From sequence record PP301341.1: a DNA stretch of 64,000 nt; one strand, written 5' to 3'. The position numbers and the translations under genes are program-made. The notes under the pieces were generated by a model, which was not told where the DNA came from, ran no database searches, and saw only the letters and a program-made list of their open reading frames with translations. The stretch comes from Escherichia phage UE-S5b. Below are positions 1-64,000 of this stretch, piece by piece; positions within the stretch are counted from its first letter, which is position 1; the number at the start of each line of letters is the position of its first letter.

Positions 1-259
1 TATCCTTACAGAATTCTTCAATACTTTTCTTACGCAGAGTCTCAGTCATAGCTGTCTCCTCTGCCAGTTTATTAACAAAGGTATGCATTTCTAATTTAGT
101 ACGGATGGCTTGTTTCTCTGCCATAGTACTTACATATGAATTAAGCATACCTACTGCTTTAGTTGCTGTACCGAATGTATCTGCAACAGTAGTAGCAGCT
201 GAGTTAACAGTACCAAGTAAAGTTCCTGCGGTCATACGTACAGTAGCTTGAGTAGTCAT
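1..259 (-). CDS. hypothetical protein, partial (ORF runs off the window start)
   Basis: Minus-strand ATG at 259-257 preceded by GGAG about 9 nt upstream; open to position 1 with no stop (MTTQATVRMTAGTLLG...). Not in the ORF track because it is truncated by the window edge. Confidence 0.4.
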   Translation of the reverse strand, partial: MTTQATVRMTAGTLLGTVNSAATTVADTFGTATKAVGMLNSYVSTMAEKQAIRTKLEMHTFVNKLAEETAMTETLRKKSIEEFCKD

Positions 260-647
260 GATGATAGCTCCAATAGTTGATGATAGGACGACATGTCCAT
301 AACATGCGGAGCATGTGTAACGTGTAAGGTGGGGTAGGGTAGTGGCTACACCGTCAACATACCGGGGGGGNTNGTTGAGTGTAAGGGTGTAGCCCCAGCC
401 ACAACACTGCTGCTGTATATAGCTATCACAATTTTGACATGCAAAAATATTATAGGCACTATCTCTATAAGCAGATAACTTTGAGGTACTAACATGAAAG
501 ATGGTTGGGGTAATTACAATCCTACAGACCCTTAGAACTGGCTTCACTTTATTGCCTGTGCCTTCGCTATAGGATTCATAGGTATTGTACTCTTGTCACC
601 GGTTCTGCCTTATTTATAAATATTATGAGAAGGTATATATCTACCCT

Positions 648-920
648 CTATTTAGTTCTATATAACATCTTCTCTGCTCTATGCCCATTAACTGCTAAGA
701 AGTAGCATGGGCCAGATACATCGGATACCCTATCCCATGGTTCTAGTTTTATGAAGTTAACTATCATATTTCTAAGTAAGCACTCGCCTCTTAACCAGTG
801 ATAGTCTATATCGGAGTGAACATATACAGGTACATTGGGAATATTGTTACATATCCAATTCCATAGTATACCCTCTCCTACATGTAACCTTCCCATATCT
901 GATAGGAAATATAATCTCAT
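648..920 (-). CDS. hypothetical small protein, possible weak member of the paralog family
   Basis: 90-aa ORF packed head-to-tail with neighbouring minus-strand ORFs; N-terminus MRLYFLSDMG resembles MRIYMRVHD of 2454..2744. Confidence 0.4.
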   Translation of the reverse strand: MRLYFLSDMGRLHVGEGILWNWICNNIPNVPVYVHSDIDYHWLRGECLLRNMIVNFIKLEPWDRVSDVSGPCYFLAVNGHRAEKMLYRTK

Positions 921-921
921 G

Positions 922-1251
922 CTAATCCTTATAAGCAGTTAAATAGGAGGAAGGAATCTGGGAGAGGATGTGGTCATAGTAATAGCAATATGCTTCACTA
1001 TTGGCAGAGTTTATAGGCATACCTATGTAGTCAAACGCCCACAAACAGAAATGGTTGAGTTCGTGGATGAGTGTATGTAAAGGTTCCCTAAAGATACCAA
1101 TCAATACTCGATTGCCAGAATAAGAAGTATACCCCTTACAACCATCCAAGTCTGGCTCATGCCCTTTAAGTTTCTTATACTTTTTAATGAAGGTATCCTG
1201 GTCGAATACTACTTCTAACTGTACCGGGTAGGGTGATGTGTTTAGTTTCAT
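922..1251 (-). CDS. small HExxH-motif protein, putative zinc metallopeptidase-like
   Basis: 109-aa ORF containing LIHELNHFCLWAF (HExxH); stop/start abutting neighbours. Confidence 0.5.
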   Translation of the reverse strand: MKLNTSPYPVQLEVVFDQDTFIKKYKKLKGHEPDLDGCKGYTSYSGNRVLIGIFREPLHTLIHELNHFCLWAFDYIGMPINSANSEAYCYYYDHILSQIPSSYLTAYKD

Positions 1252-1571
1252 TAGAGACTCTCGTCGCTAGATAAATATGAGGTAGAAGGATAGAGGGTAA
1301 TAAGTCTACCAGTAAGGGTAGTTACTACCATAGGTTCACTCTCTGACAATATGTACACACTGGTGTGTTCCGGTATTTCTACGGAATCTACTATCTTAAT
1401 GAATTGGATAGGTTGCCCCAACATTAAGCAAGTACCTATGAACACATCTGCATCTTCACTTGGCTCATACAGGATGGTGGTAACTCTCCCCTTACCTGCC
1501 AGGATATTATCCAATGTATATGGAGACAAATAGCAAGTAGTAGCAAAGCTACTAAGGCAATACAGATGCAT
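1251..1571 (-). CDS. hypothetical protein
   Basis: 106-aa ORF, start codon overlaps the upstream stop (coupled arrangement). Confidence 0.4.
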   Translation of the reverse strand: MHLYCLSSFATTCYLSPYTLDNILAGKGRVTTILYEPSEDADVFIGTCLMLGQPIQFIKIVDSVEIPEHTSVYILSESEPMVVTTLTGRLITLYPSTSYLSSDESL

Positions 1572-1574
1572 ATC

Positions 1575-1952
1575 TTACTTCCTTATATAGTAGTAACAGT
1601 ATTCATCATTTACATACCGACTATCCCATTGGTAGTCATTAGATACCAACATATATGGGATAGGGTCACCTGCACTGTAGTTGGTATAGACAGAGGGTGG
1701 AATAATACATACAACCTTACGATCATTACCTGCTAAGAATAGTTGTCCCCTTACTTCATGGTAGTCCTCTAAGGTAGGAACCAGGATTACTTGCTGGGGG
1801 TTGCTGTTCATTACTTCTTCTAAAGAGAAGTCAGTTGTATACATAGATTCCCTTTCAGCAAAACTGGGGATGGTCATTATGAATTTCATGATTAATTTTC
1901 CTTCCTTTAGGAATAGGTCTGAAGTAAATGGAAAGTGTTTTATTAAAGACAT
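1575..1952 (-). CDS. hypothetical protein, paralog family member (start probably at an internal Met)
   Basis: Contains QQVILVPTLEDYHEVRGQLFLAGN, shared with 1855..2253 and 2454..2744; the track ORF overlaps the upstream gene by ~100 nt, so the true start is likely Met22 or Met26. Confidence 0.45.
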   Translation of the reverse strand: MSLIKHFPFTSDLFLKEGKLIMKFIMTIPSFAERESMYTTDFSLEEVMNSNPQQVILVPTLEDYHEVRGQLFLAGNDRKVVCIIPPSVYTNYSAGDPIPYMLVSNDYQWDSRYVNDEYCYYYIRK

Positions 1953-2253
1953 TATGGTCAGCTATCAATTCCCAACCAGGTATTTTATAGAACCTAACAC
2001 CAGGGAAAATCATACTAAAGTCGCTGTAAAAGGAGAGGTCATACACCTTTGGTTCAGTGAGTATCTTAGTATTGAGTTGCAGGTTGGATAGGAAAAGAGA
2101 ACCAATAACCTCGTGTGACTCTTCACAGTCAGGTAAGAATACTGTTTGCCATGGGGTAATGAACTTACTTACTACTTCTGGTTCCCCAAGGTAATAAGGT
2201 TCTTGATTACGAAGTATCCCAGTAATATCAATATCAAAAGCGTAGATGCTCAT
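1855..2253 (-). CDS. hypothetical protein, paralog family member
   Basis: 132-aa ORF with WQTVFLPDCEESHEVIGSLFLSN motif. Confidence 0.5.
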   Translation of the reverse strand: MSIYAFDIDITGILRNQEPYYLGEPEVVSKFITPWQTVFLPDCEESHEVIGSLFLSNLQLNTKILTEPKVYDLSFYSDFSMIFPGVRFYKIPGWELIADHNVFNKTLSIYFRPIPKGRKINHEIHNDHPQFC

Positions 2254-2453
2254 ATTTGCATACCTCCTGAAAAAGAAATGGGGTAGAGCCTCTCGACTCT
2301 ACCCCTTACCGTTTTCAATCACGGGTCAGTTCATCACCCTAGATACATGTGTATCGTTAGCCTACTAGGTAGGAAAGGAGCCGGGTAACCCTGACTGTAG
2401 AAGTTATTAACTCTTTACGAGTACCGCCACTGTCTACTAGGCGGCATGACTAA

Positions 2454-2744
2454 TCACATCGTCACCATCATCCGAACACTATCTTTGCTTCGCCTGACGG
2501 AGACACTATGAGGTAATTTTGTGAAGAACACAAGAGCTGAAAGTCTCTTTTCTAAAGAGTAAGTTTCTCTTGGTTCTAAGATCTTAATGCCTGGACGATT
2601 CTCTAACAGCATCATCCCAGCTAATTCATGGTAGGAATCTTCATCATGTGTAATGATAATATCATCTGAAAGAATACCAGCCTTGGTATGGTCTAGTTCT
2701 TTGTATTCATCTTTGGAGTCGTGGACTCTCATATAGATTCTCAA
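2454..2744 (-). CDS. hypothetical protein, paralog family member
   Basis: 96-aa ORF with IIITHDEDSYHELAGMMLLEN motif; first gene of the minus-strand block, divergent from the late module. Confidence 0.5.
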   Translation of the reverse strand: MRIYMRVHDSKDEYKELDHTKAGILSDDIIITHDEDSYHELAGMMLLENRPGIKILEPRETYSLEKRLSALVFFTKLPHSVSVRRSKDSVRMMVTM

Positions 2745-2915
2745 ATGTTACTCCTTTTAGGAATAGGGTCATCGGAACATTACATACTATTTAGTATCAT
2801 GAACTTTTTCTATATCATGACTAAAGTGTAACTGTATGGTATGGTTTCTTCAAGGGGTAACTCACCCCAAGAAAAGAATCTTCTTTAATAGACATAACTT
2901 TGTAGCGAGATAAGT

Positions 2916-3605
2916 ATGAGTGAACTAACTAAGCAGCAGATTGTTAATGCCCTACCTGCTAACTTCAAGAACAGTGTAACCCAGGAGTTGGTGGACACGA
3001 TCAACAACATTACCCAAGACCAACTGGTTGCTGAGTCCTTCCGTGAAAACTTTATCTCCTACTCTGGTGTAATGAAGGAAGGTAAGTTTAAGACACAGGA
3101 TTACATGAATGCAGTTCAGTATGTGACTTACAAACATATGGGCTATTCAAATAAGGAAGCCTACTTCAAAACATTCCCTAACCGACAGGCAGAACTTGTA
3201 GCACGAGGAACCAGTGAGAAAGATATCAGTGCTTATGTATCTGCTTACCATAGGGGTAAATTGGTTAACCTCATCATGGAACAAAGTTTGGTTCCAGTGT
3301 GGATTGTGAACCAGGACAATTATCAAAAGGCTATCAACGTTCAGGTTGAACTAATGACCACAGCAGCAAGTGAGAAAGTAAGATGTGATGCAGCTAACTC
3401 TATCCTTACTCACTTGGCTAAACCGAAAGACCAGGTAACGAANATCAATCTGGACTTNAGAGAGAACTCCGGNTTAACTGACCTCAAGGCAACACTTGCT
3501 GCATTGGCTGAACAGCAGATTAATGCAATCAATAGTGGAGTACCTACTAAAGAGGTTGCTGGTTCTAAACTAGTACGTGCAGATGAGGACATTACAGATG
3601 TCTGA
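2916..3605 (+). CDS. putative terminase small subunit / DNA-packaging accessory protein
   Basis: 229-aa ORF immediately upstream of, and coupled to, the terminase large subunit (ATGTCTGA overlap). Assignment is by position only. Confidence 0.45.
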   Translation: MSELTKQQIVNALPANFKNSVTQELVDTINNITQDQLVAESFRENFISYSGVMKEGKFKTQDYMNAVQYVTYKHMGYSNKEAYFKTFPNRQAELVARGTSEKDISAYVSAYHRGKLVNLIMEQSLVPVWIVNQDNYQKAINVQVELMTTAASEKVRCDAANSILTHLAKPKDQVTXINLDXRENSXLTDLKATLAALAEQQINAINSGVPTKEVAGSKLVRADEDITDV

Positions 3606-5187
3606 GTTAATTAAACAGGAACTGGATGAATGGCTGGACCAGGTGGACTACTCCCACCTTAATTCATCTAACTATGTTCCTAGTCAGTTTGCTCTTACCT
3701 TTGCCAACTTTATTAAGTTGGTTAATGGCAAAGAAGGTGAATCCAACAAAACACCTCCAGTTCACTTGAAGATGTTGGATAAGATGATTAGCCCGAACCA
3801 GTATGTAGTTAACCTGTGTTTCCGTGGTGCAGGTAAAACTGCTGTGTTCATGGAGTACTTTACTTTGTTCCTGGCAGTGTTTGGTCATTTACCAAGCCTG
3901 GGTAAGGTAGAAGGAATGATTTACGTATCTGACTCAATGGATAACGGTGCTAAGTCTGCACGTAAGAACATTGAGTTCCGTTACAAGAATAGTGAGTTCC
4001 TTCAGCAATGGATACCTGAGGCTACATTTACAGATAACCTTCTGGAGTTCCGTAATGTAGAAGGACATCGACTTGGTGTTAAGTTGTTTGGTGCTAAGAC
4101 AGGTCTTCGTGGTACGAAGATATATGGTAAACGTCCAACACTCTGTGTACTGGATGACTTGATTAGTGATGGTGATGCTAACTCCAAGACAAGCATGGAA
4201 GCTATTAAGGATACCGTCTATAAAGGTGTGAACCATGCTCTTGACCCAACCCGTCGTAAAGTAATTTTCAATGGTACTCCCTTTAATAAGGAAGACATTA
4301 TCATTGAAGCAGTTGAGTCTGGTGCATGGGATGTCAACGTATGGCCTGTATGCGAGAAGTTCCCCTGTAGCAGGGAAGAATTTCAGGGTGCATGGGATGA
4401 CCGTTTCTCTTATGACTATATCAAAGCCCAATACGATATGGCAGTTAAGACGGGTAAGCTGGCAGGCTTCTATCAGGAACTTATGCTTCGTATTAGTTCT
4501 GAAGATGAGAGACTGGTTCAGGATAGTGAAATTAGGTGGTATAGCAGACAACAACTATTAAGGATGAAGTCCTGCTACAACTATTACATTACAACTGACT
4601 TTGCTACTTCGGAGAAACAGACCAGTGACTACAGTGTCATTTCAGTTTGGGCTTATAGTTCTAATGGAGATTGGTTCTGGGTTGATGGTGTGGCTAATCG
4701 TCAGCTTATGGATAAAAACTTTGATGACTTATTCCGTCTGGTTCAGGAATACCAACCACAAAATGTTGGGGTCGAAACCACAGGTCAACAAGGTGGATTC
4801 ATCTCACTCCTTCAAAAAGAAATGATTAACCGTAATGTCTTCTTTAACTTTGCATCCTCTGAAGGTGGTAAGCCAGGCATACGTCCTGTAACCTCTAAGC
4901 TGTCACGCTTTAACCTGGTAGTTCCATGGTTCAAAGCTGGTAAGATGTACTTCCCGGAAGAGTTGAGAGATTCAACTATTATGGGTTTGTTCATGGGCCA
5001 GATTAAATTAGCTACCATTAATGGAATCAAAGGTAAGGATGACTGTATTGATACTATCTCTATGCTGGGTTATCTCAATCCCTGGAAACCACAGGCAGGT
5101 ATGACTATGGTGGATAACAAGGGTGACCCGATGTGGGACGATGAAGAAGAAGATAGTGTTAACCCCCTACGTTCATATATTGTGTGA
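3598..5187 (+). CDS. terminase large subunit
   Basis: About 530 aa; P-loop-like FRGAGKTAV near the N-terminus, acidic LCVLDDLISDGD segment, C-terminal nuclease-like region. Start taken as ATG 3598 (track begins at a GTG at 3577). Confidence 0.7.
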   Translation: MSELIKQELDEWLDQVDYSHLNSSNYVPSQFALTFANFIKLVNGKEGESNKTPPVHLKMLDKMISPNQYVVNLCFRGAGKTAVFMEYFTLFLAVFGHLPSLGKVEGMIYVSDSMDNGAKSARKNIEFRYKNSEFLQQWIPEATFTDNLLEFRNVEGHRLGVKLFGAKTGLRGTKIYGKRPTLCVLDDLISDGDANSKTSMEAIKDTVYKGVNHALDPTRRKVIFNGTPFNKEDIIIEAVESGAWDVNVWPVCEKFPCSREEFQGAWDDRFSYDYIKAQYDMAVKTGKLAGFYQELMLRISSEDERLVQDSEIRWYSRQQLLRMKSCYNYYITTDFATSEKQTSDYSVISVWAYSSNGDWFWVDGVANRQLMDKNFDDLFRLVQEYQPQNVGVETTGQQGGFISLLQKEMINRNVFFNFASSEGGKPGIRPVTSKLSRFNLVVPWFKAGKMYFPEELRDSTIMGLFMGQIKLATINGIKGKDDCIDTISMLGYLNPWKPQAGMTMVDNKGDPMWDDEEEDSVNPLRSYIV

Positions 5188-5193
5188 GGAACC

Positions 5194-5904
5194 ATGCAAA
5201 AATTATCGGAAGTATACCGTGGCTTGGCACTAAGTACCTTGAAGGGTACTGGTGCAGTCACGGATGACAGATTGGGTATTGAGCCTGATAGTAAGCCTGA
5301 GATACTGGCAGCTATTAATGAAGGATTGGTTCGACTGCATAGTCGTTTCCCTCTCAGAACTAATAGTTGTATTGTGGAGATGAAAGAAGGGCGTACCGAT
5401 TATCCTCTTCAATCCAGATATGCTTACTCCAGATTTACTAAGCCCACTCTTGAGGTTCAGTATCCATACATCATGGATGGGTTCATGAAACCTTTCCAGG
5501 ATGATGTTATTAAAATCTTAAATGTATTTGATAACTCAGGGAACCGACGTAGACTGAACGATGATTCGGACCCTCGTGCTATCTTCACTCCACGGCCTGA
5601 TACTATTCAGTGTATGCGTCCTCGACACTTTGAGGCACTTAACGTAATGTATCAAGCCAAGCACCCAGTGCTTACGGGTGATGAAGAACAGGAAGTTGAT
5701 TTAGCTGATACGCTAATGACGGCACTTCATAACTGGGTGGGTTATCGTTACCACACCGGTTTGAATACTCCGGAAGCTAACGCTAAAGCAGCAGAGCATC
5801 TGCAAACATATGAAAGCATCTGTGGTGAGGTTGTTGATTACGACCTGGCTAATGGAAGTATTTCAATTACCGAAACTAAATTTGAACAACGAGGATGGCG
5901 ATGA
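5194..5904 (+). CDS. virion structural protein (tail/adaptor-associated, unknown function)
   Basis: 236-aa ORF between terminase and tailspike, overlapping the next gene start. Confidence 0.5.
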   Translation: MQKLSEVYRGLALSTLKGTGAVTDDRLGIEPDSKPEILAAINEGLVRLHSRFPLRTNSCIVEMKEGRTDYPLQSRYAYSRFTKPTLEVQYPYIMDGFMKPFQDDVIKILNVFDNSGNRRRLNDDSDPRAIFTPRPDTIQCMRPRHFEALNVMYQAKHPVLTGDEEQEVDLADTLMTALHNWVGYRYHTGLNTPEANAKAAEHLQTYESICGEVVDYDLANGSISITETKFEQRGWR

Positions 5905-8900
5905 ACGCACATACCCCCTTTGATGCAAATCAGGATTGGACCAATCCATATTGTCATAACAGTTCCAATGACCAAATGGTGGATGCACTGCTTGGTAATG
6001 CTTACCATGTGGTTCGTACTGTGTACTGCAACCTGGGTAATCTTAAACTCCTGTATGATTTCCTGAACCAGTATGGGATGGTCATCGGTGTAAACTCTGA
6101 AGAGGAATTGAAGGCATTATCCACGCAGGTTAAATATTCCCGTATCTACGGTTTCTCCCGTGCAGGTGACCGGCAGGTAACTGATTACTTGTACGTAGAA
6201 GGTGATCGTACTGGCATCATCCCAGATGACTCAGAAGCAACTGGTTCGTGGATTACTGTTGCTACTTCTGGTTCCAATGGTGGTGGTACTTCTTCCAGTG
6301 AAGGTGCTTATATTCCTTGGGTATACAGCAATGGTTCTGCTACTGGTGGGGAAACCACAATCAACGTACCAGATGGTACGGTGGGTGTACCTTTCATTAT
6401 TGTTAATGGCGACATGCAGTATGTAGGTCGTGGATTTGAGTTCAACGTAGACAGCCTGTCCGTAACTCTGGCNCAACCTTTAGAGGAAGGNGATGAAGTA
6501 GTATTCCTTCTGACTGGTGTTCCTGCTGTACCGGATAATCCTAACATTAATGACTGGATTCAGATCAATTGGTTGTACAACAATGGTGCTGCTGTAGGGG
6601 GTGAGCAGGTTATTGCTATTCCGTATACCTTCCAGTCTATTCCGGCTGTGTATAAGAATGGTCTTCGTTTGTATAAAGGATTAACTACTGAGTCTTATAC
6701 TGCTGACCCAGATAACCAACGTATTTTTCTTACCGAACCACTGACAACCAATGATCGTTTGATAGTACAGATTGGTGGTGAAGCACGAGTATTGGAAGCA
6801 ACAGATCGTACTCTACAGGAAGTGGCTCGTGCGGCTAATGTAAAAGATTCTGAGGTTATTCTCAGTACTAATACAGTACAATCCTTAAATAACAAAAAAG
6901 TTATTTATAATCCCGATAATCAGCAGATTTACGTTATTCCAGAATTACCAACTAATGTGTATATATCCAGCGTAGTTGGTAATATCCTTACATATACTCC
7001 AGGTAACATTCAGGTTGAGTTACTAACCAAAAAAGAAACTGACCAAAATACCCTATGGCGTAATCAGGGAGATGTCCGTGGTTGGGGTGTTAAAGGGGAC
7101 GCTGTGCATGATGATACAGTAGCATTAACGAACGTATTAAACGACACACCAGTTGGACAAAAGATTAATGGCAATGGGAAGACATATAAGGTCACATCCT
7201 TGCCTGATATTAGTCGATTCGTCAACACTCGTTTTGTTTATGAGCGTATTCCTGGTCAGCCGCTTTATTATGCCTCTGAAGAATTTGTTCAGGGCGAGCT
7301 TTTCAAAATAACGGACACCCCTTATTACAATGCGTGGCCACAGGATAAAGCGTTCGTTTACGATGATGTTATTTACTGCCCGTTCATGGCTAGTGATAGA
7401 CATGGGGTCAGCAGGCTGCATGTATCCTGGGTTCGTTCAGGGGATGACGGACAGACCTGGACAACGCCGGAATGGTTAACCGACCTACATCCTGATTACC
7501 CGACAGTTAACTACCACTGTATGAGTATGGGGGTGATGCGTAATCGTCTCTTTGCGATGATTGAGACACGTACTTTAGCATCTAACGCACTGGTGACCTG
7601 TGAGATATGGGACCGTCCTATGTCCCGTAATTACCATCCGACAGGTGGTATCACAAAAGCCGCTAATCAGCCTGTGGCTGTAATTACTATTCCTGACCAT
7701 GGATTGTTTGCCGGAGATTTTGTTAACTTCTCGAACTCTGGGGTGACTGGTGTTTCGGGGAATATGACTGTAACTTCAGTTATTGACCGCAACACATTTA
7801 CTGTCACCACGCCAAATCAACAGGAATCTGACCAAAATAACTCTACCAAAGTCTGGCATATGGGGACATCGTTCCACCAGTCACCTTGGCGTAAAACCAA
7901 CCTTGGACTGATTCCCATGGTTACCGAGGTTCACAGTTTTACCGCCATCAATAATGATTCATTTATGATGGGATATCACCAGGGTGATGCTGCTCCACGT
8001 GAAGTTGGTATGCTGTATTTCCCGGATGCATTTAACAATCCTGGGCATTATATAAAACGACGTATCCCTGCTGAATATGAGCCAGATGCGGCAGAACCCT
8101 GTGTTAAATATTTTGACGGTGTTCTTTATGTTGTAACCCGTGGAACTCGGTCGGATCGTCTGGGTAGTTCACTACATCGTAGTAACGATTTGGGTATATC
8201 CTGGCAATCATTGAGGTTCCCGAATAATGTCCACCACTCCACCCTGCCATTCGCTAAGGTAGGAAACGAACTCATTCTTTTTGGAACAGAACGTGCGGAC
8301 AACGAGTGGGAAGCAAACGCACCCGACCAGCGATATTTCAGTTCTTACCCGCGAACGTTTTACACACGAGTGAACTTAGACACCTGGAATCTGGATAATA
8401 CTCAGTGGGTGAATATCACTGACCAGATATATCAGGGTGGCATTGTCAACTCTGGCGTTGGTGTTGGCTCAGTGGTTGTTAAGGATAGTTATATCTATTA
8501 CATGTTCGGTGGGGAAGACCATCTGAACCCCTGGACATATGGAGATAACTCATCGAAAGACCCATTCAAATCAGATGGTCATCCATCAGATTTGTATTGC
8601 TACAAAATGAAGATTGGTTCAGACAATCGTGTTTCCAGGGATTTCAGATATGGTGCTGTACCTGACAGAGCTGTCCCCGTGTTTTTTGATACAAATGGGA
8701 TTCGCACTGTTCCTGCTCCAATGGAATTTACAGGAGATTTGGGTTTAGGTCATGTGACCCTTAGAGCCAGCACCAGTAGTAACATTCGCTCTGAAGTTTT
8801 AATGGAAGGTGAGTATGGGTTTATCGGGAAATCTGTACCGACTAATAACCCAGCAGGGCAGCGCATCATATTTTGCGGGGGAGACGGAACCAGTTCTTCT

Positions 8901-9548
8901 ACTGGTGCACAGATTACGCTTTACGGTGCGAGCAACACAGCTTCTCGCAGGATAGTTTACAACGGAAATGAACATCTGTTTCAGGGTGCTGATGTTAAGC
9001 CTTATAACGATAACGTCATTGCGCTTGGTGGACCAAGTAACCGTTTCACCACTGCATACCTCGGAAGTAACCCTATTGTTACTTCTAACGGGGAGAAGAA
9101 AACAGAGCCGGTAGTTTTTGATGATGCTTTCCTGGATGCCTGGGGTGACGTTCACTACATCATGTACCAGTGGTTAGATGCTGTTCAACTGAAAGGCAAT
9201 GATGCTCGTATTCACTTCGGGGTTATTGCTCAACAAATTCGTGATGTATTCATTGCACATGGTCTGATGGATGAAAACAGTACGAATTGTCGTTATGCTG
9301 TTCTGTGCTATGACAAGTATCCACGGATGACCGATACGGTATTTTCACACAATGAAATCGTTGAACACACTGACGAGGAGGGTAATGTCACTACTACGGA
9401 AGAACCTGTATACACCGAGGTGGTTATTCATGAAGAGGGTGAGGAGTGGGGTGTTCGGCCTGACGGAATTTTCTTTGCTGAAGCCGCTTATCAGAGAAGA
9501 AAACTGGAAAGAATCGAAGCCAGACTTTCTGCTCTTGAACAGAAGTAA
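5895..9548 (+). CDS. tailspike / tail fibre with C-terminal intramolecular chaperone (peptidase S74-like) domain
   Basis: 1217 aa; WRNQGDVRGWGVKGDAVHDDT (pectate-lyase-3-like start of a beta-helix); C-terminus PVVFDDAFLDAWGDVHYIMYQWLD...HFGVIAQQIRDVF matches the self-cleaving chaperone module of endosialidase-type tailspikes. Confidence 0.75.
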   Translation: MAMNAHTPFDANQDWTNPYCHNSSNDQMVDALLGNAYHVVRTVYCNLGNLKLLYDFLNQYGMVIGVNSEEELKALSTQVKYSRIYGFSRAGDRQVTDYLYVEGDRTGIIPDDSEATGSWITVATSGSNGGGTSSSEGAYIPWVYSNGSATGGETTINVPDGTVGVPFIIVNGDMQYVGRGFEFNVDSLSVTLXQPLEEXDEVVFLLTGVPAVPDNPNINDWIQINWLYNNGAAVGGEQVIAIPYTFQSIPAVYKNGLRLYKGLTTESYTADPDNQRIFLTEPLTTNDRLIVQIGGEARVLEATDRTLQEVARAANVKDSEVILSTNTVQSLNNKKVIYNPDNQQIYVIPELPTNVYISSVVGNILTYTPGNIQVELLTKKETDQNTLWRNQGDVRGWGVKGDAVHDDTVALTNVLNDTPVGQKINGNGKTYKVTSLPDISRFVNTRFVYERIPGQPLYYASEEFVQGELFKITDTPYYNAWPQDKAFVYDDVIYCPFMASDRHGVSRLHVSWVRSGDDGQTWTTPEWLTDLHPDYPTVNYHCMSMGVMRNRLFAMIETRTLASNALVTCEIWDRPMSRNYHPTGGITKAANQPVAVITIPDHGLFAGDFVNFSNSGVTGVSGNMTVTSVIDRNTFTVTTPNQQESDQNNSTKVWHMGTSFHQSPWRKTNLGLIPMVTEVHSFTAINNDSFMMGYHQGDAAPREVGMLYFPDAFNNPGHYIKRRIPAEYEPDAAEPCVKYFDGVLYVVTRGTRSDRLGSSLHRSNDLGISWQSLRFPNNVHHSTLPFAKVGNELILFGTERADNEWEANAPDQRYFSSYPRTFYTRVNLDTWNLDNTQWVNITDQIYQGGIVNSGVGVGSVVVKDSYIYYMFGGEDHLNPWTYGDNSSKDPFKSDGHPSDLYCYKMKIGSDNRVSRDFRYGAVPDRAVPVFFDTNGIRTVPAPMEFTGDLGLGHVTLRASTSSNIRSEVLMEGEYGFIGKSVPTNNPAGQRIIFCGGDGTSSSTGAQITLYGASNTASRRIVYNGNEHLFQGADVKPYNDNVIALGGPSNRFTTAYLGSNPIVTSNGEKKTEPVVFDDAFLDAWGDVHYIMYQWLDAVQLKGNDARIHFGVIAQQIRDVFIAHGLMDENSTNCRYAVLCYDKYPRMTDTVFSHNEIVEHTDEEGNVTTTEEPVYTEVVIHEEGEEWGVRPDGIFFAEAAYQRRKLERIEARLSALEQK

Positions 9549-9732
9549 TAAACAAAACCATTTTGCCATTAAGTTGGTGGAGGGGTGGATACGGTATTAG
9601 TTATGAGAAATCTCCCGTACTTAAGTGTGCATTTCTTCGTCGGCAATTGGAAAAATTTAAATAATCTTCCAATGTGTACATAAGGATATATTCGGCAAGG
9701 ACGCCATTAACCAGAAAAACAAAGAGGTTCTT

Positions 9733-12087
9733 ATGAACGAAATGTTCTCACAAGGTGGTAAAGGCTCCACTGGTATTCTTACCAACAAACAAGCCATTGC
9801 CCGTAAGTTTGGTGTTAAGCAGAATGAGGTTGTTTACTTTGCTGTAGGTGTAGACTTAGGGGAATACAAGGTCATTTATGATAAGACTACCCAGCGAGCT
9901 TACTCATTACCTGCAGACCTTGGTTCAGGGGTTACTGCTGTAAGCCTTAATACTGCCGGTGTGTTAGTTCACTCTACTGGTAATGTTGACCTGGGTGCAC
10001 TAGCTGTTTCACGAGGAGAGTTTATAACAGTCCCTGGGTCCTTCTCTTTGGGTTATGAGATTAAAGTAAAGAATGAATGTCTTGAATACCAGGGTGGGTT
10101 GTATCGATGGGATGGCGCACTGCCAAAGGTTGTAGATGCTGGGTCTGTTCCTGATATTGGTACAGGAAAGTGGCTGAGCGTCGGTGATGCAGCCCTGCGC
10201 AGCCAGATTTCAGACCCGGATGGTGCGTCCAGTTACCCTGAATTGCAGATGGCAAGATGGCGTGATGAGGGTGATGTTCGAGGCTGGGGTGCTAAAGGGG
10301 ATGGTGTAACAGATAGTACGGAGAATATAGCTGCTTCACTAAATTCTCAAAAAGCTGTCGTAGCATCAGACGGTGTATTCTCTAGTTCTGGTATTAATAG
10401 TAATTACTGTAACTTAGACGGTAGAGGCAGTGGTGTACTAAGTCACCGTTCAAGTACAGGTAACTACTTAGTATTTAACAATCTACGCTCAGGTCGCTTA
10501 AGTAATATTACGGTAGAAAGTAATAAGGCGACCGATACCACTCAAGGGCAGCAGGTATCTCTTGCTGGTGGCAGTGATGTTACTATAAGTGATGTTAATT
10601 TCTCAAACGTTAAGGGCGCTGGTTTCAGTTTAATCACATACCCTAATGATGCACCCTCTGATGGGCTTATGATTAAAGGCATTCGAGGTAGCTACTCCGG
10701 CTATGCTACTAATAAGGCGGCTGGATGCATACTTGCTGATTCCTCGGTTAACTCCCTCATAAATAACGTCATTGCTAAGAACTACCCTCAGTTCGGGGCT
10801 GTAGAACTGAAAGGTACAGCCAGTTATAACATAGTCAGCAATGTTATAGGGGCAGACTGCCAGCATGTAACTTACAACGGTACAAAAGGGTCAATAGCTC
10901 CCTCTAACAACCTTATCAATGGGGTAGTGGCTAATAATCCTAAATATGCAGCGGTTGTTGCAGGCAAAGGTAGTACCAACTTAATCTCAGATGTGCTTGT
11001 AGATTTCTCAATCTCTGACGCTAGTCAGGCTCACGGTGTTACAGTAGAAGGCTCTGATAACGTAATAAGCAATGTGCTTATGTCAGGATGTGATGGTACT
11101 AACTCTTTAGGGCAAGCTCAAACTGCTACAATTGCGCGCTTTATAGATACAGCTAATAACAACTATGCGTCTGTATTTCCTAGCTACAGTGCTACAGGTG
11201 TTATTACTTTCGAATCAGGTTCTACCCGTAACTTCGTAGAGGTAAAGCATCCGGGAAGGAGAAACGACCTTCTCAGTGCTACTGGTACTATTGAAGGTGC
11301 AGTTACTATTGACGGCACTAGTAATAGCAACGTAGTGCACGCACCTGCCTTAGGACAGTACATAGGTAGTATGTCAGGTCGGTTCGAATGGCGGATTAAG
11401 TCCATGTCACTTCCGTCAGGCGTTCTTACCTCGGCTGATAAATACAGAATGCTTGGGGATGGTGCTGTGTCATTAGCTGTAGGCGGGGGTACTTCTTCTC
11501 AAGTTCGCCTATTTACTTCTGATGGTACTTCTCGGACAGTATCACTCACCAACGGTAACGTGCGTCTTCCTACCAGTAGCACAGGTTATTTGCAGTTAGG
11601 TTCTGATGCAATGACCCCAGATAGTACTAATACATACGCATTAGGTTCCGCAAGTAGAGCATGGTCTGGCGGTTTTACTCAATCAGCATTCACTGTTGTC
11701 TCAGATGCTAGGGATAAAACAGAGCCTCTTAATATCTCAGATGCTTTACTGGATGCTTGGTCTGAAGTTGACTTTGTGCAGTTTCAGTACTTGGACAGGA
11801 TTGAGGAGAAGGGTGCAGACTCAGCCAGATGGCACTTTGGTATCATCGCTCAGCGAGCTAAGGAGGCTTTCGAACGTCACGGCATAGATGCACATCGCTA
11901 TGGCTTCCTGTGCTTCGACAGTTGGGATGATGTATACGAGGAAGATGCCAATGGCTCTCGTAAACTGATTACACCAGCAGGTTCCCGCTACGGTATTCGT
12001 TACGAGGAAGTACTGATATTAGAGGCTGCGTTGATGCGGCGTACTATTAAGCGTATGCAGGAAGCATTAGCTGTTATGTCTAAGTGA
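9733..12087 (+). CDS. second tailspike, putative polysaccharide depolymerase (parallel beta-helix) with C-terminal S74-like chaperone domain
   Basis: 784 aa; RWRDEGDVRGWGAKGDGVTDST motif; repetitive beta-helix-like segments (NITVESN.., VTISDVNFSNVKG..); C-terminus SDARDKTEPLNISDALLDAWSEVDFVQFQYLD...HFGIIAQRAKEAF. AAAGAGG RBS before the ATG. Confidence 0.8.
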   Translation: MNEMFSQGGKGSTGILTNKQAIARKFGVKQNEVVYFAVGVDLGEYKVIYDKTTQRAYSLPADLGSGVTAVSLNTAGVLVHSTGNVDLGALAVSRGEFITVPGSFSLGYEIKVKNECLEYQGGLYRWDGALPKVVDAGSVPDIGTGKWLSVGDAALRSQISDPDGASSYPELQMARWRDEGDVRGWGAKGDGVTDSTENIAASLNSQKAVVASDGVFSSSGINSNYCNLDGRGSGVLSHRSSTGNYLVFNNLRSGRLSNITVESNKATDTTQGQQVSLAGGSDVTISDVNFSNVKGAGFSLITYPNDAPSDGLMIKGIRGSYSGYATNKAAGCILADSSVNSLINNVIAKNYPQFGAVELKGTASYNIVSNVIGADCQHVTYNGTKGSIAPSNNLINGVVANNPKYAAVVAGKGSTNLISDVLVDFSISDASQAHGVTVEGSDNVISNVLMSGCDGTNSLGQAQTATIARFIDTANNNYASVFPSYSATGVITFESGSTRNFVEVKHPGRRNDLLSATGTIEGAVTIDGTSNSNVVHAPALGQYIGSMSGRFEWRIKSMSLPSGVLTSADKYRMLGDGAVSLAVGGGTSSQVRLFTSDGTSRTVSLTNGNVRLPTSSTGYLQLGSDAMTPDSTNTYALGSASRAWSGGFTQSAFTVVSDARDKTEPLNISDALLDAWSEVDFVQFQYLDRIEEKGADSARWHFGIIAQRAKEAFERHGIDAHRYGFLCFDSWDDVYEEDANGSRKLITPAGSRYGIRYEEVLILEAALMRRTIKRMQEALAVMSK

Positions 12088-12169
12088 GTAATACTGGTAC
12101 GGTTAGATCAGTAGAGTTGGTTAACAGTAGCCTACGTACTACCAGGCTATTACTTATCTAGGTATAAAA

Positions 12170-12194
12170 CCCCGCTCAGGCGGGGTTTGTTTTT
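12170..12194. terminator. bidirectional rho-independent terminator
   Basis: AAAA-CCCCGC-tcag-GCGGGG-TTTGTTTTT between convergent genes 9733..12087 (+) and 12213..12840 (-). Confidence 0.6.
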
Positions 12195-12212
12195 ATCTAT
12201 TAATAATATTTC

Positions 12213-12840
12213 TTATATAGAGTTTACTGTTTGCATTGCCCTAATTGATACTGCTGTTAGGGTAATTACTTGTCCTGAGATATTAAACATACCTAACTGA
12301 ATACCGTCTACCATGAAAGGGTCAGTTGAACCAAGTGTGTAAGTAGCCAGTACGTTATCTCTGTTAGCAATGTCTGTACCCTGTACTTTAACACTAGCAT
12401 CTGAACCTACTATCGTAATTCCATTGGTTCGTCTTGTTTGTGTTCTCCATTCCCTTGCTGTACCTGCACCACCTGCAATAATTCCTGATATACGAACACT
12501 GAACATTACCTGGGTATTCCTGGTTCTAATGGGGAACTTAAGATTTCCTTCTTCAATTGTTAGTGCTGCTGTACCTCCAGGTGATTTAGTTATCCCTGGT
12601 AATGAAAAGTAATTGAACCAGGATTGGTCATTTACTGCCTGGCTCCCGGTCCATGTATACAAGTCCAGAAGNAATGTGTCTTCTAACTCTGTTGGTGGGA
12701 AAGGTAGTAGTTCTGGGGGGATCTCTGAGATGTTATTAGCAGAAACTATTCGTTCCCCATAACTTCCCACGACCAACAATCCCCCCTTCATTTTGCACAC
12801 AACATCCNTACCACTTTGGAAAATATCTTTAATAGACATA
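12213..12840 (-). CDS. hypothetical protein on the opposite strand inside the late module
   Basis: About 209 aa from ATG 12840 (MSIKDIF...) with GAGGT RBS; beta-rich, Gly/Thr-rich; contains two N codons. Confidence 0.5.
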
Positions 12841-12858
12841 GTTACCTCGCAGTTGATA

Positions 12859-12875
12859 CCAGACACTATGTCTGG
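12859..12875. promoter_or_regulatory. perfect palindrome CCAGAC-actat-GTCTGG in a divergent intergenic region (candidate operator)
   Basis: 17-bp inverted repeat read directly, between the minus-strand gene start and the lysis cassette. Confidence 0.3.
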
Positions 12876-12963
12876 ATGTATCCCATCATACTAAGTATTA
12901 TCTAAGAGTCATCTTATGATACGACCCTATTGGGGTTCTTAACTTTACAACTACGGTAATATT

Positions 12964-13293
12964 ATGAATGAATCGGGCGAACTGCTTCTAGTCAGACTGG
13001 AGGAACGATTGAAGACTCTGTTTGAGAATCAGACGAGAGACAGACAGGACCGTGAGAAACTGGAGGAAACTCTGGGAGAATTACGGGATTCAATCAATGA
13101 CATAGGCAATAGACTAAAAAATGTGGAGGATAGCTTAGCTAAGAATGAACCTACTATTGAAGAGTTCATCACCATTAAGCATAAAGTTGTTGGTGCTGGA
13201 ATTTTTGGTAAGTGGGTATGGGCTGGAGCAGGTGCAATTATTGGTGTATTGGCTGCTGCAAGACGGGAGATATTCGCATGGTTCGCAGGCTAA
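12964..13293 (+). CDS. putative lysis-associated membrane protein (N-terminal coiled coil, C-terminal transmembrane segment)
   Basis: 109 aa; charged heptad-like N-terminus, then VVGAGIFGKWVWAGAGAIIGVLAAA hydrophobic stretch; first gene of the lysis cluster. Confidence 0.45.
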   Translation: MNESGELLLVRLEERLKTLFENQTRDRQDREKLEETLGELRDSINDIGNRLKNVEDSLAKNEPTIEEFITIKHKVVGAGIFGKWVWAGAGAIIGVLAAARREIFAWFAG

Positions 13294-13538
13294 AAAGAAA
13301 AGTAGAGTTAGTACCTAACTGGAAAAGNTGNTGGAANTGGGCATCCATTCANATTAGTACNNTTGGTTTANTTCTATTNTCNGCTNTAGATATNATCCAA
13401 CCAATGGTGACAGGATTACCTCGTCACATCTTGGAAGATATTCCCCATGGTTCCAATATTGCAATCGCACTGTTTGCCTTAAACATCATAGGCAGATTAA
13501 TACGATTCCGACCAAAGGAAGATTCACATGAAAGCTAA
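13278..13538 (+). CDS. putative holin (small membrane protein; sequence heavily N-masked)
   Basis: About 86 aa from ATG 13278 (MVRRLKRK...); hydrophobic segments; directly upstream of and overlapping the endolysin start; many N bases at 13328-13394. Confidence 0.4.
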   Translation: MVRRLKRKVELVPNWKXXWXWASIXISXXGLXLXXAXDXIQPMVTGLPRHILEDIPHGSNIAIALFALNIIGRLIRFRPKEDSHES

Positions 13539-14163
13539 ACAGAAACTTGCTGCAAAAGGTGGTGCAGTGGGAGGGGTTATCGCTGCTATTCTGGGGGCAG
13601 TGTTCTATATGGAAGGAGGTTATGTAAACAATCCTCGTGACCCAGGTGGGGAAACTAATCATGGTATTACCCAATCAGTAGCTAAGACTCATAAAGAAGT
13701 TCTGGCTACTGAGTANGGTTGGGATGGTTCTATGAAGGGTTTATCTAAAGAGATGGCTGCTGAGATATACATTGATGACTATGTACTTAAACCTAACTTC
13801 GTAGCCTTCGCTGATATATCTCCTGCTGTAACGCATAAGCTAGTAGATGCTGGTGTTAATACTGGTGTAACCCGTCCTGCTAAGTGGTTGCAGATGTCTC
13901 TTAATGAAATGTCACGTAATGGCAAAGACTACCCTAAAATACAGGTTGATGGTAAAGTCGGTACAAGTACTGTTAATGCATATAAAGCATTACAGAAAAA
14001 ACGGGGCAAAGTTGCAGCATGTCAGGTAATGATTAAGCTGCTTGATGCTAAACAACTGAACCACTATACCTCATTAAACATGCCAGACTTTACGTATGGT
14101 TGGGTAGCTAACCGAATAGGCAATGTGCCACTGGAGGCATGTAATGAAGATGCTAATCTCTAA
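13528..14163 (+). CDS. endolysin, GH108-type N-acetylmuramidase with an N-terminal SAR-like segment
   Basis: 211 aa; EGGYVNNPRDPGGETNHGIT is the hallmark N-terminal GH108 motif; preceded by a Gly/Ala-rich weakly hydrophobic stretch (GGAVGGVIAAILGAVFY) typical of signal-arrest-release domains. Confidence 0.8.
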   Translation: MKAKQKLAAKGGAVGGVIAAILGAVFYMEGGYVNNPRDPGGETNHGITQSVAKTHKEVLATEXGWDGSMKGLSKEMAAEIYIDDYVLKPNFVAFADISPAVTHKLVDAGVNTGVTRPAKWLQMSLNEMSRNGKDYPKIQVDGKVGTSTVNAYKALQKKRGKVAACQVMIKLLDAKQLNHYTSLNMPDFTYGWVANRIGNVPLEACNEDANL

Positions 14164-14650
14164 AGGTTGGCCTTATCTTCTGGTGGTGGTCCTTGGGGCC
14201 ACCATTTACTTTTGGGGCAATTCCAATGGGCAGTCTACTGTTCAAAAGAAATGGGATGCCCAAAAGGTCGAAGACCAAAAGGCAACGCAAAAATTACAGG
14301 ACAAATACAATGCTCTCCAAAGAAACCATAGTTATGAAGTCGGGTTACTCACTTCCCGGTTGCAGACGGCTGAGAGTAATTACGCAAGCGAGCTTGCTCG
14401 CGTTAGCAGTGATTACGACAGCCGGATGCAACAGTCTGAAAGACGAGCATCGGTATATAAACGTCAAGCCGAAGCCGGAACCCTTGAGTGCAGAAGTCTT
14501 GCAAGCCATGCAGCCAGACTCGACAATAGTCTTGAAGAAGGCAGACGTTTGGTTGAAGAACTCCGGGCAACTGTTAGACTCCGTGACAGCCAACTAATTG
14601 AGTTGGGTAAACAGATTCAGGCTGACCGTAAACTTTTTGAACAGGAATAA
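14144..14650 (+). CDS. i-spanin (Rz-like)
   Basis: N-terminal TM ([16 protein letters not shown]), then a charged coiled-coil-like periplasmic domain; overlaps the endolysin stop. Confidence 0.6.
14334..14597 (+). CDS. o-spanin (Rz1-like lipoprotein) embedded in the i-spanin gene in another frame
   Basis: Alternate-frame ORF fully inside the i-spanin; lipobox-like LAVITTAGC with Cys after a hydrophobic signal; Pro-rich mature part. Confidence 0.55.
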   Translation: MKSGYSLPGCRRLRVITQASLLALAVITTAGCNSLKDEHRYINVKPKPEPLSAEVLQAMQPDSTIVLKKADVWLKNSGQLLDSVTAN

Positions 14651-14652
14651 CT

Positions 14653-16923
14653 ATGGAACACCAAGACACTTTTAAGCCTTTACCAGACCCGGCTCAATCA
14701 GAGAAGTTAACGGACTGGAAGAAGGAACCAAGTATCCAATTACTGAAGGGTGATTTGGAATCTGCTAAACCTGCTCACGATGCAATCATGGCACAGATTC
14801 GTGAGTGGAATGATTTAATGGAAGTAAAGGGTAAGGCTAAACCCCCAAAGGTTAAGGGACGCTCGCAAGTCCAGCCTAGACTGGTTCGCCGTCAGGCAGA
14901 GTGGCGTTATGCTCCATTGTCTGAACCATTCCTCTCGTCTAACAAACTATTTAAGGTAACTCCGGTTACTTTTGAAGATGAGTTAGCTGCACGCCAGAAT
15001 GAGCTAGTTCTTAACTACCAATTCCGTACTCAGCTTAATAAAGTAAAACTGGTAGATGATTACGTGCATAGTGTCGTAGATGACGGTACTGGTATTGCTC
15101 GTATCGGTTGGGAACGTAAGACTATTAAGATTAAAACAGAAACTCCAGTCTTCCAGTTGTATCCAATTGAGAACCAGGAACAAGCAGATGTTCTCCAACA
15201 GGCTTTGCAGCTTCAGGCAGAGAATCCCCGTGAGTATGACGAAACAATGCCAGAAGATATCAAAGAAGCTGTTAACTACTTCAATGAAACTGGAGAAGCT
15301 ACTTATGCAATTCAGACAGGGGTCACTGAAGTAGAAGTAGAAAAAGCACTGGTTAACAGACCTACCGTTGAAATGCTTAATCCTAATAACGTAGTTATTG
15401 ACCCGAGCTGCAATGGTGATTTGGATAAGGCTCTGTATGCAGTCATTTCCTTTGAGACTTGCAAAGCAGACCTTATGAAAAACAAAGACCGTTATCACAA
15501 CCTAGATAAAATTGACTGGGAGAGTTCCAGCCCCATTACTGACCCAGACCATGAAAGTAAAACCCCTAGCGATTTCCAGTTTAAGGATGCACTTCGTAAG
15601 AAGGTAGTTGCTTATGAGTACTGGGGATTCTACGACATCAATGATGATGGTTCACTGGAACCAATTGTTGCTACCTGGATTGGTTCTACTCTTATTCGTA
15701 TGGAGAAGAACCCATTCCCAGATGGTAAGTTACCATTGGTAGTTGTTCCTTATATGCCTCGTAAACGTGAACTCTATGGTGAAGCTGATGCTGAATTGCT
15801 AGGAGATAACCAAGCAATTCTTGGTGCAACCATGCGTGGGATGATTGACCTGTTGGGCCGAAGTGCAAATGGTCAACGTGGTTATCCTAAAGGGATGTTA
15901 GATACCCTGAACCGTCGTCGATACGATGATGGACAAGACTACGAATATAACCCAATGCAGGGCAATCCTAGTCAGGCCATTATGGAACACAAGTTCCCTG
16001 AGTTACCCCAGTCGGCAATAGTAATGACTCAGATGCAAAACCAGGAAGCAGAAGCACTAACGGGTGTTAAAGCATTCTCGGGTGGTGTAACTGGTGAAGC
16101 TTACGGAGATGTAGCTGCTGGTATTCGTGGTGTACTAGATGCAGCATCCAAACGTGAGATGGCAATCCTTCGTCGATTAGCTAAGGGTATGGCAGACATT
16201 GGTACTAAGATTTGTGCAATGAATGCTGTGTTCTTATCTGAGAAAGAAGTAGTACGTATTACTAACGAGCAGTACGTAGAGATTAACCGTGAAGACCTTA
16301 AAGGTAACTTCGACATTGAGGTTGATATTAACACTGCTGAAATTGATAACCAGAAGTCCCAGGATTTGGGCTTCATGGTTCAAACACTAGGCAACACAGT
16401 TGACCAGTCTATTACGTTATCTCTTGTAGCTAAGATTGCAGAACTTAAACGTATGCCAGACCTTGCTCATGAGTTACGTACATGGCAACCACAACCAGAC
16501 CCTATGGAAGAACAGCTTAAGCAATTGGCAATTCAGAAAGCACAGCTTGAGAACGAAGAGCTGCAAAGTAAGATTGCACTCAATATGGCTAAGGCTAAAG
16601 AGGCTGCTTCTAGTGGTGACCTTAAAGATCTGGATTATCTGGAACAGGAATCTGGTACTAAACATGCTCGTGACATGGAAAAACAAAAAGCACAATCTCA
16701 AGGAAACCAGAACCTTCAGATAACTAAGGCGTTGACAACACCTACTAAAGAAGGTGAAACTACCCCCAACATATCTGCTGCTGTTGGATATAACGCTTTG
16801 ACTAATGGGAACTCTATACCAGAACGTGACTTAGCTGCACAACAAGACCCAGCTTATTCACTTAGTTCCCAATTCTATGACCCTAGCCAAGACCCAGCAT
16901 CGGCTCTTGGCATGAACTTGTAA
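14653..16923 (+). CDS. portal protein
   Basis: 756 aa, immediately after the lysis cassette and before scaffold and capsid genes; size and position fit a podovirus portal. Confidence 0.65.
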
Positions 16924-16936
16924 GGCAGACCTTCAC

Positions 16937-17281
16937 ATGAGTAAAGAATCAACAATCGCAGGACTGGAACATCGACTGGAAGCTGCTAAAGGTGCAGTTG
17001 CACACGCAGAAGATGTACGTAAACTTTTGGAGTATCCACTGTTCCGTAAAGTAATTCTTCGTCAGTTCTGTGTGGAAGATTGTGCACGTTACGTGCAGGA
17101 GTCTGGTGACCCACTGCTTGAACCTAATAACCGTGCAGATGCATTGAACATGGCTCAAGCTGCTGGTCACTTACGTCGTTGGCTCGACCTCGCCATTCGT
17201 ATGGGNGAAAANGAAGCTGACGTTATTCTNCAGGTAGAAGAAGAACTCGANGCAGTTCGTGCTGAACCTGAAGANGAATAA
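16937..17281 (+). CDS. hypothetical protein (head-assembly region)
   Basis: 114-aa ORF between portal and scaffold; N bases in the 3' end. Confidence 0.45.
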   Translation: MSKESTIAGLEHRLEAAKGAVAHAEDVRKLLEYPLFRKVILRQFCVEDCARYVQESGDPLLEPNNRADALNMAQAAGHLRRWLDLAIRMXEXEADVIXQVEEELXAVRAEPEXE

Positions 17282-17300
17282 TTAACCGGAGATATTTCCT

Positions 17301-18521
17301 ATGACTACGGAAGCTGCAACCACAGCTTCCGACATTCTCGCAATGTCGGATGATGAGATTCTGAATATGGAAGCCCCAGCAGTTATCGCTGAGGAAGATA
17401 CTTCCACTCAGAACAACCCAGAAACCAACGGCGTACAGACTCCTGATGAAGAAGTTGACACCTCTGCTGTTGAAGACCTACCAACCGAAGAAACCTCCCC
17501 TGAAACCGAACCAGTTGAAGAAGATGNAGCAAATTCTTTAACTTCTGATAAAGTTGATGATAAAGTTGTTGACACAGAAGTTGATAGTAACGGTAAGCCG
17601 ATTACTAAAGCTGAACCTTCTACTNCTGAACCNGGCCAGGAACAGAAAGAAGAAGGCAAACAGTCTGAAGGTCTGCCTGCTGACTTCAACTATAAGGAAG
17701 GTTACGAGAAGTTGATGGCTCCTTTTAAAGCTAACGGCAAAATGATTACTCCCCGTTCACCGGAGGAGGCCATTAGCCTGATGCAGATGGGTGCTAACTA
17801 TACTCGNAANATGCAAGAACTNCAGCCNTACCGTAAGGTAATGCTGATGTTACAGAACAACGGTTTAATGGATGAGGACAAACTCTCTTTCCTGATTGAC
17901 CTGGATAAGAAGAATCCTGAGGCCATTAAGAAGTTGCTCAAAGACTCTGGTACAGACCCTCTGGACTTTAACCCAGATGAGGAAATTAACTACCAGGGTG
18001 GCAATCACCGTGTTACCGACACCGAAGCAGATTTTGCAACCGAAATTGACGACTTAAAGTCTACTCAAGAAGGACAAGCTACATTAGGTGTTATTGGCTC
18101 GACATGGGATGCTGCCAGTAAAGATGCTCTTTATCAGAATCGTGGCTTACTCCATACGATTCACGAACAGCGTGAGAATGGTATTTATGACACCATTGCT
18201 AACGAAGTGAATCGTCTTCAGATGTTAGGTCAGATTCCGGTAGGTACTCCGTTCATTCAGGCTTATAACTACGTTGGCAACCTCCTTGCACAACAGGGAG
18301 CATTTAACCAAGTAGCTAAGCCTGAGCCGGTACAAGCAGTTAAACCAGCGGTTCAGCCGGTAGTGCGTGTAGCACAACCTAAGCAGACTCTGGCTAACAA
18401 CGAGCAAGCTAAAGCAGCTTCCCTTAATCGGGCTGCTACACGCAAAGCAACACCTATTGTAAACCCACTCGCCATGAGTGATGAAGATTTCGCTAAACTC
18501 CCAGTACCGGGTAGTCTTTAA
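17301..18521 (+). CDS. putative scaffolding protein
   Basis: 406 aa, strongly acidic low-complexity N-terminal third, directly upstream of the capsid gene. Confidence 0.55.
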   Translation: MTTEAATTASDILAMSDDEILNMEAPAVIAEEDTSTQNNPETNGVQTPDEEVDTSAVEDLPTEETSPETEPVEEDXANSLTSDKVDDKVVDTEVDSNGKPITKAEPSTXEXGQEQKEEGKQSEGLPADFNYKEGYEKLMAPFKANGKMITPRSPEEAISLMQMGANYTXXMQEXQXYRKVMLMLQNNGLMDEDKLSFLIDLDKKNPEAIKKLLKDSGTDPLDFNPDEEINYQGGNHRVTDTEADFATEIDDLKSTQEGQATLGVIGSTWDAASKDALYQNRGLLHTIHEQRENGIYDTIANEVNRLQMLGQIPVGTPFIQAYNYVGNLLAQQGAFNQVAKPEPVQAVKPAVQPVVRVAQPKQTLANNEQAKAASLNRAATRKATPIVNPLAMSDEDFAKLPVPGSL

Positions 18522-18537
18522 ACAGGAATAATACGAT

Positions 18538-19740
18538 ATGTTAAACTATAACGCTCCAATTGACGGTCAGAAATCTAGCATTGATGGTGCTGGTTCCGAT
18601 CAGATGAATACCTTTTACTGGCTGAAGAAAGCTATTATTCAGTCTCGTAAAGACCAGTACTTCATGCCACTGGCTAACACCATTAACATGCCTAAGAACT
18701 ATGGTAAGACTGTTAAGGTGTATGAGTACGTTCCACTGCTCGACGATAAGAACATTAACGACCAGGGCATTGATGCTAATGGTGCTACCATCGTTAATGG
18801 TAACCTGTATGGTTCTTCTAAAGACGTAGGTAACATCACTTCCAAACTGCCTCTGCTGACAGAGAATGGTGGTCGTGTTAACCGTGTAGGCTTTACCCGT
18901 CTGTCTCGTGAAGGCTCCATCCATAAGTTCGGTTTCTTCTACGAATTTACCCAAGAGTCCCTGGACTTTGATTCTGATGATCAACTGAAAGAACACCTGT
19001 CTCGCGAACTGATGAACGGTGCTGTACAGTTGACTGAAGCTGTTCTCCAGAAAGACCTGCTTGCTGCTGCTGGTACTGTATTGTATGCAGGTGCTGCTAC
19101 TTCTGATGCTACCATCACCGGTGAAGGTTCTACTCCGTCTGTAGTTTCTTATAAGAACCTGATGCGTCTTGACCAGATTCTTACTGAGAACCGTACCCCG
19201 ACTCAGACTACTATTATCACTGGTTCTAAACTGACTGATACCAAAGTACTTGGTGGTACTCGTGTAATGTACGTTGGTTCTGAATTGGTTCCAGAACTGA
19301 AAGCGATGAAAGATCTGTTCGGTAACAAAGCATTCATCGAAATTCAGCACTATGCTGATGCCGGTACTCTGATGAATGGTGAAGTTGGTTGTATCGACAA
19401 GTTCCGTATTATCCAGGTTCCTGAGATGCTGCATTGGGCAGGTGCTGGTGCTCAGGCTACTTCTAACCCAGGCTATCGTTCTACTATGGTTGGTGGTCAG
19501 GAACACTACGACGTATTCCCGATGCTGGTAGTTGGTGATGACTCCTTCTCTACCATTGGCTTCCAGACTGATGGTAAGTCTGTTAAGTTCTCCATCATGA
19601 CTAAGATGCCTGGTAAAGAAACTGCTGACCGTAATGACCCGTATGGTGAAACTGGCTTCAGTTCTATCAAGTGGTACTACGGTATCCTGGTTAAACGCCC
19701 AGAACGTCTGGCTATGATTAAGACTGTTGCTCCTCTGTAA
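18538..19740 (+). CDS. major capsid protein
   Basis: 400 aa after the scaffold gene; strongly biased codon usage (CTG, GGT, CGT, AAC) typical of a highly expressed gene; followed by a hairpin. Confidence 0.7.
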
Positions 19741-19758
19741 TAGTCCGAAATAAAACAA

Positions 19759-19780
19759 GGGGGACTAATGTCCCCCTCTT
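19759..19780 (+). terminator. hairpin after the capsid gene (putative terminator or attenuator)
   Basis: GGGGGAC-taat-GTCCCCC followed by TCTTAATAAAA; the T-tract is weak. Confidence 0.4.
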
Positions 19781-19807
19781 AATAAAACTGAATGAACCAC
19801 AGGAAAT

Positions 19808-20449
19808 ATGAACATGAGCATTAACGATAAACCGACCACTGACGTAGAAGTGAACGTACAGGGCAACGAAGATACCGTTAACGATATTGCAATGCCTAGC
19901 GAACTTGAAGTTCTTAAGCAACGTGCAACGTTGATGAATATCAAGTTCTCTAACAACATTTCCGTTGAAAAGCTTCGTGAGAAGATTGAAGCTGCACAAG
20001 TAAAAGATGAACCAGTATTAGAAGAAGCTGCCGTTAATCCGCTGGGTGAAAAACAGGAAGCTGGTGTTAAGAAGATGACTCTTGGTCAAAAGATTCGTGC
20101 AGAACAGACTCGACTGATTCGTGTACGTATCCAGAACCTTGACCCTAAGAAGAAAGACCTGCCAGGTGAGATTATCACCGTAGCTAACGAATATATGGGT
20201 ACTGTGCGTAAGTTTGTTCCATTCGGTGAAGTAACCGACAATGGTTATCACATTCCGTATTGTATCTANGAGTTCCTTAAAGAGCGTAAGTTCATCAACA
20301 TTACGACCCGTAAAGGTAAGAATGGCTTACCGGATATTCGTGCAACTGAAGCACGAGAGTTCTCCATTGAGGTACTGCCTCCGTTGACTGAAGCTGAATT
20401 AGCTCAACTAGCTCAGGCACAGATTGCTGCTGGTAGCCTGAACGATTAA
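19808..20449 (+). CDS. virion-associated protein (possible decoration / head protein)
   Basis: 213-aa ORF downstream of the capsid gene; one N codon. Confidence 0.5.
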   Translation: MNMSINDKPTTDVEVNVQGNEDTVNDIAMPSELEVLKQRATLMNIKFSNNISVEKLREKIEAAQVKDEPVLEEAAVNPLGEKQEAGVKKMTLGQKIRAEQTRLIRVRIQNLDPKKKDLPGEIITVANEYMGTVRKFVPFGEVTDNGYHIPYCIXEFLKERKFINITTRKGKNGLPDIRATEAREFSIEVLPPLTEAELAQLAQAQIAAGSLND

Positions 20450-20474
20450 CGTATAAGCTACAGTTCAACACGGC

Positions 20475-20512
20475 TCACTGGGGTAACTCCGTGGGCCGTT
20501 TCTTTTTGAACC
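20475..20512 (+). terminator. putative rho-independent terminator
   Basis: GGCTCAC...GTGGGCC stem (one G-U pair) followed by GTTTCTTTTTG. Confidence 0.45.
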
Positions 20513-20519
20513 AAGAGGA

Positions 20520-21362
20520 ATGATTATGTCTTGTTCTGCTGAGGTAGAAGCTAACCGACTCCTAGAAGAGTTAACTAAGGGTGATGACTTTACCCTTCCT
20601 GATGTTGATATGACTGGCCCCGAATGGGATATCCCTGGTGGGGATGCTTCCCCAATCTTTGGTGCTATTGATAAAATATCCAATGAATCACTCACTACCC
20701 GTGAAGTTGGTGGTAGTGGTACGTTTGATGCATTAATGGAATCTGCACACAATCATCTGAAAGCTGAGTTTAAAGCTAACCGTATTACCGGTGGTGAATA
20801 TACCAAAGCATACATTGCTATGATGGAATCTTGCATGAGCAATGCTGTTCAGTTCTTACTTGGTCGTGACCAGGCATACTGGGCTGCTGCTATGGCACAG
20901 ATTCAGGCAGTTACTGCTCGTGTTCAACTGGCAACGTCTAAAGCACAGTTTGTGCTGGCTAAGATTCAGGCACTGTCTGCTAAGAGTGAGTATGCTCTTA
21001 CTAAGATGAAGATTGCTACTGAGTCTGAAACATACTGTGCTGCATTGTTTAATGTTAGTCAGATGTTACCTCAACAGCTTAAATTGCTTACTGAGCAGAC
21101 TGAAGCACAACGTGCACAGACACTTGATACCCGTAGTGATGGAGCTACTGTTACTGGTTCTGTAGGTAAACAGAAAGAGTTGTACTCACAACAGATTACT
21201 TCTTATCAACGTGATGCAGAGGTTAAAGCATCTAAGCTGTTTACTGATGCATGGATTACTCAGAAGACTATTGATGAAGGCTTGAATCCACCAAATGGTT
21301 TCACTAACGCAAGTATTGACACCATTCTGACCAAGCTGAAGTCTAACAACGGGCTGAACTAA
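20520..21362 (+). CDS. internal virion protein (unknown function)
   Basis: 280-aa ORF, Ala/Gln-rich helical repeats, GGAA RBS. Confidence 0.5.
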
Positions 21363-21363
21363 T

Positions 21364-24018
21364 ATGGGCTTATTCAGTGGGAAGACCAAAGTATACGTAG
21401 CATCCTCTGTCTATAACATGGCAGGGGATATACATAAACGCCCTAACTATATGAAGACTGTAGTTATAGGTAATATTGTTTCCAATACAGGATTCACTAT
21501 GGCAGATACTATCTCTGATAGTTATCTGAATGGGCCAGGTATTCGTATGCGACTGTTCTCCAGCTGGAGTAAGAACCACTATGATTCAGTAGTTGGTATG
21601 GCTGGTTCTTCATTGGGTGTATTGGCTAAGATTGACCCTACCGTTATAGAGGGTCAAATTACACCCCCTGCTGGTGAATCAGTCTATGTTCAGGCAGCAG
21701 AGATTGGCTTTGCTGACTTTGAGCAATGGTGTGACCAGTATCTTTATGAGAATGCTCCAAGTCGAATCATGGAACGATTCGACATAGATATTGATGAAGA
21801 TACTAATGAAATCACTATGACCTCCTTAGATGGGGGCTCTACTATTACATTCACACCTACTAACTTTGAACCAGGTGCTTTATATCTCTATGCTGATTAC
21901 TCATTCTATAAGNCCCCTTCTACTAATCCTCCGGTAGTAGGACCGACTACTGTCTATGATGATGAGGATGACTTACCTTCCACTTTGTTATGGACTACCG
22001 TCTCAAGTGATACGACGGCTAACACAACCAATCTTACTAAGACTATACATACTCATTCTGTTTACTCTGATGGCAGACCGGATGAAGACAGTACTGTCAC
22101 AGAACCAAGTGTGGATAACTGGAACTCTTACGTTAAAGTTTATCGTAGAGGATTCACTGAGAAACCTGATGATGTGACTGTAGTTGTATCTGACAGGGTA
22201 ATGACTCATACAAAATTTGGTGAGATTCAATCCAGTACTTCTGTAACTACTAATGTGGTTGATATAGGTGGAGGTGTTACTCGTACAGATACAATCACTA
22301 CAACCACAGAGACACTGGTTCGTAAGTACTCATCCCAGACTACCCGTACTGATACCGAGATGACTGCTGTTAGTACACCTAAAATGCTTATTTATAAGCA
22401 GAACTCCGGTAACGTTGCACTGGATTCTTTGTTCGAGACTGAAGCTACTGATAACCGATTCTACCCATTCATTCCAATCAGAAATGATAAGCAATGGGTA
22501 GAGAATGACCCAATCTACCCACACTGTAAGAAAGCCCTTTATAAAGCTACTGGTGGAAAAATTGATAAAGTAGTCACAGAGCTTAAGAAGAATGATGACA
22601 TAGGTGATATTCAGTACATCTATGGTTCATTTGGTGTATCCCTTAATACCCCCGAGGATAGTGCTAAGGAATACATCTATCGTTTCTTTCAGATGGCTAC
22701 TGAAGCATTCCCACCTGACCCAACCTACCCAACACTGGAAGCAGTGATTGCAGGCTATCAGGCAGCAAATGATGCAGTTGACGCATATGTGGAATGGTGG
22801 AACAGGACTGAAGGGCATATTATTGGAACACCTCCACCACTGCCAGAATACCCAGTTATACCTAAGCGAGAGTTTAGGGTGCATAGTAATAAGCAGTACA
22901 AGTACGACATGACTATTGGCTGGAACTATGTATCTGAAACTACCCATTCAGGTCAAGCATGGTCTGGTGCTAAGCAGGGGCAACTTCGAGCCAGGTATGC
23001 AGGAGATATAACCCTTACTCGTAAGAACATAAGGACAGCTTCCAACTCCGGTTCTGCTAAGAAACTTGAGGTAACATACACATTCTATTCAATGCAGGAA
23101 TACGAGTTGCTTTGGCAGGATGGTAATAATACCTATCGTAAACTTAGAGTACTGGGTCTAAATCACAACAACAGGGTATATAAAAATAAGTCAGTGCACA
23201 TTGATGTTGCCGAAGCAATGGGTGATGCAGAGGAGAGTGGATTCATTATTCCACTGCACACCAATATCTACCGTTCAATGCCACTGGTTCGTAGCACTCA
23301 GTTATCCACTGCCTGCTCCTACTTAGTGATGAACTCATATAAGAAGGTTAAGCAGAAGTGGTATCAGACTGGGGCATTTAAAATTGTTGTTGTAGTGGTA
23401 GCTGTAGTTGTCTCTGTATTTACAGCAGGTGCTGGTGGTGCAGGTATACTTGGGGCATACGGTGCAGTCGGTGCATCACTTGGTTTTGTTGGATTAGCTG
23501 CTGTAATAGTTGGTGCTGTAGCAAACGCCATAGCTGCAATGATTCTGGTATCCATTATTACTAAAGTATCTACTTCACTGTTCGGTGATAAGCTAGGTTT
23601 TATCATTGCTGCTATTGCCTCAATGGTAGCCATGAACGTTGGTACTGCTTTGTCTACTGGTACATCCTTATCCTCTTTAGCTGGTGAAATGATGAATGCT
23701 CAAAACATCATGCAACTTACCAGTTCAGTGGGTAATGGCATTAGTCAGTATATTAATGCATCCACGGCTGCTACTATTCAGAAAGCAGAGAGTGTAATGC
23801 AGCAGTACAATACTGATATGATGGCAATCAATAAGCAGTATGAAGAGATGTTCGGTACTGCTGGACAGGGTGTGATTGACCCCATGCAATTCGTGTCAAT
23901 GGAGTCGTTGGATTCATTCTTGTCACGTACTCTCATGACTGGTTCAGATATAGCTGACTTGTCTTTAGACATGGTTGGCAACTACTCTGATATGACTCTT
24001 AATACTGACCTTGTTTAA
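21364..24018 (+). CDS. large internal virion protein with a C-terminal cluster of transmembrane-like helices (candidate ejection-channel protein)
   Basis: 884 aa; residues ~680-760 strongly hydrophobic (FKIVVVVVAVVVSVFTAGAGGAGILGAYGAVGASLGFVGLAAVIVGAV...). Confidence 0.55.
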   Translation: MGLFSGKTKVYVASSVYNMAGDIHKRPNYMKTVVIGNIVSNTGFTMADTISDSYLNGPGIRMRLFSSWSKNHYDSVVGMAGSSLGVLAKIDPTVIEGQITPPAGESVYVQAAEIGFADFEQWCDQYLYENAPSRIMERFDIDIDEDTNEITMTSLDGGSTITFTPTNFEPGALYLYADYSFYKXPSTNPPVVGPTTVYDDEDDLPSTLLWTTVSSDTTANTTNLTKTIHTHSVYSDGRPDEDSTVTEPSVDNWNSYVKVYRRGFTEKPDDVTVVVSDRVMTHTKFGEIQSSTSVTTNVVDIGGGVTRTDTITTTTETLVRKYSSQTTRTDTEMTAVSTPKMLIYKQNSGNVALDSLFETEATDNRFYPFIPIRNDKQWVENDPIYPHCKKALYKATGGKIDKVVTELKKNDDIGDIQYIYGSFGVSLNTPEDSAKEYIYRFFQMATEAFPPDPTYPTLEAVIAGYQAANDAVDAYVEWWNRTEGHIIGTPPPLPEYPVIPKREFRVHSNKQYKYDMTIGWNYVSETTHSGQAWSGAKQGQLRARYAGDITLTRKNIRTASNSGSAKKLEVTYTFYSMQEYELLWQDGNNTYRKLRVLGLNHNNRVYKNKSVHIDVAEAMGDAEESGFIIPLHTNIYRSMPLVRSTQLSTACSYLVMNSYKKVKQKWYQTGAFKIVVVVVAVVVSVFTAGAGGAGILGAYGAVGASLGFVGLAAVIVGAVANAIAAMILVSIITKVSTSLFGDKLGFIIAAIASMVAMNVGTALSTGTSLSSLAGEMMNAQNIMQLTSSVGNGISQYINASTAATIQKAESVMQQYNTDMMAINKQYEEMFGTAGQGVIDPMQFVSMESLDSFLSRTLMTGSDIADLSLDMVGNYSDMTLNTDLV

Positions 24019-24475
24019 CAGGAGAATCCCCATGGATTTGTCATTCTTAACAGGCAACCCAACTCCACAGCCAGCTGCTATGTCTTGGATGTCTAATAAC
24101 AATCAGAACTTTAATACCCCGGCTATGAACTATAACCCAGGTGCAACTATTGGTATGGGGGCAAATACAGGAGTAGCCTCCCCTACTTCTTTCCTGTCTG
24201 GTTCAGCTGATCAGTTGGGATTGAATGTACCTACCTTCCAATTAGGACTGGGTGCACTTGGTTCATTAGCTAATATCTACAGTGGTTTCCAGGCTAATAA
24301 GTTAGCCAAAGACCAGTTGAACTTTACTAAGAGTGTTACTAACACTAACCTGAATAACCAGATTAAGTCTTATAACACTGCACTGGAAGATCGTGCTCGT
24401 AGCCGTGCTACAGCAGAGAACCGTGACCAGTCTACTGCTGATGCTTATATTGCAGCTAATAAATTAACCCGTTAA
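24011..24475 (+). CDS. virion protein (unknown function)
   Basis: 154-aa ORF overlapping the upstream stop. Confidence 0.45.
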   Translation: MFNRRIPMDLSFLTGNPTPQPAAMSWMSNNNQNFNTPAMNYNPGATIGMGANTGVASPTSFLSGSADQLGLNVPTFQLGLGALGSLANIYSGFQANKLAKDQLNFTKSVTNTNLNNQIKSYNTALEDRARSRATAENRDQSTADAYIAANKLTR

Positions 24476-24487
24476 TAGGAAACCATC

Positions 24488-26452
24488 ATGGCTCAAATTA
24501 CATGGCGTAATGTTGATGCACCTAACTTCTCTGGAGTAGGTGACAGCATTCGCACATTTGGTAGCATGATAGGTAACGCCACCTCCGGCTTAAGTGATGC
24601 ACTGGGTAATTTCCAGAACGCTGCCAAGCAGGAGGCTGGCAATGCCGTCATGATGAATGCTATGCAGTATCAAGATCCTACTGAGTACCGTAATGCTTTG
24701 GCATCAGGTGCACTGTTTCAGGGGGTTGACCCTTCATTGGTAAACCAGCGTACTCTCCAGAATCTGGATGAGCGAGCAGGTACACTGCTGACTCAACAAG
24801 GACAGCAGGGAACCAATGACTACATTGCATATCGCTTTGGTCGCTTAAAGGATATTAACTCAGCACTAGATAATGCTTCTCCGGCTATTCGTTTATTGTC
24901 TGAGGCTTATCAGTCTGGTGACCAGAATCGTATTAATACTGCATTGGGTCAGACTCGTGAGGCATTATCTACGCTCCCAGCTGACCAACAGTTAGAATTG
25001 TTAGGTAGTTTACAAGGACAGGGTAGTGCTGCTATTAATCAGGCGAGCAATCGTTTTGATTTGGGTGTTGCTCAACGTAATGATGCCGATAGTCAGGCAG
25101 CTATGGGTGTAATGGCACAGATTACCCGTGGTGCTGAGAACCCTAATGATGCCCGTCTGTTGGCAGAAGCATACAGTAAGAACCTGTCTCCAGTTGCACA
25201 GGCACGCTTGCAGGGATTACTGGCTAATGCTTACCCGGGTGTTTACGGTAATGGTGTAGGTGCTACGTCTGCTCCTGGTACTGCTGGTACTCGTCAGGGT
25301 TCACCTTACGATGTTACTTATCAGTTTGCTGGTACATCTACTCCTATTACTCAAATGAGTATTGGTGATGTAATTAAACACCAGGATGGTATGAAATCGA
25401 ACCAGGGTGCTTCCCCTGTTGGTGCATTCCAGATTAACCAAGCTACCTTGAAAGACTTTGCCCCCAAAGTTCTTGGTTCAGATTGGCAGAACCAACCTCT
25501 TTCCCCTGAGAACCAGGAGAAGATTGGTAAGGCTATTTTTGAGGCTCGTAAGAATGGTAACCTTAAAGATACCTGGGCTGCTCTTCCTAACTCTACCCCA
25601 GGTGCTTATAAGGATATGACTTGGGAACAGATTAAACCTGTTATTGCCCAAGCTGAAGTAGGGGCTGACCCATTCGCTCTGATTCAGAATAATCAAGGAA
25701 ATCAGGCAGTATCCACTCTGGCTCAGGGTATGATTGGTACTCGTTCTATGCAGGATAATACCGGTAGTCTTAATACTGACTTCCTTGGTACTGTCACTGA
25801 TAATACTCCAGTAGGTGAAATTGCTAACCGTCTATTAGATGGTGACTTTAAAGGTGCTGACCGTAACTGGGTACTGAACCGACTAACTGATATTTCTCAA
25901 CGTGGAAATATGTCACCAGCTATGGCTGCTGCTGTTATGCAGCGTGCACAGACTGGTGTACCGGAAGGTTACATTAGCCGTGCTATTGATGCAGTTAACC
26001 CATTCATTACCAACGAAGCCGGTAATGGTATGCGTCTTAATGACCGTTTGGTAGATCAGTTAATTGAGGGTGTACAACGTGGTGAACCACTGGAAGGCAG
26101 TGTGCGTAATCTTGGACGTGCTCAAGCTATGCAGAACATTCAGGCAGCACAGACTGCTTATGATGCTGCTGTAGCTGCACTGACAAATACTCAGAACAAG
26201 ATTAACACCGGACAAACAGGACTTACTGCATTGTTACCTGCACGTCAGGAAGCTGTTACTAAAGCTGCTGCAATGCTTCAAGCTGCACAAGCCCAAGTGC
26301 AAGCAGACCCAGCTAACCTGGCTCCAAGAGGTTTTCGGTCACAGGNTAGTGTGGACAGAGCACGAGCCAAGGAAGATGAAGAACGTGCTGCACGTTANCT
26401 ACGTCAGGCACANGGTTTGCCTGAGTATATGCAACCNAGACAAAATCGGTAA
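24488..26452 (+). CDS. internal virion protein, possibly with a muralytic-like domain
   Basis: 654 aa; low-complexity Q/A/N-rich N-terminal half; central segment ...GASPVGAFQINQATL... loosely resembles GxxQ motifs of transglycosylase-like folds (weak). Confidence 0.5.
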   Translation: MAQITWRNVDAPNFSGVGDSIRTFGSMIGNATSGLSDALGNFQNAAKQEAGNAVMMNAMQYQDPTEYRNALASGALFQGVDPSLVNQRTLQNLDERAGTLLTQQGQQGTNDYIAYRFGRLKDINSALDNASPAIRLLSEAYQSGDQNRINTALGQTREALSTLPADQQLELLGSLQGQGSAAINQASNRFDLGVAQRNDADSQAAMGVMAQITRGAENPNDARLLAEAYSKNLSPVAQARLQGLLANAYPGVYGNGVGATSAPGTAGTRQGSPYDVTYQFAGTSTPITQMSIGDVIKHQDGMKSNQGASPVGAFQINQATLKDFAPKVLGSDWQNQPLSPENQEKIGKAIFEARKNGNLKDTWAALPNSTPGAYKDMTWEQIKPVIAQAEVGADPFALIQNNQGNQAVSTLAQGMIGTRSMQDNTGSLNTDFLGTVTDNTPVGEIANRLLDGDFKGADRNWVLNRLTDISQRGNMSPAMAAAVMQRAQTGVPEGYISRAIDAVNPFITNEAGNGMRLNDRLVDQLIEGVQRGEPLEGSVRNLGRAQAMQNIQAAQTAYDAAVAALTNTQNKINTGQTGLTALLPARQEAVTKAAAMLQAAQAQVQADPANLAPRGFRSQXSVDRARAKEDEERAARXLRQAXGLPEYMQXRQNR

Positions 26453-26457
26453 TACTA

Positions 26458-26482
26458 ANAAAAGCCCTTCGGGGCTTTTTTC
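26458..26482 (+). terminator. rho-independent terminator
   Basis: AAAAGCCC-ttcg-GGGCTTTTTTC immediately after the stop of 24488..26452. Confidence 0.6.
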
Positions 26483-26528
26483 TTACACAGGCTTACTGTA
26501 GAGTAAGCTTCCTATATACGATATAAGT

Positions 26529-29500
26529 TTGAACAGGAAACATGCTATGTCAACATTTGACCGTCTGGCAGGTTTCGCAGACAGCATCACTAATGCTAAG
26601 CAAGTCGATGTCTCTACTGCAACCTCTCAGAAGCAAGCTGCACAAGGGCAAAGCCCTTCCCAATTAACCCCAGAGAATGCTTACAATCTCCAAACTGGTC
26701 GTGTAGGTAATCTTGGAATCGGTGCATTCGAACCAGGTTCACTTCAGGCAGATTTCACGCAAGCCTCCCCATTAGAAATTCTTAATAAATACGGTAATGA
26801 GCAAGGTCTACAGATTCTTAATAGCCGGGCTAATGCTGCTGATGCTGTACGTCAGGACTTATCTAAACAACGTACTAACGCAGAAGCATTTGGTGATACT
26901 CTTTCTGGTGTTGGTCTTGGTGTTGCTAATACCCTTGGGGGCATTGCTGCTCTTGGCACAGGTCTGGTCAATGATAATGCCGGGGCATCCATTGCTTCCG
27001 GTATGGATTGGCTGAATGAAGGGGTACACAATCTACAGTCTGATGCTCTGAATGCTACCCGTAAGGTTGTTCAGAATCAGAACCAGATTTCTGCACAAAA
27101 GAACCAGAAACTCTACGAAGAAGACATTAAAAATGGAGAGAGCAGTTTGGTTGCCTCTCTGTCTCGTATTGGTCGTGATGCTTTTGATTCTGTTGCTAAT
27201 ACGCTTGATAATGGTATGGCTGCTACTGATGGGCTGAGTGAAGGTGTTGGTTCTCTCTTTACCGGTGGTCCATTAATTCGTGGTGTATCTGCACTCGGTA
27301 AAGTAATGGTAGGTGGTGATAAAGCTGTTAAGGGTATTACCTTAGCTGCTGAGTTAGGTTCACGTCCTGCACAGGTTGCATTGTCTGCTGGTCGTGTTGC
27401 TGCACCTGCTATTGCAATTGGTGGTATGGAAGCTGGTGGTGCATACCAACAGACTGCTTCCGAAATCATGAAGATGTCCCATCAAGAATTGGCAAGTAAG
27501 TCTCCTGTTTATCAACAGCATATCGCTGATGGTTTATCTCCTGATGAAGCACGTCGCCAAACTGCATCTGAAACGGGTATCATTGCTGCTGGCTTAACTG
27601 CTCCGGTTGCTGCTGCTACTGGTCCTCTGGTATCCAAATTTGAACTTAACCCACTTAAGGTAGGTTCGCTGGCTGGTGCTGGTTCTAACATGCTACGTGA
27701 AACAGTAGAAGAAGGTATTCAGTCTGGTACAAGTCAGTTTGCACAGAACAAGGCAATTCAGGGTAATGTAGATGCTAAGCGTGATTTGCTTAAAGGTGTC
27801 GGTGAGCAAGCAGGTCTTGGTGCACTCTACGGCTTCGGTAGTGCTGGTGTTGCTCAGGCTCCAGGTACAACTGTTAAAGCTGTTGGTGCTTCTGCTGGGC
27901 CTGCTTTACGTACTACTCTGGCTGGTGCTTCTCTGGTTGGTAGTGCATTAGCAAAAGCTGCCTCTCCTATTACTAACATCCTGGTTCAGCGTGGCGAAGA
28001 AGTTGCTAAGCGTAATGAACAAGCTTCCCCTGTATCTGATGCTACGGTTAATGCTGCTGCACAAGAAGCTACTGCTCAAGCAGAACAAGCACAAGCAACT
28101 GTACAAGAAGCAGTAGATGCAATGGATATTTCTCCTGAAGAGAAAGCTGCTGCTACTCAGTATGCTGCTGACTTAACTCAGGCAATGAAATTTGACCCAG
28201 TAGAACTGGAACAAGCTAACCCAGCAATCCGTGAAGCTGTTTCTGGTTCCACTAACCGTGTTGAAGCTATTCAGAAGATGGCTGACCTGGTTAATACTGC
28301 CGAAGACCCTAACGTTCAAATGGAAGCTGCAATCCAGATGTATGACAACATCATGTCTATGGATAGCTTCATTAACCGTGATCCTGGTGCTTTAGCTAAT
28401 CTGGAACAGGGTTCTCCTGCTGCTAATATTGTTGACCAGTTCTCCGGCCTGATGGCTAACGTTCAGAATACACCAAAGGTACTTCGTGCATTCCGTGCCA
28501 TCCATTCTATGATTCAGGAACAGGCTGAAGCAGGTAAACTGAAAGCTACCGAAGAAGCTAACCAAGCCCAAGCAAACAACATTGCTATGGCTGCTGATAT
28601 GTCTCCAGAAGTACTGGATGCAGACTCAGTGAACATGGTTCTGAAACATGCAAGTGAAGGTAAGATTACACTGGGGAATCGTCAGCGTGCTGCCCTGCAA
28701 TCTGCTGCTGCTCTATTGCAAGGAGCACGAGAATTTGACGCTAAAGCAGAAGAACTAGGCTTACGTCCTCAAGACATTGTTAGTAAACAGATTAAAACCG
28801 ACGAGTCTCGTTCTAATGAAGGTCAGTACTCTGCGTTGCAACATGCTAAACGCATTCGTTCTGCGTACAACTCTGGTAACTTCGATTTGGCTTCCGCTTA
28901 CCTCGACGACTTTATGAAGTTCGCCCAGCACATGCAGAATAAGGTCGGAGCGTTGAATGAGCATCTGATTTCTGGGAATGCGGATAAGAATAAGTCTGTC
29001 CATTATCAGGCTCTTACTCCCTCCCGTGAATGGGTACGTAGTCGTACTGGTCTTGGTGTCAATCCGTATGATACCAAGTCGGTTAAGTTTGCCCAGCAAG
29101 TAGGACTGGAGGCCAAAACCGTAGCTGATATTGCTAACGCACTTGCTACGGCTTACCCGGAGCTTAATGTTTCTCATGTGAAGGTTACTCCATTAGATTC
29201 ACGTCTGGACAAGCCTGCTGCCCAGGTAGTTAAAGAGTTCCGTCAAGGTGGTCTTGATGCCACTCAGTCTCAACAGACCAATGAACCAGTGAATCAGGTT
29301 GATGAAACTCCTGCACCAGCGCAAGAGACTACTACTACTGTACAGCCTAAAGCTAAACCAGTGGTAGAAAATAAGACTGTTCCTGTTAAAGAGGCTAGTT
29401 CAAAAGCAGAAGAAGTCTCTACTACTAAGTCTGAAACAGTAGATGCTACCCTCACCAATGAGGATACCACTCAAAAAGTAGCTGAAACTAAAACGGAAAT

Positions 29501-32500
29501 GGAAACAGTTTTCCCTGTCTATAACAATGACAAGACACCGAACCAGTTCCTGAAATCATTTACCCTGCCGGAAGAACCTAAGTCTCGCACCATTGGTTCT
29601 GAATCCCCTTTGACTGATATTAAGCAAGCACTGTCTTCTACTGCACGCTTTGAAGCATTCACTCAAAAAGAAAATAACGCTCTCACAAGTGATGTGATTA
29701 AGCGTTATCAGGACTTAATGGGCTTTGGTGAAACTCTGAAGACTACTCTGTCTGATCGTCTGGCTAAGTTTCTTGCTAATAAGAACGTTGGTAAACGCTT
29801 TGCAGAAGGCACAGAGGCTAACCGTTGGGTAGGTGGTAAGTTACTTAATATCGTAGAGAAAGACGGAGACACCTTTAAGTTCAATGACCAGTTGTTAGAG
29901 ACTGCTGTACTTGCTGGTCTGCAATGGCGACTGACTGCTACACAGAATGCTGCTGTTAAAGACATGAAAGATGTAGCTGCTATTACTGGAGTAGAAGCAT
30001 CCTTGTTACCTGAAGGTATCCTGGCTGAATTTGAGAATGCTCAGACTCTGGTTGAAGCTACTAACTCACTGGCTCAAAAGATTGAATCTTACTGGGGATT
30101 GAATCGTAATCCTAATGCACCACTGGGTTATACCAAAGGTATTCCAATGGCAATGGCTACAGAGATTCTGTCTTCTCTCATTGAGATGGGTGAAGTTAAA
30201 GAGTCTATGCTTGATGTGTCTGAGATTGACCCAGACTCTAATAAGACCGTCGGTCTGTATACCATTGAGAAGCTGGATGATAACGATGCCATTAACAAGT
30301 TCCCTACTGCTATCGAGGAAGCTGTTCTCGTAGAACCAGAAGAGAAAATGTACTTTGGTGATGATATTCCTTCCGTGGCTCAAACTCAGTTACGTAACCC
30401 TGCTGTTAAGAATACCCCAGAGCAGAAAGCTGCTCTTAAAGCAGAACAGGCTACCGAGTTCCGTGTACACATGCCGATGGTTAACTTCTATGAAGCATTA
30501 GGTCGTGACAACATTCTGGAACTGATGGGTGCTGGTACTCTTAATCCTGAACTGCTGAACGTGAACACTGCTAAGTCACTGGAGGGTAAAAACCTGTCAG
30601 TGTCTATGGCATATGATTCCCTGTTCGGTGTAATCAACCAGTTACAGGAACAGGAGAATGGTCTGGATACGCCTATTCACTATGGTTACAACATGACCCG
30701 TGTAGGTCGTATGCAGATGTTAGGTAAGAACAACCCACAGTCCAGCAAGCTGGTTCGTGAAGCAATTCTGCCAACCTTCTCTACTATCGACTTAAGTAAT
30801 GAAAACAGTCAGACGTTCTCTGATTTCCAGTTAGGTCTGTCTCAGGCATTAGGTATCAAGGTTCATAATATGTCCCGTGAAGCTATGTCTGAAAAACTGA
30901 CCAAAGCTCTGGAAGGTAATTTGAAACCTGCTGTTGATATGATGGTTGAGTTTGATAAGTCCGGGCACTTACCAGCCGATGCAGTAGATATTCTTAAGAC
31001 ATCTCTGGGTGGTGATAAATCATTCGTAGCTCTTATGGCTCTTATGGAGTATGCCCGTTACCTGAACAGTGATGACCGTGCCAACTTTAATACCCCACTG
31101 TACGTTGAAGCCGATGGTGTAACCAACGGACCAATCAACGCAATGGTATTAATGACTGGTGGTAAGTTCACTTCAGACTGGATTAAGAATACTGCTAAAG
31201 GTGGTCTGTTCTTCGGTAAAGCTGGTAAGACTATGAATGAACATCGTTCACAGGATGACAGTGTTGACCTGTATGAAGCATCTACCAATGGTCTGCAACA
31301 AGCACTTAATGAGTTACGTACTACTTACCGTAACAACGTTCCGGTTATGAACCAAATGAATCATCTTCAGAAGTTAATGGACCTGTTTATTAAAGACTTT
31401 AACCTGAATGAAGACGGTACTCTGGACCTGAAACGTGGTATCGCTAAAAACCCACTGACCATTACCATCTATGGTTCAGGTGCTCGTGGTATTGCTGGCA
31501 AGATGGTTAGTGCAATTACTGACACCATCTATGAACGATTCAGTGATGTTCTGCAAGCTCGTGCTGCTGACCCTAGTATTTCCCCAGCTATGGCAATGTT
31601 TGGTAAGGAGGCTGCGTCTGAGGCTGATGCTCAGGCTATGCTGGATACTTTCCTTACTTCTATGGAAGCACTGACTGGTAATGTTCCAGTTATGCGTAAA
31701 GGTGAATTGTCTATTCAACAGGTAGAAGGTGCTCTGACTGGTAAGTTAGACCCTCAGAAGTTTACCGTATCGGGTAATGCCCTGAAGAACTTACAAGAGA
31801 ACATGCTTCACCTGTTCGTTGAACCAATGCGTACTGGTATCCGGAATACTGTTGGGGAAGGTCTGATGCATTCTACTGAGAACTTGCAGAAGGCTACCCA
31901 GATTCAGTCTTTGGTTCTACAAGACATGTTCCAACAAGCAGTACAGGCTAAGCTGGCAGAAAAAGAAAAAGACCCAACCTGGAAGAAGGGTGATTTCTTA
32001 ACACAGAAAGAACTGAATGAAATTCAGGAATCATTGTCTCCACTGGCTCCAATGATTGAGACTGGTTCACAGACTTTCTATATTGCTGGTAGTGAGAATA
32101 CTGATGTTGCTAACCAGGTACTGGCTACCAACTTAGATGACCGTATGCGTGTGCCAATGAGCATCTATGCTCCTTCTCAGGCAGGCGTTGCAGGTATTCC
32201 ATTTATGACCATTGGCACTGGTGATGGCATGATGATGCAGACCCTTTCTACTATGAAAGGTGCTCCGAAGAATACCCTGAAAATCTTTGATGGTATGAAC
32301 ATTGGTATCAACAACATCACTGATGCAAGTCGTAAAGCTAACGAGGCTGTATACACTTCCTGGCAGGGTAACCCTATCAAGAATGTTTATGAGTCTTTTA
32401 CTAAGTTCATGAAGAACGTAGACTTCAGCAAACTATCTGATGAAACCAAACAGGCTATCGCTAAATCTGCTCTGGAATATGACCAGCGTGAAGGTGCTAC

Positions 32501-35500
32501 CGATGACCTGTTACGTGTTGGTGCTGAACAGATTGAACGTAACCTGCGTAATATTGCTCTGGGTGTAGATATTCGTCACAAAGTAATGAACCAGGTACAG
32601 ACTACTGTTGACCAGATGGCTGCTGTTGGTGCTCCTTATGTGAACAACGGTAAAATCTCTCTGGAAGGTCTGACCGTAGACCAACAAGTAGCTAAGCTAA
32701 ATGAACTGTTCGATGCTGAATTAAACAAACGTCGTGATGCAGTACGTGCTGCTAAAGTAGAACCAGTGAAAGAAGTGCCAGCAATGGAACAGGTTGGTCG
32801 TGTACTGAAGTCTGGTGTACGCCTACTGTCTAATACTGCTATCTCTAAGCTGGCTAAAGAGATGTCTCCGGAACAGCAAGCAGTACTGAAAGAAGTACAG
32901 AAATCCCTTGCTGCTAAAGACTATAAGGTTGTTTACGGTACACCTTCCCAACTGGATGCTTATGCTATTGAGAAGAATATTACTCGCCCAGCACCAGAAG
33001 ATATTGAAGCTGCTGAAGCTGGTAATGCGTATGGTTGGACTAACTTTGAAGATAAGACCATCTACTTAGTTACCCCTTCCTTAGAGACTCTGGTTCATGA
33101 ATTGGTGCATGCTTCTACTTTTGAATCTGTACTGGCTCACTATGAGGGTACTCCTAATGAAGCGGTCCAGAACATTGAAGACCTGATGAACCAGTTCCGT
33201 GCTCTGGATGTTAAGGATGAATCCCCGGCAGTTCGGGAAGCATATGCAGATGCTCTTAATACTATTAACGGTCATTTATCTAATGGCTTTATTGAGCCAG
33301 CAATGGCTAAAGCTGCTGCACTGAATGAGTACATGGCATGGGGTTTAACCAACCGTGAACTGATTAGTAAGCAGAAGAAAACCACTGCACTTAAGACTAT
33401 GGTTCAGGCTGTATATGAAGCAATTAAACGTCTGGTATTCGGGCGTAAGAAAGCACCAGCTAATGCAGATGATATGTTCTCTGGCTTACTGTTTAACTCG
33501 TCCGTAGTTATGCGTGGGCAAGCTCCTACTGCTGCTGTAGCCAAAGATACTACTCTGTTCCATAACAAAACGTATGGTGACAATACTCGTCTGGAAGAGC
33601 TAGGGAAAACCTTCGATAAACTGATTACTGACTACATTGGTTCTGAACCAGTACAGCAAGTAATTCGTAAAGGTAAGTTCTCTGATGCAGTGGTTAATGC
33701 GACTAAAGTAACTCGTGATGTTCAGGCTCATGGCTTCACTATGAATATGCAGGAACAACGTCTCTTTACTAACATTGTTGCTGCTCTGGCTACTGAGGCT
33801 GCTATTAATCCTGCTGCTCTGGCTCGTGCGCAGGAATACTACACACATGTTACTAAGAACCTGACCGTTGAGTCATTCATGNCTGACCCAGATAGTACTA
33901 ACCCTGCTGACCGTTACTATGCACAGCAGAAGTTCGATACCATCATGGGTGCTAACAACATTGAGTTTGATTCACAAGGTCGTTCCTCCTTACTGCCTAC
34001 CTTTATTGGTCTGGCGATGGTAAGTGAAGAGGTACGTAAAGTGCTGGCTGATATTCCAGTTATGAAAGTAGACAAGAAATCTGGCAATACCGCTGATGCA
34101 ATGCTGACTAACATCGGTACTGCTGCAATGGCTAGTCTGAATGCTCGTGTAGCAGGAGATACTAAAGCTACCAACGTACAGGAAGGTATGGATGCACTGG
34201 CTCAGACAATCATGCAGACCAGTCTTAATGCACAATCCTTCTATGATTCCGTTGCTACTCCTACGGGTAATGCTATTGATCGTGCTAACCAGTATCTGGT
34301 GGACTCTATTGATGTACTGTCTACCCGTGCTTTAGAAGGTGCTCGTGAAGTTGCAGCTAATACCAAGAACCCGTTGGTTAAAGGTGCTGCCCATGCTGCA
34401 CAATTAATAGCTGCTATTGCTACAGAGAAGAATGGTGCAATCGTAGCCGAAGGTGTTATGGCTGCAATGAACCAGGGTAAGGTATGGCAACCTTTCCATG
34501 ACCTGGTTAATGACTTAACTGGTCGTACTAAGAGCAATGCTTCTGTATATGATTTGATTAAAGCAGTGCGTGCACAGGTACAGGCTGACCGTCAACAGTT
34601 CCGTGAACATCTGCCCACCACTATTGCATCTAAGTTCAGCCGTAAGCTTACTAATGATGAGTGGAAAGCAATGCATACCGGTATGGGTAAAACCGACTTA
34701 GCTGTTCTGCGTGACACTATGTCTCTGGGTGAAATTCGTGACTTGCTGACTGACCAAAAGATTGTTGACCGTGAAGTGAATAAGCTGGAAGCAGATTTGC
34801 AGAAACAAGCAGGACGTAACTGGCCTTTGATTAGCCGTAAATCTAAGCAACTGGCTCAGTACATGATTAATGGCACAGTTGGTAATAACTTGCTGCGTAA
34901 TGCTACTGCAATCTCTCGTATGCTGGGTGAACGACAGGCTGCACGTTCTACTGTAGACGTAGCTCAACTGGATAAACTGATTACTCTGTATGCACTGGAA
35001 GCAATGAGTAAGACTGACCGTGAGATGTTATCTTCACTGGCTCAATCAGAGATTGAAGGCATGGACTTCGCTACTTCTTATCTGGTTGGTCAGCGTAAAG
35101 ATGAAATGGCTAAAGCCAAATCTGATACTCGTGCAACTCTGAACCAGTACAAAGGGTATATTCCTGGTGAGACTAAACAGGGTGTTAACTTGATTGTTGC
35201 TGAAGATAGTCAGTTTGCTGATTTGATTGAGAAGTCCTATGTACGTCTGGGTACTTATCAGGGTAGCTCTGCTAATCGTGGTCCAGCACGTAGCTACTAC
35301 TTTGCACCGGTACAGGCACAGGCTCCATTCTCGCAAGGTATCTTACAGAACGTTCGCAATACTGCTGGTGGTGTAGACCTTGGTACAGGCTTTACGATGG
35401 GTACAATGGTAGCTGGTCGTATCACTGACAAGCCTTCTGTAGACCGTATCACTAAAGCACTGGCTCGCGGTGAACGTGGTAATGAACCACTGCTGCCTGT

Positions 35501-36899
35501 ATATGATGATAAAGGCAATGTGGTTGCTTATGAGCAATCTATTGACCCTAACATGCTGAAGCACATTGAGGGTGAGAACCATCTCGCTCGTGCAATCGGT
35601 GTATGGCGTGGTCGTCAGGTAGAGGAAGCTAAGGCTCAGCGTTTCAACGATATGCTGATTGAGAACCTGCATAGCATGTATAAAAACGACATTAAAATGT
35701 CTGCCTCTAACAAGTCACAGTACGTTAACCTTCTTGGTTCTAAACTGGACCCAGTAACTGCTGATGCCCTTAAGCTGATGAACAGTGAAACTCGTCAGAA
35801 AGCAGAAAGTCTGTTTGGTCCTGGTGAGTTGTGGGTACGTCGTGACATGCTGAATGATGCACTGGGCTATCGTGCAGCTTCCGTAGGTGATGCCTGGTCT
35901 GGCAATTCTCGTTGGTCACCAGAAACACTGGATACCTTCAAGAAAGCTATGTTGGGTGTATTCGGCAACCGTGCTTATAAGTATGTAATGGGTGGTGAGA
36001 ACCTGGTTCAAAACTTAGTTAAAGAAGCCAAAACTCTGATTGTAGTTAAGTCAGTAGTTGTTCCTGCTGTTAACTTCCTGGCTAACCTTTACCAGATGGT
36101 TGGTCGTGGTGTACCTGTTAAGAACATTGCTAAGAGCATTCCACAGAAGACTGCTGAGATTAACCAGTACCTGAAATCTCGTCTGCGTCAGGTAGATGCA
36201 GAAGCAGANTTACGTGCAGCTACTAACCCGAACCAGATTCGTAAGCTTAAGGCTGAAATTCAGTCCATCACTGATAGTCATAAGCGTATGAGTATCTGGC
36301 CTCTGTTAGAAGCTGGTGAGTTTTCTTCAATTGCAGATGCTGGTATTGGACGAGATGACATCCTGATTACTGAAGGTAAACTTCACGAATACATGGATAA
36401 ACTGGCTGATAAGTTACCTAAGTCTGTACGTAATGCTGGACGTTATGCCCTTATCACCAAGGATACTGCTTTATTCCAGGGTATCCAGAAGACGGTTGAG
36501 TACTCTGACTTTATTGCTAAAGCAATCATCTATGATGATTTGACTCAGCGTAAAGGTAAGACTCGTGAAGAAGCACTTGGACGTGTAACGGAAGAGTTCA
36601 TTAACTATGACCGTCTGCCTGGTCGCTTCCGTGGGTATATGGAAAGTGTTGGTCTTATGTGGTTCTATAACTTTAAGATTCGTTCTGCAAAAATTGCAGT
36701 ATCCATGATTCGTAACAACCCGGTACACGCAGCTATGGCTATGTTGGCTCCAACTCCTACCATGTTTGGTAATGTTGGTTTACCTATTCAGGACAACATC
36801 TTCAGTATTGCTGCACAAGGCAATCTCGGTTACTCCTGGGGCTTCGGTCAGGGACTTCGTGCCCATAACCTTAACCCTTGGCTCAATCTAGCTAACTAA
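26529..36899 (+). CDS. giant virion-encapsidated RNA polymerase (N4 vRNAP-like)
   Basis: Single 3456-aa ORF; central region has a T7-class motif B with exact spacing R-x3-K-x7-YG (RGIAKNPLTITIYGSG, ~nt 31430) and a downstream motif-C-like KIFDGMNIG; lies at the end of the structural module as in N4-like phages. Confidence 0.85.
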   Translation: MNRKHAMSTFDRLAGFADSITNAKQVDVSTATSQKQAAQGQSPSQLTPENAYNLQTGRVGNLGIGAFEPGSLQADFTQASPLEILNKYGNEQGLQILNSRANAADAVRQDLSKQRTNAEAFGDTLSGVGLGVANTLGGIAALGTGLVNDNAGASIASGMDWLNEGVHNLQSDALNATRKVVQNQNQISAQKNQKLYEEDIKNGESSLVASLSRIGRDAFDSVANTLDNGMAATDGLSEGVGSLFTGGPLIRGVSALGKVMVGGDKAVKGITLAAELGSRPAQVALSAGRVAAPAIAIGGMEAGGAYQQTASEIMKMSHQELASKSPVYQQHIADGLSPDEARRQTASETGIIAAGLTAPVAAATGPLVSKFELNPLKVGSLAGAGSNMLRETVEEGIQSGTSQFAQNKAIQGNVDAKRDLLKGVGEQAGLGALYGFGSAGVAQAPGTTVKAVGASAGPALRTTLAGASLVGSALAKAASPITNILVQRGEEVAKRNEQASPVSDATVNAAAQEATAQAEQAQATVQEAVDAMDISPEEKAAATQYAADLTQAMKFDPVELEQANPAIREAVSGSTNRVEAIQKMADLVNTAEDPNVQMEAAIQMYDNIMSMDSFINRDPGALANLEQGSPAANIVDQFSGLMANVQNTPKVLRAFRAIHSMIQEQAEAGKLKATEEANQAQANNIAMAADMSPEVLDADSVNMVLKHASEGKITLGNRQRAALQSAAALLQGAREFDAKAEELGLRPQDIVSKQIKTDESRSNEGQYSALQHAKRIRSAYNSGNFDLASAYLDDFMKFAQHMQNKVGALNEHLISGNADKNKSVHYQALTPSREWVRSRTGLGVNPYDTKSVKFAQQVGLEAKTVADIANALATAYPELNVSHVKVTPLDSRLDKPAAQVVKEFRQGGLDATQSQQTNEPVNQVDETPAPAQETTTTVQPKAKPVVENKTVPVKEASSKAEEVSTTKSETVDATLTNEDTTQKVAETKTEMETVFPVYNNDKTPNQFLKSFTLPEEPKSRTIGSESPLTDIKQALSSTARFEAFTQKENNALTSDVIKRYQDLMGFGETLKTTLSDRLAKFLANKNVGKRFAEGTEANRWVGGKLLNIVEKDGDTFKFNDQLLETAVLAGLQWRLTATQNAAVKDMKDVAAITGVEASLLPEGILAEFENAQTLVEATNSLAQKIESYWGLNRNPNAPLGYTKGIPMAMATEILSSLIEMGEVKESMLDVSEIDPDSNKTVGLYTIEKLDDNDAINKFPTAIEEAVLVEPEEKMYFGDDIPSVAQTQLRNPAVKNTPEQKAALKAEQATEFRVHMPMVNFYEALGRDNILELMGAGTLNPELLNVNTAKSLEGKNLSVSMAYDSLFGVINQLQEQENGLDTPIHYGYNMTRVGRMQMLGKNNPQSSKLVREAILPTFSTIDLSNENSQTFSDFQLGLSQALGIKVHNMSREAMSEKLTKALEGNLKPAVDMMVEFDKSGHLPADAVDILKTSLGGDKSFVALMALMEYARYLNSDDRANFNTPLYVEADGVTNGPINAMVLMTGGKFTSDWIKNTAKGGLFFGKAGKTMNEHRSQDDSVDLYEASTNGLQQALNELRTTYRNNVPVMNQMNHLQKLMDLFIKDFNLNEDGTLDLKRGIAKNPLTITIYGSGARGIAGKMVSAITDTIYERFSDVLQARAADPSISPAMAMFGKEAASEADAQAMLDTFLTSMEALTGNVPVMRKGELSIQQVEGALTGKLDPQKFTVSGNALKNLQENMLHLFVEPMRTGIRNTVGEGLMHSTENLQKATQIQSLVLQDMFQQAVQAKLAEKEKDPTWKKGDFLTQKELNEIQESLSPLAPMIETGSQTFYIAGSENTDVANQVLATNLDDRMRVPMSIYAPSQAGVAGIPFMTIGTGDGMMMQTLSTMKGAPKNTLKIFDGMNIGINNITDASRKANEAVYTSWQGNPIKNVYESFTKFMKNVDFSKLSDETKQAIAKSALEYDQREGATDDLLRVGAEQIERNLRNIALGVDIRHKVMNQVQTTVDQMAAVGAPYVNNGKISLEGLTVDQQVAKLNELFDAELNKRRDAVRAAKVEPVKEVPAMEQVGRVLKSGVRLLSNTAISKLAKEMSPEQQAVLKEVQKSLAAKDYKVVYGTPSQLDAYAIEKNITRPAPEDIEAAEAGNAYGWTNFEDKTIYLVTPSLETLVHELVHASTFESVLAHYEGTPNEAVQNIEDLMNQFRALDVKDESPAVREAYADALNTINGHLSNGFIEPAMAKAAALNEYMAWGLTNRELISKQKKTTALKTMVQAVYEAIKRLVFGRKKAPANADDMFSGLLFNSSVVMRGQAPTAAVAKDTTLFHNKTYGDNTRLEELGKTFDKLITDYIGSEPVQQVIRKGKFSDAVVNATKVTRDVQAHGFTMNMQEQRLFTNIVAALATEAAINPAALARAQEYYTHVTKNLTVESFMXDPDSTNPADRYYAQQKFDTIMGANNIEFDSQGRSSLLPTFIGLAMVSEEVRKVLADIPVMKVDKKSGNTADAMLTNIGTAAMASLNARVAGDTKATNVQEGMDALAQTIMQTSLNAQSFYDSVATPTGNAIDRANQYLVDSIDVLSTRALEGAREVAANTKNPLVKGAAHAAQLIAAIATEKNGAIVAEGVMAAMNQGKVWQPFHDLVNDLTGRTKSNASVYDLIKAVRAQVQADRQQFREHLPTTIASKFSRKLTNDEWKAMHTGMGKTDLAVLRDTMSLGEIRDLLTDQKIVDREVNKLEADLQKQAGRNWPLISRKSKQLAQYMINGTVGNNLLRNATAISRMLGERQAARSTVDVAQLDKLITLYALEAMSKTDREMLSSLAQSEIEGMDFATSYLVGQRKDEMAKAKSDTRATLNQYKGYIPGETKQGVNLIVAEDSQFADLIEKSYVRLGTYQGSSANRGPARSYYFAPVQAQAPFSQGILQNVRNTAGGVDLGTGFTMGTMVAGRITDKPSVDRITKALARGERGNEPLLPVYDDKGNVVAYEQSIDPNMLKHIEGENHLARAIGVWRGRQVEEAKAQRFNDMLIENLHSMYKNDIKMSASNKSQYVNLLGSKLDPVTADALKLMNSETRQKAESLFGPGELWVRRDMLNDALGYRAASVGDAWSGNSRWSPETLDTFKKAMLGVFGNRAYKYVMGGENLVQNLVKEAKTLIVVKSVVVPAVNFLANLYQMVGRGVPVKNIAKSIPQKTAEINQYLKSRLRQVDAEAXLRAATNPNQIRKLKAEIQSITDSHKRMSIWPLLEAGEFSSIADAGIGRDDILITEGKLHEYMDKLADKLPKSVRNAGRYALITKDTALFQGIQKTVEYSDFIAKAIIYDDLTQRKGKTREEALGRVTEEFINYDRLPGRFRGYMESVGLMWFYNFKIRSAKIAVSMIRNNPVHAAMAMLAPTPTMFGNVGLPIQDNIFSIAAQGNLGYSWGFGQGLRAHNLNPWLNLAN

Positions 36900-36905
36900 A
36901 TGAAA

Positions 36906-36930
36906 AAGCCCCTCATTAGAGGGGCTTTAA
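36906..36930. terminator. bidirectional rho-independent terminator
   Basis: AAAAGCCCCTC-atta-GAGGGGCTTTAATTTTT between convergent vRNAP (+) and 36937..37437 (-). Confidence 0.6.
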
Positions 36931-36936
36931 TTTTTA

Positions 36937-37437
36937 CTAAACTAACACCCAGTCTTCAGCTAATATATCTGATTGGGATGGGACCCAAGGCATAAACTGG
37001 TCATCAACAGTTTTGATTCCTAACCATGGACGAGGTTTCAATTCATCAGCAAGTCCTGGACGCTCTAAGCTACTGCTATTCCATTCTTGAGCAGCAACGT
37101 ACTCAATGTACATTCCTTTACCATTCCAGCCTTTACGGGCTAGTTTGAAGCCGGATTTGAGAAGCTCTACTGCATGACCAAAGGTGCAACCTTTTTCTAC
37201 GTCATGGTACGCAGTTTCAAATGCAGATTTAGGTGACCAGCTAATATAGCCACGGAACTGAGGATGGTTAGACTTAGAGTCTGGGTACTCTACTAAGTAA
37301 CCTTCTTCTAATGGGTCTTCATTAGCAGGTACATCCCAGCCACGAAGTTTGCAGTATGTTTCTTTGTTCATTCGGAAACCATTTACACACTTGGTTCCGA
37401 TATAATTGGTAAAATGGACTTTAATTTCTTCTGACAT
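36937..37437 (-). CDS. DUF2829-like protein, candidate Tad2-type anti-defence signal sponge, with an unknown N-terminal domain
   Basis: About 166 aa from ATG 37437 (GAGGT RBS); C-terminal half AVELLKSGFKLARKGWNGKGMYIEYV...PWVPSQSDILAEDWVLV matches the K-G-W-N-G-K-G ... LAEDW pattern I recall for DUF2829. Confidence 0.5.
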   Translation of the reverse strand: MSEEIKVHFTNYIGTKCVNGFRMNKETYCKLRGWDVPANEDPLEEGYLVEYPDSKSNHPQFRGYISWSPKSAFETAYHDVEKGCTFGHAVELLKSGFKLARKGWNGKGMYIEYVAAQEWNSSSLERPGLADELKPRPWLGIKTVDDQFMPWVPSQSDILAEDWVLV

Positions 37438-37450
37438 AACTACCTCAAAT

Positions 37451-37480
37451 GAGAAAGCCCTCACTAGGAGGGCTTGTTTT
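37451..37480 (-). terminator. hairpin between minus-strand genes (putative terminator / attenuator)
   Basis: AGCCCTC-acta-GAGGGCT; on the minus strand it is followed by TTTCTCATTT. Confidence 0.35.
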
Positions 37481-37555
37481 GTTTTGGCTTCATGAGCCTT
37501 ACCACATGTCGGGTAGTTCAGTACCTTTCGGTAAAAACTACCTTACACTTTTGAA

Positions 37556-37936
37556 TCAGATTGTACAACCACCACCATCACAGGTGTTGTTTTCTGCAAA
37601 GGAAGCCAGAGCTTTAGCAGTCTCTTCTTTCTCATGCAGTGCCTGACGTAGCAGGTAACCTTCTAATTCCCAAATCTTATTGAATGCATTTTCATATGCA
37701 TACTGACGGCCTTTTTGCTCATCATAGATAGCTGGGTCAACACAGGCAGATACACCTTCAACTTTGAAGCCATTTTCCAAGATGATAATGCAATAGGTTA
37801 TNAGACCCAGGTTAGCCAAATCATCTGCCGGGAGTGCAGATGGATCAACAAATGCAGACTTCACTGCATCAGCTCCATTAAAATAGTAGACGCTCTTAAT
37901 CTTAGCTTCGATTGCTTCTTTACTTACTGTTGCCAT
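37556..37936 (-). CDS. conserved phage protein, N4 gp49 / Sf6 gp66-family-like
   Basis: About 126 aa from MATVSKE; segment ...ENGFKVEGVSACVDPAIYDEQKGRQYAYENAFNKIWELEGY... resembles this family as recalled, and the gene sits next to the vRNAP terminus. Confidence 0.5.
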   Translation of the reverse strand: MATVSKEAIEAKIKSVYYFNGADAVKSAFVDPSALPADDLANLGXITYCIIILENGFKVEGVSACVDPAIYDEQKGRQYAYENAFNKIWELEGYLLRQALHEKEETAKALASFAENNTCDGGGCTI

Positions 37937-38105
37937 TATTAGCCTCATAGAGTGGTTTGAGTTTGTACTTAAACATGACTGCGTTGTTATAGGCTACGCT
38001 ACCTGCAAACACCAAAGACTTGCGTCCTCGATTATCCGTTACCTCATAGGCATACGGGGTTGAGATTAGGTCAATCATATTGATTATCCAATTATTAATA
38101 CTCAA
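37920..38105 (-). CDS. hypothetical small protein
   Basis: 61-aa ORF continuing the minus-strand operon. Confidence 0.3.
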   Translation of the reverse strand: MSINNWIINMIDLISTPYAYEVTDNRGRKSLVFAGSVAYNNAVMFKYKLKPLYEANNGNSK

Positions 38106-38386
38106 ATAAAAAAGTCCCCCAGAGTGACGGCTCCAGGGGACTTAGTACTATTTACCCATAGCTGGGAGGCTTTTGGTTCTTACCACGAAGACAGTCCACG
38201 CTGACNAGNCTTGGGATTGATAGTCCCGTTCCTGTGGTAATTACTCAGGCTAGGATTTAAGGAGTTCCTATTCTCCAGCGAAATTCCCGTCGANGGGAAT
38301 AACAATACAATAGCAGNCACTGGACTGTCTTACCAGTGTTGTCTTTAGAGTGCNATGCAATCAGGACTATGTTACTGCTGAATGGG

Positions 38387-38460
38387 TGTCCACTACTGGA
38401 TTTGAACCAGTGACTTTCCGATTATTAGTCGGTTGCTTTCCCCGTCTAAGCTAAGTGGAC
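38387..38460 (-). tRNA. tRNA (anticodon loop CUAAUAA; anticodon reads AAU, unusual, assignment uncertain)
   Basis: Reverse complement folds as a cloverleaf: perfect 7-bp acceptor stem GTCCACT/AGTGGAC, D-stem GCTT/AAGC, T-arm ACTGG-TTCAAAT-CCAGT; 74 nt. Confidence 0.6.
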
Positions 38461-38466
38461 TTATTA

Positions 38467-38542
38467 TGGTTACCCAGGCAGGATTCGAACCTGCGTCCTA
38501 GTTGGTTTACTAGTGGGGCTTTACCACTAAGCCTACTGGGTA
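38467..38542 (-). tRNA. tRNA with encoded CCA (anticodon unresolved; anticodon arm has a 6- or 8-nt loop, possible indel)
   Basis: Perfect 7-bp acceptor stem TACCCAG/CTGGGTA, D-arm GGCT-TAGTGGTAA-AGCC, T-arm GCAGG-TTCGAAT-CCTGC, 3' ACCA. Confidence 0.6.
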
Positions 38543-38842
38543 TTAATAGGGGAGTCATGCCAGGCTTTAACTGGCTCCTTCTTCGCAATCCTTACATACC
38601 CCTACATAATTATTGCGTTAAGCTTTTTTGTTTAAGTTTAAGTGAAGGCGTTCTTGCTGACTCATAATAGAGTGGGCGTTTGACGAATGACTAGTTCGTT
38701 ACTACCCGTTTGCCATAAGTACCTGGCGACTTTGGTTTGAGGTGGGAGTCCGAGTCCTGTACAGCCTTACCGTTCACACATTGGCAGCGTATCTAGAGTT
38801 GCACTTCCGGCAACTGGATTTAACTGTTACACCTCAAATAGG

Positions 38843-38954
38843 CAGTGGGGGATGGAATCGAACCATCAGTATTAAGTCTTATTCGTGCACCAAGCACGCT
38901 AGTAGATTACTCTACCGGAGGGAATCGAACCCTATCTACTTCACCAGACCCACC
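38843..38954 (-). ncRNA. long tRNA-like element (~112 nt) containing two T-arm-like motifs
   Basis: T-arm GATGG-TTCGATT-CCATC with a 3' acceptor strand CCCCACT; the only complementary 5' strand (GGTGGGT, 6 of 7 pairs) lies ~105 nt upstream; a second TTCGATT motif sits inside. Confidence 0.3.
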
Positions 38955-39039
38955 ATAATTCTTCCAATTTAGAGTAGCATTGTCACGGTGGGTGCTTTAA
39001 ATGCCGGGAAACATTTAAATATACAATGCTACTTTGAAT

Positions 39040-39163
39040 TGGTTATCAGTGAAGGATTCGAACCTCCGGTTGGAGTCTATAGCTTACCGCAGCAGCCCTC
39101 CAATCTAGCGGTGTCACACTTAGTCCAAACTTGAACATGTCAAGCCATCTCGTGCAACTGATA
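39040..39163 (-). ncRNA. long tRNA-like element (~121 nt) with perfect acceptor stem and encoded CCA
   Basis: T-arm GGAGG-TTCGAAT-CCTTC + ACTGATA-A-CCA; the perfectly complementary 5' strand TATCAGT is 114 nt upstream; internal 6-bp stem TTGGAG/CTCCAA. Confidence 0.35.
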
Positions 39164-39165
39164 AT

Positions 39166-39231
39166 TGGTTCCGGCGTCTGGACTCGAACCAGAACACTCA
39201 TGCCGTGCACGACACTAGTACCTACACCGGA
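39166..39231 (-). ncRNA. short tRNA-like element (~63 nt + CCA)
   Basis: Acceptor stem TCCGGTG/CGCCGGA (one G-U), T-arm TCTGG-TTCGAGT-CCAGA, encoded CCA, but only ~31 nt between acceptor and T-arm, too few for standard D and anticodon arms. Confidence 0.35.
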
Positions 39232-39298
39232 ATTAATTGCCAGGGATTCCACCTGGCTCCATCTGTTTTTATAGTCACTCAGATATCGTCTGGACTGT

Positions 39299-39376
39299 AG
39301 GCATGGGTGGGAATCGAACCCACAAACCATTCAGCACTGTAGCCTCACGCTCTACCTATTTGAGCTATCACATACC
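39299..39376 (-). tRNA. tRNA-like gene with canonical D-arm and T-arm but unresolved anticodon arm
   Basis: D-arm GCTC-AAATAGGTA-GAGC, T-arm GTGGG-TTCGATT-CCCAC, acceptor GGTATGT/CCATGCC (6 of 7 pairs); no clean 5-bp anticodon stem found. Confidence 0.4.
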
Positions 39377-39639
39377 ATTGATTAACTCCCCGTTTCTAAT
39401 ACATGGACGGGGACACTCCACGGTCGTTTGATAATCAGGACGACTCACTCCTGACTGACGCTTGGCTTATTAGGCTGCCATCAGAACAACATCATCGTTT
39501 GCATTTATGTTATTGGTTCGTTTCTAAAAAACCGCATAATCGCTTACGAAAACTATCAAAGAGTACACTAGCTCTGGGCCACGCTTGTGGANATCGGCCT
39601 ACCTTCCACAGCTAATCAACTAATGCACTCACTGATAGC

Positions 39640-39880
39640 CCATAATAGGGGGGAGGGGACGAATCCTCCCTTTATACCCTATATTGCATGTAAGATCTAA
39701 CAGTTCGATGTTGTAGGTAGCTAGGCTATCCGACATTTAACCCAGCCCATATAGGGGCTTATGTGATTAGAATGCTCAACATTGAGCGGTTAGTTTGATA
39801 AGGGATCTGAAGCCTTATCCTAAAGATACTAACCTTTGGGATATAGCCTAAGATTCAGAAATGGCCCCTATAGGAAGAGG
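39640..39880. repeat. three copies of a GC-flanked TATAGG motif (AGCCCATA(A)TAGGGG / GGCCCCTATAGGAAGAGG) in a non-coding region
   Basis: Seen at ~39641-39660, ~39742-39757 and ~39863-39878, spaced ~100-120 bp, all in the same orientation; CCCTATAGGG core is palindromic. Confidence 0.4.
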
Positions 39881-40050
39881 CCATTGATTAACCCGAATGT
39901 TGCTTTACATTTTCTGTGATAACCGATTCTTAAAATAGTCTGTCTGACGGATGGGGGGCCACCCCTAGCGTCAGTGCCATACGGCAAAGATTAAGTTAAG
40001 AAAGGTTATGATAGGAGTTCCTATCTCAAAGGATTCTAACAGAACCCTTC

Positions 40051-40227
40051 ACGATATTAACTACTCTTTTTTAATGCCTTTACTTCACCATCTTTATACC
40101 AAGCATATGGTATTAAGATTTTGCAACCTTCTGAATCAATGTGGAATGCTTTGTTCCCTTCAACAGGTTCTCCACCCACGAAAGAACTAACCTTTCCATT
40201 GAGCCAGTGAATAGTAAATTTGTTCAT
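40051..40227 (-). CDS. hypothetical small protein (58 aa)
   Basis: Hand-translated minus-strand ORF MNKFTIHWLNGKVSSFVGGEPVEGNKAFHIDSEGCKILIPYAWYKDGEVKALKKSS; below the 60-aa track cutoff. Confidence 0.25.
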
Positions 40228-40458
40228 GTTAACCNNGTTTGAACCAATCCCCTTCNGAGAGTATTAAAGGGGACTGGTTCGGTTGTTGTTATTCTGGCGG
40301 CTTGTCACCACCGTGTTTACCACTGCATTTCCACAGGATAATGACAGTGATGATAAAAGCTATGTATGGAGCCGACACGTCTATAATCCTGACCAGTAGT
40401 AGCATCAGGACTATAAACACTACCACACCTAGCAGCAGCTTCTGAGCCACCTACCAGA

Positions 40459-40902
40459 TTAACTACGTTTAAGGCCAGCGAACAGTGAAGGTTTCGCAGC
40501 AGGTTTCTCTGCTGGTTCTTCAGCCTTAACCTCTTCCTGCACAACTTCTTCTTGTGCTTCTGGTTCAGTTACTGCTTCTTCTTCAGGTTCCGGCGTAGAA
40601 CTCTCGTTCGGACCACCAGTAGAGGTCTGGATTTCTTCTCCCTTTACCNCTTCAACCACTTCTTCTGGTTCCGGTTCTACCGGACGGTGTTTAGCTTCCT
40701 GAGGGTTCTTACGAGAACGACGTGTCTTCTTCTCTACCAAGGGCGGAGTATCATCGTTATGACTTACCTCTTCGTTAATACCAACGGAGGCTGTACCATC
40801 TGCATTGATGACAATACTAATGTCTCCAGCAAGATTGATTTGATCATCGACATAAGCCTGTACAGCAGCTTCTACTTCGGACTGGTTCAAAATGATTTGC
40901 AT
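40459..40902 (-). CDS. acidic Pro/Glu-rich protein (unknown function)
   Basis: 147-aa ORF, folded N-terminal ~50 aa then a low-complexity PEPEEE-rich tail; abuts the resolvase gene. Confidence 0.45.
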   Translation of the reverse strand: MQIILNQSEVEAAVQAYVDDQINLAGDISIVINADGTASVGINEEVSHNDDTPPLVEKKTRRSRKNPQEAKHRPVEPEPEEVVEXVKGEEIQTSTGGPNESSTPEPEEEAVTEPEAQEEVVQEEVKAEEPAEKPAAKPSLFAGLKRS

Positions 40903-40903
40903 A

Positions 40904-41458
40904 TTACGCCTTTATTAAATTAAGAAGGTTTTGGAAAGCTGGGAGATTTACACCAGCGTGGATTGCACCGATTGCATCTGCTAAGTGCTCATTCTTATTC
41001 AGAAGTTTACCTTTTTTATCTGTGAGCCAGTTGGCTTCTGGATAGATAGCATGGGCAGCACGAATCATCGTGTCTTTGGATGCAGTTTTATCACCGACCA
41101 GTGCAAGTTTATTTTCAATTGGGGATACTTCAAAGATTGGACAACCCAATGCACGAAATGCACCAATTAATCCTACGCATACGCCATAGGATTTCATACC
41201 GTTAGCAGACTGAGAGCCTACTGGTACTTCTACGAATACTGCTTTAGCAGACCGTAACCATTCTTCACAACCAAGAAACAAATCGTGAGCGGCTTGTATA
41301 TCTTTGGAGTTGGTTCGAACTTGTTTGTTGTGGTCAACTTCAGTTTGAACCAGTTTAAGTTCGACCTGCTCGAAGACGCCGGACTCAATGTCCAGCATCC
41401 CACGAGCTAAACCCCAATTGCGGAGACTAATGTCTGCACCAACAATTGGGATTTTCAT
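40904..41458 (-). CDS. RuvC-like Holliday junction resolvase
   Basis: 184 aa; MKIPIVGADISL (first-strand Asp), VFVEVPVGS (Glu), C-terminal HLADAIGAIHAG (Asp) fit the RuvC-fold catalytic layout. Confidence 0.55.
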   Translation of the reverse strand: MKIPIVGADISLRNWGLARGMLDIESGVFEQVELKLVQTEVDHNKQVRTNSKDIQAAHDLFLGCEEWLRSAKAVFVEVPVGSQSANGMKSYGVCVGLIGAFRALGCPIFEVSPIENKLALVGDKTASKDTMIRAAHAIYPEANWLTDKKGKLLNKNEHLADAIGAIHAGVNLPAFQNLLNLIKA

Positions 41459-42255
41459 TAACGTTTACCGAACAGTGATTTACCACCAGCAGGAGCAGTA
41501 CCCGTGCCAGCACTTGGTTTAGGAGGCAAGCCACCTTTGCCATTACCACCAGCAGAACCCTTGGTCTTATCACGGGTTTTACCCTTGTTCTTTTCTAACC
41601 ATGCTGCATAAAATACAGCCAGTTCTGGGGTCAGTTCTTTCTCAGCCTTCTCTGCTTCCTGAGCCTCGACGACTGTGACCAGCAGTTCCGGGTGAAACAC
41701 TTTCTGAATCTCGTTTACTTCACGGGTTTCACCGGAATCAACGTAACCGTTGTCACCCTTAACCTGCTTAGATTCCAGAACCTTTTCCAGGGCGAAGGTA
41801 ACAGTCTGACCAACCAGGTCTACTGGAACCATGACAGATTTATTAACTTCTGCTTTAGCATCGAAGTCATAGACTTTAACAATCTTCTCTTCGAAGTCAG
41901 CTTCAGGCAGTTCCGTACCGGTAGCCATCAGCATCATGTCGTTAATGACGGTGTATCCCGGCAGGAAGTATTCTTTACCGTTCTTCTCGTAAGTAGGCTT
42001 ATTGCCTTTAGAATTACCAGAAGTGAAGTACACCTGTGAACGGAACTCGCCAGCATCATTACCATCAGAACCTTTCAGGTTTTCAATGATTAACTGCATC
42101 CAGTCTGCACCAGAGTCAGCTTTACCTACGTAAGCTACTTTTACAGTACCGGTGTAGATATCTGACTCCTTTGCACCGAAGCCACCACCACCAAGGGAGT
42201 CTTTTACAGCTTCAACGTTTTTGGTTTTTTCTTTCAAGTTACTGAACAGTGACAT
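41458..42255 (-). CDS. putative single-stranded DNA-binding protein (N4 SSB-like by size and position)
   Basis: 265-aa ORF with a Gly/Pro-rich flexible C-terminal tail ending ...SLFGKR; sits between resolvase and Sak4-like ATPase genes. Confidence 0.45.
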   Translation of the reverse strand: MSLFSNLKEKTKNVEAVKDSLGGGGFGAKESDIYTGTVKVAYVGKADSGADWMQLIIENLKGSDGNDAGEFRSQVYFTSGNSKGNKPTYEKNGKEYFLPGYTVINDMMLMATGTELPEADFEEKIVKVYDFDAKAEVNKSVMVPVDLVGQTVTFALEKVLESKQVKGDNGYVDSGETREVNEIQKVFHPELLVTVVEAQEAEKAEKELTPELAVFYAAWLEKNKGKTRDKTKGSAGGNGKGGLPPKPSAGTGTAPAGGKSLFGKR

Positions 42256-42295
42256 AATATTTTTCCTAATAAGTGATTAACAACCAGGCAAACGC

Positions 42296-43048
42296 TTAAG
42301 CGTAGTATTCAGCCAGATGGTCTAAGAGTTTCTGGGCATCATTATCAATGTAAGTCTCAGACTTATCGAACATACCCATTGGGGAACGTAGACGTTTACC
42401 AACAGACTTCTTGGTTGGGCGAGTCTGGAATACGTGCTTATAACCTAAGTCACGTTCTTCTTCGGTAATTTCAAGCATCTTGTTGCCATACTTCTCCAGC
42501 TCTTTAATGTCTACACGCTCTGCGTAAACCACTGTAGAGAAGTAAGCCTCAAGACCATTGTTCTTCAGAGAACCTTTCACTGGGATGAATGTTTTAATCA
42601 CACCAGCAGCTTCGTCGAGTTCATCTTTGGCATGGGCAGTAATAATTACTGGCTTACCAAATTTAACAACTTTCTGTTGCAGCAGTATTTTAAAGAACTG
42701 TGCAAAATCTCCCCATGCCTTCTGAGTATTAGCAGATGGCAGTACATACTGAGATTCCAGCATATCCATCATGAAGGTAGCAGAGTCGATAATGATTCCA
42801 TCAACATCGTCTGCCATTTCACCACCTGGGGATGCAACATCAAATGCTTCCCAAATCTGATATGGGTCTTCAATGTTGTAGGTATTGAATTTGTTACGGA
42901 AGGGTAGACGTTTGCCCGCTTCAGTATTCAGATATAGCCAGCGTTCCTGGTTCCTGATGTTACGCAGTGATGCTGATTTACCACTCGCTGAGAATCCTGC
43001 AATCAGGATTAGCTGAGTGTTCATATCATTGGAGATTTCTTCGGACAT
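42296..43048 (-). CDS. RecA-like minimal ATPase (Sak4-like recombination protein)
   Basis: 250 aa; Walker A GFSASGKS, Walker-B-like IIIDSATFM; small RecA-core size; adjacent to SSB. Confidence 0.55.
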   Translation of the reverse strand: MSEEISNDMNTQLILIAGFSASGKSASLRNIRNQERWLYLNTEAGKRLPFRNKFNTYNIEDPYQIWEAFDVASPGGEMADDVDGIIIDSATFMMDMLESQYVLPSANTQKAWGDFAQFFKILLQQKVVKFGKPVIITAHAKDELDEAAGVIKTFIPVKGSLKNNGLEAYFSTVVYAERVDIKELEKYGNKMLEITEEERDLGYKHVFQTRPTKKSVGKRLRSPMGMFDKSETYIDNDAQKLLDHLAEYYA

Positions 43049-43104
43049 TATTTTTCCTCGTTTAATTTAGGAGTCCTTCAAACCAAAGAAAGACTCCTGT
43101 TTAC

Positions 43105-45258
43105 TTATTTGCCAGCGTAGCGTTTAGCCACGGTGACCATTACGGTTGCATTCAATTCATCATCTGGTAATGGATTAGCCAGTTTCTTATTGAATGTGTG
43201 GACGGCTTGCTGTACTTGAGCAAAGTCCCAACCACTGTCAACCAATGCCAGTGCGTACTTAATCATTTGATTATTACGATTACCGGAGGCAATACGACTA
43301 GCGAACCAACGCTCCAGATTATCCAACGACTGTACTTCCTTCATCTGGTTCTGGAACTGCTCGTTCTTACTAGTACGAGGAATAAAGTCACGCACATCTA
43401 ACAGATTCGCATCAAGATTGTAATGATAGGAACCAGTCTCACAGGACATCCACTTCTTGGCTCGTTGGTTAGCAGACTCATCTGTTTCAAATGGTAGCCA
43501 AGCCATAACGTTATTCATGAACTCTTTGTATTCCTCAGTGTCGAGGTGTAACTCATAGTTCATTGGAATAATCAGACGGAAGCGGTTCTCTTCATCAGTA
43601 TGACGCTTGGTGGTATAGGTCATGAACTTATATTCCTTCATTAGTTCATGGCACGTATGCAGGGGTACTCCACCATCACAGTCAATAACAATCATGTTAA
43701 ATCCTGGGATAACATTTTCTTCAGAACGATGCCCATTCTTCATGTGATGGTTTACCCAGTGCATACCGGGAGCTTGGGTTAATACATGCAACTGGTCGAA
43801 CGGTACACGTTCACCAATGTAGTCATAAGCAAAGCTATCACTATACGCCACAATCATCTCATTGATGTCTGTCTCTTTAAGAGTTTCACCACGGAAGAAC
43901 TCAATACCTTCATTGAAGGTCTTCTTAATGATGATGTGCTGCTTGTAACCCCATGCTGTAGCAAGAGTCATCATCTCATTACGAGCTGCATTACCACTCT
44001 TATAGAATGGTAAAGACTCCACCAAATCAGCATGGGTTACTTCTTTACCTACAGAAGCAATGTACTTAGCCAGCTTCACATAAGCCTTCTCACGATTGAG
44101 GATTGTCTGAAATGCTGCTCCAGATTCTTCTACAAGCAGAATTGCTTGTTTAAGGTGGGTCATCTCAATGAATGAACTTTGGTCAACAAACGCCAGTGCA
44201 CCTGCCAGCTTAAGTGCTTTGAAATAACGGTGAGAAATTTCAGCTTTACGAATATCTTCATGGTCAGCCATAGCTTCTGCTTGCTTCTCACAATCAATTT
44301 TGTAAGCAATCAGAGCAATACCCACGGCATCTTCTACAACCATCTTAAAACCAAACAGGTTTGGGTCAGCCAGACTATGGAAATGGTTAGCCCACTTATC
44401 AAGAGTCTGTACGTTATCTTGTTTAATCAGGTTACGGTAGATTTCTTCCGGGGTTAGTGTTGCATGTGCTCTCTTGTCTAAGTGACCAGTAGCAAACAGA
44501 CAGCGACGTGCATACCCTATATCGAGAAAGCCATAGAACTGGTCTTCAGTCTGACCACCATCCAGCAGCTTACTCGGAGTACCGAACAGCAGCAGGTTAG
44601 TTGGAGTTTTTCCATCCAATTCTTCACCACGAACGCTTTCAGCAGTATTCTTGGTTAGCTTCTGTTTTACTTTTCCCTGGTCATATAACTCCAGGAATAG
44701 GGTTAGTACATCCATGTTAGCCAACAGGTTCGAACCAATTTCATCAATCTGAAGATTGATTGAACCACACCCAGCCATTAACAGCTTATGCCGTAGCTGT
44801 TTAACTGCTGGTGGAGTACCAGAGTCAAACGTAAACGGATATGCCCCGGCACGTTTATACTCTGCTTCAACTTTATCAAACTCTTCCTGCTGGTCAGTAC
44901 CCTGACGAGCAGAACGTTCGTTAGCAATCTTCCATAGACGATCATTTGCAATGACGGGCATGGTGTCTTCCATAAAGCGTTTACGGAAGCCAGACATGAA
45001 CCCGTCTTCAATGATATTTACTGAGTGACCTTTACCGAAACCAGATGTAGCCAACGCTATAGCGTAGATGTTTACCGGCAGGTCACCACGGTCTTTAGTT
45101 ACAATGGTTGCACCCATGCAGGATGCCATTTTAGCCAAGAAGTAGGCTACTTCGACACGGAAGAATCCCCGGTCATTATTCTGGGTTTTATTGCAGAGCA
45201 CATCTACGATTTCTTCAATCGCCTGATGATGCACTACTCCGGTAAGGTCAATACTCAT
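43105..45258 (-). CDS. putative DNA primase (primase-polymerase-like) / replication initiation protein
   Basis: About 717 aa from MSIDLTGVV (ATGA overlap with the upstream gene); MIVIDCDGG resembles an AEP DxD motif; position between nuclease and Sak4/SSB genes. Confidence 0.5.
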   Translation of the reverse strand: MSIDLTGVVHHQAIEEIVDVLCNKTQNNDRGFFRVEVAYFLAKMASCMGATIVTKDRGDLPVNIYAIALATSGFGKGHSVNIIEDGFMSGFRKRFMEDTMPVIANDRLWKIANERSARQGTDQQEEFDKVEAEYKRAGAYPFTFDSGTPPAVKQLRHKLLMAGCGSINLQIDEIGSNLLANMDVLTLFLELYDQGKVKQKLTKNTAESVRGEELDGKTPTNLLLFGTPSKLLDGGQTEDQFYGFLDIGYARRCLFATGHLDKRAHATLTPEEIYRNLIKQDNVQTLDKWANHFHSLADPNLFGFKMVVEDAVGIALIAYKIDCEKQAEAMADHEDIRKAEISHRYFKALKLAGALAFVDQSSFIEMTHLKQAILLVEESGAAFQTILNREKAYVKLAKYIASVGKEVTHADLVESLPFYKSGNAARNEMMTLATAWGYKQHIIIKKTFNEGIEFFRGETLKETDINEMIVAYSDSFAYDYIGERVPFDQLHVLTQAPGMHWVNHHMKNGHRSEENVIPGFNMIVIDCDGGVPLHTCHELMKEYKFMTYTTKRHTDEENRFRLIIPMNYELHLDTEEYKEFMNNVMAWLPFETDESANQRAKKWMSCETGSYHYNLDANLLDVRDFIPRTSKNEQFQNQMKEVQSLDNLERWFASRIASGNRNNQMIKYALALVDSGWDFAQVQQAVHTFNKKLANPLPDDELNATVMVTVAKRYAGK

Positions 45259-46384
45259 GATGGAAAATATCTCTCTCTTTGTTTGCAAATGGATGCGACA
45301 GGGCAGTATAAACAACGCTTAACCTGCCCCTCCACGACCTTGATAGCACCCTTGCCACCTTTTTCAGCCATGAAGATACGAGCAGATGCCATATCGTCAA
45401 AGTTTTTGGTACTTCTGGCTCCAGGCATATCTACCTTAGAAGCATCAGAGAAGTATTTGAACTGTGGCTCTGTTCGCCACAACTCCTCGTCAGTACATTC
45501 AGGAATTTCCTCTTCAGGAGCATCCCAGTACTTTTCGATGAGATGTATCTTCTCTTCTACCCAACGTTCAGTCTTATCGACAGATAACAACGGAATATCC
45601 TTATGCATAATACGATTAGCAGGATAGTTCGGATTGCTATTAGCCATGTGTTTCATGAAGTCAGTGAAGATGTAGTTAATACGGATTACATCCTCGGTAA
45701 TGATGTCGTTGTGAATCCAACGGTACAAGCTACCTTGCATCTTGTGTTCATCATCACGGGAACCAGCAACCCAGGAATAGGTTGAGGTAGACTTAAAGTC
45801 TTGCAATAGACCTTCTGTTACGATGTCGAACTTACCCCCGATAGTCCAACCCTTAACTACCCTGGTTCCACGTTGTTCAATGTAGATTGGGATAAGGTCA
45901 GGGTTAGCATCAAAGTCTGCTTTGGTTGGGTTAATGACTACTGCATCAATTACTCGCTGAGGGTAACCCAACTTCTTCAATGCAGTCTTATGTCCTAGCT
46001 TCCAGGCTTTCTCGATAGAATCATGCAAGCCAGTACCCATTGATGTGGAGACNTAGCATCAAAGTCTGCTTTGGTTGGGTTAATGACTACTGCATCAATT
46101 ACTCGCTGAGGGTAACCCAACTTCTTCAATGCAGTCTTATGTCCTAGCTTCCAGGCTTTCTCGATAGAATCATGCAAGCCAGTACCCATTGATGTGGAGA
46201 CGAAATCCATAACATCAATAGACTGGTCACTAAGGTCTACACGATGTTTCATGACGATTTGCTTAAGTGGCTTAAGCAATGTAGTTACAGACAGATACTT
46301 GGGATTGTCTACATAATCATACTCGTCATGTAATAGCCATACAGCCAGGGCCAGCGAGACATCATGGTTGTTGGTTATCTTCAT
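45255..46384 (-). CDS. PD-(D/E)xK-like nuclease with C-terminal Cys cluster; reading frame split by a 149-bp tandem duplication (probable assembly artefact)
   Basis: Track ORFs 45255..46040 and 45995..46384 repeat the same peptide (GTGLHDSIEKAWKLGHKTALKKLGYPQRVIDAVVINPTKADFDA); removing one repeat copy restores a single ~330-aa ORF ending ...RCLYCPVASICKQRERYFPS. Confidence 0.45.
45905..46201. repeat. exact tandem duplication, 2 x 148 bp separated by a single N
   Basis: 45905-46052 is repeated at 46054-46201 with N at 46053; period 149 bp, not a multiple of 3. Confidence 0.85.
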
Positions 46385-47114
46385 CAGTAAGTAATCCTGT
46401 ATCTATGCACCTGGTTCCAACGAATACTCTCTACCTCATCGAAGCTATAGCTGACTATGTTATCTAGTTCACCTTTGTACGCTACCTCAATGAACTGAAA
46501 GTTCACTGTTAGATAAGGCTTTCCATTCCCCGGGTAATGCCAGCATCTCCCAGTAGCAGTGATATCTGTGGCAGGTAATTCATCTACTAACTTCTCTTTA
46601 GTAAGAATACGATTAGCGTAATGAACCAATTTCTCACAGTCATAAACTGAAGTGTTTCCAGGTTTACCATTACCCATACGGGCAGCAGCATTTCGCCATA
46701 GAGCTTTAAAGGCACAACCTTCATCGAAGGTCATGCCCAGTGCTTGGATAATATCCTCACACTCTGCTNTGTTAGATAAGGCTTTCCATTCCCCGGGTAA
46801 TGCCAGCATCTCCCAGTAGCAGTGATATCTGTGGCAGGTAATTCATCTACTAACTTCTCTTTAGTAAGAATACGATTAGCGTAATGAACCAATTTCTCAC
46901 AGTCATAAACTGAAGTGTTTCCAGGTTTACCATTACCCATACGGGCAGCAGCATTTCGCCATAGAGCTTTAAAGGCACAACCTTCATCGAAGGTCATGCC
47001 NAGTGCTTGGATAATATCCTCACACTCTGCTTGGTATGGCTCTTGCTCTTTCCGTTGGGGATTCTTAATTGTAACTACATAGTAGTTATTAAGACCACCG
47101 GAGAGCTTAGTCAT
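46384..47114 (-). CDS. hypothetical protein; reading frame split by a ~261-bp tandem duplication (probable assembly artefact)
   Basis: Track ORFs 46384..46809 and 46731..47114 share an identical 70-aa segment (QAECEDIIQA...GNGKPYLT); collapsing the repeat gives one ~160-aa ORF. Confidence 0.4.
46508..47031. repeat. exact tandem duplication, 2 x ~261 bp with an N at the junction
   Basis: 46508-46768 is repeated at 46771-47031; N at 46769 and a further N at 47001. Confidence 0.85.
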
Positions 47115-47419
47115 TATTCCCCCTTGGGAATCATGTTTGCCTGGAACTCTGGTTCAGACATCAGGCCCAGGTTGTTAATAGATAGATAAACAATATCTTT
47201 CAAATCAACTGAGGTATCGAAACGCTGATCCAGACTAATCTTCAGTGAGTGATTGGCACGAGCCAAATCTTTATAGGTCACATGAGGTTCGTCAGTGAGC
47301 AGCATTGTGTTCATGGTAAGCAGGGAGCCATCATCAGCTTTAGGAAGCTGGAAGATTACCTGTGCTGCCACCATCCAATGATACTTTTTGACTACAGTTT
47401 CTTTAGTACTTTTGGTCAT
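47114..47419 (-). CDS. hypothetical protein
   Basis: 101-aa ORF directly downstream of, and overlapping the stop of, the DNA polymerase gene. Confidence 0.45.
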   Translation of the reverse strand: MTKSTKETVVKKYHWMVAAQVIFQLPKADDGSLLTMNTMLLTDEPHVTYKDLARANHSLKISLDQRFDTSVDLKDIVYLSINNLGLMSEPEFQANMIPKGE

Positions 47420-49995
47420 GCGAATGCCTTTTGAATTATTTGATGAACTTCTTCTGGGGTAGCGTGATTTGGAATTTCAATCTCGTTAGCCCACGTTGGG
47501 TAAAACAAGGATAGTTCCCCACCCAAACCAACTTCTGGATGAGCAATATCAGGATGATCCTGCCAGTTAACGGCTTCAACCAAGTGCTTGTTCGTATACT
47601 GCAAGGTGTCCATGTTATCGCGAATCATGAAGTATTGGGCATCATGAATGTGAATACAAGGGCGTATATCTAACCTGAACTCACTGGTTCTGACTTTACG
47701 CATAAACTCTGAGCCAGCACGGTTATTCAGTAGACACCAGCTTTGACCTAATGCGTTACCAGCAGTTCTGCCTTCTGCTTCTGCTTCATATGGAGTCTTA
47801 CATGTCCCACGTAATACCTGAGCCAGTAAAGGAGTACGCACTCTCAAACCAAATGCAGCAGTTACATAACCAGTCTTAGCAGCTTCATCTAGCTTAGCCT
47901 GAACCCACATATCACTAACTACATAGAGATCGTGATAACGTTTCTCTGTAGTCTTAGCCTTCTCTTCGGAGAAGCCACAGTTTTTCATTAAGCCCATATA
48001 AGTACCACCATAGGTAAGTAAGAAGGTTGGAGCCTTCGAGTCACTACGCAATGATTTGTACTTATGCTGAATGGAGTTAATGGATTCTACTGTGTCTTCA
48101 ATGTCTGGCATCTGCTCACCAAAATAAGCATATGCGCGAAGACTATGACCGTCATAACCATCGGTATATACCTTAAGCTTCTGTGGGTCTTTAGTCGTCA
48201 GTGCAGAGATTCTGTCTTCCAGCGAGGCGAAATCCAAGCCGCAAAATATCCAGCCTGGAGGAGCTTCGAAGCATTTCTTAATCTTCTTGGCATATTTAGA
48301 GCCGGATGGANTTGTTTGTAGATTTGGCTCTGAAGCCGATAACCTACCGGAGACTGTGCCTCCCAGATTGAGGTTACCGAACAGGTAGTGCCAGCCATCT
48401 GGTCCCGGTTGGGCATTCCTGAAAGCTGGTATAAAGCTAGTGATAATCTTATCCACGAGCTTATAGTCGATAAGTGCATTGAGCAGTTCCTTAACATCTT
48501 CACTCTGCGTATGTGTACGCAGTGCTTTAATAGTGTCACCGTCAGTAGCAGGTTGCTTGCTCTTAGTAAGACCAAGAACCGGTAAGCCGATATAATCAAA
48601 TAACAACTTCTGTAGTTGTGGACCAGAGTTAGGATTAAACTCGATGTCACAATCAGCCAGTGTTACCTGTTTCTTTTTCAACTTAGCATTCTTATCGTCT
48701 ACCCATTCCTGACGAAGCATCAGGGTAAAGTTCTTCATGAGGTTAGACTCACGAATAGTTTTCAGAGCCTGGTTCCTGTCAGTTTCCATTTCTTCAGCTA
48801 CTTGGTTAACGGTTTCCATATTCATGGGCATACCGGTTAACTGCATCTGAATAATGTCTTCACAGGCTGGTTTAAAGATGTTGTTGTAAACATCTAGTTG
48901 GTCATCGGCAATGAGAGTATCCCAGTGCTTCTCATAAGTGTACCAAGTACACAATCCATCAATGAGGTTGTAGCGTAGCAATTGCTCATTGGGTATAAGA
49001 CGTATGTCTTTAATATCATCCTGAGCATAGTTACCAGCATATTCCTGAGCCTGGTCTTTCAGACTAAGGTGATTACCAGCACAACTGTTAGTAGCCAAGT
49101 AGGTAATTAACTTAGTACAGTCCCAATTGCGTAGCATGATCTCCATGCCGTGCAGTAAGCCTTCCGTATCAATCAGGTTATCCATGAACAGCTGATAGAT
49201 AAGTATGTACACGTCATAGCTAATGTTGTGATACATCTGCCGTTGGGTGTACTTAATGAAGAACTCACGCAGAAGGTTTCGAACAATATCATTACGGTTG
49301 ATACGCCCGTATGGTGCTTCTGTAGCCCCAGGAATTGGCTCGTAGTCCACATTAAAGGCTATGCCTTGTGTCTTACTCCAACAGAATGTAATTGTTCCTA
49401 TACCAGCGTTATAATGCTTTAAACCGAATGCTTCGATGTCTATAGCCAAAGGCTTATTCATCTCAAGCAACTGGTCTAACCAGGCTTTAATCTTCTCAGG
49501 AGTATCTGGATAGGCTTCAAACTCAATGATTCCCTGACCTGGTTCAGCATACTGCCCACGTATATGGTTGAGTAATGCATCCATACCCTGAGCAATCTTG
49601 GATTTCACTACAGGTGGGTCATAAAATACCTGCCTGTAGCTAGGCGTATAGATAACCTTCTGCTTACCCCATACTGAGTCACAAACATAGCCGAGGTTAG
49701 CCTCTGCTTTAGCTTCCTTAGTCAGTATTTTAAAGTAGTCAGAATCGGTACAGATAATGTATTGAGTTTCCGCATCATCCAGTACTTGTTGCAGTTCCTG
49801 CTGTATGAACTCCTTAATCTCCCTTGCAGGAGTCTTCTTCTTGCCTGGAGCAGAATGAAGTTCAATGAAGATGAAGTCTTCCATGCTTAGGTCATAAGGC
49901 AGCAGGTAGGTTTTAATCATCTCCTCCCTTCGGATTTGATGACCGAGGATAGCAATAGGATACTTACCAGTATCCTGAGAGGTGATGTAACGCAT
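47416..49995 (-). CDS. family A DNA polymerase with 3'-5' exonuclease domain
   Basis: 859 aa; exo-I-like LAIDIEAFG; motif A GLDFASLEDRI; motif B RSDSKAPTFLLTYGGTYMG (K...YG); motif C CIHIHDAQYF. Confidence 0.8.
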   Translation of the reverse strand: MRYITSQDTGKYPIAILGHQIRREEMIKTYLLPYDLSMEDFIFIELHSAPGKKKTPAREIKEFIQQELQQVLDDAETQYIICTDSDYFKILTKEAKAEANLGYVCDSVWGKQKVIYTPSYRQVFYDPPVVKSKIAQGMDALLNHIRGQYAEPGQGIIEFEAYPDTPEKIKAWLDQLLEMNKPLAIDIEAFGLKHYNAGIGTITFCWSKTQGIAFNVDYEPIPGATEAPYGRINRNDIVRNLLREFFIKYTQRQMYHNISYDVYILIYQLFMDNLIDTEGLLHGMEIMLRNWDCTKLITYLATNSCAGNHLSLKDQAQEYAGNYAQDDIKDIRLIPNEQLLRYNLIDGLCTWYTYEKHWDTLIADDQLDVYNNIFKPACEDIIQMQLTGMPMNMETVNQVAEEMETDRNQALKTIRESNLMKNFTLMLRQEWVDDKNAKLKKKQVTLADCDIEFNPNSGPQLQKLLFDYIGLPVLGLTKSKQPATDGDTIKALRTHTQSEDVKELLNALIDYKLVDKIITSFIPAFRNAQPGPDGWHYLFGNLNLGGTVSGRLSASEPNLQTXPSGSKYAKKIKKCFEAPPGWIFCGLDFASLEDRISALTTKDPQKLKVYTDGYDGHSLRAYAYFGEQMPDIEDTVESINSIQHKYKSLRSDSKAPTFLLTYGGTYMGLMKNCGFSEEKAKTTEKRYHDLYVVSDMWVQAKLDEAAKTGYVTAAFGLRVRTPLLAQVLRGTCKTPYEAEAEGRTAGNALGQSWCLLNNRAGSEFMRKVRTSEFRLDIRPCIHIHDAQYFMIRDNMDTLQYTNKHLVEAVNWQDHPDIAHPEVGLGGELSLFYPTWANEIEIPNHATPEEVHQIIQKAFA

Positions 49996-50004
49996 AGCTT
50001 TACC

Positions 50005-50535
50005 TTAGAAAATCAGATGGGAAGCTGCATAGTACTCAATAGAAGGCAGAATCTTCTCATACTGCTTAATTGCCATAGCATCACCAGCAAGTGTCCAGGC
50101 TGCTTCACGAATACGTGGCAGTTCCTTGTACTTACCAGTCTGGTCTTGGGCTACCAGACACTCAGGTAAAGCATCACGTACATCCTGATAGGACATACAA
50201 CCACGAACCAGACGATATACAGTCTGGTTCACAAGGTGTACTTCCATAATCAAACGACTGGAGGCTTTCAGATACTTGTCCATTGCAGGCCATAGTTCTG
50301 GATTAAGAGTTAGCCGCTCACCGTAGGTGGGAGGTCTGGTAGCATTAGAACGCTGATAGAACTCTCCCTGGTGAAGGAATCCAGCCGATACATCTACACC
50401 GTTAATACGGTCATTCTTATCAATAATACTGTTTAACACACCATCAAGACGAACCAGTTCTGCTAAGAACAGGTGTTTGACTATCTCGCTGCTATTGGCA
50501 ACCTGACCAATAGTCGCTGAACCAATCTGAGGCAT
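50005..50535 (-). CDS. hypothetical protein (replication module)
   Basis: 176-aa ORF between helicase and polymerase genes. Confidence 0.45.
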   Translation of the reverse strand: MPQIGSATIGQVANSSEIVKHLFLAELVRLDGVLNSIIDKNDRINGVDVSAGFLHQGEFYQRSNATRPPTYGERLTLNPELWPAMDKYLKASSRLIMEVHLVNQTVYRLVRGCMSYQDVRDALPECLVAQDQTGKYKELPRIREAAWTLAGDAMAIKQYEKILPSIEYYAASHLIF

Positions 50536-50545
50536 ATATCCTCCC

Positions 50546-51856
50546 TTAGAAAGTTAGACCACCATACTTACTGGCAAGATTGCCATAGAACACTACACGC
50601 TTACGAGCGCGAGACACAGCGACGTAAAGCAGACGGGCAACCATATCTGGTTGGCGACAGCTTGAGAGGTCATTTGCATCAATGAAGATTGTGTCGTAAG
50701 TAGAGCCTTGTGATTTATGGACAGTACATGCATGAGTAGCACGCAGGTCTGGAATGGTTTCTTTAAGACGGAAGTAAGGTTCCCAGTTCTTCTCCTTACC
50801 TAACCACTTAACCAAACGGTTGAAGTAGTCTGGGTCAGTAGGTACTGGAACTTCACTTACAATGCCACCATAGCCTAGGTCAAGAGTACTATCACGAACT
50901 TCCAGTTCCAGGTCACCTGTAACCTTAATCATGCGAGTACTACTATCCTGGTCAATGAGTTTTACGTCCTGTTCAATAGATAAACGATTATCCACACCCA
51001 AGCGAACAGCAGAGTTAGAAACTAACTGTTCACCGATGGAGTATTCACCCACATAACCGTTAGCTTCACGAATGTAGTTATTGTAATTAATAACCTGGTC
51101 ATTTGTGTAAGCAACAATACGGCTGTTGGTAGGTTGAGTGAAGTGACTGAGAACCAATTTCTCCATCTCTTCCTCCTGTACCCAGTCAATGATACCTGGG
51201 ATACATTTAATTGGCAGGAAGCCTGTCTTACCTTCCACCGTATCACGCAATTGCTGGTGCAATACTTTAAGTTCCGGTGCATCAGTACGCATCTGTTCAG
51301 TCAGATAGTGTGTTGGGATATTACCTGCGTATACCGGAGACTTATTCTCTTTAACAGGCAAAAGCTGAGAAGCATCACCTACAAATACCAGTTTGCACTG
51401 GTGAGTACCTTCACGAGCATACTTAAGTAACTGACGGTCAATCATGGATGCTTCGTCTACGAAGATGATTTTGTTCTTCTTAATATTGAATGATTTAGAC
51501 GGCACTACGTTAGCCTCACCAGTCTTAAAATCATTCTTAACAATCAGACCCTGGAAGGAGTGATAGGTAGATGTTGGACGTCCTGTAGCTTGAGCCAGTA
51601 CTTCAGCAGCTTTGTTCGTGGTCGCAGTCATGACAACTTCGTTATACAGAGGCTTGGTTCCCATAAGGGAGCAAGTTTCCATATATGCAGGCATAGTGTC
51701 ATCAATGAGGTGCGACATCAGGAATGTCTTACCAGTACCACCTGGGCCTGAAATTCCAAATTCGGTAGCATTAGGGTCGAGCAGGAAGTCGAAGAACTCC
51801 TTCGCAACCGCTTCTTGCCCCTTGTTCAGTGGGGCTTTGGTAGGTTTGGAAAACAT
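50546..51856 (-). CDS. SF1 DNA helicase (Dda/RecD-like)
   Basis: 436 aa; Walker A GPGGTGKTF, Walker B IIFVDEASMI, motif VI-like CTVHKSQGSTYD. Confidence 0.8.
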   Translation of the reverse strand: MFSKPTKAPLNKGQEAVAKEFFDFLLDPNATEFGISGPGGTGKTFLMSHLIDDTMPAYMETCSLMGTKPLYNEVVMTATTNKAAEVLAQATGRPTSTYHSFQGLIVKNDFKTGEANVVPSKSFNIKKNKIIFVDEASMIDRQLLKYAREGTHQCKLVFVGDASQLLPVKENKSPVYAGNIPTHYLTEQMRTDAPELKVLHQQLRDTVEGKTGFLPIKCIPGIIDWVQEEEMEKLVLSHFTQPTNSRIVAYTNDQVINYNNYIREANGYVGEYSIGEQLVSNSAVRLGVDNRLSIEQDVKLIDQDSSTRMIKVTGDLELEVRDSTLDLGYGGIVSEVPVPTDPDYFNRLVKWLGKEKNWEPYFRLKETIPDLRATHACTVHKSQGSTYDTIFIDANDLSSCRQPDMVARLLYVAVSRARKRVVFYGNLASKYGGLTF

Positions 51857-51860
51857 TAAA

Positions 51861-51891
51861 ATCTCCAGTAAAAAACCCTCCGTAGAGGGTT
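51861..51891 (-). terminator. putative rho-independent terminator / attenuator upstream of the helicase gene
   Basis: Minus-strand AACCCTC-tacg-GAGGGTT followed by TTTTACTGG; overlaps the stop codon of 51890..52357. Confidence 0.45.
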
Positions 51892-52357
51892 AGATGTAAG
51901 GGGTTAAATCCGGGGGAGTGTAGTCTTTCCCCTTCATGACTTTCTTATTCTCATTGAAGACAGGTTCCCCATCTTCAAACTTAGAATAGTTAGAGCGATT
52001 GACTTCATTCAATGCTCCAGGGACATTCATCCCAAGGAAAGTACCGACGCCGGTTGCTGTAACAATCTGGTCAGCAAGACTATCAAGGATAGCTAAACGA
52101 TGGCTGTTCGGTGCATATACCTCTTTGTCATCTTTTTTCATTAAATCAGACAATTCGGTTAATGCTGCAATGGCATTGTGAAGAATATCGTAAGCATCTT
52201 CTGAGTTAGCGTATAACTCGTCTAGCATCTCTACTACTTCTTCCAGATGACAACCAATCTGGGTACTAATATTCTTACTCGTCGGATTTGGTACTGCTTT
52301 CCGGAACCAGGCTTCCGTATTTGCCAGCGTACAAACGGATGAACTTGTCATGCTCAC
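51890..52357 (-). CDS. putative nucleotide pyrophosphohydrolase-like protein (MazG-like; weak)
   Basis: 155 aa; acidic helical segment HLEEVVEMLDELYANSEDAYD is compatible with an all-alpha NTP-pyrophosphatase fold. Start uncertain (overlaps upstream ORF). Confidence 0.35.
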   Translation of the reverse strand: MSMTSSSVCTLANTEAWFRKAVPNPTSKNISTQIGCHLEEVVEMLDELYANSEDAYDILHNAIAALTELSDLMKKDDKEVYAPNSHRLAILDSLADQIVTATGVGTFLGMNVPGALNEVNRSNYSKFEDGEPVFNENKKVMKGKDYTPPDLTPYI

Positions 52358-52670
52358 TCTCTTGGTTAAGGTGGCGATTATTATATGCCTCCAGAATTAA
52401 GTCTCTTACGTATGAGCGAATCTCATAAGCAGGACCAACTTGTTCTGATAGCCAATCAGCCACATGGGTTGGTAAAGGACGTAATACGTTTTCCATGAAT
52501 GTCCGACGTGTGTCGGCTGGTTCAATGTTTAAAGAACGCAATCGCAAAGTAACCGTAGTGGGGTGAACCCCCAACGTCTTAGCGATAGTTGCGAGGGATA
52601 GCCCAACAGCATTCATACGAATGATGTCTTCATCAGTTGCTTTGCGATTACTTCTGAATACTTTACTCAT
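52275..52670 (-). CDS. putative helix-turn-helix DNA-binding protein
   Basis: About 132 aa from MSKVFRS; segment GLSLATIAKTLGVHPTTV resembles an HTH motif. Confidence 0.4.
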   Translation of the reverse strand: MSKVFRSNRKATDEDIIRMNAVGLSLATIAKTLGVHPTTVTLRLRSLNIEPADTRRTFMENVLRPLPTHVADWLSEQVGPAYEIRSYVRDLILEAYNNRHLNQESEHDKFIRLYAGKYGSLVPESSTKSDE

Positions 52671-52732
52671 AGTACAATTCCTCTTCAAATTTACCCTCAC
52701 TTTATTACAAGTGAGGGCATTTGAACAGGCTA

Positions 52733-54793
52733 TTACTTAACTGCTTTAACCAGCTTGGTAGCTAATTTAGCTTCTTCTTCAGTCAGACCCATTGCAGTGA
52801 ATGACTTCTTAGCATGACGTTTATAGTCTTGCAGAGCATGGCCTTTCTGATAGTCAGAATATGACGTATCGTTCAGGATGCTACGCAGATTATCAACGTG
52901 TTTACCAGAAGGAGCTACTTTAGAAGCAGCAGCAGAACGTGTAGGTTTAACTGTCTTATCCTGCTTAACAGCTTTAGGTTTACCAATAGGCTTAATTGTA
53001 TAGGTAGCACGTACATCAGCAATCTTAGCTACCACGTCACTACCTACATCAAATGCAGCCCAAGGCTTACGAGCTTTGGAACGCAGTTCTACCAGAAGGT
53101 CAGCAGCAGCTAACTTATCTTCTGGTGTTGTTGCATTAAGGAACTCTTTAACCAGTTCCTGGATTTGTTCTTTCACAGTAGGAGCCTTCTTAATAACGGG
53201 TTTAAGGTCAGTAGCCTTCACTGGTTCAGCAGCTACAGCTTCATTCAGTGACTCTTCCATGTCCAGTGCTTCTTTGCTAGCAACTGTACGGAATTGTTCT
53301 ACAGAACCAGATGTGAGATTGGTGTATTTGAGGTTAGTACCACGATGTCCACCAACCATAATAAGTGTGGTAGGTGAACTATGGTTCCCAACGATGGCAT
53401 CATTAAGTAGTTTCTTACCTACTTCAGTTTTAGACAAATAGATACCACTGTTAACGTTATTACGTTCCTCTTCCGGCAGTTCAGCAATAATGTGATACGC
53501 AGATACACGCATCTTATTAGTGCTGTACTGAGGAACAGCAAATACATCTTCTGGTGCTACTTTACCAAGGATAGTTACGTTACCACCGAAGCTACGAATA
53601 TAGCTCATGGATGCTACATGCAGACCGTTAGAACAGTCCTGACGACGGTCAGGATCTACCAGGTCTTCCCGTACCTGCACTTTACAGCCTACCCACTGTT
53701 TGATGTTACCTGAGTGACAGTCAACGAATACACGTTTACCATCTTCTTTCCCTTTATACTGAAGGCGTTTAAGGAACAGGATTGAACCATCATCAGCGAT
53801 AGGCAATTCAGCAGTTTCCATGAACTTCATCAGGTCTTCTACTGAGTGCAGACGGTCTTTAATAACCGGAGCCAGACGCTCAAGGAACTTAGTGAAGCCC
53901 TTGTAGTCTTTCAACTTGGCAGACTGACGTAAGTGACGTTGCAGGTTCTCAACTCCAGGGATAACCCCATCGTTGGTAACAGCAACAACCACTTCATCTT
54001 CCTTCACATCAGTGTGAAAGTTAGCGTTATCAGTACTAATAGCACCTAATGCAGCTAATTTCTCGGATGCAGCAGCCAGCTTATCCTGGTTCGTAGTTTT
54101 AGCTACTTCAATGTAAGGTGGTGGGGTATGTTTACGGCTGGTAAATACAATATGTACACCTTTGATATGCTTGGCTTGTTTAGCAAACTCACCCATTTCA
54201 TCATCGGATACTGCACGAACTGCAACAGGCCATTCCTGTCTGAGCATGGTGTTGGTTTGTTCATACCCCCAACCCATTACGTCGTTAATAAAACGAACCA
54301 GTGCAGGATAGTTATGGTCCTTATCCCAGCCAGTAATCCACATCAGATTGTCACGTCTGTCGTAGCAACCATCTGATACTGTTACTTCTGGTTCATTAGC
54401 TTGTACAGCCAGGAATGTATCCATAGCTTTAGATACTAATGTCTTGGTGGGATTGCCTAGCTTAATATCAGAAACGGCTTGGGTAGGTTGAACATCTGTA
54501 CCATCCTGGAAGAACTCTTTGAGTTTAGCTTTAGCTACCTTGAAGAAACGGACGAATCCATTAGTGTTCTTCTCTGCTTCCAGATACTCATTACGCAGTG
54601 ATACTTCTGGTGCAATGTTTACTTCTATCAGGTCTTTGGTAATTCCCAAGCCTTTGGTTTGTGCTTCAGATACGATACGAGCAACCCGTGGGTCGCTCTG
54701 TGGATATACAATTGTGGAGCCATCAGGCTTCCACAATGTTAAGTTTCGACTGTCAACTGCCAGTGCGATGATAGAAATCAGTTCGATTTTCAT
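52733..54793 (-). CDS. rIIB-like protein (by position next to the rIIA-like gene)
   Basis: 686-aa ORF immediately downstream of the GHKL-ATPase rIIA-like gene. No motif evidence. Confidence 0.4.
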   Translation of the reverse strand: MKIELISIIALAVDSRNLTLWKPDGSTIVYPQSDPRVARIVSEAQTKGLGITKDLIEVNIAPEVSLRNEYLEAEKNTNGFVRFFKVAKAKLKEFFQDGTDVQPTQAVSDIKLGNPTKTLVSKAMDTFLAVQANEPEVTVSDGCYDRRDNLMWITGWDKDHNYPALVRFINDVMGWGYEQTNTMLRQEWPVAVRAVSDDEMGEFAKQAKHIKGVHIVFTSRKHTPPPYIEVAKTTNQDKLAAASEKLAALGAISTDNANFHTDVKEDEVVVAVTNDGVIPGVENLQRHLRQSAKLKDYKGFTKFLERLAPVIKDRLHSVEDLMKFMETAELPIADDGSILFLKRLQYKGKEDGKRVFVDCHSGNIKQWVGCKVQVREDLVDPDRRQDCSNGLHVASMSYIRSFGGNVTILGKVAPEDVFAVPQYSTNKMRVSAYHIIAELPEEERNNVNSGIYLSKTEVGKKLLNDAIVGNHSSPTTLIMVGGHRGTNLKYTNLTSGSVEQFRTVASKEALDMEESLNEAVAAEPVKATDLKPVIKKAPTVKEQIQELVKEFLNATTPEDKLAAADLLVELRSKARKPWAAFDVGSDVVAKIADVRATYTIKPIGKPKAVKQDKTVKPTRSAAASKVAPSGKHVDNLRSILNDTSYSDYQKGHALQDYKRHAKKSFTAMGLTEEEAKLATKLVKAVK

Positions 54794-54797
54794 CAGA

Positions 54798-57365
54798 TTA
54801 GTTACCTTTCAGTTTATTTAGACGATTACGGTAGAGGGACTTAAACCCAGGAATATCCTCTGGATTTTTCTTGAGGTGTTTAACTAAACTCCCCAAGTCC
54901 AGACTCTGTAGTATGTCACCAGCACTCCAGCTATAGCTGAATAACCCCTTGTACTGATTAAGTATTTCAAAGTACTTATGATTACGCGGATTAACCATCA
55001 TTGTATATGGCTCTAAGTCATCAACTGACTTAATACAACCCATTTCAACAAGTTTTTCTTTGTTGTTATGTGGTCGATTCCGTAGAAAGTCATATGCCCA
55101 TTCATACTCTGGTTTAAAAATCAGATTCTGTAATGGTTTGAATGTTAGACCAAGAATATCGAGGATTTCCCAGTATTCCCTGTCATCTAATCCTACATAT
55201 TCCAGAATACCAATACGGTGTTCAGTAACATATTTCTTGAAGCCTTTGCTGGTAATAACTGGCATCAGCTCCATAAAACGAACGTCATCAATGTGAATAG
55301 CACCACGTCGTTTAGCTTTGTTAGCTTCAATTTGATTGCGACAGACAACAGTCTCTGCTTTCATCTCGTCAGATAACTCATACCATTTCCACATGGTTCC
55401 AATCCGAGCAGTTACAGGACTACCAGAACTAACCTGATTGGCTAGTACGTAGTACTTAGGCTGTTCCACTTCAACGAAACCGTACTTCTCATGGAAGCTT
55501 GGGTCAGTAAAATCCTTGTCAATGTACGGCTTAGAATCCCAATCCCCACTTTTATTTCGTACAGGAGTAGTACCGAGAACTGCATTCAACGAAATCAGAG
55601 CATTAGTTTTACCCCCTGCTTTGGTTTTATTGGCAGCTATCGTCTTAGCTCGTTTCTCAGCAGCTATCTTAGCTTGTTCTCTGCGGTAGTTAGTTGGTTT
55701 GTCCCACTCATTATATTGAGTGAGGTCAATTACCCGATAACCCATAGCAGTGAACTTAGCTACAGCTTCTTCTGCTGCACCCTTTTTAGGACTAACGACG
55801 TGAACAAAAGCTGTACGCTCCAGGTCACCTCGGTTGTACTCAGGGAAGTATGAGAAAGAGTCTGCACAGTCAGATAAACGTCGAGTAACTACAACGTTCT
55901 TGGTAGTGAATATACCAATACTCTGGTGGGAGTTATGGTACATCTTAAAGTAGTCAGTAAGTTTGCCTTTTATCAGGTCTACAAAGTTACCCTGGTTCAT
56001 TATGTAACCAGACCATTTAATGCCAGTAGCTTTTAAATCAGCAAGCTGAGGTAAGTGCAGATGACGATATACTAATTCCTGGAATGAGGAATATGTATTT
56101 GCTTCACGAGTATCCTTAAGGGCACGCATAGCCTTACCATACAACTTCTTAAGACCTGCATATTCGGGACGAGCTAGTAATGCTTTGTTAGATAAGTTAC
56201 GCCAGTGCTTGATGTGATGCTTACGTTGCTTAGCCCATAAACTAGAGGACATATAACTTTGAACAATTGGGTCTGTAACAGCAAGTAGGAAAGATGGATA
56301 CTCCCAAAAGCGAGTAGAGGATTTAGAGGCGTATTCTTCAACCTGCTTAATAGCTTCAGGAATTTTAGCCCTAATCTCTTTCTCCATACGGTCTACTAAA
56401 TCTACACACAGAGTAGTAATACCATCGTCAGTTAACTTCTGGTTAGACAGTGTTTCTCGACTAGGAGCAATAGCTAGAGTATCAGGTGCAGCCTGAACCA
56501 CCAGATTAGAAGCACCAATGATATTCATAAAGTTGAGGATAAGACCTACAGCCTCTTCACTAGCTGGGCTGGATACAATTGGGTACATTACGTTACCGTA
56601 ACGAACGAATATGTTACTGTTACCCATATAGCCTTGATACCATCTATCAGACATATCGTATGAACCAGGTTCAAATGACATTCCTAGTGTATTCAGTAGA
56701 GTGTAGTCACCTTGCTGAATACTATTACCTTCTTCTGTTTTAACGAGTTTAGGGATACTAAGTTCAGCTTTAATCTCACCGTTAAATACTATTGATGTGA
56801 TGTAATGTACAAAGGTATTTAAATCATGCTTGCCTAACTGGAATTTAACTTCCAGCCCAGATTCCTCAGTAGGAATATTAGTAACAATAGGAACAATGCC
56901 TGGTTTACCGTCATTCTCAATCGCAGCTTTAGCTACGTTATATACCGACATCTTTCCCTGGTTCCATGAAGTAACCTGGAAGCTATCTGTATAAGCGAAC
57001 GGGGATTTACATCCCAGACCAAAACCACCAGTAACACTACTGTTGGCTTTCTTAGTAGATGCACCATAGACACCATAAATGGAACCAATGAGTTCATCGG
57101 GGATGCCATTACCAAAGTCACGGAAGGTAATAAAGTTGTCTGTATCAATAGTGATACGAATAGGGGTATCAGTCTTACCTGCTTCAATATGAGCATCCCA
57201 ACTGTTACAGATAGTCTCACGGACTACTGCCAGAGTAGGATTGTTATATAAGGAAGTACTTAATACATGGAAGAATGCCGGGTCATCAGAGATGCCAAAG
57301 GCAATTGTTTCTTTGCCACCCAGTGTCGCTGAGGTAGCTACTTCATTGGTATCTGCAACTAACAT
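54798..57365 (-). CDS. rIIA-like protein with N-terminal GHKL (Bergerat-fold) ATPase domain
   Basis: 855 aa; N-box VRETICNSWDAH (E..N..DA), G1 box ITFRDFGNGIPDE (DxGxG), G2 box TGGFGLGCKSPF. Confidence 0.55.
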   Translation of the reverse strand: MLVADTNEVATSATLGGKETIAFGISDDPAFFHVLSTSLYNNPTLAVVRETICNSWDAHIEAGKTDTPIRITIDTDNFITFRDFGNGIPDELIGSIYGVYGASTKKANSSVTGGFGLGCKSPFAYTDSFQVTSWNQGKMSVYNVAKAAIENDGKPGIVPIVTNIPTEESGLEVKFQLGKHDLNTFVHYITSIVFNGEIKAELSIPKLVKTEEGNSIQQGDYTLLNTLGMSFEPGSYDMSDRWYQGYMGNSNIFVRYGNVMYPIVSSPASEEAVGLILNFMNIIGASNLVVQAAPDTLAIAPSRETLSNQKLTDDGITTLCVDLVDRMEKEIRAKIPEAIKQVEEYASKSSTRFWEYPSFLLAVTDPIVQSYMSSSLWAKQRKHHIKHWRNLSNKALLARPEYAGLKKLYGKAMRALKDTREANTYSSFQELVYRHLHLPQLADLKATGIKWSGYIMNQGNFVDLIKGKLTDYFKMYHNSHQSIGIFTTKNVVVTRRLSDCADSFSYFPEYNRGDLERTAFVHVVSPKKGAAEEAVAKFTAMGYRVIDLTQYNEWDKPTNYRREQAKIAAEKRAKTIAANKTKAGGKTNALISLNAVLGTTPVRNKSGDWDSKPYIDKDFTDPSFHEKYGFVEVEQPKYYVLANQVSSGSPVTARIGTMWKWYELSDEMKAETVVCRNQIEANKAKRRGAIHIDDVRFMELMPVITSKGFKKYVTEHRIGILEYVGLDDREYWEILDILGLTFKPLQNLIFKPEYEWAYDFLRNRPHNNKEKLVEMGCIKSVDDLEPYTMMVNPRNHKYFEILNQYKGLFSYSWSAGDILQSLDLGSLVKHLKKNPEDIPGFKSLYRNRLNKLKGN

Positions 57366-57408
57366 TTATTTACTCTCCAGATTAAATGTTGCTTCTTGGT
57401 TATGACTA

Positions 57409-57633
57409 TTAAGAATCTAATGCTGATTTACAGGCTTCAAAGATTACTTTACGTAATTCCCGTTCTTTTTCCGGTTCCTCGTGGGGACTGTAACCAAAGG
57501 GACTGTTTTGCATAAAACTAGCCAGAATTAGTAAATCTTCTTCAGATAGACCATCAATAGCGATGGAGTATTGGTTTTTGCTTTTTACTGTAGCGTTAGC
57601 CATTTCGTTTCTCCGCCATTGCTTGTAGTACAA
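57409..57633 (-). CDS. hypothetical small protein
   Basis: 74-aa ORF (likely start at MANATVK) in a run of tightly packed small minus-strand genes. Confidence 0.35.
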   Translation of the reverse strand: MYYKQWRRNEMANATVKSKNQYSIAIDGLSEEDLLILASFMQNSPFGYSPHEEPEKERELRKVIFEACKSALDS

Positions 57634-57958
57634 ATACTACAGCATCTGAAATTTGGTCATCGGTTGGTTCAACTAATTGACCATTCTCATCATACATTTC
57701 TTTCAGAAGTGCATTCAGTTCAGCCATACCAGCCAATACCATTTCCTTACTTGGTTCCAGCCATAACTTACGTTCCTCTGCCAATGCAGCAATGCACATA
57801 CACAGGGACGCAATATTTGCTGGGCAAGCAGCAATATCACCAGTTACCACAATTTCACTAAGTGGAACAGCTTTACCGGTTTTACTATGAATAACTTCAG
57901 GATTAATCATGGATTTGCTCCAGGTTATGAGCAGGAATAGGGAAGCATGGATAGTCAC
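57596..57958 (-). CDS. hypothetical small protein
   Basis: 120-aa ORF (likely start at MINPEVI), overlapping neighbours by a few codons. Confidence 0.4.
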   Translation of the reverse strand: MTIHASLFLLITWSKSMINPEVIHSKTGKAVPLSEIVVTGDIAACPANIASLCMCIAALAEERKLWLEPSKEMVLAGMAELNALLKEMYDENGQLVEPTDDQISDAVVFVLQAMAEKRNG

Positions 57959-58145
57959 CGGTAGGGTCCAGTGTTACTGATACATGCAGTGTATTTGTCA
58001 TTTGGGTTAACATCAGAGCAGCATTGAAATCGTCCTGGATACAGGCATATACAATGTCACCCTTCTCTCCCTCACACATTACAGGTGTGTCTTTGATACG
58101 GTATTTAGCAGGCATATGCCCTCCTAAAAGAGTTAATAGAATCAA
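57903..58145 (-). CDS. hypothetical small protein
   Basis: 80-aa ORF (likely start at MPAKYRI). Confidence 0.35.
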   Translation of the reverse strand: MILLTLLGGHMPAKYRIKDTPVMCEGEKGDIVYACIQDDFNAALMLTQMTNTLHVSVTLDPTGDYPCFPIPAHNLEQIHD

Positions 58146-58174
58146 AAAAAGACCTCCCGGAGGAGGTCTTAGGT

Positions 58175-58414
58175 TTACTTACGACTTCCTTCTACGAAAA
58201 GTCGTATTTGTTTTTTCACTTCTTCTTTCTCACGTATTGCTTCGTAGTCACGAGCAAAGTAGTAAACACACCATAATCCAATTTCACTTACAAAGAACAG
58301 AATACTAGCTCGAATGAACTGCATATCTGTTTCTACTACAAAGGCAACTTTGTATGCGTAGGTAAGTGTTAATAGGGTACTAATTAGCATTGCGTACAGA
58401 GCTAGTTTTTTCAT
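58175..58414 (-). CDS. small membrane protein
   Basis: 79 aa with two hydrophobic segments (LALYAMLISTLLTLTYAY; ILFFVSEIGLWCVYYF); ATGA overlap with the ThyX-like gene. Confidence 0.4.
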   Translation of the reverse strand: MKKLALYAMLISTLLTLTYAYKVAFVVETDMQFIRASILFFVSEIGLWCVYYFARDYEAIREKEEVKKQIRLFVEGSRK

Positions 58415-59355
58415 TCAGTAATAGTCTCACCAGGAATTAACTTACGGAATTGGATAAAGTGAAGCAGGTTACCTGAGTACAGATTCCCTTCTTTATCCAT
58501 GGATGTAACACCTTGTTCCCATGTAACTGGGTTCATGTTATTTACATACTTCTCACCAAGGTTCATAGGTGTAGCCTGATGTTCCGTTGGGGAAGCATGA
58601 ATAGGTTGGTTTTCCACTAACTTAGCGAATAAGCCAAGGTCTTCCTCGATAGTAGATGGTCGTCCTTCGAAGTTGTTATAGGAAGCACGAGCACAGCGTG
58701 CAGCACTTACTTTGAGAAGTAGTCCATGCACTTCTGCATCACTTGGTTCATCGCGTGTAACTCGATTGCGTTTGCAGAAATTGTAAGCCCCAACACGGTC
58801 AATATGAGCAATNTANGGCANATGCCATTGCCCATATGGTAATGCTCTNGGTGTNCTTTCTTCCTGTGCCTTACGCATTGCTTGAGCCAGTTCACGAATC
58901 TCTGGTTGTGCATCTTTGTGGTCACGCAGTCCATAGAAATTAGCCCAGCTGGTTGAAGTTACCACTACACGAATATGCGTGAATGGTTCCAGAATACGGT
59001 TAACAATCTGCTTATGTACTTGCCCACGTCGTAGCTGTTCTGCATACACAGCAGCAGCAGATGCAGCGTTATCCCAGATAAACTTAGCATCCTCAATCTC
59101 CATAGGAGTGAGTTCTTCTTCTGCTTGCATACCTTTCTGGTTCTTGCCCCAGTGACTAGGCATCACTGGTTCATTACGAACTTGTTCGATGAACTTAGCC
59201 GTGGGAATAGCACGACTGCTTGANGCATTACGGTTGAATACACGGTGNGTCATAAACTCACTGTGAATGAATCGGGGATAAACCAATTCAAAGGTAGTAA
59301 TACGAGTTCCTGTTTCTGGGTGAACGGAATCTGCAATGACAGTTGCCTTAATCAT
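58411..59355 (-). CDS. flavin-dependent thymidylate synthase (ThyX-like)
   Basis: 314 aa; xHRVFNRNxSSSRAIP fits the ThyX RHR-x7-S signature if the ambiguous residue is R (N-masked codons). Confidence 0.45.
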   Translation of the reverse strand: MIKATVIADSVHPETGTRITTFELVYPRFIHSEFMXHRVFNRNXSSSRAIPTAKFIEQVRNEPVMPSHWGKNQKGMQAEEELTPMEIEDAKFIWDNAASAAAVYAEQLRRGQVHKQIVNRILEPFTHIRVVVTSTSWANFYGLRDHKDAQPEIRELAQAMRKAQEEXTXRALPYGQWHXXXIAHIDRVGAYNFCKRNRVTRDEPSDAEVHGLLLKVSAARCARASYNNFEGRPSTIEEDLGLFAKLVENQPIHASPTEHQATPMNLGEKYVNNMNPVTWEQGVTSMDKEGNLYSGNLLHFIQFRKLIPGETITE

Positions 59356-59687
59356 TAGAATGACCTTAGATAGTTGGTGATACCACTACGGTTTTCTGTA
59401 ATTTTCTTAACCTGAACATATACCAGCTTAAACTCACTACGGGGTAGTTCTTGTAATACTGCTACACCTTCAGTAAGGGCCACAGAACACGCTACAGCGG
59501 TTTCTTTTTTAAAGGAGTATAAGTCTTCATACATGAGGGCTTCATACTCCCTGCGGAGCATACAGAGAGCATCTCTTGCCTTATCACTTACTTCTTGTGA
59601 ACCAGCAGACATAGCTAAGCTGTATATGATAAAGATTTGTTCAAAAACAAAGTCCAGTAATCGCTTTACGGTTGAGTTCATACTCAT
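59355..59687 (-). CDS. hypothetical protein
   Basis: 110-aa ORF, stop/start abutting the ThyX-like gene. Confidence 0.4.
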   Translation of the reverse strand: MSMNSTVKRLLDFVFEQIFIIYSLAMSAGSQEVSDKARDALCMLRREYEALMYEDLYSFKKETAVACSVALTEGVAVLQELPRSEFKLVYVQVKKITENRSGITNYLRSF

Positions 59688-59750
59688 CCTCTATGCCTTT
59701 ATTATAAAGAACAGGATTTCGCTCCCTTTTCCGTAGGAATGGGATACGCA

Positions 59751-60131
59751 TTAGTATTTACTACCTCTTCTATACCAAGGGTAATGATGGGTAGTGCTCT
59801 TGCCTTTGAATACATCCTTAGTACGAGGATTCTTTTGTATTTGAGCCAGGTAAAGATACGTATCATCCCTACATGGGCTAAGCCAGAACTTATCTATGAT
59901 TCGGTCTACCTTAGATTTCAGATGAGGTTCCGGAGGAATGTATGAAGGAAAAGGTCTGCTAATAGTCCATCCTTTTTGAACAAGAGCCTGCATTGTCGTG
60001 TAAAGATCTAACTCAATTTCATTCTCTACTTGATCATGGATAGTTTTACCTAGAGTAAGCATTGCAGTTTGTTCTAGCTTACTTAAGTCCAGCCCTTGCA
60101 GGATAGACTTACCATTTTGTCTGCTTGACAT
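59751..60131 (-). CDS. hypothetical protein
   Basis: 126-aa ORF. Confidence 0.4.
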   Translation of the reverse strand: MSSRQNGKSILQGLDLSKLEQTAMLTLGKTIHDQVENEIELDLYTTMQALVQKGWTISRPFPSYIPPEPHLKSKVDRIIDKFWLSPCRDDTYLYLAQIQKNPRTKDVFKGKSTTHHYPWYRRGSKY

Positions 60132-60225
60132 AAGAGTACCTGTAAATAAAAAAGCCCACGGGTTAGGTGGGCTTGGGTTAGGAGATGGATAAGCAATGAG
60201 CTGGAAGTAACTTCCACAAGCATCA

Positions 60226-60492
60226 CTATGTAATGATGCTTAGGTTAGTTACTCTGANTTTACTGCCACCATTGGTTTGAACAACAGTTACGTTTGTAAC
60301 TTGGTTCTGACCTTTGTTGGACAGTGACCAAATCAGTGCTACTACCCAGAAGACTAAAGACCAGCCTAATACAATATTAAGCACACCAATGCCCCACTTG
60401 GAGGCATGGCCTCGTGCAAAAGCAATGATAGTAGGGATGAGGTATACAGCTAATACAAACAACATAACAAGGATTGCTGCTAAAGATTCCAT
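60226..60492 (-). CDS. Imm-like superinfection-immunity family membrane protein (candidate)
   Basis: About 88 aa from MESLAAIL (AGGAA RBS); two TM segments and a C-terminal NIVLGWSLVFWVVALIWSL motif resembling the conserved LGW...GW..AL.W signature recalled for this family. Confidence 0.45.
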   Translation of the reverse strand: MESLAAILVMLFVLAVYLIPTIIAFARGHASKWGIGVLNIVLGWSLVFWVVALIWSLSNKGQNQVTNVTVVQTNGGSKXRVTNLSIIT

Positions 60493-60565
60493 GATGGTTC
60501 CTATGTGAGGTTGAGTTAGTTTCTTCACAAATAGCCCAACTATGCTGGGCTATTTAGGCAGCTAC

Positions 60566-60775
60566 TTACTCAGCATCTTTGCTTGCAGGAGCAAGAGCTT
60601 TCTTCAGGTAATTGCGTACTGAACGATAGGTTTCTTTAGTATCCATAGCACTATCATTTACGAAAGTGATACGTGCACAATCAGACAGCGGAATCTGCTC
60701 CACTGCAATTACATTTGCAGCATTAATGGTTACACGTACATCTGAGGTTGCATGAGTTACTTGAAATACTGACAT
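60566..60775 (-). CDS. hypothetical small protein
   Basis: 69-aa ORF; hairpin TAGCCCA-N7-TGGGCTA lies just downstream. Confidence 0.35.
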   Translation of the reverse strand: MSVFQVTHATSDVRVTINAANVIAVEQIPLSDCARITFVNDSAMDTKETYRSVRNYLKKALAPASKDAE

Positions 60776-60805
60776 GTTGTTTCCTTAATTAAGCCGGATA
60801 GCCTT

Positions 60806-61312
60806 TTATTTTGAAGGTCTAGCAGCTACTGGTTTGTTTTCCTGATTCTGATACTTACCATTGTAATTAGCAGGTTCTTGAACCAGATGAAATAATACTT
60901 GAGCTATCCCAGCACCAGCCGGGATATGCAATTTCTTACGACCGTGATAGACCAGTTCGAGGGTAAGATACCCTTTCCATCCTGGTTCTATTACGGTATT
61001 GAACACTGATAATGCACGTCTTGCCCATGTAGACTTATCGTGAACGATTGCTACACAGGACGGGGACATGTTGAACTTCTCAATTGCTGAGGCCAAGGCG
61101 AACTTACCGAGATGGCGTGATACTTGATTTCCATCAACGACTTTCACCATTGGAATCAGCCCAAATAAGCGATAGAAGGTAATATCTTGTTTGATACGAA
61201 TATCATAACCAGCTTCACCTAATCCATAGCTTACACCATGCTCTGATACCTTATGGTCTGGGACATCCAGCAACTGAGATGAACGGTATAGAGAATTACC
61301 ATTAACAACCAT
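60806..61312 (-). CDS. dCTP deaminase / dUTPase-superfamily protein
   Basis: 168 aa; GLGEAGYDIRI and VFNTVIEPGWKGYLTLEL resemble the beta-barrel nucleotide-binding motifs of this superfamily. Confidence 0.55.
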   Translation of the reverse strand: MVVNGNSLYRSSQLLDVPDHKVSEHGVSYGLGEAGYDIRIKQDITFYRLFGLIPMVKVVDGNQVSRHLGKFALASAIEKFNMSPSCVAIVHDKSTWARRALSVFNTVIEPGWKGYLTLELVYHGRKKLHIPAGAGIAQVLFHLVQEPANYNGKYQNQENKPVAARPSK

Positions 61313-62487
61313 TATTTCATTCCTTTAGGGATATGAACTACCTCCCCAAAAGGTACGGTAGCATTGGGATTATTCAGAACACACCAGATGATAGGAATAT
61401 CAAATGGTAATTCTTCCATTGGACGAACATACATATCGGAGAATATGATTGCAGCGGTTGGTTTATTCTTAATAATCCACTCGCGTACTGGTTCCAGGTT
61501 TGTACCACCACGACCGGTAATCTTAATCTCTTCAAAAGTATCTTCTTCAGTGATGTCTATCTCTTCTTGGATAATATCGTCGAAGGTAATTAAGGACATC
61601 TTCTTAGGATTGAACTGGCTCTTAACGTAGGCAACCTCTGAGTTAAAACGCAGAGAGTCAGCACTACTAATAGAACCAGATACATCCTCAAAGTAGGCTA
61701 AGTGTCGTAAGCGTCCTTCATCATCTTCCATGGAAGGTAGATAGATGTCAGTAAAACGACGGTTAGGTCTGGCCCACGTATAATGAGTATCGTCAATGTC
61801 GGTAAAGAAGTTCATGAGGACTTCCTGCCATGGAACCACTGGTTTAAGGAATTGGGTAATAACCTCTTCCATACGACCAGCACCCTTACCGGGCATCTGT
61901 CCACCAGCCATTTTCTGGCTCTGCATTGCTCGTACTACGTTGTTGACGACAGCACCCTGGGACTGCCCCGAAGTGGGGGATTTCATGTCGCCAGCAAGAC
62001 CTGCTCCAGCACCCCCTGACGGCTTCTGCCTTTTCTGAGGGTTCTTCATCAGGTCATCGTAGATGTCTTCTTCGACCCATCCTTTATATTGAGGGTCTTT
62101 GCAAATACCTTTATCAATGCCAGTGAACTTATAACCATCTTCTTCTAACTGAAGGTTAATGAAGTGGTCACACGCCTGGTTCCAGATTTCTGGGTCACGG
62201 CTTCCACGACGGATGCCATGCAGATATGCCACATGCCAAAGTTCATGCATTAACACTGTTTCTCTGGCATCTGGACACATCCAGATAAAGAAATCTGGAT
62301 TGAAGTGAAGTTCTATCCCATCAGTACATGCAGTGGGACAATTCTCACGTTTCCATGAGAACTTAAGACTACATAGTAATGAACCAAAGAACGCAGCACT
62401 GCGTCCGAGAAATGCGTTGGCCTGTATTCTATCGTATTCCCTCATTAACTGTTCATCAGTGAGGTTATGTGGTGGTATGTTATTCAT
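61312..62487 (-). CDS. VWA-domain protein with N-terminal HExxH metallopeptidase-like domain (partner of the MoxR-type ATPase)
   Basis: 391 aa; MHELWHVAYLH (HExxH) in the N-terminal half; MIDAS motif DVSGSIS (DxSxS) in the C-terminal half. Confidence 0.6.
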   Translation of the reverse strand: MNNIPPHNLTDEQLMREYDRIQANAFLGRSAAFFGSLLCSLKFSWKRENCPTACTDGIELHFNPDFFIWMCPDARETVLMHELWHVAYLHGIRRGSRDPEIWNQACDHFINLQLEEDGYKFTGIDKGICKDPQYKGWVEEDIYDDLMKNPQKRQKPSGGAGAGLAGDMKSPTSGQSQGAVVNNVVRAMQSQKMAGGQMPGKGAGRMEEVITQFLKPVVPWQEVLMNFFTDIDDTHYTWARPNRRFTDIYLPSMEDDEGRLRHLAYFEDVSGSISSADSLRFNSEVAYVKSQFNPKKMSLITFDDIIQEEIDITEEDTFEEIKITGRGGTNLEPVREWIIKNKPTAAIIFSDMYVRPMEELPFDIPIIWCVLNNPNATVPFGEVVHIPKGMK

Positions 62488-62963
62488 TAAGATGCTCCAT
62501 GATTTATATGGTAACCCAATAATTTTTCTGCTTCCTTTCTGGCTGTAATGGCCTCTTGTTTACTGTTAAACTTTCCTAAGTAAATTTGTTTACCATTATC
62601 ATTTATATGGGCAGCCCAGATTTTATCTCGGGTGTGCCAGTAAACTCCTGTCACACCTGATGTATTTGTAATTCTCTTGGTTTGATTTTTGCAATTAATC
62701 GAGTTTGTTACTAAACGGAAATTGCTTGGGTAATTATTTAATCTATTATGGTCAATATGGTCTACCTGCATACCGTCAGGAATTGGTCCAATCTCCATTT
62801 CATAAATTATGCGGTGAACTAAATGCATTTTCTTGTTACATTTAACACGCAAATACCCACTGTTATCCAAACAACCGGCAATGGCACCTGCTTTTACGCA
62901 GCCCCTGCTTACTTTCCAGTAGAGGGAACCATTGCTATAAACAAATAGTTCATGCCAATTCAT
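62487..62963 (-). mobile_element. HNH-AP2 homing endonuclease gene inserted between the VWA and ATPase genes
   Basis: 158 aa; HNH core LVHRIIYEMEIGPIPDGMQVDHIDHNRLNN; C-terminal AP2-like GVYWHTRDKIWAAHINDNGKQIYLGKFNSKQEAITARKEA; start and stop abut both neighbours. Confidence 0.7.
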
Positions 62964-62967
62964 TATT

Positions 62968-64000
62968 TTATCCGTGAATGTAACGAGAGATATTAGCAGC
63001 AGCCTTACGCCATTCAGGTGTAGCCTGAAGTTCTGGCAATGCTCTGCCTACTGTACGGAAGTACAGAATCTTATGGGTGAACGTTTTAAAGCGTTCAATG
63101 TACTGAAGAACATCAGAGAAGTTTTCTTCAGTAGTTTTGTTAGCCAGGTGGTTAACAGTAGCCCAACACAGGTTGTTATCTTCCGGTAGTGCACAGCCCA
63201 GAGGGTCTTTGACTACTTTCTCAATCGTAATCATACGATTGTATACCTGAGTGAATTGAACAAACTCTGTAGCCTTACCAGCAGTAACATGTCCTGCGTA
63301 GTAGATAGAATCTTCATCTGGCAGAGCACCTTCAGGACGGTTCTTGAGGTCTTTGTTAACAAAGTCCCAGGTGCGTGGGCAACAGAACGTTTTGTTCTTA
63401 TGGGCTGGGTCGAAGTCATGCAGATAACCTGGGTTAGCATGTAAGAATGCAACCAGACGTTCATCCCATTCTTGTGGAATCATTACATCTTCAACAAAGA
63501 TGTCGAAGTTAAGTTCCATTTCGAAGTGAACCACGCGAGACTGCATTGCAGTGCCCAGTGGGTTAACAATGGCACGGTCAGTAGCTTTGTTACCAGCACA
63601 TATAATCATCACATTAGGATGGAGTTTTTTCTGACCAGTCATACGGTCCAGAATCAGTTTGTATGCAGCAGCTACTACTTCTTTTCTGGCTGAGTTGAAC
63701 TCATCAAGGAACAGGAGCCAACCATTATATCCTTCCGGTATCTCATCCCCCTCAATAGGGAATAAGTCAGCGAATGGGATAAACTCTGCACGGTCACCAT
63801 TACGGAATGGTAGACCAGACAAATCCTCTGGGGCAGAAGTAGACAGACGATGGTCTATCAGTTTCATACCAAATTCTTCTGCAACAGAGCGAATAATTGC
63901 AGATTTACCCATTCCCGGTGATGAAGTCAGGAACGGTACGTTACCTGCTTGCAGGGCACGGATAATAAAGTTACGGGCCTGACGTGTATTACATACGGTC
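62968..64000 (-). CDS. MoxR-like AAA+ ATPase (N-terminus beyond the window end)
   Basis: Walker A ...TSSPGMGKSAII; Walker B WLLFLDEFN; the ORF stays open upstream of the track start at 63912 through to the window end. Confidence 0.65.
   Translation of the reverse strand, partial: TVCNTRQARNFIIRALQAGNVPFLTSSPGMGKSAIIRSVAEEFGMKLIDHRLSTSAPEDLSGLPFRNGDRAEFIPFADLFPIEGDEIPEGYNGWLLFLDEFNSARKEVVAAAYKLILDRMTGQKKLHPNVMIICAGNKATDRAIVNPLGTAMQSRVVHFEMELNFDIFVEDVMIPQEWDERLVAFLHANPGYLHDFDPAHKNKTFCCPRTWDFVNKDLKNRPEGALPDEDSIYYAGHVTAGKATEFVQFTQVYNRMITIEKVVKDPLGCALPEDNNLCWATVNHLANKTTEENFSDVLQYIERFKTFTHKILYFRTVGRALPELQATPEWRKAAANISRYIHG

What the first reader, a model, noticed from the sequence alone, without database searches (positions are those of the whole stretch)
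38100..39400. tRNA cluster with non-canonical tRNA-like elements (112-nt and 121-nt long, 63-nt short)
Seven T-arm motifs (TTCGAAT / TTCAAAT / TTCGATT / TTCGAGT, all on the minus strand) occur in 1.3 kb. Two fold as normal tRNAs. The others have convincing acceptor stems and T-arms but wrong spacing: one has its perfectly complementary 5' strand 114 nt upstream with an encoded CCA, one is ~112 nt with a second T-arm-like motif inside, and one has only ~31 nt between acceptor and T-arm. The first tRNA's anticodon reads AAU, which is unusual. These could be intron-containing or otherwise structured tRNA-like RNAs, or canonical tRNAs damaged by assembly indels.
Basis: seen in the sequence. Interest (0 to 1): 0.6.

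Follow-up and report, generated by a model that had tools for sequence, protein, structure and literature searches.

The report
Phage island of tRNA-like RNAs
A 1.6-kb non-coding stretch of an N4-like E. coli phage encodes two odd tRNAs and at least three conserved tRNA-shaped RNAs that cannot decode, and it sits next to a widespread, apparently undescribed phage RNA that carries a tmRNA-style tag message and an arm antisense to the host's tmRNA, which suggests that these phages tamper with ribosome rescue.

Summary
Six perfect T-arms lie on the minus strand within 0.9 kb; 0.46 are expected by chance in the whole window.

The window is a Gamaleyavirus (N4-like), 99.6% identical to phage UE-M6. 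Only two elements are cloverleaf tRNAs: tRNA-Ile(AAU), and one with a 6-nt anticodon loop.

The short (66 nt), long (124 nt) and two-T-arm (114 nt) elements are not assembly errors or intron-containing tRNAs. The same sequences recur in independent phage genomes. The short one is 100% identical in phage N4 and also occurs in an unrelated Klebsiella myophage. Compensatory base changes support every helix of the short and two-T-arm elements, and the acceptor stem, one inner hairpin and the T-arm of the long one.

All of them keep the acceptor/T-arm minihelix, and several encode CCA. The D and anticodon regions are lost or rebuilt. They are most likely excised by host tRNA-processing enzymes and punctuate a polycistronic RNA island. 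Their own function is unknown.

Just upstream (39638-39388) lies a module found in more than 500 enterobacterial phage genomes. It has a 10-codon tmRNA-like tag under coding selection, pseudoknots and no tRNA-like domain. Its 5' arm is antisense to host tmRNA nucleotides 68-106, which include the resume codon. I found no published description.

The parts
39645..39682 (-). E0: a minihelix. The acceptor-like stem ATAGGG/CCCTAT encloses the hairpin GGGAGG-ATTCGTCC-CCTCCC. It has no D or anticodon arms and no CCA.
   Evidence: Read from the sequence and from the RNAfold result. It is conserved at 90-100% identity in 10 Gamaleyavirus loci. In ECBP1 an extra 'tRNA-Ala(CGC)' follows it.
39388..39638 (-). 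Tag module (an anti-tmRNA plus surrogate-message RNA). Its sub-parts are: a 15-bp helix (39638-39624 with 39567-39553) capped by a variable pseudoknot-like insert; an antisense arm (39555-39525); the resume codon GCA (39502-39500); the tag ORF ANDDVVLMAA (39502-39473); stop codons TAA TAA (39472-39467); an H5-like helix; and two pseudoknots that end at 39388.
   Evidence: - Rfam tmRNA_permuted gives 32.7 bits, below the gathering score of 47.
- All 138 copies examined encode 10-aa AN[DE].. tags.
- Variability by codon position is 3rd > 1st > 2nd, and the synonymous fraction is 0.435 against 0.228 expected.
- The H5-like helix and both pseudoknots covary: 13 compensatory pairs, 0 of 500 shuffles reach the observed value.
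- The arm is antisense to E. coli ssrA nucleotides 68-106/107: nhmmer E=8.6e-7, blastn 32/42 identities with E=2e-4, and RNAduplex places all variants on ssrA 64-106/109 or beyond.
- 524 phage records hold the module.
39299..39376 (-). E1: a 78-nt cloverleaf-like element. It has a canonical D-arm and T-arm and a 6/7-paired acceptor stem. The anticodon stem is poorly paired around the loop CUACAGU ('ACA'). CCA is not encoded.
   Evidence: GenBank annotates it as tRNA-Cys in UE-M6. ARAGORN calls the ECBP1 copy tRNA-Cys(aca) but does not call the window copy. There is no Rfam tRNA hit even at E<=10. Only 3 distinct sequences are available, and their acceptor changes remain paired. The folding z-score is -0.67.
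39233..39296 (-). E2up: a leader module. It consists of the stem AGUC/GACU followed by the hairpin GCCAGG-UGGAAUC-CCUGGC.
   Evidence: It is present in 28 loci. These include phages that lack E2 and ~47-kb siphophage contigs (L099, L163, L189). Stem changes are compensatory: AGUC/GACU in one group and AGAC/GUCU in another.
39166..39231 (-). E2: a 66-nt tRNA-like RNA without a D-arm. It has a 7-bp acceptor stem, a 9-nt connector UAGGUACUA, and a 5-bp stem capped by GUGCAC. The cap is 6 nt here and 7 nt (GUGCACA) in Klebsiella phage copies. A T-arm, discriminator A73 and an encoded CCA follow.
   Evidence: 82 phage records hold it, and the N4 copy is 100% identical. A homolog occurs in the Klebsiella myophage 05F01. 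On alignment A1, 99.3% of cells are paired, 5 pairs show compensatory changes, and 0 of 500 shuffles reach the observed value. The minimum-free-energy fold closes the acceptor stem and T-arm, with z = -2.17. Neither ARAGORN nor Rfam calls it.
39040..39163 (-). E3: a 124-nt tRNA-like RNA. It has a 7-bp acceptor stem and an expanded D-side arm (a 5-bp helix holding the inner hairpin CUUGA-CAUGU-UCAAG). A 6-bp 'anticodon-side' stem carries a 22-nt structured cap. A T-arm, A73 and an encoded CCA follow.
   Evidence: On alignment A3, 99.6% of cells are paired and 5 pairs are compensatory; 3 of these are in the acceptor stem, which takes three different pair combinations. It is present in 11 loci. 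In L004, L015 and L020 it lies directly after the tag module.
38960..39039 (-). H34: a long-helix module (CAAAGTAGCATTGT ... ACAATGCTACTCTAAATTG) lying between E3 and E4.
   Evidence: RNAfold gives -21.5 kcal/mol. In L010, L012 and L217 the same kind of helix follows E2 directly. The shared 3'-strand motif ACTCT(T/A) and an internal mismatch recur in the helices that flank the tag modules.
38841..38954 (-). E4: a 114-nt tRNA-like RNA with five helices. A 6-bp acceptor stem encloses a hairpin with a T-loop sequence, a GUAA-capped hairpin, a hairpin with a 5-nt loop, and the true T-arm. The 3' tail is UGCC, so CCA is not encoded.
   Evidence: On alignment A2, 99.1% of cells are paired, and 13 compensatory pairs are spread over all 5 helices. 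0 of 500 shuffles reach the observed value, and sliding the register collapses pairing to 41-56%. The minimum-free-energy fold gives the same structure.
38543..38840 (-). G45: a ~300-nt structured spacer. It contains a long helix (TATTTGAGGTG ... CACCTCAAA) and a second E2up-type hairpin (GGAGCCAG-UUAAAG-CCUGGCA, 38573-38553) just upstream of E5.
   Evidence: Read from the sequence and folded. It is conserved over its full length in 7 loci and in part in 11 more. This part was not analysed further.
38467..38542 (-). E5: a cloverleaf tRNA with a 6-nt anticodon loop (AAACCA), a 3-nt variable region and an encoded CCA. It is probably non-decoding.
   Evidence: ARAGORN reports 'tRNA-???' with anticodon (ac). 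Rfam tRNA gives 42.8 bits with the anticodon arm skipped. GenBank annotates it as 'tRNA-OTHER'. The 05F01 homolog keeps the acceptor, D and T arms but has a 9-nt loop.
38385..38460 (-). E6: a canonical cloverleaf tRNA-Ile with anticodon AAU (A34). CCA is not encoded.
   Evidence: Called by ARAGORN and by Rfam at 65.6 bits. AAU is kept in 7 N4-like copies. Related tRNAs in other phages carry CAU, and AAU arose again on a different backbone in L158.
38102..38384 (-). E7: the conserved ~270-nt 3' segment of the island. It ends in an intrinsic terminator: a 13-bp stem (38143-38112) followed by a U-tract.
   Evidence: The terminator was found by the scan. The segment is conserved at 71-97% identity in 12 loci. 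It contains 5 N characters in the window and a 46-aa ORF (38180-38320), so it could be either coding or non-coding.

Best explanation
The minus strand from about 39.7 kb to 38.1 kb is a non-coding stable-RNA island of an N4-like phage. It ends at the intrinsic terminator at 38143-38112 and is presumably transcribed as one precursor.

SHOWN. The island holds one ordinary-shaped tRNA with an unusual anticodon (Ile-AAU) and one cloverleaf with a 6-nt anticodon loop. It also holds a degenerate cloverleaf (E1, 78 nt) and three genuine, evolutionarily conserved tRNA-like RNAs: E2 (66 nt, no D-arm), E3 (124 nt) and E4 (114 nt). Each keeps the coaxial acceptor/T-arm minihelix. E2 and E3 also keep discriminator A73 and encode CCA, followed by A/U-rich sequence. 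The D and anticodon parts have been deleted or rebuilt; in E2 and E4 the rebuilt parts form new helices that covary, while in E3 only one of them (the inner hairpin) varies at all. E2, E3 and E4 have no usable 7-nt anticodon loop in this phage, so they cannot decode.

INFERRED. The parts that are kept are the ones recognised by bacterial RNase P, by RNase E and the 3' exonucleases, and by the CCA-adding enzyme. The elements are therefore most likely cut out by the host tRNA-maturation machinery as discrete stable small RNAs. The same cuts would punctuate the precursor and release the neighbouring non-tRNA modules with defined ends. The first such module is an RNA with a tmRNA-like 10-codon tag and an arm antisense to host tmRNA.

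NOT ESTABLISHED. What the released tRNA-like RNAs do themselves. The strict conservation of E2's interior implies a function of its own, for example as a non-decoding mimic that binds a tRNA- or tmRNA-handling host factor.
For: 1. The clustering is far beyond chance: 6 perfect T-arms on one strand within 0.9 kb, against 0.46 expected in the whole window.
2. The elements recur in independent genomes. 261 phage records match the region, and 15 of them cover at least 80% of it. E2 with its leader occurs in 82 records and is 100% identical in N4, although the neighbouring RuvC-like protein is only 69% identical. A diverged E2 occurs in the unrelated myophage 05F01.
3. Covariation supports the folds. 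E2 has 5 compensatory pairs and 99.3% of cells paired. E4 has 13 compensatory pairs in all five helices. E3 has 5, three of them in the acceptor stem. For each, sliding the register collapses pairing to 23-56%.
4. Single-sequence folding independently closes the acceptor stem and T-arm in all six elements.
5. The ends carry processing signals. CCA is encoded in E2, E3 and E5 and is followed by AAU/AUA. The nucleotide at -1 is U in 4 of 6 elements (sequence). This fits the E. coli pathway, in which RNase E cuts 1-3 nt after CCA and RNase P cuts at +1 (PMC2190699). RNase P reads the acceptor/T-stem stack (PMC4919913). It already matures non-tRNA phage RNAs such as the P1/P7 C4 antisense RNA and M3 RNA (PMC11143913).
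6. The layout is modular. In this phage and its relatives, non-tRNA structured modules alternate with tRNA or tRNA-like units and are shuffled between phages. N4 and other relatives have canonical tRNAs (Asn, Ser, Thr, Pro, Gln and others) at the same site.
Against: - There are no expression or processing data. Transcription as a single unit is inferred only from strand, spacing and one terminator.
- Punctuation alone does not explain why E2's interior is invariant between N4 and Gamaleyaviruses, or why E4's three extra hairpins covary. Canonical tRNAs could do the punctuating.
- E1, E4 and E6 lack an encoded CCA.
- Thermodynamic z-scores are modest: E1 -0.67, E3 -0.17, E4 -1.43.
- The alignments contain only 8-9 distinct and related sequences. 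The shuffle control therefore overstates significance, and E3's inner helices are invariant and untested.
- E1 has only 3 distinct sequences, so it could be a decaying tRNA.
Confidence: 0.55

Rival explanations
1. Decoys or mimics. The tRNA-like RNAs are made to bind and titrate a host factor that handles tRNA or tmRNA, for example SmpB, EF-Tu, an aminoacyl-tRNA synthetase, the CCA-adding enzyme, a modification enzyme or a tRNA-targeting defence nuclease. Processing is only the means of producing them. This overlaps with the best explanation and adds a specific function to it.
For: - E2's interior, including the connector UAGGUACUA and the GUGCAC cap, is invariant or covaries over large phylogenetic distance.
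- E2 lacks a D-stem, as the tRNA-like domain of tmRNA does.
- A tmRNA without a coding sequence, consisting of the tRNA-like domain only (~65 bp), is known from mycobacteriophage DS6A. It inhibits host tmRNA when expressed in E. coli (PMC11915505).
- The island also carries an anti-tmRNA module.
Against: - E2 has no G3:U70 alanine identity pair.
- The elements show no significant complementarity or similarity to host tmRNA.
- N4 has E2 but no tag module, so the two are not an obligate pair.
- No binding partner can be tested with the available tools.
Confidence: 0.2
2. Decaying tRNA genes. The elements are pseudogenes left from a once-canonical tRNA cluster and have no function. The T-arm and acceptor stem merely decay last.
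For: N4 and other relatives carry canonical tRNAs at the same position. E1 looks like a tRNA with a broken anticodon stem. Module content varies from phage to phage.
Against: Compensatory substitutions occur in every helix of E4 and E2, including helices that no tRNA has. E2 is 100% identical between genera whose flanking proteins are about 69% identical. E2 is also retained in an unrelated myophage. Lytic phage genomes seldom keep 1.3 kb of junk.
Confidence: 0.1
3. Split phage tmRNA. One of the tRNA-like RNAs (E1, E2 or E3) is the acceptor piece that base-pairs with the adjacent tag module, as in the two-piece tmRNAs of alpha-proteobacteria, to form a complete phage tmRNA.
For: The elements are adjacent to the tag module. 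The module itself lacks any tRNA-like domain. In many phage families it is followed by non-canonical tRNA-like units, some with an encoded CCA. E2 has a connector in place of a D-stem, as a tmRNA tRNA-like domain does.
Against: - There is no significant complementarity between the tag module and E1-E7: the best score is 9.5 against a null median of 11.
- The downstream neighbour differs between phages: E1, E3, another tRNA-like unit, or a long helix.
- 25 of 67 tag modules have no T-arm within 2.5 kb.
- N4 has E2 without the tag module.
- There is no G3:U70 pair.
- The module's arm matches host tmRNA instead.
Confidence: 0.07
4. Interrupted tRNAs. The elements are intron-containing or otherwise interrupted tRNAs that mature into canonical decoding tRNAs.
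For: The long elements have correct acceptor and T arms, with extra sequence between them.
Against: - The insertions are not at position 37/38 and occupy both the D side and the anticodon side.
- They are too short (about 20-45 nt) for a group I intron.
- No Rfam intron family is detected.
- Removing them would not leave a D-arm or a 7-nt anticodon loop.
- In E2 and E4 the 'inserted' helices covary as parts of the fold. In E3 only the inner hairpin of the D-side arm does; its other extra helices are invariant.
Confidence: 0.03
5. Assembly or sequencing indels in canonical tRNA genes.
For: The window contains 65 N characters, so the assembly is not polished.
Against: No N lies inside E1-E6. Identical or near-identical sequences are found in more than 10 independently sequenced phages from different countries and laboratories. 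The differences between them are compensatory, not frameshift-like.
Confidence: 0.01

Closest known systems
[quoted passage not shown]
   Same: They are small non-decoding RNAs embedded among phage tRNA genes. They are co-transcribed with the tRNAs and matured by host tRNA-processing enzymes. Their function is still unknown.
   Different: The sequences and architectures are unrelated. The elements here include a 66-nt form without a D-arm and 114-124-nt forms with extra arms. They are interleaved with long helices and with an anti-tmRNA tag module. No homology to the T4 RNAs was tested.
tRNA-like processing signals: plant mitochondrial t-elements (PMC1920247), the mitochondrial tRNA punctuation model, and MALAT1/mascRNA (the last two from my own knowledge)
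   Same: An acceptor/T-arm mimic without decoding ability is recognised by RNase P or RNase Z, and this defines the ends of adjacent transcripts. That is the mechanism I infer here.
   Different: Those systems are organellar or eukaryotic. Here the host would be E. coli, and the released neighbours are non-coding RNAs of a lytic phage. The interiors of E2 and E4 are conserved beyond what a processing signal needs.
The tRNA-like domain of tmRNA, and the tmRNA without a coding sequence from mycobacteriophage DS6A (PMC11915505)
   Same: E2 is about 66 nt. It has an acceptor stem, a T-arm, an unpaired connector in place of a D-stem, a short closed helix in place of a decoding arm, and A73-CCA. DS6A shows that phages do deploy RNAs consisting only of the tRNA-like domain against host trans-translation.
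   Different: E2 lacks the G3:U70 alanine identity pair and the conserved tmRNA D-loop and T-loop sequences. It gets no Rfam tmRNA hit.
D-armless mitochondrial tRNAs of metazoans, such as mt tRNA-Ser(AGY) (own knowledge)
   Same: The D-arm is replaced by a short connector, while the acceptor, anticodon-type and T arms are kept. The Klebsiella-phage copies of E2 even have a 5-bp stem with a 7-nt loop G-U-GCA-C-A.
   Different: The window and N4 copies have a 6-nt loop, position 37 is C, and the discriminator is A, not the U73 that CysRS needs. No bacterial or phage tRNA without a D-arm is known to decode.
Two-piece (circularly permuted) tmRNA (RF04321, RF01849-51; PMC11915505), compared with the adjacent tag module
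   Same: Both have a resume-codon context ...AUAAAU|GCA AAC GA.., a 10-codon AN(D/E)... tag ending in A/V-A, stop codons in an H5-like helix, and downstream pseudoknots.
   Different: The tag module has no acceptor or T-arm piece and no partner piece. It scores below the Rfam gathering threshold (32.7 against 47). It carries a ~31-nt arm (up to ~40 nt in other copies) antisense to host tmRNA, which no tmRNA has.
Phage trans-acting antisense RNAs matured by RNase P, such as the C4 RNA of P1/P7 (PMC11143913)
   Same: Both are phage-encoded antisense arms embedded in a processed precursor.
   Different: C4 targets a phage mRNA (ant/icd). The target here would be host tmRNA, and the RNA also carries a translatable tag.

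Membership tests
Canonical tRNA (Rfam RF00005 / ARAGORN cloverleaf) | Scores above the family threshold, with acceptor, D, anticodon and T arms at standard spacing | tested here: not met
   E1, E2, E3 and E4 get no RF00005 hit even at E<=10 and no ARAGORN call in the window. E6 (65.6 bits) and E5 (42.8 bits) do pass.
Canonical tRNA (Rfam RF00005 / ARAGORN cloverleaf) | A 7-nt anticodon loop with U33 and a readable anticodon | tested here: not met
   E5 has a 6-nt loop, AAACCA. E2 has a 6-nt cap, GUGCAC, in the window. E3 and E4 have no such loop. Only E6 (CUAAUAA) meets the criterion.
Intron-containing tRNA | An insertion at or near position 37/38 that is removable to leave a canonical tRNA, or a group I intron fold | tested here: not met
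   There is no intron family in the Rfam scans. The extra sequence lies on both the D side and the anticodon side. It forms covarying helices in E2 and E4 and in the inner hairpin of E3.
tmRNA (standard, RF00023), applied to the tag module 39638-39388 | A tag reading frame with a resume codon and no start codon, under coding selection | tested here: met
   The frame is GCA AAC GAT GAT GTT GTT CTG ATG GCA GCC TAA TAA, with an in-frame TAG 8 codons upstream and no start codon. All 138 copies encode 10-aa tags. The variability pattern is that of a coding sequence.
tmRNA (standard, RF00023), applied to the tag module 39638-39388 | A tRNA-like domain: acceptor stem with G3:U70, T-arm and 3' CCA in the same RNA or in a paired piece | tested here: not met
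   There is no T-arm or acceptor stem within the module. ARAGORN finds no tmRNA in the window, in its 20 N4-like relatives, or in 60 loci that carry the module. 25 of 67 copies have no T-arm within 2.5 kb. The module is not complementary to the phage tRNA-like RNAs.
tmRNA (permuted, RF04321) | Reaches the Rfam gathering score | tested here: not met
   It scores 32.7 bits against a gathering score of 47, and the aligned part is essentially the single-stranded tag region only. Nothing reaches gathering score in the P1, HK620, Vi01-like or Moazamivirus copies.
tRNA-like domain of tmRNA / tmRNA without a coding sequence (DS6A type), applied to E2 | The G3:U70 alanine identity pair and the tmRNA-type D-loop/T-loop signature | tested here: not met
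   The E2 acceptor stem is U1-A72, C2-G71, C3-G70, G4-C69, G5-C68, U6.G67, G7-C66. It gets no tmRNA model hit.
tRNA-like domain of tmRNA / tmRNA without a coding sequence (DS6A type), applied to E2 | Binding to SmpB and aminoacylation | not testable with these tools
   This needs biochemistry.
YrlA / bacterial Y RNA (RF02553) | Gathering score, with a Ro-binding stem plus a tRNA-like module | tested here: not met
   The only hit scores 17.3 bits against a gathering score of 69. It spans the T-arm of E5 and the D-arm of E6, so it is an artefact of two adjacent tRNAs.
RNase P / tRNA-processing substrate (functional class) | An acceptor stem stacked on a T-arm (about a 12-bp minihelix), a 3' RCCA, and a U at -1 | tested here: met
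   The minihelix is present and covaries in E2, E3 and E4. ACCA is encoded in E2, E3 and E5. The -1 nucleotide is U in E1-E4. Actual cleavage was not tested.

The most novel reading that the evidence does not exclude
The island is a phage toolkit for taking over bacterial ribosome rescue. The tag RNA (39638-39388) anneals through its ~31-nt arm (up to ~40 nt in other copies) to host tmRNA nucleotides 68-106. This stretch covers the 3' half of pseudoknot 1, the frame-setting sequence, the resume codon and codons 1-5. Annealing silences the host message. It also presents the phage's own resume codon and 10-codon tag beside the host tRNA-like domain and SmpB, so that stalled ribosomes add a phage-specified tag (...LMAA, ...MVAA or ...LAVA instead of ...YALAA). 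The co-encoded non-decoding tRNA-like RNAs, E2 above all, both release this RNA by RNase P punctuation and act as mimics of tRNA or of the tmRNA tRNA-like domain in the same pathway. This would be the first trans-acting 'message graft' onto tmRNA, and a new class of phage counter-measure. The tag module is present in more than 500 enterobacterial phage genomes, including P1 and HK620; the tRNA-like RNAs described here have a narrower range.
Probability: 0.3. Interest if true: 0.95.

Novelty: new variant of a known kind. Interest (0 to 1): 0.8.

Why it matters
1. Phage tRNA clusters are usually read as codon-supply devices, and whatever ARAGORN or tRNAscan misses is left unannotated. Here about 1.3 kb of 'empty' DNA holds at least three conserved structured RNAs that keep only the tRNA processing handle. 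One is a 66-nt form without a D-arm, shared by N4, Gamaleyaviruses, Kaypoctaviruses and an unrelated myophage. This extends the old and unsolved problem of the T4 'species 1/2' RNAs to another phage family. It also provides covariation-backed models that can be tested.

2. Following the cluster upstream revealed a module that is currently unannotated: 'none' under the match in RefSeq E. coli genomes and no Rfam family. I found no description of it in eight full-text searches. It combines a tag under coding selection with an arm antisense to host tmRNA.

3. If that module works as proposed, it makes a concrete question testable: whether phages reprogram or block trans-translation, and how. The predictions are simple, namely phage-specific C-terminal tags and a duplex between tmRNA and the phage RNA. 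It would also matter for phages used in the laboratory and in therapy, such as P1, HK620, N4-like and Vi01-like phages.

Tried and rejected
- tmRNA detection. ARAGORN in tmRNA mode was run on the window, 20 relatives and 60 further loci, and found no tmRNA.
- Rfam. At gathering score on the window and on six other phage loci it found only tRNAs. The permissive scan gave only sub-threshold tmRNA_permuted, alpha_tmRNA, His_leader, YrlA and Plastid-ycf2 hits. The last is the antisense image of a tRNA.
- Similarity of the tRNA-like elements to host tmRNA. A sense-strand blastn of ssrA against the region, and an ungapped complementarity scan of 39394-38100 against ssrA, found nothing above the shuffled null. 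The adjacent 9-mers TCGACGGGA and GGAATTTCG in E7, which equal ssrA 17-25 and 324-332, are most likely chance.
- Pairing between the tag module and E1-E7 (the two-piece tmRNA idea). Nothing rose above the null.
- A TYMV-style reading of the module's 3' pseudoknot as an aminoacylatable acceptor mimic. I rejected this because stem 2 varies from 4 to 9 bp between copies and the following ACCA is present only in some N4-like copies.
- Whole-length RNAduplex of the module against ssrA. This was uninformative because it extends through the whole molecule, and one run timed out. I replaced it with arm-only duplexes, blastn and nhmmer.
- A comparative test of arm/host-tmRNA covariation. It was not possible. 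The one genome-contig scan found the module in only 4 species representatives, all of them enterobacterial or probable contamination, and the target region of tmRNA is conserved in these hosts.
- Literature. Eight full-text searches (N4-like + tRNA-like; phage tmRNA; Schitoviridae tRNA; tmRNA + N4-like; tmRNA + permuted + phage; tmRNA-like + phage; the tag peptides themselves; tmRNA + base-pairing + phage + sRNA) found no description. The supplements of the tmRNA database paper did not list phage entries by name. The T4 genome review could not be opened.

Full report
WHAT THE WINDOW IS. The window is an N4-like podophage. It carries a 3456-aa virion RNA polymerase ORF (26529-36899). The queried region is 99.6% identical to Escherichia phage UE-M6 (Schitoviridae, Gamaleyavirus) and 86-99% identical to UE-M3, UE-S5a, PBM-2/3, ECBP1, Bp4 and PhAPEC5/7. 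The finding lies in a non-coding stretch of about 1.6 kb on the minus strand, bounded by small ORFs downstream of a RuvC-like gene (40904-41458) and by small ORFs at 37556-38105.

CHECK OF THE OBSERVATION. A mechanical scan for TTCRANT flanked by five base pairs finds six perfect T-arms. All are on the minus strand between 38406 and 39318, and there are none elsewhere on either strand of the 64 kb. About 0.46 are expected by chance. A seventh motif, with four of five pairs, lies inside the 114-nt element. ARAGORN and Rfam call only two tRNAs. None of the window's 65 N characters lies inside them.

THE TWO CLOVERLEAVES. E6 (38460-38385) is a regular tRNA-Ile with anticodon AAU (65.6 bits). The AAU is kept in seven N4-like copies. 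Homologous tRNAs in other phages carry CAU (the Ile2/Met type). AAU also appears on a different backbone in locus L158, so the C34-to-A change seems to have arisen more than once. From my own knowledge, A34 is otherwise confined to tRNA-Arg(ACG) in bacteria. Whether A34 is deaminated here cannot be told from sequence. E5 (38542-38467) has normal acceptor, D and T arms and an encoded CCA. Its anticodon loop has only 6 nt and its variable region only 3 nt. Its homolog in Klebsiella phage 05F01 keeps the frame but has a 9-nt loop. It is probably not a decoding tRNA.

THE NON-CANONICAL ELEMENTS ARE REAL RNAS. They are not artefacts.

E2 (39231-39166, 66 nt) has a 7-bp acceptor stem, a 9-nt connector in place of the D-arm, and a 5-bp stem capped by GUGCAC(A). 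A T-arm, A73 and CCA follow. E2 and the hairpin module in front of it occur in 82 phage records and are 100% identical over 103 nt in phage N4. The neighbouring RuvC-like protein of N4 is only 69% identical. A diverged copy sits in the unrelated myophage 05F01. Across nine distinct sequences, 99.3% of cells are paired and five pairs change on both sides. Position 6:67 is always a wobble pair, U.G or C.A.

E4 (38954-38841, 114 nt) has five helices: an acceptor stem, a hairpin with a T-loop sequence, a GUAA hairpin, a hairpin with a 5-nt loop, and the true T-arm. Thirteen compensatory pairs are spread over all five helices.

E3 (39163-39040, 124 nt) has an acceptor stem that takes three different compensatory states. 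It also has an expanded D-side arm, an expanded anticodon-side arm, a T-arm and ACCA.

E1 (39376-39299) is a cloverleaf with a degenerate anticodon stem. Only three distinct sequences are available, so it may be decaying.

For E2, E3 and E4, shifting the register by one to three columns collapses pairing to 23-56%. Single-sequence folding closes the acceptor stem and T-arm in every element, although the z-scores are modest.

Independent sequencing of the same sequences in many laboratories excludes assembly indels. The location, the short length and (where the sequences vary) the covariation of the extra sequence exclude introns.

CONTEXT. N4 and several relatives carry canonical tRNAs at the same site: Asn, Ser, Thr, Pro, Gln, Tyr, Asp and Gly. 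The island is therefore a remodelled tRNA cluster. Its modules are shuffled among phages. tRNA or tRNA-like units alternate with non-tRNA structured modules. These are long helices with a recurrent 3'-strand motif and an internal U.U mismatch, and the E2up hairpin module, which also occurs in ~47-kb siphophages. The island ends in a strong intrinsic terminator at 38143-38112.

THE NEIGHBOUR THAT CHANGES THE PICTURE. A permissive Rfam scan gave a sub-threshold tmRNA_permuted hit at 39572-39470. The sequence reads ...AACAUAAAU GCA AAC GAU GAU GUU GUU CUG AUG GCA GCC UAA UAA, which translates to ANDDVVLMAA. It has no start codon and has an in-frame stop eight codons upstream.

The module spans 39638-39388. 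It recurs in 524 phage records, including N4-like, P1-like, P22-like HK620, Ackermannviridae, Moazamivirus and ~46-kb siphophages. It also occurs in 135 of 5426 complete E. coli genomes, where it is unannotated, and in 138 copies fetched from IMG/VR and the other loci held.

Every copy encodes exactly ten residues, AN[DE][DEN]xx[LM]x[AV]A. Variability is highest at third codon positions (entropy 0.91, against 0.61 and 0.39 at first and second positions). The synonymous fraction is twice the random expectation. Downstream lie an H5-like helix enclosing the stop codon and two pseudoknots, supported by 13 compensatory pairs in 56 sequences.

There is no tRNA-like domain. ARAGORN finds no tmRNA in 60 loci. 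25 of 67 copies have no T-arm within 2.5 kb. The module is not complementary to the phage's tRNA-like RNAs.

Instead, the most conserved segment is the arm immediately 5' of the resume region: GGUUUUCGU..GCGAC..UUUGCGGUUUUUUA (31 nt, 39555-39525, in this window; up to about 40 nt in other copies). It is antisense to E. coli tmRNA nucleotides 68-106. This stretch covers the 3' half of pseudoknot 1, the upstream determinant, the resume codon G90 and codons 1-5.
- A profile search places the arm on the minus strand of ssrA at 107-68, with E=8.6e-7.
- One variant aligns with 32/42 identities, E=2e-4.
- Seven diverse variants all select the same site, starting at ssrA 64 and covering 64-106/109 (two duplexes run further 3'), at -34 to -43 kcal/mol.
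- Variants differ by deletions in the U-run and by point changes, and they remain complementary in a shifted register.
- The module's own tag codons (GAU GAU GUU) differ from the host's (GAC GAA AAC) exactly where the arm pairs. The arm is therefore specific for the host RNA.

I found no Rfam family and no paper that describes this module.

HOW IT MOST LIKELY WORKS. It is shown that the tRNA-like RNAs are conserved folds that keep the acceptor/T-arm minihelix, and that E2, E3 and E5 also encode CCA followed by A/U-rich sequence. It is inferred that these are the determinants read by RNase P, by RNase E and the exonucleases, and by the CCA-adding enzyme (PMC2190699, PMC4919913, PMC11143913). 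On that basis the elements are excised as stable RNAs, and the same cuts punctuate the precursor and give the interleaved modules, including the tag RNA, defined ends. Plant mitochondrial t-elements work this way (PMC1920247), and RNase P already matures the P1 C4 antisense RNA (PMC11143913). I put this at about 0.55.

The invariant interior of E2 and the covarying extra hairpins of E4 imply further functions that I cannot name. A mimic or decoy role is the leading idea, at about 0.2. The precedent is the tmRNA of phage DS6A, which lacks a coding sequence (PMC11915505).

For the tag RNA, the evidence supports base-pairing to host tmRNA. It does not decide whether the result is plain inhibition of trans-translation or substitution of the phage tag. 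The coding-type selection on the tag favours substitution.

COMPARISON WITH KNOWN FAMILIES. E1-E4 fail the tRNA models. The tag module fails the defining tRNA-like-domain test for tmRNA and the Rfam thresholds. E2 lacks the G3:U70 pair of tmRNA tRNA-like domains. The YrlA hit is an artefact.

The closest analogues are the T-even tRNA-like stable RNAs, organellar tRNA-like punctuation signals, tmRNA tRNA-like domains without a coding sequence, and mitochondrial tRNAs without a D-arm. The elements resemble these in how they would work. They are members of none.

VERDICT. As a set of tRNA-like RNAs it is a new variant of a known kind. The adjacent anti-tmRNA tag RNA may be categorically new. All functional statements remain inferences from sequence.

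Noticed in passing
window 39388-39638 (-); also L089 (P1, AF234172 ~68.9 kb), L090 (HK620 ~15.8 kb), L091-L208, L210, L211: A widespread phage RNA module has a 10-codon tmRNA-like tag, an H5-like helix, two pseudoknots and no tRNA-like domain. Its 5' arm is antisense to host tmRNA nucleotides 68-106. In P1 it lies between the dicF-like region and tRNA-Asn/Thr in the ban operon leader. In HK620 it lies between qut and tQ.
   Followed up: yes
window 38102-38384 (-): E7 is a conserved ~270-nt 3' segment of the island that ends in a 13-bp terminator. It holds five N characters and a 46-aa ORF (38180-38320). It also has a hairpin, AUUCCCUUCGACGGGAAU, whose halves equal E. coli tmRNA nucleotides 17-25 and 324-332; this is probably chance.
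   Followed up: partly
window 39624-39638 with 39553-39567; 38960-39039; ~38736-38838; L090, L099, L113, L163: Long helices of about 15 bp recur with a 3'-strand motif (TGTACTCTTTG / TGCTCTTTCC / TGCTACTCTAA) and a conserved internal U.U mismatch. They flank modules throughout these islands. They may be RNase III or protein-binding sites.
   Followed up: partly
window 39236-39257 and 38553-38573 (-): The hairpin GGAGCCAGG-UGGAAUC-CCUGGCA upstream of E2 recurs as GGAGCCAG-UUAAAG-CCUGGCA upstream of E5. The E2up module also occurs without E2 and in unrelated ~47-kb siphophage contigs (L099, L163, L189).
   Followed up: partly
L099, L113, L163, L090, L010: A second family of tRNA-like units has the acceptor stem GUGGUGA/UCACCAC-A-ACA. 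Its T-arm is either canonical or replaced by CCGG-AGAACAGCA-CCGG. Each unit is preceded by a long helix, CACAACAGGTAAGAGCA...TGCTCTTTCCGTTGTG.
   Followed up: no
L210 (Ackermannviridae, 2170-2520) and L211 (Moazamivirus, 2170-2340): The tag modules in these large phages are also followed by uncalled tRNA-like units of about 85-125 nt. Some have an encoded CCA, and one has a 14-bp 'acceptor' stem.
   Followed up: no
L119: 9535-9610: ARAGORN calls a 'tRNA-Pyl (cta)', that is, a tRNA of amber-suppressor type, in the cluster of a 70,408-bp N4-like Klebsiella phage contig.
   Followed up: no
L158: 4028-4104 and window 38385-38460: The anticodon AAU (A34) appears on two different phage tRNA backbones whose siblings carry CAU. 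This suggests a recurrent C34-to-A change in Ile2/Met-type phage tRNAs.
   Followed up: partly
window, whole: 65 isolated N characters are scattered through the window (for example 38206, 38209, 38294, 38317, 38354 and 39592). The near-identical record PP301343 has defined bases at the positions compared.
   Followed up: yes
window 26529-36899 (+); L213: There are annotation errors in public records. PP301343 labels the 3456-aa virion RNA polymerase 'DNA polymerase'. OY978778 lays 'RIIA/RIIB lysis inhibitor' pseudogenes across the non-coding RNA island. Bas96 annotates seven short 'hypothetical proteins' over it.
   Followed up: no

Follow-up and report, generated by a model that had tools for sequence, protein, structure and literature searches.

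A minus-strand array of structured RNA modules in a G7C-like coliphage, with a probable tmRNA-type tag RNA complementary to host tmRNA

We describe a structured region in the genome of a coliphage which, in our judgement, is probably an array of non-protein-coding RNA modules on the minus strand and which includes an RNA that is likely, though so far unannotated, to be homologous to the coding piece of two-piece tmRNA (hereafter the tag RNA; 39386-39553, minus strand). All positions refer to the window, the whole 64,000-nt stretch of Escherichia phage UE-S5b that was analysed. In the explanation that we favour with moderate confidence, from sequence comparison, the array and the tag RNA belong together and the tag RNA would dock on the tmRNA of the host. 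The results obtained by computation are the conserved structures, a variation of the tag that is of coding type, the non-detection of a tRNA-like domain and the complementarity to host tmRNA; the way in which the RNA may act is set out conditionally once these have been given.

A structured-RNA array on the minus strand

The window belongs to a G7C-like N4-type coliphage (Gamaleyavirus) and is 99.4% identical to UE-M6. The interval that drew attention (39420-40050) occupies the gap separating the homologues of gp47 and gp48 (N4 numbering) and adjoins tRNA genes; the flanking genes and tRNAs are all on the minus strand. It is the upstream part of a ~1.7-kb array (38.38-40.05 kb) that is co-oriented with these genes and tRNAs (Table 1). 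The original prediction saw no credible ORF here, and this was borne out, as the ORFs are only 35-70 aa long and are broken by 1-nt indels among relatives. A structured RNA, which it had listed as one alternative, is supported by G.U pairs and compensatory changes, by co-orientation with the genes and by a folding z of about -6, both strands of the interval folding far better than shuffled sequences (z -6.2 for the minus and -5.2 for the plus strand). The structures read best on the minus strand, that of the flanking genes; the G.U pairs of H1 and of the motif-3 hairpin are standard only there.

Single modules of the array recur in unrelated phages, elsewhere in the genome and in every case co-oriented with neighbouring genes; on sequence comparison they are exchangeable cassettes, common piecemeal to unrelated phages. 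Rfam gave no match for the modules upstream of the tag RNA, and E. coli genomes gave no match to 39556-40056. A sigma-70 promoter at CCCCUAUUAUGGG (TATTAT) was considered and rejected, there being no usable -35 at 16-18 nt. Several tRNA-like units escape ARAGORN, and one of them, U1, lies immediately 3' of the tag RNA, outside the interval.

Table 1. Features of the array and its surroundings, in minus-strand order
Feature	Position	Strand	Remark
Upstream 56-aa gene (phrog_14773)	40057..40227	-	its stop codon is the start of the non-coding array
Sigma-70-like site TTAATA-16-TGnTAGAAT	40033..40060	-	head of array; consensus match only; invariant in 9 Gamaleyavirus genomes
Hairpin H1, AAGGGUUCU-GUU-AGAAUCCUU	40029..40049	-	G.U pair on minus strand
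Hairpin H2, GAUAGG-AACU-CCUAUC	40010..40025	-	fold
Hairpin CUGACG..GGGG-UGG-CCCC..CGUCAG	39944..39974	-	alignment of Gamaleyavirus genomes
Motif-3 stem-loop, 10 bp, AAUGGCCUCU-UCCUAU-AGGGGCCAUU	39860..39885	-	genus-conserved
Motif copy 3, GGCCCCTATAGGAAGAGG	39863-39880	+	sequence read
Hairpin UAUCCCAAAG..CUUUAGGAUA	39816..39843	-	most relatives have CUUUGGGAUA
Hairpin GCUCAA-UG-UUGAGC	39774..39787	-	common to Suseptimavirus/Kuravirus
Motif-2 hairpin, 5 bp, AGCCC-CUAUAU-GGGCU	39744..39759	-	dispensable
Motif copy 2, AGCCCATATAGGGG	39744-39757	+	sequence read
Two-tier hairpin containing motif 1 (its 3' strand)	39645..39682	-	common to ~95 Kuravirus-type records
Motif copy 1, AGCCCATAATAGGGG	39637-39651	+	sequence read
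Long hairpin, 19-bp base CUAUCAGUGAGUGCAUUAG/CUAGUGUACUCUUUGAUAG	39553..39638	-	base covaries
Tag RNA 5' arm, 30 nt, GUUUUCGUAAGCGAUUAUGCGGUUUUUUAG	39524..39553	-	complementary to E. coli tmRNA
Tag frame GCA AAC GAU GAU GUU GUU CUG AUG GCA GCC UAA (ANDDVVLMAA*)	39470..39502	-	followed by a second UAA
PK2-like pseudoknot after tag	39423..39454	-	stem UCAGG/CCUGA; loop GUCG pairs with downstream CGAC
PK3-like pseudoknot	39388..39421	-	GUGGA/UCCAU and CCCC/GGGG; both stems covary
tRNA-like unit U1	39296..39375	-	tRNA-Cys annotation in UE-M6; not called by ARAGORN

The hairpins upstream of the tag RNA differ in how they vary. In Kuravirus, H1 reads AAGGAUUCU-UACG-AGAGUCCUU, with the wobble pair at a shifted position, and the apex of the hairpin at 39944..39974 is variable (GGG-UUUAUG-CCC, GGG-UUAACU-CCC) with pairing retained. 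The motif-3 stem-loop, whose U.G pair (standard on the minus strand only) is U-A in HK2 and pSb-1, is contained in module E (39826-40056); this module is 94-99% identical across 55 Gamaleyavirus records and, invariant as it is in the genus, displays minimal covariation. The motif-2 hairpin is found in the window and ECBP1 only, is replaced in PhAPEC5 and Bas96 and is deleted in G7C, IME11, HK2, U1G and pSb-1, while Bas88 and ECBP2 have CUCAU as its loop. In the two-tier hairpin the inner tier is a T-arm-like GGGAGG-AUUCGUCC-CCUCCC, on which the outer helix AUAGGG/CCCUAU stacks; for the inner tier IME11 and HK2 have GAGGGA/UCCCUC, a register-shifted compensation. The base of the long hairpin covaries to CCAUCGGGGAGUACA/UGUACUCCCCGAUGG in PhAPEC5, and its apex (39572-39619) is an exchangeable cassette, in the window a pseudoknot-like GUGGA..GGCC..UCCAC..GGCC that occurs alone in Ackermannviridae. 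The end of this hairpin coincides exactly with the start of the tag RNA arm.

The likeliest role of the stem-loops is as punctuation for the folding, stabilisation or processing of RNA. Stable RNAs can be bracketed by long processing stems, as are the RNase III stems of rRNA operons and of T7 early RNA, and the likeness lies in helices of 15-22 bp formed from sequences that flank a structured insert, with the helix kept by covariation and the insert swapped. The inserts here differ in being small tRNA-like or pseudoknot cassettes, and cleavage here is putative.

The three TATAGG motifs

The original prediction was built on three GC-clamped TATAGG motifs, which are real and match their description in coordinates and sequence, share one orientation (plus) and are spaced by 107 and 119 bp; the hairpins reported with them, GGGAGG..CCTCCC (39651-39670) and AATGGCC..GGCCATT (39860-39885), both exist. 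The pattern GCCCMTA[N]TAGGR has three hits on both strands of the 64 kb, namely the three copies, against 0.07 expected from shuffles, an expectation that overstates the significance since the pattern was composed after the copies had been seen. For the bare core CCYATAGG there is no enrichment (2 seen vs 3.5 expected), and the sequence common to all three copies amounts to only ~12 nt. In the motif search over genome and relatives that had been proposed as a check, the motif is confined to three sites in 64 kb. Comparison of nine Gamaleyavirus genomes shows conservation for copy 3 alone; seven of the nine have copy 2 replaced or deleted, and the AGCCC half of copy 1 is variable. The motifs are not one repeated recognition site; in the predicted folds each belongs to a stem-loop of its own, as the AU-rich loop with its closing GC pairs or as one of the strands. 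Their plus-strand orientation among minus-strand genes, which had been called puzzling, is real, but the puzzle is gone, since they supply loop and clamp to hairpins that belong to the strand of the flanking genes.

The reading favoured earlier likened the motifs to T7-class promoters. That they are rightward, plus-strand promoters of a phage single-subunit RNA polymerase, either of T7 class or the N4-type RNAPII or vRNAP, we consider very improbable. It is true that the T7 initiation region resembles TATAGG, that the phage has N4-type polymerases (including a 3456-aa vRNAP ORF) and that ACGACTCACT at 39440-39449 is a 10-nt match to the T7 core; however, this 10-mer falls within the loop of a covarying pseudoknot. 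For a T7-class promoter we looked for a conserved 23-bp element (-17 to +6) in several copies upstream of, and oriented with, genes, and the T7 consensus with up to 3 mismatches had zero matches. What the motifs have in common with such promoters is the TATAGG(G/A) core. They are without the -17 to -5 specificity region and are not repeated upstream of genes, being confined to a 240-bp stretch and missing from the remaining 63 kb. Furthermore, they are embedded in hairpins and lie on the wrong strand, opposite to the genes, with the first plus-strand gene downstream only well beyond the tRNA cluster, and copies 1 and 2 are unconserved in the genus. The same modules also occur in Kuravirus and Suseptimavirus phages, which are not known to have T7-class or N4-type polymerases; Kuravirus transcription depends on the RNA polymerase of the host. 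Promoters of N4 RNAPII are AT-rich, and those of N4 vRNAP have stems of 5-7 bp, 3-nt loops and conserved flanks, and lie in the early region. The motif hairpins have loops of 6-8 nt, unlike these, the locus is among middle-gene homologues and homologous hairpins occur in Kuravirus phages; the sole 3-nt loop, that of H1, sits on a 9-bp stem and is a 4-nt loop in the Kuravirus version.

We likewise give hardly any credence to the motifs as iterons of a replication origin, despite three same-orientation copies at ~110-bp spacing within hairpin-rich non-coding DNA. Iterons would be at least three well-conserved direct repeats of about 17-22 bp, retained in related replicons, whereas the ~12 nt shared here are short and two of the three copies are unconserved among the Gamaleyavirus genomes. 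The maximum of the cumulative GC skew is at 36 kb, the point at which the genes change orientation, with no signal at the motifs, and the modules are scattered singly over unrelated phages at unrelated genome positions. By themselves the motifs are ordinary, hairpin loops of a structured RNA region rather than a new promoter class.

The tag RNA and host tmRNA

The tag frame has the resume codon GCA, ten codons and a double stop UAAUAA. It is preceded by U at -5 and A at -4, as with E. coli U85 and A86, and the peptide ends in a hydrophobic/Ala tail, the features of a tmRNA-type tag. All 13 distinct tag-coding sequences are in frame and encode 7 peptides, every one of ten codons plus a stop; changes within a peptide are synonymous, the last codon is GCN and there is one UAA-to-UAG change. 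Variation of this coding type spans at least five phage groups. Other peptides include ANEEAYLMVA and ANDDLMMVAA, the latter from P1, and an eighth, ANDDQFLAVA, lies outside the 13-sequence set. The alternative +1 frame AUG CAA ACG.. (5-7 aa) was rejected, as neither its length nor its sequence is conserved. L043/L114, with the tag ANDDSFEVARLAA, are candidate analogues in phages whose hosts have other tags. The phage tags alter the Leu-Ala-Ala end that is critical for ClpX.

Two H-type pseudoknots follow the tag, as in tmRNA. In relatives the loop pairing of the PK2-like pseudoknot becomes CCGA/UCGG or CCAG/CUGG, this second stem being judged by eye only. Counted over four helices (the never-varying 5' hairpin, one PK2 stem and both PK3 stems), 98.3% of cells are paired, vs 38-51% with partners slid; seven pairs are changed on both sides, and the score was reached by none of 500 shuffles. 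Upstream of the tag, PK1 is not formed in cis, with one of its strands present. The Rfam model tmRNA_permuted (RF04321) matches with 32.7 bits (E 1.2e-4 locally, 0.007 for the whole window), which is below its gathering score of 47, and RF00023 matches the neighbouring T-arm only, with 15.5 bits. The family is connected by nhmmer with true phage tmRNAs, among loci pre-selected for the resume-region 16-mer. We found the tag RNA in 314 phage records, among them P1, lambdoid, N4-like (including the Gamaleyaviruses UE-M6, Bp4 and ECBP1) and Vi1-like phages and T1-sized siphoviruses, and in 657/5426 E. coli genomes (~12% of complete genomes), where it is mostly plasmid-borne; it is missing from G7C, HK2, U1G and pSb-1. 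In none of the phage records or E. coli genomes that carry a copy is it annotated as an RNA.

The tRNA-like half of a tmRNA was not detected. ARAGORN found no tRNA-like domain in the window or at any locus of the family and did call permuted tmRNAs at control loci; a scan of the complete Bas78 genome (46.5 kb) gave no tRNA or tmRNA-domain hit at E<=1; and in the Rfam alignment of the tag region 112 model positions of the tRNA domain are deleted. The acceptor stem with G3.U70, the T-arm and the 3' CCA of tmRNA were not detected in the tag RNA, and the GGGAGG-AUUCGUCC-CCUCCC hairpin nearby is merely T-arm-like. T-arm-like relics also occur. We think it reasonably probable that the tag RNA had as its ancestor the coding piece of a two-piece tmRNA and that the tRNA-like domain has been lost.

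Three ways of completing the molecule were tried and rejected. A one-piece tmRNA (39632-39041), with UAUCAGU as 5' acceptor strand and the T-arm of tRNA-like unit U3 plus ACUGAUA-ACCA as 3' end, fails in that UAUCAGU has a local partner within the long hairpin, with which it covaries in PhAPEC5, and U3 possesses its own 5' strand. The two-tier hairpin parallels a permuted-tmRNA acceptor piece in gene order, but it has no CCA or acceptor complementarity, has a 12-nt spacer and, in P1, Bas78 and pYD38-A, does not precede the tag RNA. A helix-2-like, long-range pairing between the arm and RNA further downstream (-19 to -32 kcal/mol) falls in unrelated places with no consistent partner.

In 27 of its 30 nt the 5' arm is complementary to E. 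coli tmRNA (nt 68-79, 85-91 and 97-104), a target (nt 68-104) that covers PK1, the resume codon and codons 3-5. The duplex is computed at -31.2 kcal/mol (z -4.6 to -7.1), against -19.0+-1.7 and -19.6+-2.5 for shuffled tmRNA and -19.4+-2.3 for shuffled arms, with a minimum of -26.3 in 150. Only this arm-restricted analysis discriminates, as whole-length RNAduplex of tag RNA vs tmRNA is uninformative (shuffle mean -87). Of 18 arms taken from different phage lineages, 17 have this target as their best site, and inserts specific to a lineage bring extra pairs, for a total of 29-31 bp; this is extended collinear complementarity beyond chance, kept across lineages, as would be expected of an antisense RNA. 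No such signal was given by the equivalent regions of true tmRNAs, by E. coli's own 5' region or by the reversed arm, and the arm reaches only -13.9 against the phage's own tag region. Complementarity is weaker for P1 (z -2.7) and phiMAM1 (z -1.8) and absent from the metagenomic variant L073 (z -1.0). In every case the arm begins immediately after a long hairpin, a terminator hairpin or a promoter of the form TTGACA-17-TAGATT. Since GUUUUCGU is present also in true permuted tmRNAs, as part of helix 2, some of the arm sequence is inherited.

The target region is conserved across Enterobacterales. An Enterobacter cloacae phage has the arm variant CUUUUAA, matching the Enterobacter tmRNA variant UUAAAAG; however, Ag3, isolated on Shigella, has an Enterobacter-type arm and pYD38-A, recorded on Vibrio, mismatches the Vibrio/Aeromonas variant. 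The signal of host matching comes from one phage of known Enterobacter host, and with a nearly invariant target this comparison of arm and host has little power.

If these results are put together, the long hairpin (39553-39638) would be the punctuation that ends exactly at the 5' arm, and the arm would dock on the PK1 3' strand, on U85/A86 with the resume codon and on codons 3-5 of host tmRNA. Docking would mask the host tag template and place the phage resume codon and its 10-codon tag 21 nt past the helix so formed; the phage-specified tag would then be added by ribosomes that the host tRNA-like domain and SmpB rescue. A86 of tmRNA is essential, and for an A86 mutant the loss of tmRNA activity has been ascribed, as a proposal, to pairing of bases near the resume codon (PMC2481249). 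We infer that the tag RNA is transcribed and processed, that the hybrid forms in vivo and that the phage tag is used. A point against docking is that the PK1 3' strand (nt 68-78) is paired within host tmRNA and would have to be displaced; furthermore, natural two-piece tmRNAs are joined by the acceptor stem and helix 2, not at the proposed docking position. The more general proposal, that a widespread, unannotated class of phage RNA reprogrammes ribosome rescue by docking through ~27-31 bp, replacing a PK1 strand, masking the host resume codon and tag and presenting a phage tag, is one that we advance tentatively, from sequence comparison.

The same complementarity data apply to a purely antisense inhibitor of host tmRNA, carrying its tag frame as an undecoded, inherited relic and ending trans-translation or tagging through a block of the resume site or guided RNase III cleavage. 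Pairing across U85-C91 should stop frame setting, and the tmRNA of phage DS6A, a tRNA-like domain only, has been suggested to be a tmRNA inhibitor (PMC4131195). We nevertheless hold pure inhibition to be unlikely: tag length, stop and GCN last codon are kept, with synonymous changes, over 13 sequences from at least five phage groups; U at -5 and A at -4 are retained; and compensatory changes keep two post-tag pseudoknots that a plain antisense RNA would not need.

Decay is a further alternative, in which the region would be debris of tRNA/tmRNA genes and recombination scars, with hairpins that are terminators or chance palindromes and without present function. The region is a mosaic with presence/absence variation, as the absence of the tag RNA from G7C, HK2, U1G and pSb-1 and the variability of motif 2 illustrate, and it has T-arm-like relics and several tRNA-like units unrecognised by ARAGORN. 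Against this stand the 94-99% identity of module E in 55 genomes, the compensatory changes that preserve stems, a tag RNA that persists, with coding-type variation, in 314 phage records of widely differing groups, and complementarity of the arm to a host RNA far beyond chance, and we consider decay quite improbable.

Significance and relation to known RNAs

Should the tag RNA act in the way proposed, it would have no known precedent as a natural RNA directed against tmRNA, and its carriers would be the first viruses to swap the template of trans-translation instead of bringing a complete tmRNA. Stalled-ribosome proteins in infected cells or P1 lysogens would then get a different degradation signal, and the long-known dependence of phage development on host tmRNA in some systems would be explained. 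The tag RNA is found in classic model phages and is amenable to standard E. coli genetics; gene callers currently put spurious small ORFs over RNAs of this type. Our literature search found no natural anti-tmRNA RNA, phage tmRNA-like RNA or P1 ban-leader transcripts of relevance, and the supplement of the tmRNA database holds no phage list.

Phage anti-sRNAs are known in AgvB and AsxR of EHEC prophages, which sponge Hfq-dependent regulatory sRNAs. Similarly, base pairing of a phage RNA with an abundant host non-coding RNA is what we propose for the tag RNA, and no phage anti-sRNA is known to target tmRNA or to bring a replacement template.

The closest likeness is to the coding piece of permuted tmRNAs, including those of marine phages. 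Shared features are the GCA resume codon after U(-5) and A(-4), the 10-codon ANDxxxxxxA tag with a small hydrophobic tail and double stop, the small hairpin around the stop codon and the pseudoknots after the tag; the 5' order GUUUUCGU..GCGG..ACUGA..CCAC..AAAUGCAAACGAU is collinear with two permuted tmRNAs called by ARAGORN (L010, L019). Unlike these, the tag RNA is without the acceptor 5' strand and a D-loop analogue, PK1 is down to one strand and the Rfam score is under the gathering threshold (32.7 vs 47). There is no upstream acceptor piece (T-arm, acceptor 3' strand, CCA), and in Bas78 none genome-wide. Its 5' region is complementary to host tmRNA, unlike that of true tmRNAs. Mycobacteriophage DS6A has a tmRNA consisting of a tRNA-like domain only, for which interference with host trans-translation has been proposed (PMC4131195, PMC11915505). 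Both are partial tmRNAs borne by a phage, but DS6A keeps the tRNA-like domain and has neither a tag nor an antisense arm, and the tag RNA would be the opposite half.

Genomic setting and the TATAGG motifs

By its sequence, the window is from a G7C-like, N4-type coliphage of the genus Gamaleyavirus (Schitoviridae), 99.4% identical to Escherichia phage UE-M6 over the 2.3 kb tested. From 36937 onward the genes lie on the minus strand, with homologues of N4 gp49, gp48, gp47, gp46 and the gp45 SSB, and a 2.5-kb gap between the gp47 and gp48 homologues holds the motif interval. The closest GenBank record, UE-M6, labels the virion RNA polymerase ORF 'DNA polymerase'. The HNH endonuclease gene gp47.1 adjoins the locus in G7C and is missing from the window, where ambiguous bases (N) stand at 39592 (C on the plus strand, judging from relatives), 40235-40236 and 40256.

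Coordinates and pairing of the features discussed
Feature	Position	Strand	Details
Virion RNA polymerase ORF	26529-36899	plus	3456 aa
gp48 homologue	37556-37948	minus	
Two tRNAs	38385-38542	minus	ARAGORN/Rfam; within gp47-gp48 gap
tRNA-like unit U4	near 38917-38932	minus	
tRNA-like unit U3	39040-39163	minus	124 nt; acceptor UAUCAGU/ACUGAUA; 3' end ACCA
tRNA-like unit U2	39166-39231	minus	66 nt; acceptor stem and T-arm only; 3' end ACCA
tRNA-like unit U1	39296-39375	minus	tRNA-Cys in UE-M6 annotation; anticodon loop CUACAGU; two G.G mismatches in anticodon stem
Arm block A	arm nt 1-8		pairs with tmRNA 97-104 (ACGAAAAC, codons 3-5)
Arm block B	arm nt 11-17		pairs with tmRNA 85-91 (UAGUCGC: U85, A86, first two resume-codon bases, G90)
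Arm block C	arm nt 18-29		pairs with tmRNA 68-79 (UAAAAAGCCGCA, PK1 3' strand)
Motif 1	39638	minus	3' strand (CCCUAU) of outer helix AUAGGG/CCCUAU, stacked on GGGAGG-AUUCGUCC-CCUCCC
Motif 2 hairpin	39745	minus	AGCCC-CUAUAU-GGGCU
Motif 3 hairpin	39864	minus	AAUGGCCUCU-UCCUAU-AGGGGCCAUU; 10-bp stem
gp47 homologue	40459-40902	minus	

The three TATAGG copies lie where the original prediction placed them, both of the hairpins it named are present, and the interval indeed lacks a credible ORF, holding only ORFs of 35-70 aa that are broken by single-base indels between related genomes. A pattern covering all three copies, designed after the copies were seen, has no other match in 64 kb (0.07 expected), and the bare core is not enriched in the window. 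The favoured explanation had been T7-class promoters, and no match to the T7 consensus was found within three mismatches. Elsewhere in the window the motif is found upstream of no gene block. The modules that carry motifs 1 and 2 (39636-39830) have 78-80% identical copies in an intergenic region of Kuravirus and Suseptimavirus phages, which rely on the host RNA polymerase together with a sigma factor of their own, and there they always run in the direction of the flanking genes. Ten bases of the T7 promoter core (ACGACTCACT) occur at 39440-39449 on the plus strand; read on the minus strand, these bases are the loop and stem of a covarying pseudoknot, the first after the tag described below, and the identity is best taken as chance. 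Iterons or an origin had also been proposed, and cumulative GC skew shows nothing at 39.4-40.05 kb; its maximum falls at about 36 kb, at the gene-orientation switch.

The third alternative, a structured RNA, is the one borne out. The 505 nt of 39552-40056 fold far better than shuffled sequences (z -6.2 minus, -5.2 plus), and on the minus strand every motif copy sits in a different stem-loop. In the motif 3 stem, a U.G pair that the plus strand would show as a C.A mismatch is U-A in HK2 and pSb-1. The inner stem next to motif 1 is GAGGGA/UCCCUC in IME11 and HK2, so that pairing is kept with a shifted register. In an alignment of nine Gamaleyavirus genomes, motif 3 is invariant except for loop indels and one G-to-A change, and motif 2 occurs only in the window and ECBP1, being deleted in G7C, IME11, HK2, U1G and pSb-1, while PhAPEC5 and Bas96 have a different small GC hairpin in its place. 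Because neither motif 2 nor the AGCCC half of motif 1 is conserved, a repeated site fails the original prediction's own demand for conservation among related genomes. The three motifs, in our view, likely belong to separate stem-loops of a structured RNA array on the minus strand, and their apparent single orientation, which had seemed puzzling, reflects hairpins that all belong to that strand. By themselves, the motifs are of low interest.

BLAST of sub-segments of the interval gave differing distributions, which mark them as separate pieces. Module E (39826-40056, containing motif 3) matched 55 records, all Gamaleyavirus or close (94-99% identity), and 39636-39830 matched 150 records from Gamaleyavirus and Kuravirus-type phages. 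Next to these lies a long hairpin (39553-39638, minus), whose base (39553-39571/39620-39638) shows multiple compensatory changes (CCAUCGGGGAGUACA/UGUACUCCCCGAUGG in PhAPEC5). Within the genus, at least three cassettes unrelated to one another alternate as its apex (39572-39619); the apex found in the window also stands alone in Ackermannviridae, closed there by a wholly different 11-bp stem. In G7C and Salmonella phage FSL SP-058 a tRNA-like element fills the apex; it has an acceptor-like stem of 7 bp and the T-arm UUAGG-UUCAACU-CCUAA, with a T-loop identical to that of E. coli tmRNA. In ECBP1 (L131, 874-949) and pSb-1, the exact junction of CCUAUUAU and the long hairpin is occupied by a tRNA-like insert (annotated 'tRNA-Pseudo-ACA') that has CCTATT direct repeats on its flanks, as if it were an inserted mobile cassette. 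The stretch 39556-40056 has no match among 5426 E. coli genomes and matches no Rfam family. Our working reading is that these upstream modules may serve as punctuation for the array's small RNAs, in their folding, stabilisation or processing.

On the other side of the interval, four T-arm repeats (GGAATCGAACC; 38921, 39054, 39180 and 39310, minus, about 130 nt apart) mark the four tRNA-like units within 38917-39375, none of which is called by ARAGORN or Rfam. The U2 unit (39163-39240) has a 100% identical counterpart in phage N4 (EF056009 32860-32937), where it bears no annotation, and is named 'tRNA-Undet' in two other N4-like genomes. ARAGORN leaves the anticodon of the tRNA at 38467-38542 (minus; tRNA-OTHER in UE-M6) undetermined, with two nucleotides (ac), and Rfam scores it as tRNA at 42.8 bits with the anticodon arm skipped.

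A tmRNA-derived RNA at the left end of the interval

A permissive Rfam scan gave a match to the permuted tmRNA model at 39470-39572 on the minus strand (32.7 bits, below the gathering score of 47; E = 1.2e-4 locally, 0.007 for the whole window). Its centre, AUAAAU GCA AAC GAU GAU GUU GUU CUG AUG GCA GCC UAA UAA, encodes a tmRNA-type tag, ANDDVVLMAA, compared with ANDENYALAA in E. coli. We refer to the surrounding element (39386-39553, minus) as the tag RNA. As a 176-nt element it has matches in 314 phage records, from phages of Salmonella, Escherichia, Klebsiella, Serratia, Shigella, Cronobacter, Erwinia and Enterobacter. The tag RNA lies in the ban leader of P1, between a 'dicF-like region' and tRNA-Asn, and between PR'/qut and the holin gene in lambdoid HK633; it is also present in Ackermannviridae, in N4-like Klebsiella and Salmonella phages, in 46-48 kb siphoviruses and in 657 of 5426 complete E. 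coli genomes, where 555 of its 705 places are on plasmids. Nowhere is it annotated as RNA, and the small ORFs called over it belong to no PHROG family. Within the genus it is a presence/absence cassette: the window, ECBP1, IME11, PhAPEC5 and Bas96 carry it, and G7C, HK2, U1G and pSb-1 lack it.

Both the tag frame and the fold show signs of selection. Thirteen distinct coding sequences, each of ten codons plus stop, specify seven peptides (ANDDVVLMAA, ANDDLMMVAA, ANDDLMLMAA, ANDDLMLAAA, ANDNAYLMVA, ANEEAYLMVA and ANEEMYLAVA), and an Enterobacter phage supplies an eighth, ANDDQFLAVA. The same peptide is written in different codons (four nucleotide versions of ANDDVVLMAA): the final position may be GCC, GCG or GCU, both CUG and UUG serve for Leu, and one stop is UAG. 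The other two frames show no conservation across the tag sequences. Two H-type pseudoknots follow the tag. Pairs were counted in four helices, namely a 5' hairpin that never varies, a single stem of the first pseudoknot and the two stems of the second: 98.3% of cells pair, and with partners slid the figure falls to 38-51%; seven pairs have changes on both sides, and none of 500 shuffles reached the covariation score. Judged by eye, the second stem of the first pseudoknot is GUCG/CGAC, CCGA/UCGG or CCAG/CUGG, depending on lineage. Furthermore, the family profile finds bona fide phage tmRNAs (E 1e-7 to 1e-3, among loci pre-selected by a 16-mer from the same region) from just 5' of the resume codon to past the tag, and the 5' part of the tag RNA is collinear with two ARAGORN-called permuted tmRNAs from viral metagenomes (L010 and L019) save for an 18-nt deletion. 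We are highly confident that the left end of the interval is a tmRNA-derived RNA.

In 46-48 kb siphoviruses (Bas78, 22340-23010; also L117 and L015), a non-coding transcription unit of some 650 nt begins with the tag RNA and lies antisense to the tail-gene strand. It runs from a TTGACA-17-TAGATT promoter through successive long-stem cassettes (ACAACAGGUAAGAGCAUU ... AGUGCUCUUUCCGUUGU) to an intrinsic terminator; the ORFs called over it, Bas78_0056 and 0057, belong to no PHROG family.

No tRNA-like domain was detected. Eleven control loci gave permuted tmRNAs with ARAGORN, but the 16 family loci of the same scan gave none, and neither did the family loci of P1, phiMAM1, Bas78, the window, SP-058, HK633, pYD38-A and Ag3. 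True permuted genes have GGGGGUG (acceptor strand) and GGAAUUCGA (D-loop analogue) directly 5' of UUUUCGU, whereas these 21 nt are missing in the tag RNA family. What lies 5' of GUUUUCGU is instead the end of a long hairpin (window, phiMAM1, Ag3, SP-058, L015), a terminator hairpin (P1) or a TTGACA-17-TAGATT promoter 6-8 nt upstream (Bas78, pYD38-A). In Bas78, the complete genome of 46.5 kb yielded no tRNA and, at E<=1, no match to a tRNA or tmRNA domain. Two IMG/VR contigs (L043, L114) carry another tag frame, ANDDSFEVARLAA, with no tmRNA called by ARAGORN, and may represent a second family lacking the tRNA-like domain, in phages of a different host.

Complementarity of the 5' arm to host tmRNA

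The first 30 nt of the tag RNA (the arm, GUUUUCGUAAGCGAUUAUGCGGUUUUUUAG, 39553 to 39524) pair with tmRNA of E. coli K-12 (ssrA) in three collinear blocks, involving 27 of 30 nt at -31.2 kcal/mol. Dinucleotide-shuffled tmRNAs gave -19.0+-1.7 (0/60 as good; -19.6+-2.5 in a second set), shuffled arms -19.4+-2.3 (n=150; best -26.3), and the phage's own tag region only -13.9. Among 18 arms of different phage groups, 17 have their best site on tmRNA at this same target (z -1.8 to -7.1), the exception being a metagenomic variant, L073. Controls were flat (z +1.8 to -0.8) for the equivalent regions of four true permuted tmRNAs, E. coli nt 14-44 and the reversed arm. In P1 (GUUUUCGUC..GUU) and L038, a variable insert between the first two blocks gives extra pairs, and in phiMAM1 the same codons are paired by a CUCGUCGU block that lies elsewhere in the arm; these reach 29-31 bp. 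The complementarity is very likely non-random.

The target is conserved across Enterobacterales, with UUAAAAG in Enterobacter and more divergent forms in Aeromonas and some Vibrio. An Enterobacter cloacae phage has the matching arm variant CUUUUAA, and the E. coli phages tested have (C)UUUUUA. This hints that arms may be matched to host tmRNA, a hint weakened by pYD38-A and by Ag3, a Shigella isolate with an Enterobacter-type arm. We found no paper on a natural RNA that targets tmRNA.

A possible exchange of tags and its relation to known tmRNAs

[quoted passage not shown] Pure antisense inhibition of host tmRNA would be a simpler use of such an arm, but it leaves the upkeep of the tag frame and pseudoknots unexplained. 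A swap of tags could instead operate, a mechanism that we propose tentatively, at somewhat less than even chances. The phage RNA would form a hybrid with host tmRNA, in which block C would replace the 5' strand of PK1 stem 2 and blocks B and A would sequester the host resume codon and first codons. Leaving the hybrid at the end of PK1, the phage RNA would present a 21-nt A-rich linker with its own U(-5)A(-4), and then GCA as the resume codon, so that ribosomes rescued through the host tRNA-like domain and SmpB would add the phage tag. An altered fate of the tagged proteins is likely under such a swap and is its most speculative step: for recognition by ClpX, the E. coli tag needs its terminal Leu-Ala-Ala, and the phage tags end in LMAA, MVAA, LMVA, LAVA or LAAA.

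Part of the interval is occupied by a widespread, unannotated RNA that descends from tmRNA and bears an anti-tmRNA arm, potentially with a new mode of action. Frame setting in tmRNA itself requires A86, and the lost activity of an A86 mutant has been proposed to stem from base pairing around nt 85-90 (PMC2481249). Two-piece tmRNAs work with tRNA-like and message parts joined by base pairing only (PMC11915505). Phages are known to bear two-piece tmRNAs, chiefly marine phages (PMC9004378), and the tmRNA database holds 79 phage sequences together with the tRNA-domain-only form of DS6A (PMC11915505, PMC4131195).

Follow-up and report, generated by a model that had tools for sequence, protein, structure and literature searches.

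Genuine tandem duplications in phages, such as those of the duplication mutants of T4 or lambda, are head-to-tail repeats of hundreds of bases. Their junctions are fully determined and supported by reads running through both copies, and they usually occur under selection or between homologous sequences. Head-to-tail copies may also be written into a record by the programs that assemble it. The scaffolder SSPACE, for example, writes a single 'n' where an expected overlap is left undetected. Single-N insertions in the SSPACE-scaffolded genome of kiwifruit Red5, some of which disrupt reading frames, have been termed 'construction anomalies' (PMC5902842), and false duplications, in contrast to true ones, typically have an assembly gap between the copies (Ko et al. 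2022, PMC9516828).

The phage considered here, Escherichia phage UE-S5b, is one of four UE phages for which NovaSeq PE150 data were assembled de novo with A5-miseq on 50,000-read/pair subsets, the reads then being re-mapped in Geneious (PMC11927229). A5-miseq builds contigs with IDBA-UD and then scaffolds and extends them with SSPACE (PMC5876313). The resulting assemblies were reported as validated by the mapping of 95-98% of the reads and by an ApaLI digest (PMC11927229). We analysed a stretch of 64,000 nucleotides of its sequence record, PP301341.1, referred to below as the window, in which two neighbouring genes of the replication module are each interrupted by a head-to-tail repeat with an N at the junction.

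Results

Anatomy of the two repeats

The window comes from a member of the genus Gamaleyavirus (family Schitoviridae), a G7C-like, N4-like podovirus of E. coli. It aligns collinearly, at 99.5-99.8% identity, with the Escherichia phages UE-M3, UE-S5a and UE-M6, and its first 401 nt correspond to the terminal repeat of UE-M3. The elements of the duplicated region are as follows (positions in the window; no strand applies).

45905..46052: repeat 1, first copy, 148 nt; maps once, to UE-M3 45906-46053; would be the 3' end of a left contig
46053: junction N of repeat 1; extra with respect to every relative; probably a contig-join placeholder and no real base
46054..46201: repeat 1, second copy, 148 nt; would be the start of a middle contig
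46054..46768: island between the two junction Ns, 715 nt; a single ungapped block to UE-M3 45906-46620
46507..46768: repeat 2, first copy, 262 nt
46769: junction N of repeat 2; an extra base with respect to the relatives; probably a contig-join placeholder
46770..47031: repeat 2, second copy, 262 nt, with an N at 47001; would be the start of a right contig

The two copies of repeat 1 match without a single mismatch, as judged both by reading the region and by two repeat finders, and the N at 46053 sets their period at 149. The copies of repeat 2 have a period of 263, owing to the N at 46769, and differ only at the N at 47001, which faces a C at 46738. The sequence at the first junction is GGAGAC-N-TAGCAT and that at the second CTGCT-N-TGTTAG. 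A preliminary description of the region had given exact tandem copies of 149 bp and about 261 bp with an N at each junction, the second pair at 46508-46768 and 46771-47031. The repeats and the Ns are present as described there, but 149 is the period of the first repeat and not its length, and the second repeat begins one base earlier, is 262 nt long and contains the one C/N difference. The same description was right that neither period, 149 or 263, is divisible by 3 and that each gene is consequently read as two overlapping open reading frames with identical peptide segments. Other tandem or long direct repeats were found by neither repeat finder within the 64-kb window, and no microhomology was seen at the boundaries of repeat 1.

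There are 65 Ns in the window, and the probability that both junction positions would be N by chance is about 1e-6. Moreover, the junction Ns at 46053 and 46769 are the only ones that add a base relative to the relatives; each of the remaining Ns replaces one.

Removal of one copy restores two intact genes

On the minus strand, the order of genes is DNA polymerase I (47416..49995), a 101-aa open reading frame, a 155-aa open reading frame, the exonuclease and DNA primase (43105..45315). The 101-aa frame corresponds to UES5b_041, as established by an exact protein look-up. In the window as deposited, the exonuclease and the 155-aa protein are each represented by two fragments.

45255..46040, minus strand: exonuclease, C-terminal fragment, 261 aa, from Met66; an exact match to WWE95440.1, 'UvrD/REP helicase [Escherichia phage UE-S5b]', from the 73,766-nt record
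45995..46384, minus strand: exonuclease, N-terminal fragment, 129 aa; out of frame past the junction N
46384..46809, minus strand: 155-aa protein, C-terminal fragment, 141 aa; phrog_9919
46731..47114, minus strand: 155-aa protein, N-terminal fragment, 127 aa

An identical peptide of 45 aa is common to the exonuclease fragments (129 and 261 aa), and one of 77 aa to the fragments of the neighbouring gene (127 and 141 aa). We collapsed each pair by deleting one copy together with the N (46053-46201 and 46769-47031). Following this operation, 45255..46384 less 149 nt becomes a 981-nt open reading frame encoding 326 aa, and 46384..47114 less 263 nt becomes a 468-nt frame encoding 155 aa. These are the lengths annotated in UE-M3, UE-M6 and UE-S5a. 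The restored 326-aa protein does not differ by a single residue from its counterparts in UE-S5a and UE-M3 (WVP99868.1 and WWE95527.1), nor does the 155-aa protein from its counterparts in UE-S5a, UE-M3 and UE-M6 (WVP99869.1, WWE95528.1 and WWE95612.1). If the duplications are false, the 149 and 263 nt that they add have simply shifted the frame of two intact genes.

Both restored proteins span their families end to end. The 326-aa protein matches phrog_2139, 'exonuclease', over residues 1-325 of 326 (E = 1e-151), and the 155-aa protein matches phrog_9919, for which function is not assigned, over residues 1-155 of 155 (E = 5e-82). In its N-terminal half only, the 155-aa protein is similar to the C-terminal part of a PHROG family that carries the annotation polynucleotide kinase/phosphatase. 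The 326-aa protein also matches the Cas4-like family phrog_1706 (E = 1e-10), and inspection by eye picks out a D135...D146-F-K148 motif and a set of cysteines comprising Cys247 and a C-terminal CX2CX5C motif, C308-x2-C311-x5-C317. Its match to the Pfam PD-(D/E)XK family PF12705 has an E-value of 0.004 and a score of 17.5 bits, under the 22-bit cut-off. Searches of NCBIfam and of PDB sequences gave nothing useful for either protein, and the 326-aa protein has no match in either collection. Its assignment as a PD-(D/E)XK/Cas4-like exonuclease, made from sequence, is thus reasonable although not rigorously proven. The preliminary description had called it a PD-(D/E)xK-like nuclease, which is roughly right; the two genes, placed by that description in a replication module, lie between DNA primase and DNA polymerase I.

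The repeats are single copy in related phages

Comparison with related genomes, which had been proposed as a check on the duplications, gives a consistent answer: UE-M3, UE-S5a, UE-M6, the other matching records and 16 loci fetched from public contigs all have each unit in single copy. In the alignments to UE-M3 and UE-S5a, 6,589 nt face 7,001 nt of the window, and the difference of 412 is the sum of 149 and 263.

Searches with 159-nt sequences that have a junction at their centre matched 76 and 120 records. In no case was the match contiguous; in the two-half matches listed, the halves fall at either end of a single unit of 148 or 262 nt, and the other records match one half only. Neither junction is present in IMG/VR, the N being treated as a wildcard. 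We also retrieved 16 loci from contigs in NCBI, ENA and Logan, of which 13 align ungapped over the full collapsed region of 1,753 nt and one more does so up to the end of its contig. An intact 326-aa exonuclease is encoded in all 16, and the neighbouring gene encodes 155 aa in 14, the exceptions being two divergent loci with 158 and 94 aa. A second copy of either unit was found neither among the matching phage records listed nor in the 16 fetched loci.

The Ns mark a mixture of genotypes

The distribution of the other Ns bears on the state of the read set. We analysed the 62 substitution Ns that can be placed on relatives. Among those in coding sequence, 37 of 50 (74%) fall at codon position 3 (p = 6e-9), a bias equal to that of the 216 coding SNPs that distinguish the window from UE-M3. 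Furthermore, 24 of the 62 coincide with sites at which UE-M3 and UE-M6 differ. Such sites make up 0.4% of the total, and the enrichment is approximately 90-fold (odds ratio 157, p = 8e-41). The N at 48311 lies at a site that is polymorphic among other relatives, and the pair 46738/47001, at which the copies of repeat 2 disagree, is C/T polymorphic among relatives and differs between UE-M3 and UE-M6. An origin of the Ns as random low-quality calls is ruled out by the enrichments at third codon positions and at polymorphic sites. Because the Ns stand at natural polymorphic sites, the read set was a mixture of at least two genotypes, and PP301341 appears to combine these in a consensus.

The called bases of the window tell a similar story, forming a mosaic of blocks that are UE-M3-like, UE-M6-like or composed of private variants. 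The left flank of the duplicated region (45223-45837) is UE-M3-like, the segment 45963-46026, inside repeat 1, is jumbled, and 46202-46301 is UE-M6-like, so that the switch from a UE-M3-like to a UE-M6-like haplotype runs through repeat 1. The tract concerned is the following.

45963..46301, no strand: SNP-dense patch; 15 synonymous differences from UE-M3 (collapsed coordinates), protein unchanged

The exact haplotype of the window in this patch occurs in none of the 16 loci, the closest being that of UE-M6, with 7 mismatches in 257 nt.

An HNH homing-endonuclease gene is inserted between primase and exonuclease in UE-M6, PBM-2/3 and several metagenomic contigs and is absent from the window. 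The SNP-dense switch tract lies some 0.7-1 kb from this polymorphic site, and it is conceivable, if rather doubtful, that the breakpoints are non-random and that the artefact flags a mixed population in which homing-associated gene conversion shuffles markers between co-infecting Gamaleyaviruses. Mismatches to the window across the patch number 14, 7, 14, 14 and 14 in HNH-positive sequences and 16, 16, 15 and 18 in HNH-negative ones. No clear pattern emerges from this comparison, and the idea of homing co-conversion therefore remains speculative.

Discussion

A model for the origin of the repeats

We conclude that both duplications are almost certainly an assembly artefact, absent from the phage DNA, which arose when overlapping contig ends were joined by an N and left unmerged. 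The preliminary description had likewise favoured an artefact over biology, and its reading is strengthened on four counts: collapsing the repeats restores proteins identical to those of sister phages, relatives have single copies, a scaffolder forms part of the pipeline, and mixed genotypes surround the breakpoints.

The events probably ran as follows. The region from 45.9 to 47.0 kb would have been assembled as three contigs, one on the left that stops at 46052, one of 715 nt that spans 46054-46768 and one on the right that begins at 46770. Neighbouring contigs would share 148 and 262 nt at their ends, and these overlaps would have been left unmerged. Were the pieces then laid end to end, with a single N as the marker of a zero or negative gap, each overlap would appear twice. 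A likely trigger is a lysate containing at least two close Gamaleyavirus genotypes, one UE-M3/S5a-like and one UE-M6-like, a mixture that would break the assembly graph where the haplotypes diverge. Three elements of this scheme are inferred, namely the role of the junction Ns as placeholders of a scaffolder, the program that put them there and the mixture as the cause of the breaks between contigs. The overlap lengths of 148 and 262 nt match no obvious k-mer size, a point against the scheme.

The ApaLI digest does not contradict an artefact. Both duplications lie inside one ApaLI fragment of 16.5 kb (44196-60673), and in a fragment of this size an additional 412 bp would escape notice on a 0.7% gel.

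Could the duplications be real?

That the duplications are real in any form seems very improbable, and the two forms that such a reading might take fare much alike. The duplications might be genuine and fixed in UE-S5b, having arisen recently and frameshifted the exonuclease and the 155-aa gene, with the Ns being miscalled real bases. Exact head-to-tail copies do have the look of a very recent duplication, sister records also contain exact tandem duplications, in their case without an N, and the authors report that the assembly passed both read mapping and restriction digestion. The digest, though, cannot resolve 412 bp in 16.5 kb. Two independent frameshifting duplications would be needed within 1.1 kb, in adjacent genes that are full-length in the relatives examined, and the phage is viable and forms plaques (PMC11927229). 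The duplications are absent from all the relatives, including those that are 99.5-99.8% identical; an N stands exactly at each junction, a coincidence with a chance probability of about 1e-6; and repeat 1 lacks visible microhomology at its boundaries. We regard fixed duplications as extremely improbable.

Slightly more plausible, while still most improbable, is that the duplications exist in a sub-population of the lysate only, as one of several genotypes living side by side, the assembler having stitched the variant into the consensus and the Ns recording disagreement among reads at the junction. The demonstrably mixed genotypes of the read set would suit such an origin, as would the position of the duplicated region in a haplotype-switch zone adjoining the polymorphic HNH homing-endonuclease site. 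Against it, a phage genome in which two replication genes are broken would depend on helper genotypes for its persistence, and no such variant is present in the independent metagenomic and isolate contigs that were fetched. The junctions themselves speak against a real duplication of this kind too. At a real junction the end of one unit would be followed directly by the start of the next, with no extra position, yet at both junctions here an additional N gives periods of 149 and 263 to repeats of 148 and 262 nt.

Consequences for the record

Unmerged contig overlaps, the reading that we prefer, hold no new biology, and the value of recognising them lies in database hygiene. PP301341 is probably some 412 nt too long, with a true length near 73,354 nt. 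Accession and locus-tag numbering indicates that the record lists each of the four fragments as a CDS of its own, where there should be two genes. The numbering of the small RNA polymerase genes, UES5b_068/070 as against UEM3_066/068, and the gene counts, 87 as against 84 in UE-M3 (PMC11927229), agree with this; four fragments for two genes would inflate the gene count of UE-S5b to 87. The correction needed in PP301341 is to collapse 46053-46201 and 46769-47031 and to merge the four CDS fragments into two genes. Anyone who draws on the record for comparative genomics, for the clustering of proteins or for a phage-therapy dossier should use it with the repeats collapsed, and should re-purify or re-sequence the isolate. 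Similar defects appear to affect the sister records. A 47-nt gap at 59662/59663 and a terminal redundancy of 2.9 kb in UE-M6 deserve the same scrutiny.

Comparison with sister records and known systems

The closest parallels come from the same laboratory and pipeline. In UE-S5a, an exact tandem duplication of 148 nt at 1372-1667 splits a gene that is intact in UE-M3, and UE-M3 has an exact 55-nt tandem duplication at 71721-71831, absent from UE-S5a; over the region aligned to the window, there is otherwise no site at which these two phages differ. Like the repeats of UE-S5b, those of UE-S5a and UE-M3 are exact (2.0 copies) and have periods not divisible by 3. Each of them splits or abolishes a small gene of which the sister record has an intact version, and the duplication in UE-S5a has the same length, 148 nt, as repeat 1 of UE-S5b. 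By analogy, the duplications of UE-S5a and UE-M3 are likely to be artefacts as well. Unlike those of UE-S5b they have no N at the junction, and the technical route need not, therefore, be common to all.

The false duplications of PMC9516828 resemble the case of UE-S5b in having identical or near-identical adjacent copies, an assembly gap between the copies, haplotype divergence and false or broken gene models. In UE-S5b, an N separates the copies, the units are single copy elsewhere, collapse restores the genes and the region is one of haplotype divergence. The two situations differ in scale and setting: the published cases concern diploid vertebrate genomes, with copies of kilobases to megabases and long N gaps, whereas here the genome is that of a 74-kb phage from a mixed lysate, the overlaps are of 148 and 262 nt and the gap is a single N. 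In kiwifruit Red5 (PMC5902842), SSPACE is again part of the pipeline, and a single N marks a faulty join that sometimes destroys an open reading frame; unlike in UE-S5b, duplicated overlaps beside the N are not described in that paper. With the duplication mutants of T4 and lambda, UE-S5b has in common the head-to-tail arrangement of its repeats, but in UE-S5b each junction carries an N.

Ambiguous bases and mixed genotypes

Outside the two repeat junctions (the Ns at 46053 and 46769), 62 single-base Ns are found in the window, all of them substitutions and none indels. Examples lie at the following window positions:

13328-13394
17206-17828
26346-26459
38206-38354
58813-59248

Codon position 3 holds 74% of the coding Ns in this set, and 24 of the 62 coincide with sites at which the sister phages UE-M3 and UE-M6 differ. 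The 62 Ns stand at naturally polymorphic sites. The called sequence is itself made up of alternating blocks that are UE-M3-like, UE-M6-like or private, and the UE-S5b record looks like the consensus of a mixed lysate.

Owing to a cluster of Ns, seven codons of the flavin-dependent thymidylate synthase ORF (58411..59355, minus strand) are ambiguous (X).

Between positions 59662 and 59663, 47 nt are cleanly missing from the window relative to both UE-M3 and UE-M6. With this loss the UEM3_052 homologue shrinks from 147 aa to an ORF of 110 aa (59355..59687). The site borders a strongly UE-M6-like block (59704-60053), and the loss represents either a further assembly defect or a true deletion.

The primase-exonuclease junction

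Two features concern the exonuclease gene, which is split by the first repeat, and its boundary with the DNA primase gene:

45255..46040, minus strand, truncated exonuclease fragment, deposited as 'UvrD/REP helicase' (WWE95440.1)
3756-4271 of locus L002, HNH homing endonuclease insertion; corresponding window site about 45255

No helicase similarity was found for the fragment in Pfam or PHROG. The sole Pfam match of the exonuclease is a weak one to PD-(D/E)XK, and its PHROG family is annotated 'exonuclease'. UE-M6, PBM-2/3 and several metagenomic contigs carry the HNH homing endonuclease, of 171 aa, as an insertion that separates the primase gene from the exonuclease gene; the window, UE-M3 and UE-S5a lack it. 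Its insertion site is separated by 0.7-1 kb from the SNP-dense patch at 45963-46301.

Repeats in the sister records

Exact tandem duplications, with junctions free of N, are present in two sister records. That in UE-S5a (L005, PP175015.1; 1372-1667) is of 148 nt and breaks in two a gene that UE-M3 has whole; across the region aligned to the window, zero sites distinguish these two phages. The other, of 55 nt, lies at 71721-71831 of UE-M3 (PP301342.1; 31721-31831 of the piece L004) and falls where UE-S5a, but not UE-M3, has an annotated gene of 177 nt.

In the UE-M6 record (L018, PP301343.1), positions 1-2945 are repeated at the right end (73164-76110). This repeat of ~2.9 kb, which includes five genes, probably accounts for the larger size of UE-M6, 76,110 bp; the paper on the UE phages (PMC11927229) gives the terminal repeat as 401 bp in all four.

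Follow-up and report, generated by a model that had tools for sequence, protein, structure and literature searches.

An Imm-Family Gene in an N4-Like Escherichia Phage and Its Possible Role in Superinfection Exclusion

Gene Neighborhood and RNA Elements of the imm Locus

The DNA analyzed here is a stretch of 64,000 nucleotides from Escherichia phage UE-S5b (PP301341.1), referred to below as the window, which belongs to the genus Gamaleyavirus (Schitoviridae, Enquatrovirinae). The 5 kb surrounding the small gene under study, hereafter imm, are 99.7% identical to Escherichia phage UE-M6 and 85–95% identical to dozens of G7C-like phages. The whole block is encoded on the minus strand, in the order ATPase (N4 gp24-like), HNH endonuclease, vWA protein (gp25-like), dCTP deaminase (gp26), a gp27-like gene, and imm, followed by gp28-like and gp29-like genes, ThyX (gp30), and rIIA/rIIB. 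This arrangement corresponds to the N4 middle-region block gp24–gp34, with imm inserted between the homologs of gp27 and gp28, and the placement of the gene in the middle-gene region, put forward in the original prediction, therefore holds by synteny. The HNH homing-endonuclease ORF (62487–62963, minus strand) lies between the vWA and ATPase genes; many relatives align over 88–91% of the 5-kb query in two or three pieces, Bp4 carries different HNH insertions, and this stretch may be a variable homing-endonuclease site. In the N4 gp29-like gene on the minus strand, 47 bp of UE-M6 are missing at 59662/59663, which shifts the frame (the UE-M6 coding sequence has 444 nt, whereas the window ORF runs from 59355 to 59687 from its first ATG); the absence may be either a true deletion or an assembly error.

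The imm gene is bracketed by two stem-loops and followed by a terminator-like hairpin, all on the minus strand. A long imperfect stem-loop (60507–60577; -28.8 kcal/mol, z = -4.2), designated inverted repeat I1, forms the upstream boundary of the cassette directly after the stop codon of the gp27-like gene and is annotated as "stem_loop" in G7C. A second stem-loop of similar architecture (60206–60253; -22.8 kcal/mol, z = -5.5), designated I2, starts at the imm stop codon and forms the downstream boundary. In both, the start coincides with the stop codon of the gene before, and the two share the layout GAGTAA...CCTAA...hairpin...TTGTG(G)AAG, and they may represent RNA processing or termination sites. 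Further downstream, a hairpin at 60142–60174 (stem 60174–60152, 8 pairs; z = -4.4) is followed by the T-run TTTTATTT; it is annotated as "terminator" in PhAPEC5 and PhAPEC7 and has been conserved in N4, KP8, and phi G17, located there downstream of gp27. A scan for sigma-70-like promoters detected none on the minus strand 5′ of imm. The stem-loop was also sought as a dispersed repeat across the window and does not recur elsewhere in it, as one pattern gave 0 matches and a second matched the known site only; the first pattern was probably too strict, as both known copies were missed.

Reading Frame and Corrected 3′ End of imm

The ORF list and its translation contain a minus-strand ORF with an ATG at 60492 and a stop codon at 60226–60228, encoding 88 amino acids as the window reads. 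The small ORF described in the original prediction at 60226–60492 exists, far beyond chance expectation, and its start stands, but its 3′ end does not. An ambiguous base (N) at position 60258 coincides with a gap in both UE-M6 and Bp4 and is, in alignment with these two relatives, an inserted base rather than a substitution. The extra base shifts the imm frame, adding eight codons and altering the last residues, and the ten residues with which the translated window ORF ends (XRVTNLSIIT) are accordingly artefactual. Upon removal of the N, the frame reads ...GGSKSE* with the true stop codon at 60249–60251, so that the corrected coding sequence spans 60249–60492 (minus strand) and encodes a protein of 80 amino acids that is 100% identical to UE-M6 WWE95628.1. 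Eighty residues is also the commonest length among close homologs: nearly all of the 83 homologous protein clusters found have 80 or 86 residues, and a single 80-residue cluster contains 295 member sequences. The start is accompanied by a Shine-Dalgarno-like AGGAA at 60498–60502 (minus strand), 5 nt 5′ of the ATG, which is invariant in the alignment of UE-M6, Bp4, and G7C. An alternative GTG start at 60528, which would give an ORF of 100 amino acids, was rejected; it lies within the upstream stem-loop and lacks a ribosome-binding site, and the homologs all start with ME at the ATG. An antisense ORF of 64 amino acids (60314–60508, plus strand) was taken as spurious.

Ambiguous bases occur elsewhere in the window, which contains 65 N in clusters (e.g., 13328–13394, 17206–17275, 26346–26459, 58813–58855, and 60258); seven of them fall within the ThyX gene, whose translation shows X at these sites. 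Overall, the window has the appearance of a UE-M6-like genome whose consensus is of lower quality. A separate irregularity is present in Bp4 (NC_024142, 5334–5537), in which the RefSeq imm is annotated as 67 amino acids owing to a 1-nt deletion past the Pfam domain; the normal tail persists there in another frame with 94.7% identity to residues 62–80, and the deletion probably reflects either an error in sequencing or a frameshift of very recent origin.

Protein Architecture and Membership in the Imm Family

Hydropathy analysis indicates two hydrophobic segments at approximately residues 2–26 and 34–58, and an AlphaFold2 model built with 39 homologs (mean pLDDT 71.8) places helices at residues 2–26 and 30–62, followed by a disordered tail. 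Both analyses agree with the earlier proposal of two transmembrane segments, and the protein is predicted to fold into a hydrophobic hairpin of two helices, with a polar tail that is disordered. The motif NIVLGWSLVFWVVALIWSL, on which the family assignment had originally been based, is indeed present (residues 39–57); both the Pfam domain and helix 2 end with it, but it is not the C-terminus of the protein, as had been assumed, since a polar N/Q/T/V-rich tail of approximately 23 residues lies beyond it. The size (80 residues) and the hydrophobic helical core fit the PF14373 type of about 70–90 residues, with embedding in the membrane as the predicted state.

The resemblance to the Imm family, originally suggested on the basis of its C-terminal signature, was borne out by profile searches. 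The window protein matches PF14373 (Imm_superinfect) with 61.6 bits (E=6.5e-17) at residues 16–57, compared with a gathering cut-off of 27.9 bits, and the match spans positions 1–42 of the 42 in the profile; the corrected 80-residue form, which equals the UE-M6 protein, scores 61.9 bits, and the same profile gives 58.2 bits for T4 Imm itself. The domain occupies 60322–60447 (minus strand) and includes the codons of R27 (60412–60414) and W44 (60361–60363). PHROG 1039, "immunity to superinfection," is matched at 8e-30, and matches to sizeable families are all to Imm, save three PHROG families of unknown function. When the window was scanned in six frames with an Imm profile, the imm ORF was the sole match (E=2.4e-42; next best 0.25). 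An NCBIfam scan of the window protein gave no match, and neither did a PDB sequence search at E up to 10. Judged by these profile and pairwise similarities, the window ORF encodes a member of the T4 Imm (PF14373) family.

T4 Imm (UniProt P08986; NC_000866, 26373–26624) is the founding member of the family, and the likeness extends over several features: the two proteins have a similar length (83 residues in T4 and 80 here), a hydrophobic helical core is followed by a short polar tail in both, and both genes lie in the pre-late region of a virulent coliphage next to nucleotide-metabolism genes. In T4 (locus L004, 5480–6625), imm lies by gene 42 (dCMP hydroxymethylase), and here it lies between the dCTP deaminase and ThyX genes (58411–61312); this shared neighborhood is probably a coincidence. 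By contrast, pairwise identity in BLASTP is only 30% over 61 residues (E=3e-10). The alignment nevertheless places R27 and W44 opposite R33 and W50 of T4 Imm, and in alignments of 24 and 39 sequences R27 never varies and conservation of W44 reaches at least 90%. In T4, the substitutions R33A and W50A lower exclusion, and W50 has been assigned to the loop that joins helices 2 and 3 (bioRxiv 10.64898/2026.03.06.709160), whereas the second helix is continuous in our model, which is of moderate confidence.

Distribution and Evolution of imm in N4-Like Phages

The gene is already known as an annotation. In G7C, Bp4, EC1-UPM, PhAPEC5/7, IME11, and others, the ortholog is labeled "immunity to superinfection" or "putative membrane immunity protein," whereas the UE-M6 copy is labeled "hypothetical protein"; the annotators' name for the gene is gp27.1, for which similarity to JS98 Imm was cited (PMC3853248). 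The label in G7C-like genomes dates from about 2012, both Pfam and PHROGs include the family as a curated entry, and all of these labels are based on homology. The gp27.1 proteins of G7C, Bp4, EC1-UPM, PhAPEC5/7, Moo19, and other Enquatrovirinae are 63–100% identical orthologs that occupy the same slot, with homologs of gp27 and of gp28/gp29 on either side, in the same context of stem-loops and terminator, and they differ in the tail, which occurs in variants giving 80 and 86 residues.

Of 62 related phage records, 54 contain imm DNA. Moo19, which belongs to a different genus, carries the gene in the same slot, as do two metagenomic N4-like contigs whose homologs are only 53–60% identical, and this divergence within one slot indicates that imm has long been retained in the N4-like lineage. 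N4, KP8, and phi G17 (Gamaleyavirus) lack the gene and have one stem-loop in its place: searches with the Imm profile of six-frame translations of the phi G17 and KP8 loci and of the complete N4 genome yielded no homolog (best E 0.05–0.17, the value for N4 being 0.17). The single stem-loop of phi G17 (locus L005, 1500–1600) looks like a hybrid of the two that flank imm and is followed by the same terminator. As these relatives keep one hybrid-like stem-loop, the unit of presence and absence would span approximately 60215–60525, which is consistent with gain or loss through recombination between stem-loop copies.

Such gaps in distribution raise the question of whether imm is a dispensable gene in decay, of which the window holds a non-functional remnant. 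The shifted frame at 60258, the 67-residue product in Bp4, and the records of phi G17, Moonfish, and Jgk1, which match the imm flanks only with the gene itself unmatched, would fit such a remnant. However, the shift in the window is due to one N of 65 within flanks identical to UE-M6, and the frameshifts of the window and Bp4 both lie beyond the Pfam domain in the disordered tail. Moreover, dN/dS over codons 1–61 is 0.03–0.19 in comparisons with Bp4, G7C, and Moo19; imm is under purifying selection, and the dominance of the 80- and 86-residue forms among the clusters also speaks against decay, which we regard as very improbable. Rather, imm is a long-standing, selected, and dispensable resident of part of the Enquatrovirinae, dispensable because N4, KP8, and phi G17 do without it.

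Possible Function and Target of the Imm-Like Protein

N4-type phages use an ejectosome composed of gp52, gp51, and the virion RNA polymerase (vRNAP) for DNA delivery, and the commonest superinfecting phages of an infected cell are normally the kin of the resident phage. Similarity searches locate homologs of gp52 and gp51 in the window at 24032–24472 and 24488–26257, respectively. [quoted passage not shown] The mechanistic data available are for T4: its Imm resides in the inner membrane and halts genome translocation. A 2026 preprint reports that a gp29 fragment, from the tape measure protein, was purified together with Imm (bioRxiv 10.64898/2026.03.06.709160). No homolog of T4 gp29 was detected in the window (tblastn E>1, best E=1.9), and this difference from T4 means that the T4 mechanism is not directly transferable; a kin-directed interaction of Imm with a tape measure protein of exactly the T4 type is unlikely on this sequence comparison, and kin-directed exclusion would require a different target.

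By analogy with T4, we consider it most probable (roughly 0.6) that this Imm-family protein blocks the entry of superinfecting DNA at the inner membrane and that it is most likely directed against kin. The protein would be made in the pre-late phase, as the synteny of its gene suggests, would insert into the inner membrane, and would there stop later-arriving phages from moving their DNA across it. Blocking might be achieved by binding a membrane-inserting, channel-forming protein ejected by the incoming virion, as T4 Imm binds gp29. The inner-membrane part of the ejectosome is favored as the target because no gp29 homolog is detectable in this podovirus and its kin are the phages that superinfect most often; the likeliest points of contact, named here speculatively, would be the C-terminal hydrophobic end of the gp51 homolog, the vRNAP N-terminal domain, or both. 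The more specific proposal that the Imm fold is not tape-measure-specific and, in N4-like podoviruses, blocks the gp52/gp51/vRNAP ejectosome via the gp51 C-terminus or the vRNAP NTD is tentative, and we would place it somewhat short of even odds. HK97 gp15 and the immunity proteins against pore-forming colicins, small inner-membrane proteins that the T4 preprint cites and that are proposed to block an externally delivered pore or channel, would resemble the window protein in mechanism only.

A different target is conceivable if the protein acts on competitors rather than kin, in which case it would bind, as in T4, the tape measure protein of T-even-like myoviruses or siphoviruses that share the host. 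All sampled homologs outside the N4-like phages occur in apparent myoviruses and siphoviruses, as judged by names or genome sizes, including T4-like Klebsiella and Citrobacter phages (42–50% identity), Acinetobacter phages of the AP22 type (52–54%), and Salmonella and E. coli phages of about 47–52 kb; conservation of the residues corresponding to R33 and W50 and the lack of a gp29 homolog in the window itself would also suit this mode of action. Nevertheless, identity as low as approximately 53% within the same N4-like slot suggests long co-evolution with the lineage, identity to T4 Imm is low at 30%, and kin remain the usual superinfecting phages. Exclusion directed at unrelated phages is, on balance, unlikely.

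The protein may instead have another role at the membrane, such as signaling in the timing or inhibition of lysis or perturbation of the membrane during host takeover, and be related to Imm by descent alone. In N4-type phages, lysis inhibition is linked to superinfection (PMC12642591), homologs of rIIA and rIIB lie a few genes from imm, and T4 Imm is toxic when over-expressed (bioRxiv 10.64898/2026.03.06.709160). N4, however, in which lysis inhibition was described, lacks an Imm homolog genome-wide, imm is distant from the lysis cassette (N4 gp60–63), the sizeable families matched are all Imm apart from the three PHROGs of unknown function, and the residues important for T4 Imm function are retained. 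We therefore consider such a role improbable, more so than exclusion of competitors, and retain kin-directed blocking of DNA entry as the preferred reading.

Two labels in the N4 RefSeq record (NC_008720) touch on this subject. gp18 (7668–7982) is labeled "superinfection exclusion, similar to P22 gp17," and its homolog would fall past the end of the window. gp57 (53083–54300), flanked by the genes for the major head and portal proteins, is labeled "tail length tape measure protein," a doubtful label for a podovirus.

Perspective

The annotation itself adds little to what the labels of related genomes already state. Its value is that of a test case, as an Imm homolog is maintained by selection in a podovirus in which no tape measure homolog is detectable, and it raises the question of whether Imm proteins act against podovirus ejectosomes or against unrelated competitors. 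In the literature, we found homology-based annotation but no experimental exclusion test of a Gamaleyavirus or N4-like Imm homolog, and no superinfection-exclusion system has been characterized for N4 (PMC12642591). The gene could also bear on how superinfection is sensed for lysis inhibition in N4-like phages. If the ejectosome proposal is true, the missing superinfection-exclusion system would be identified for part of the Schitoviridae, and PF14373 proteins would be general inhibitors of the membrane channels that phages deliver.
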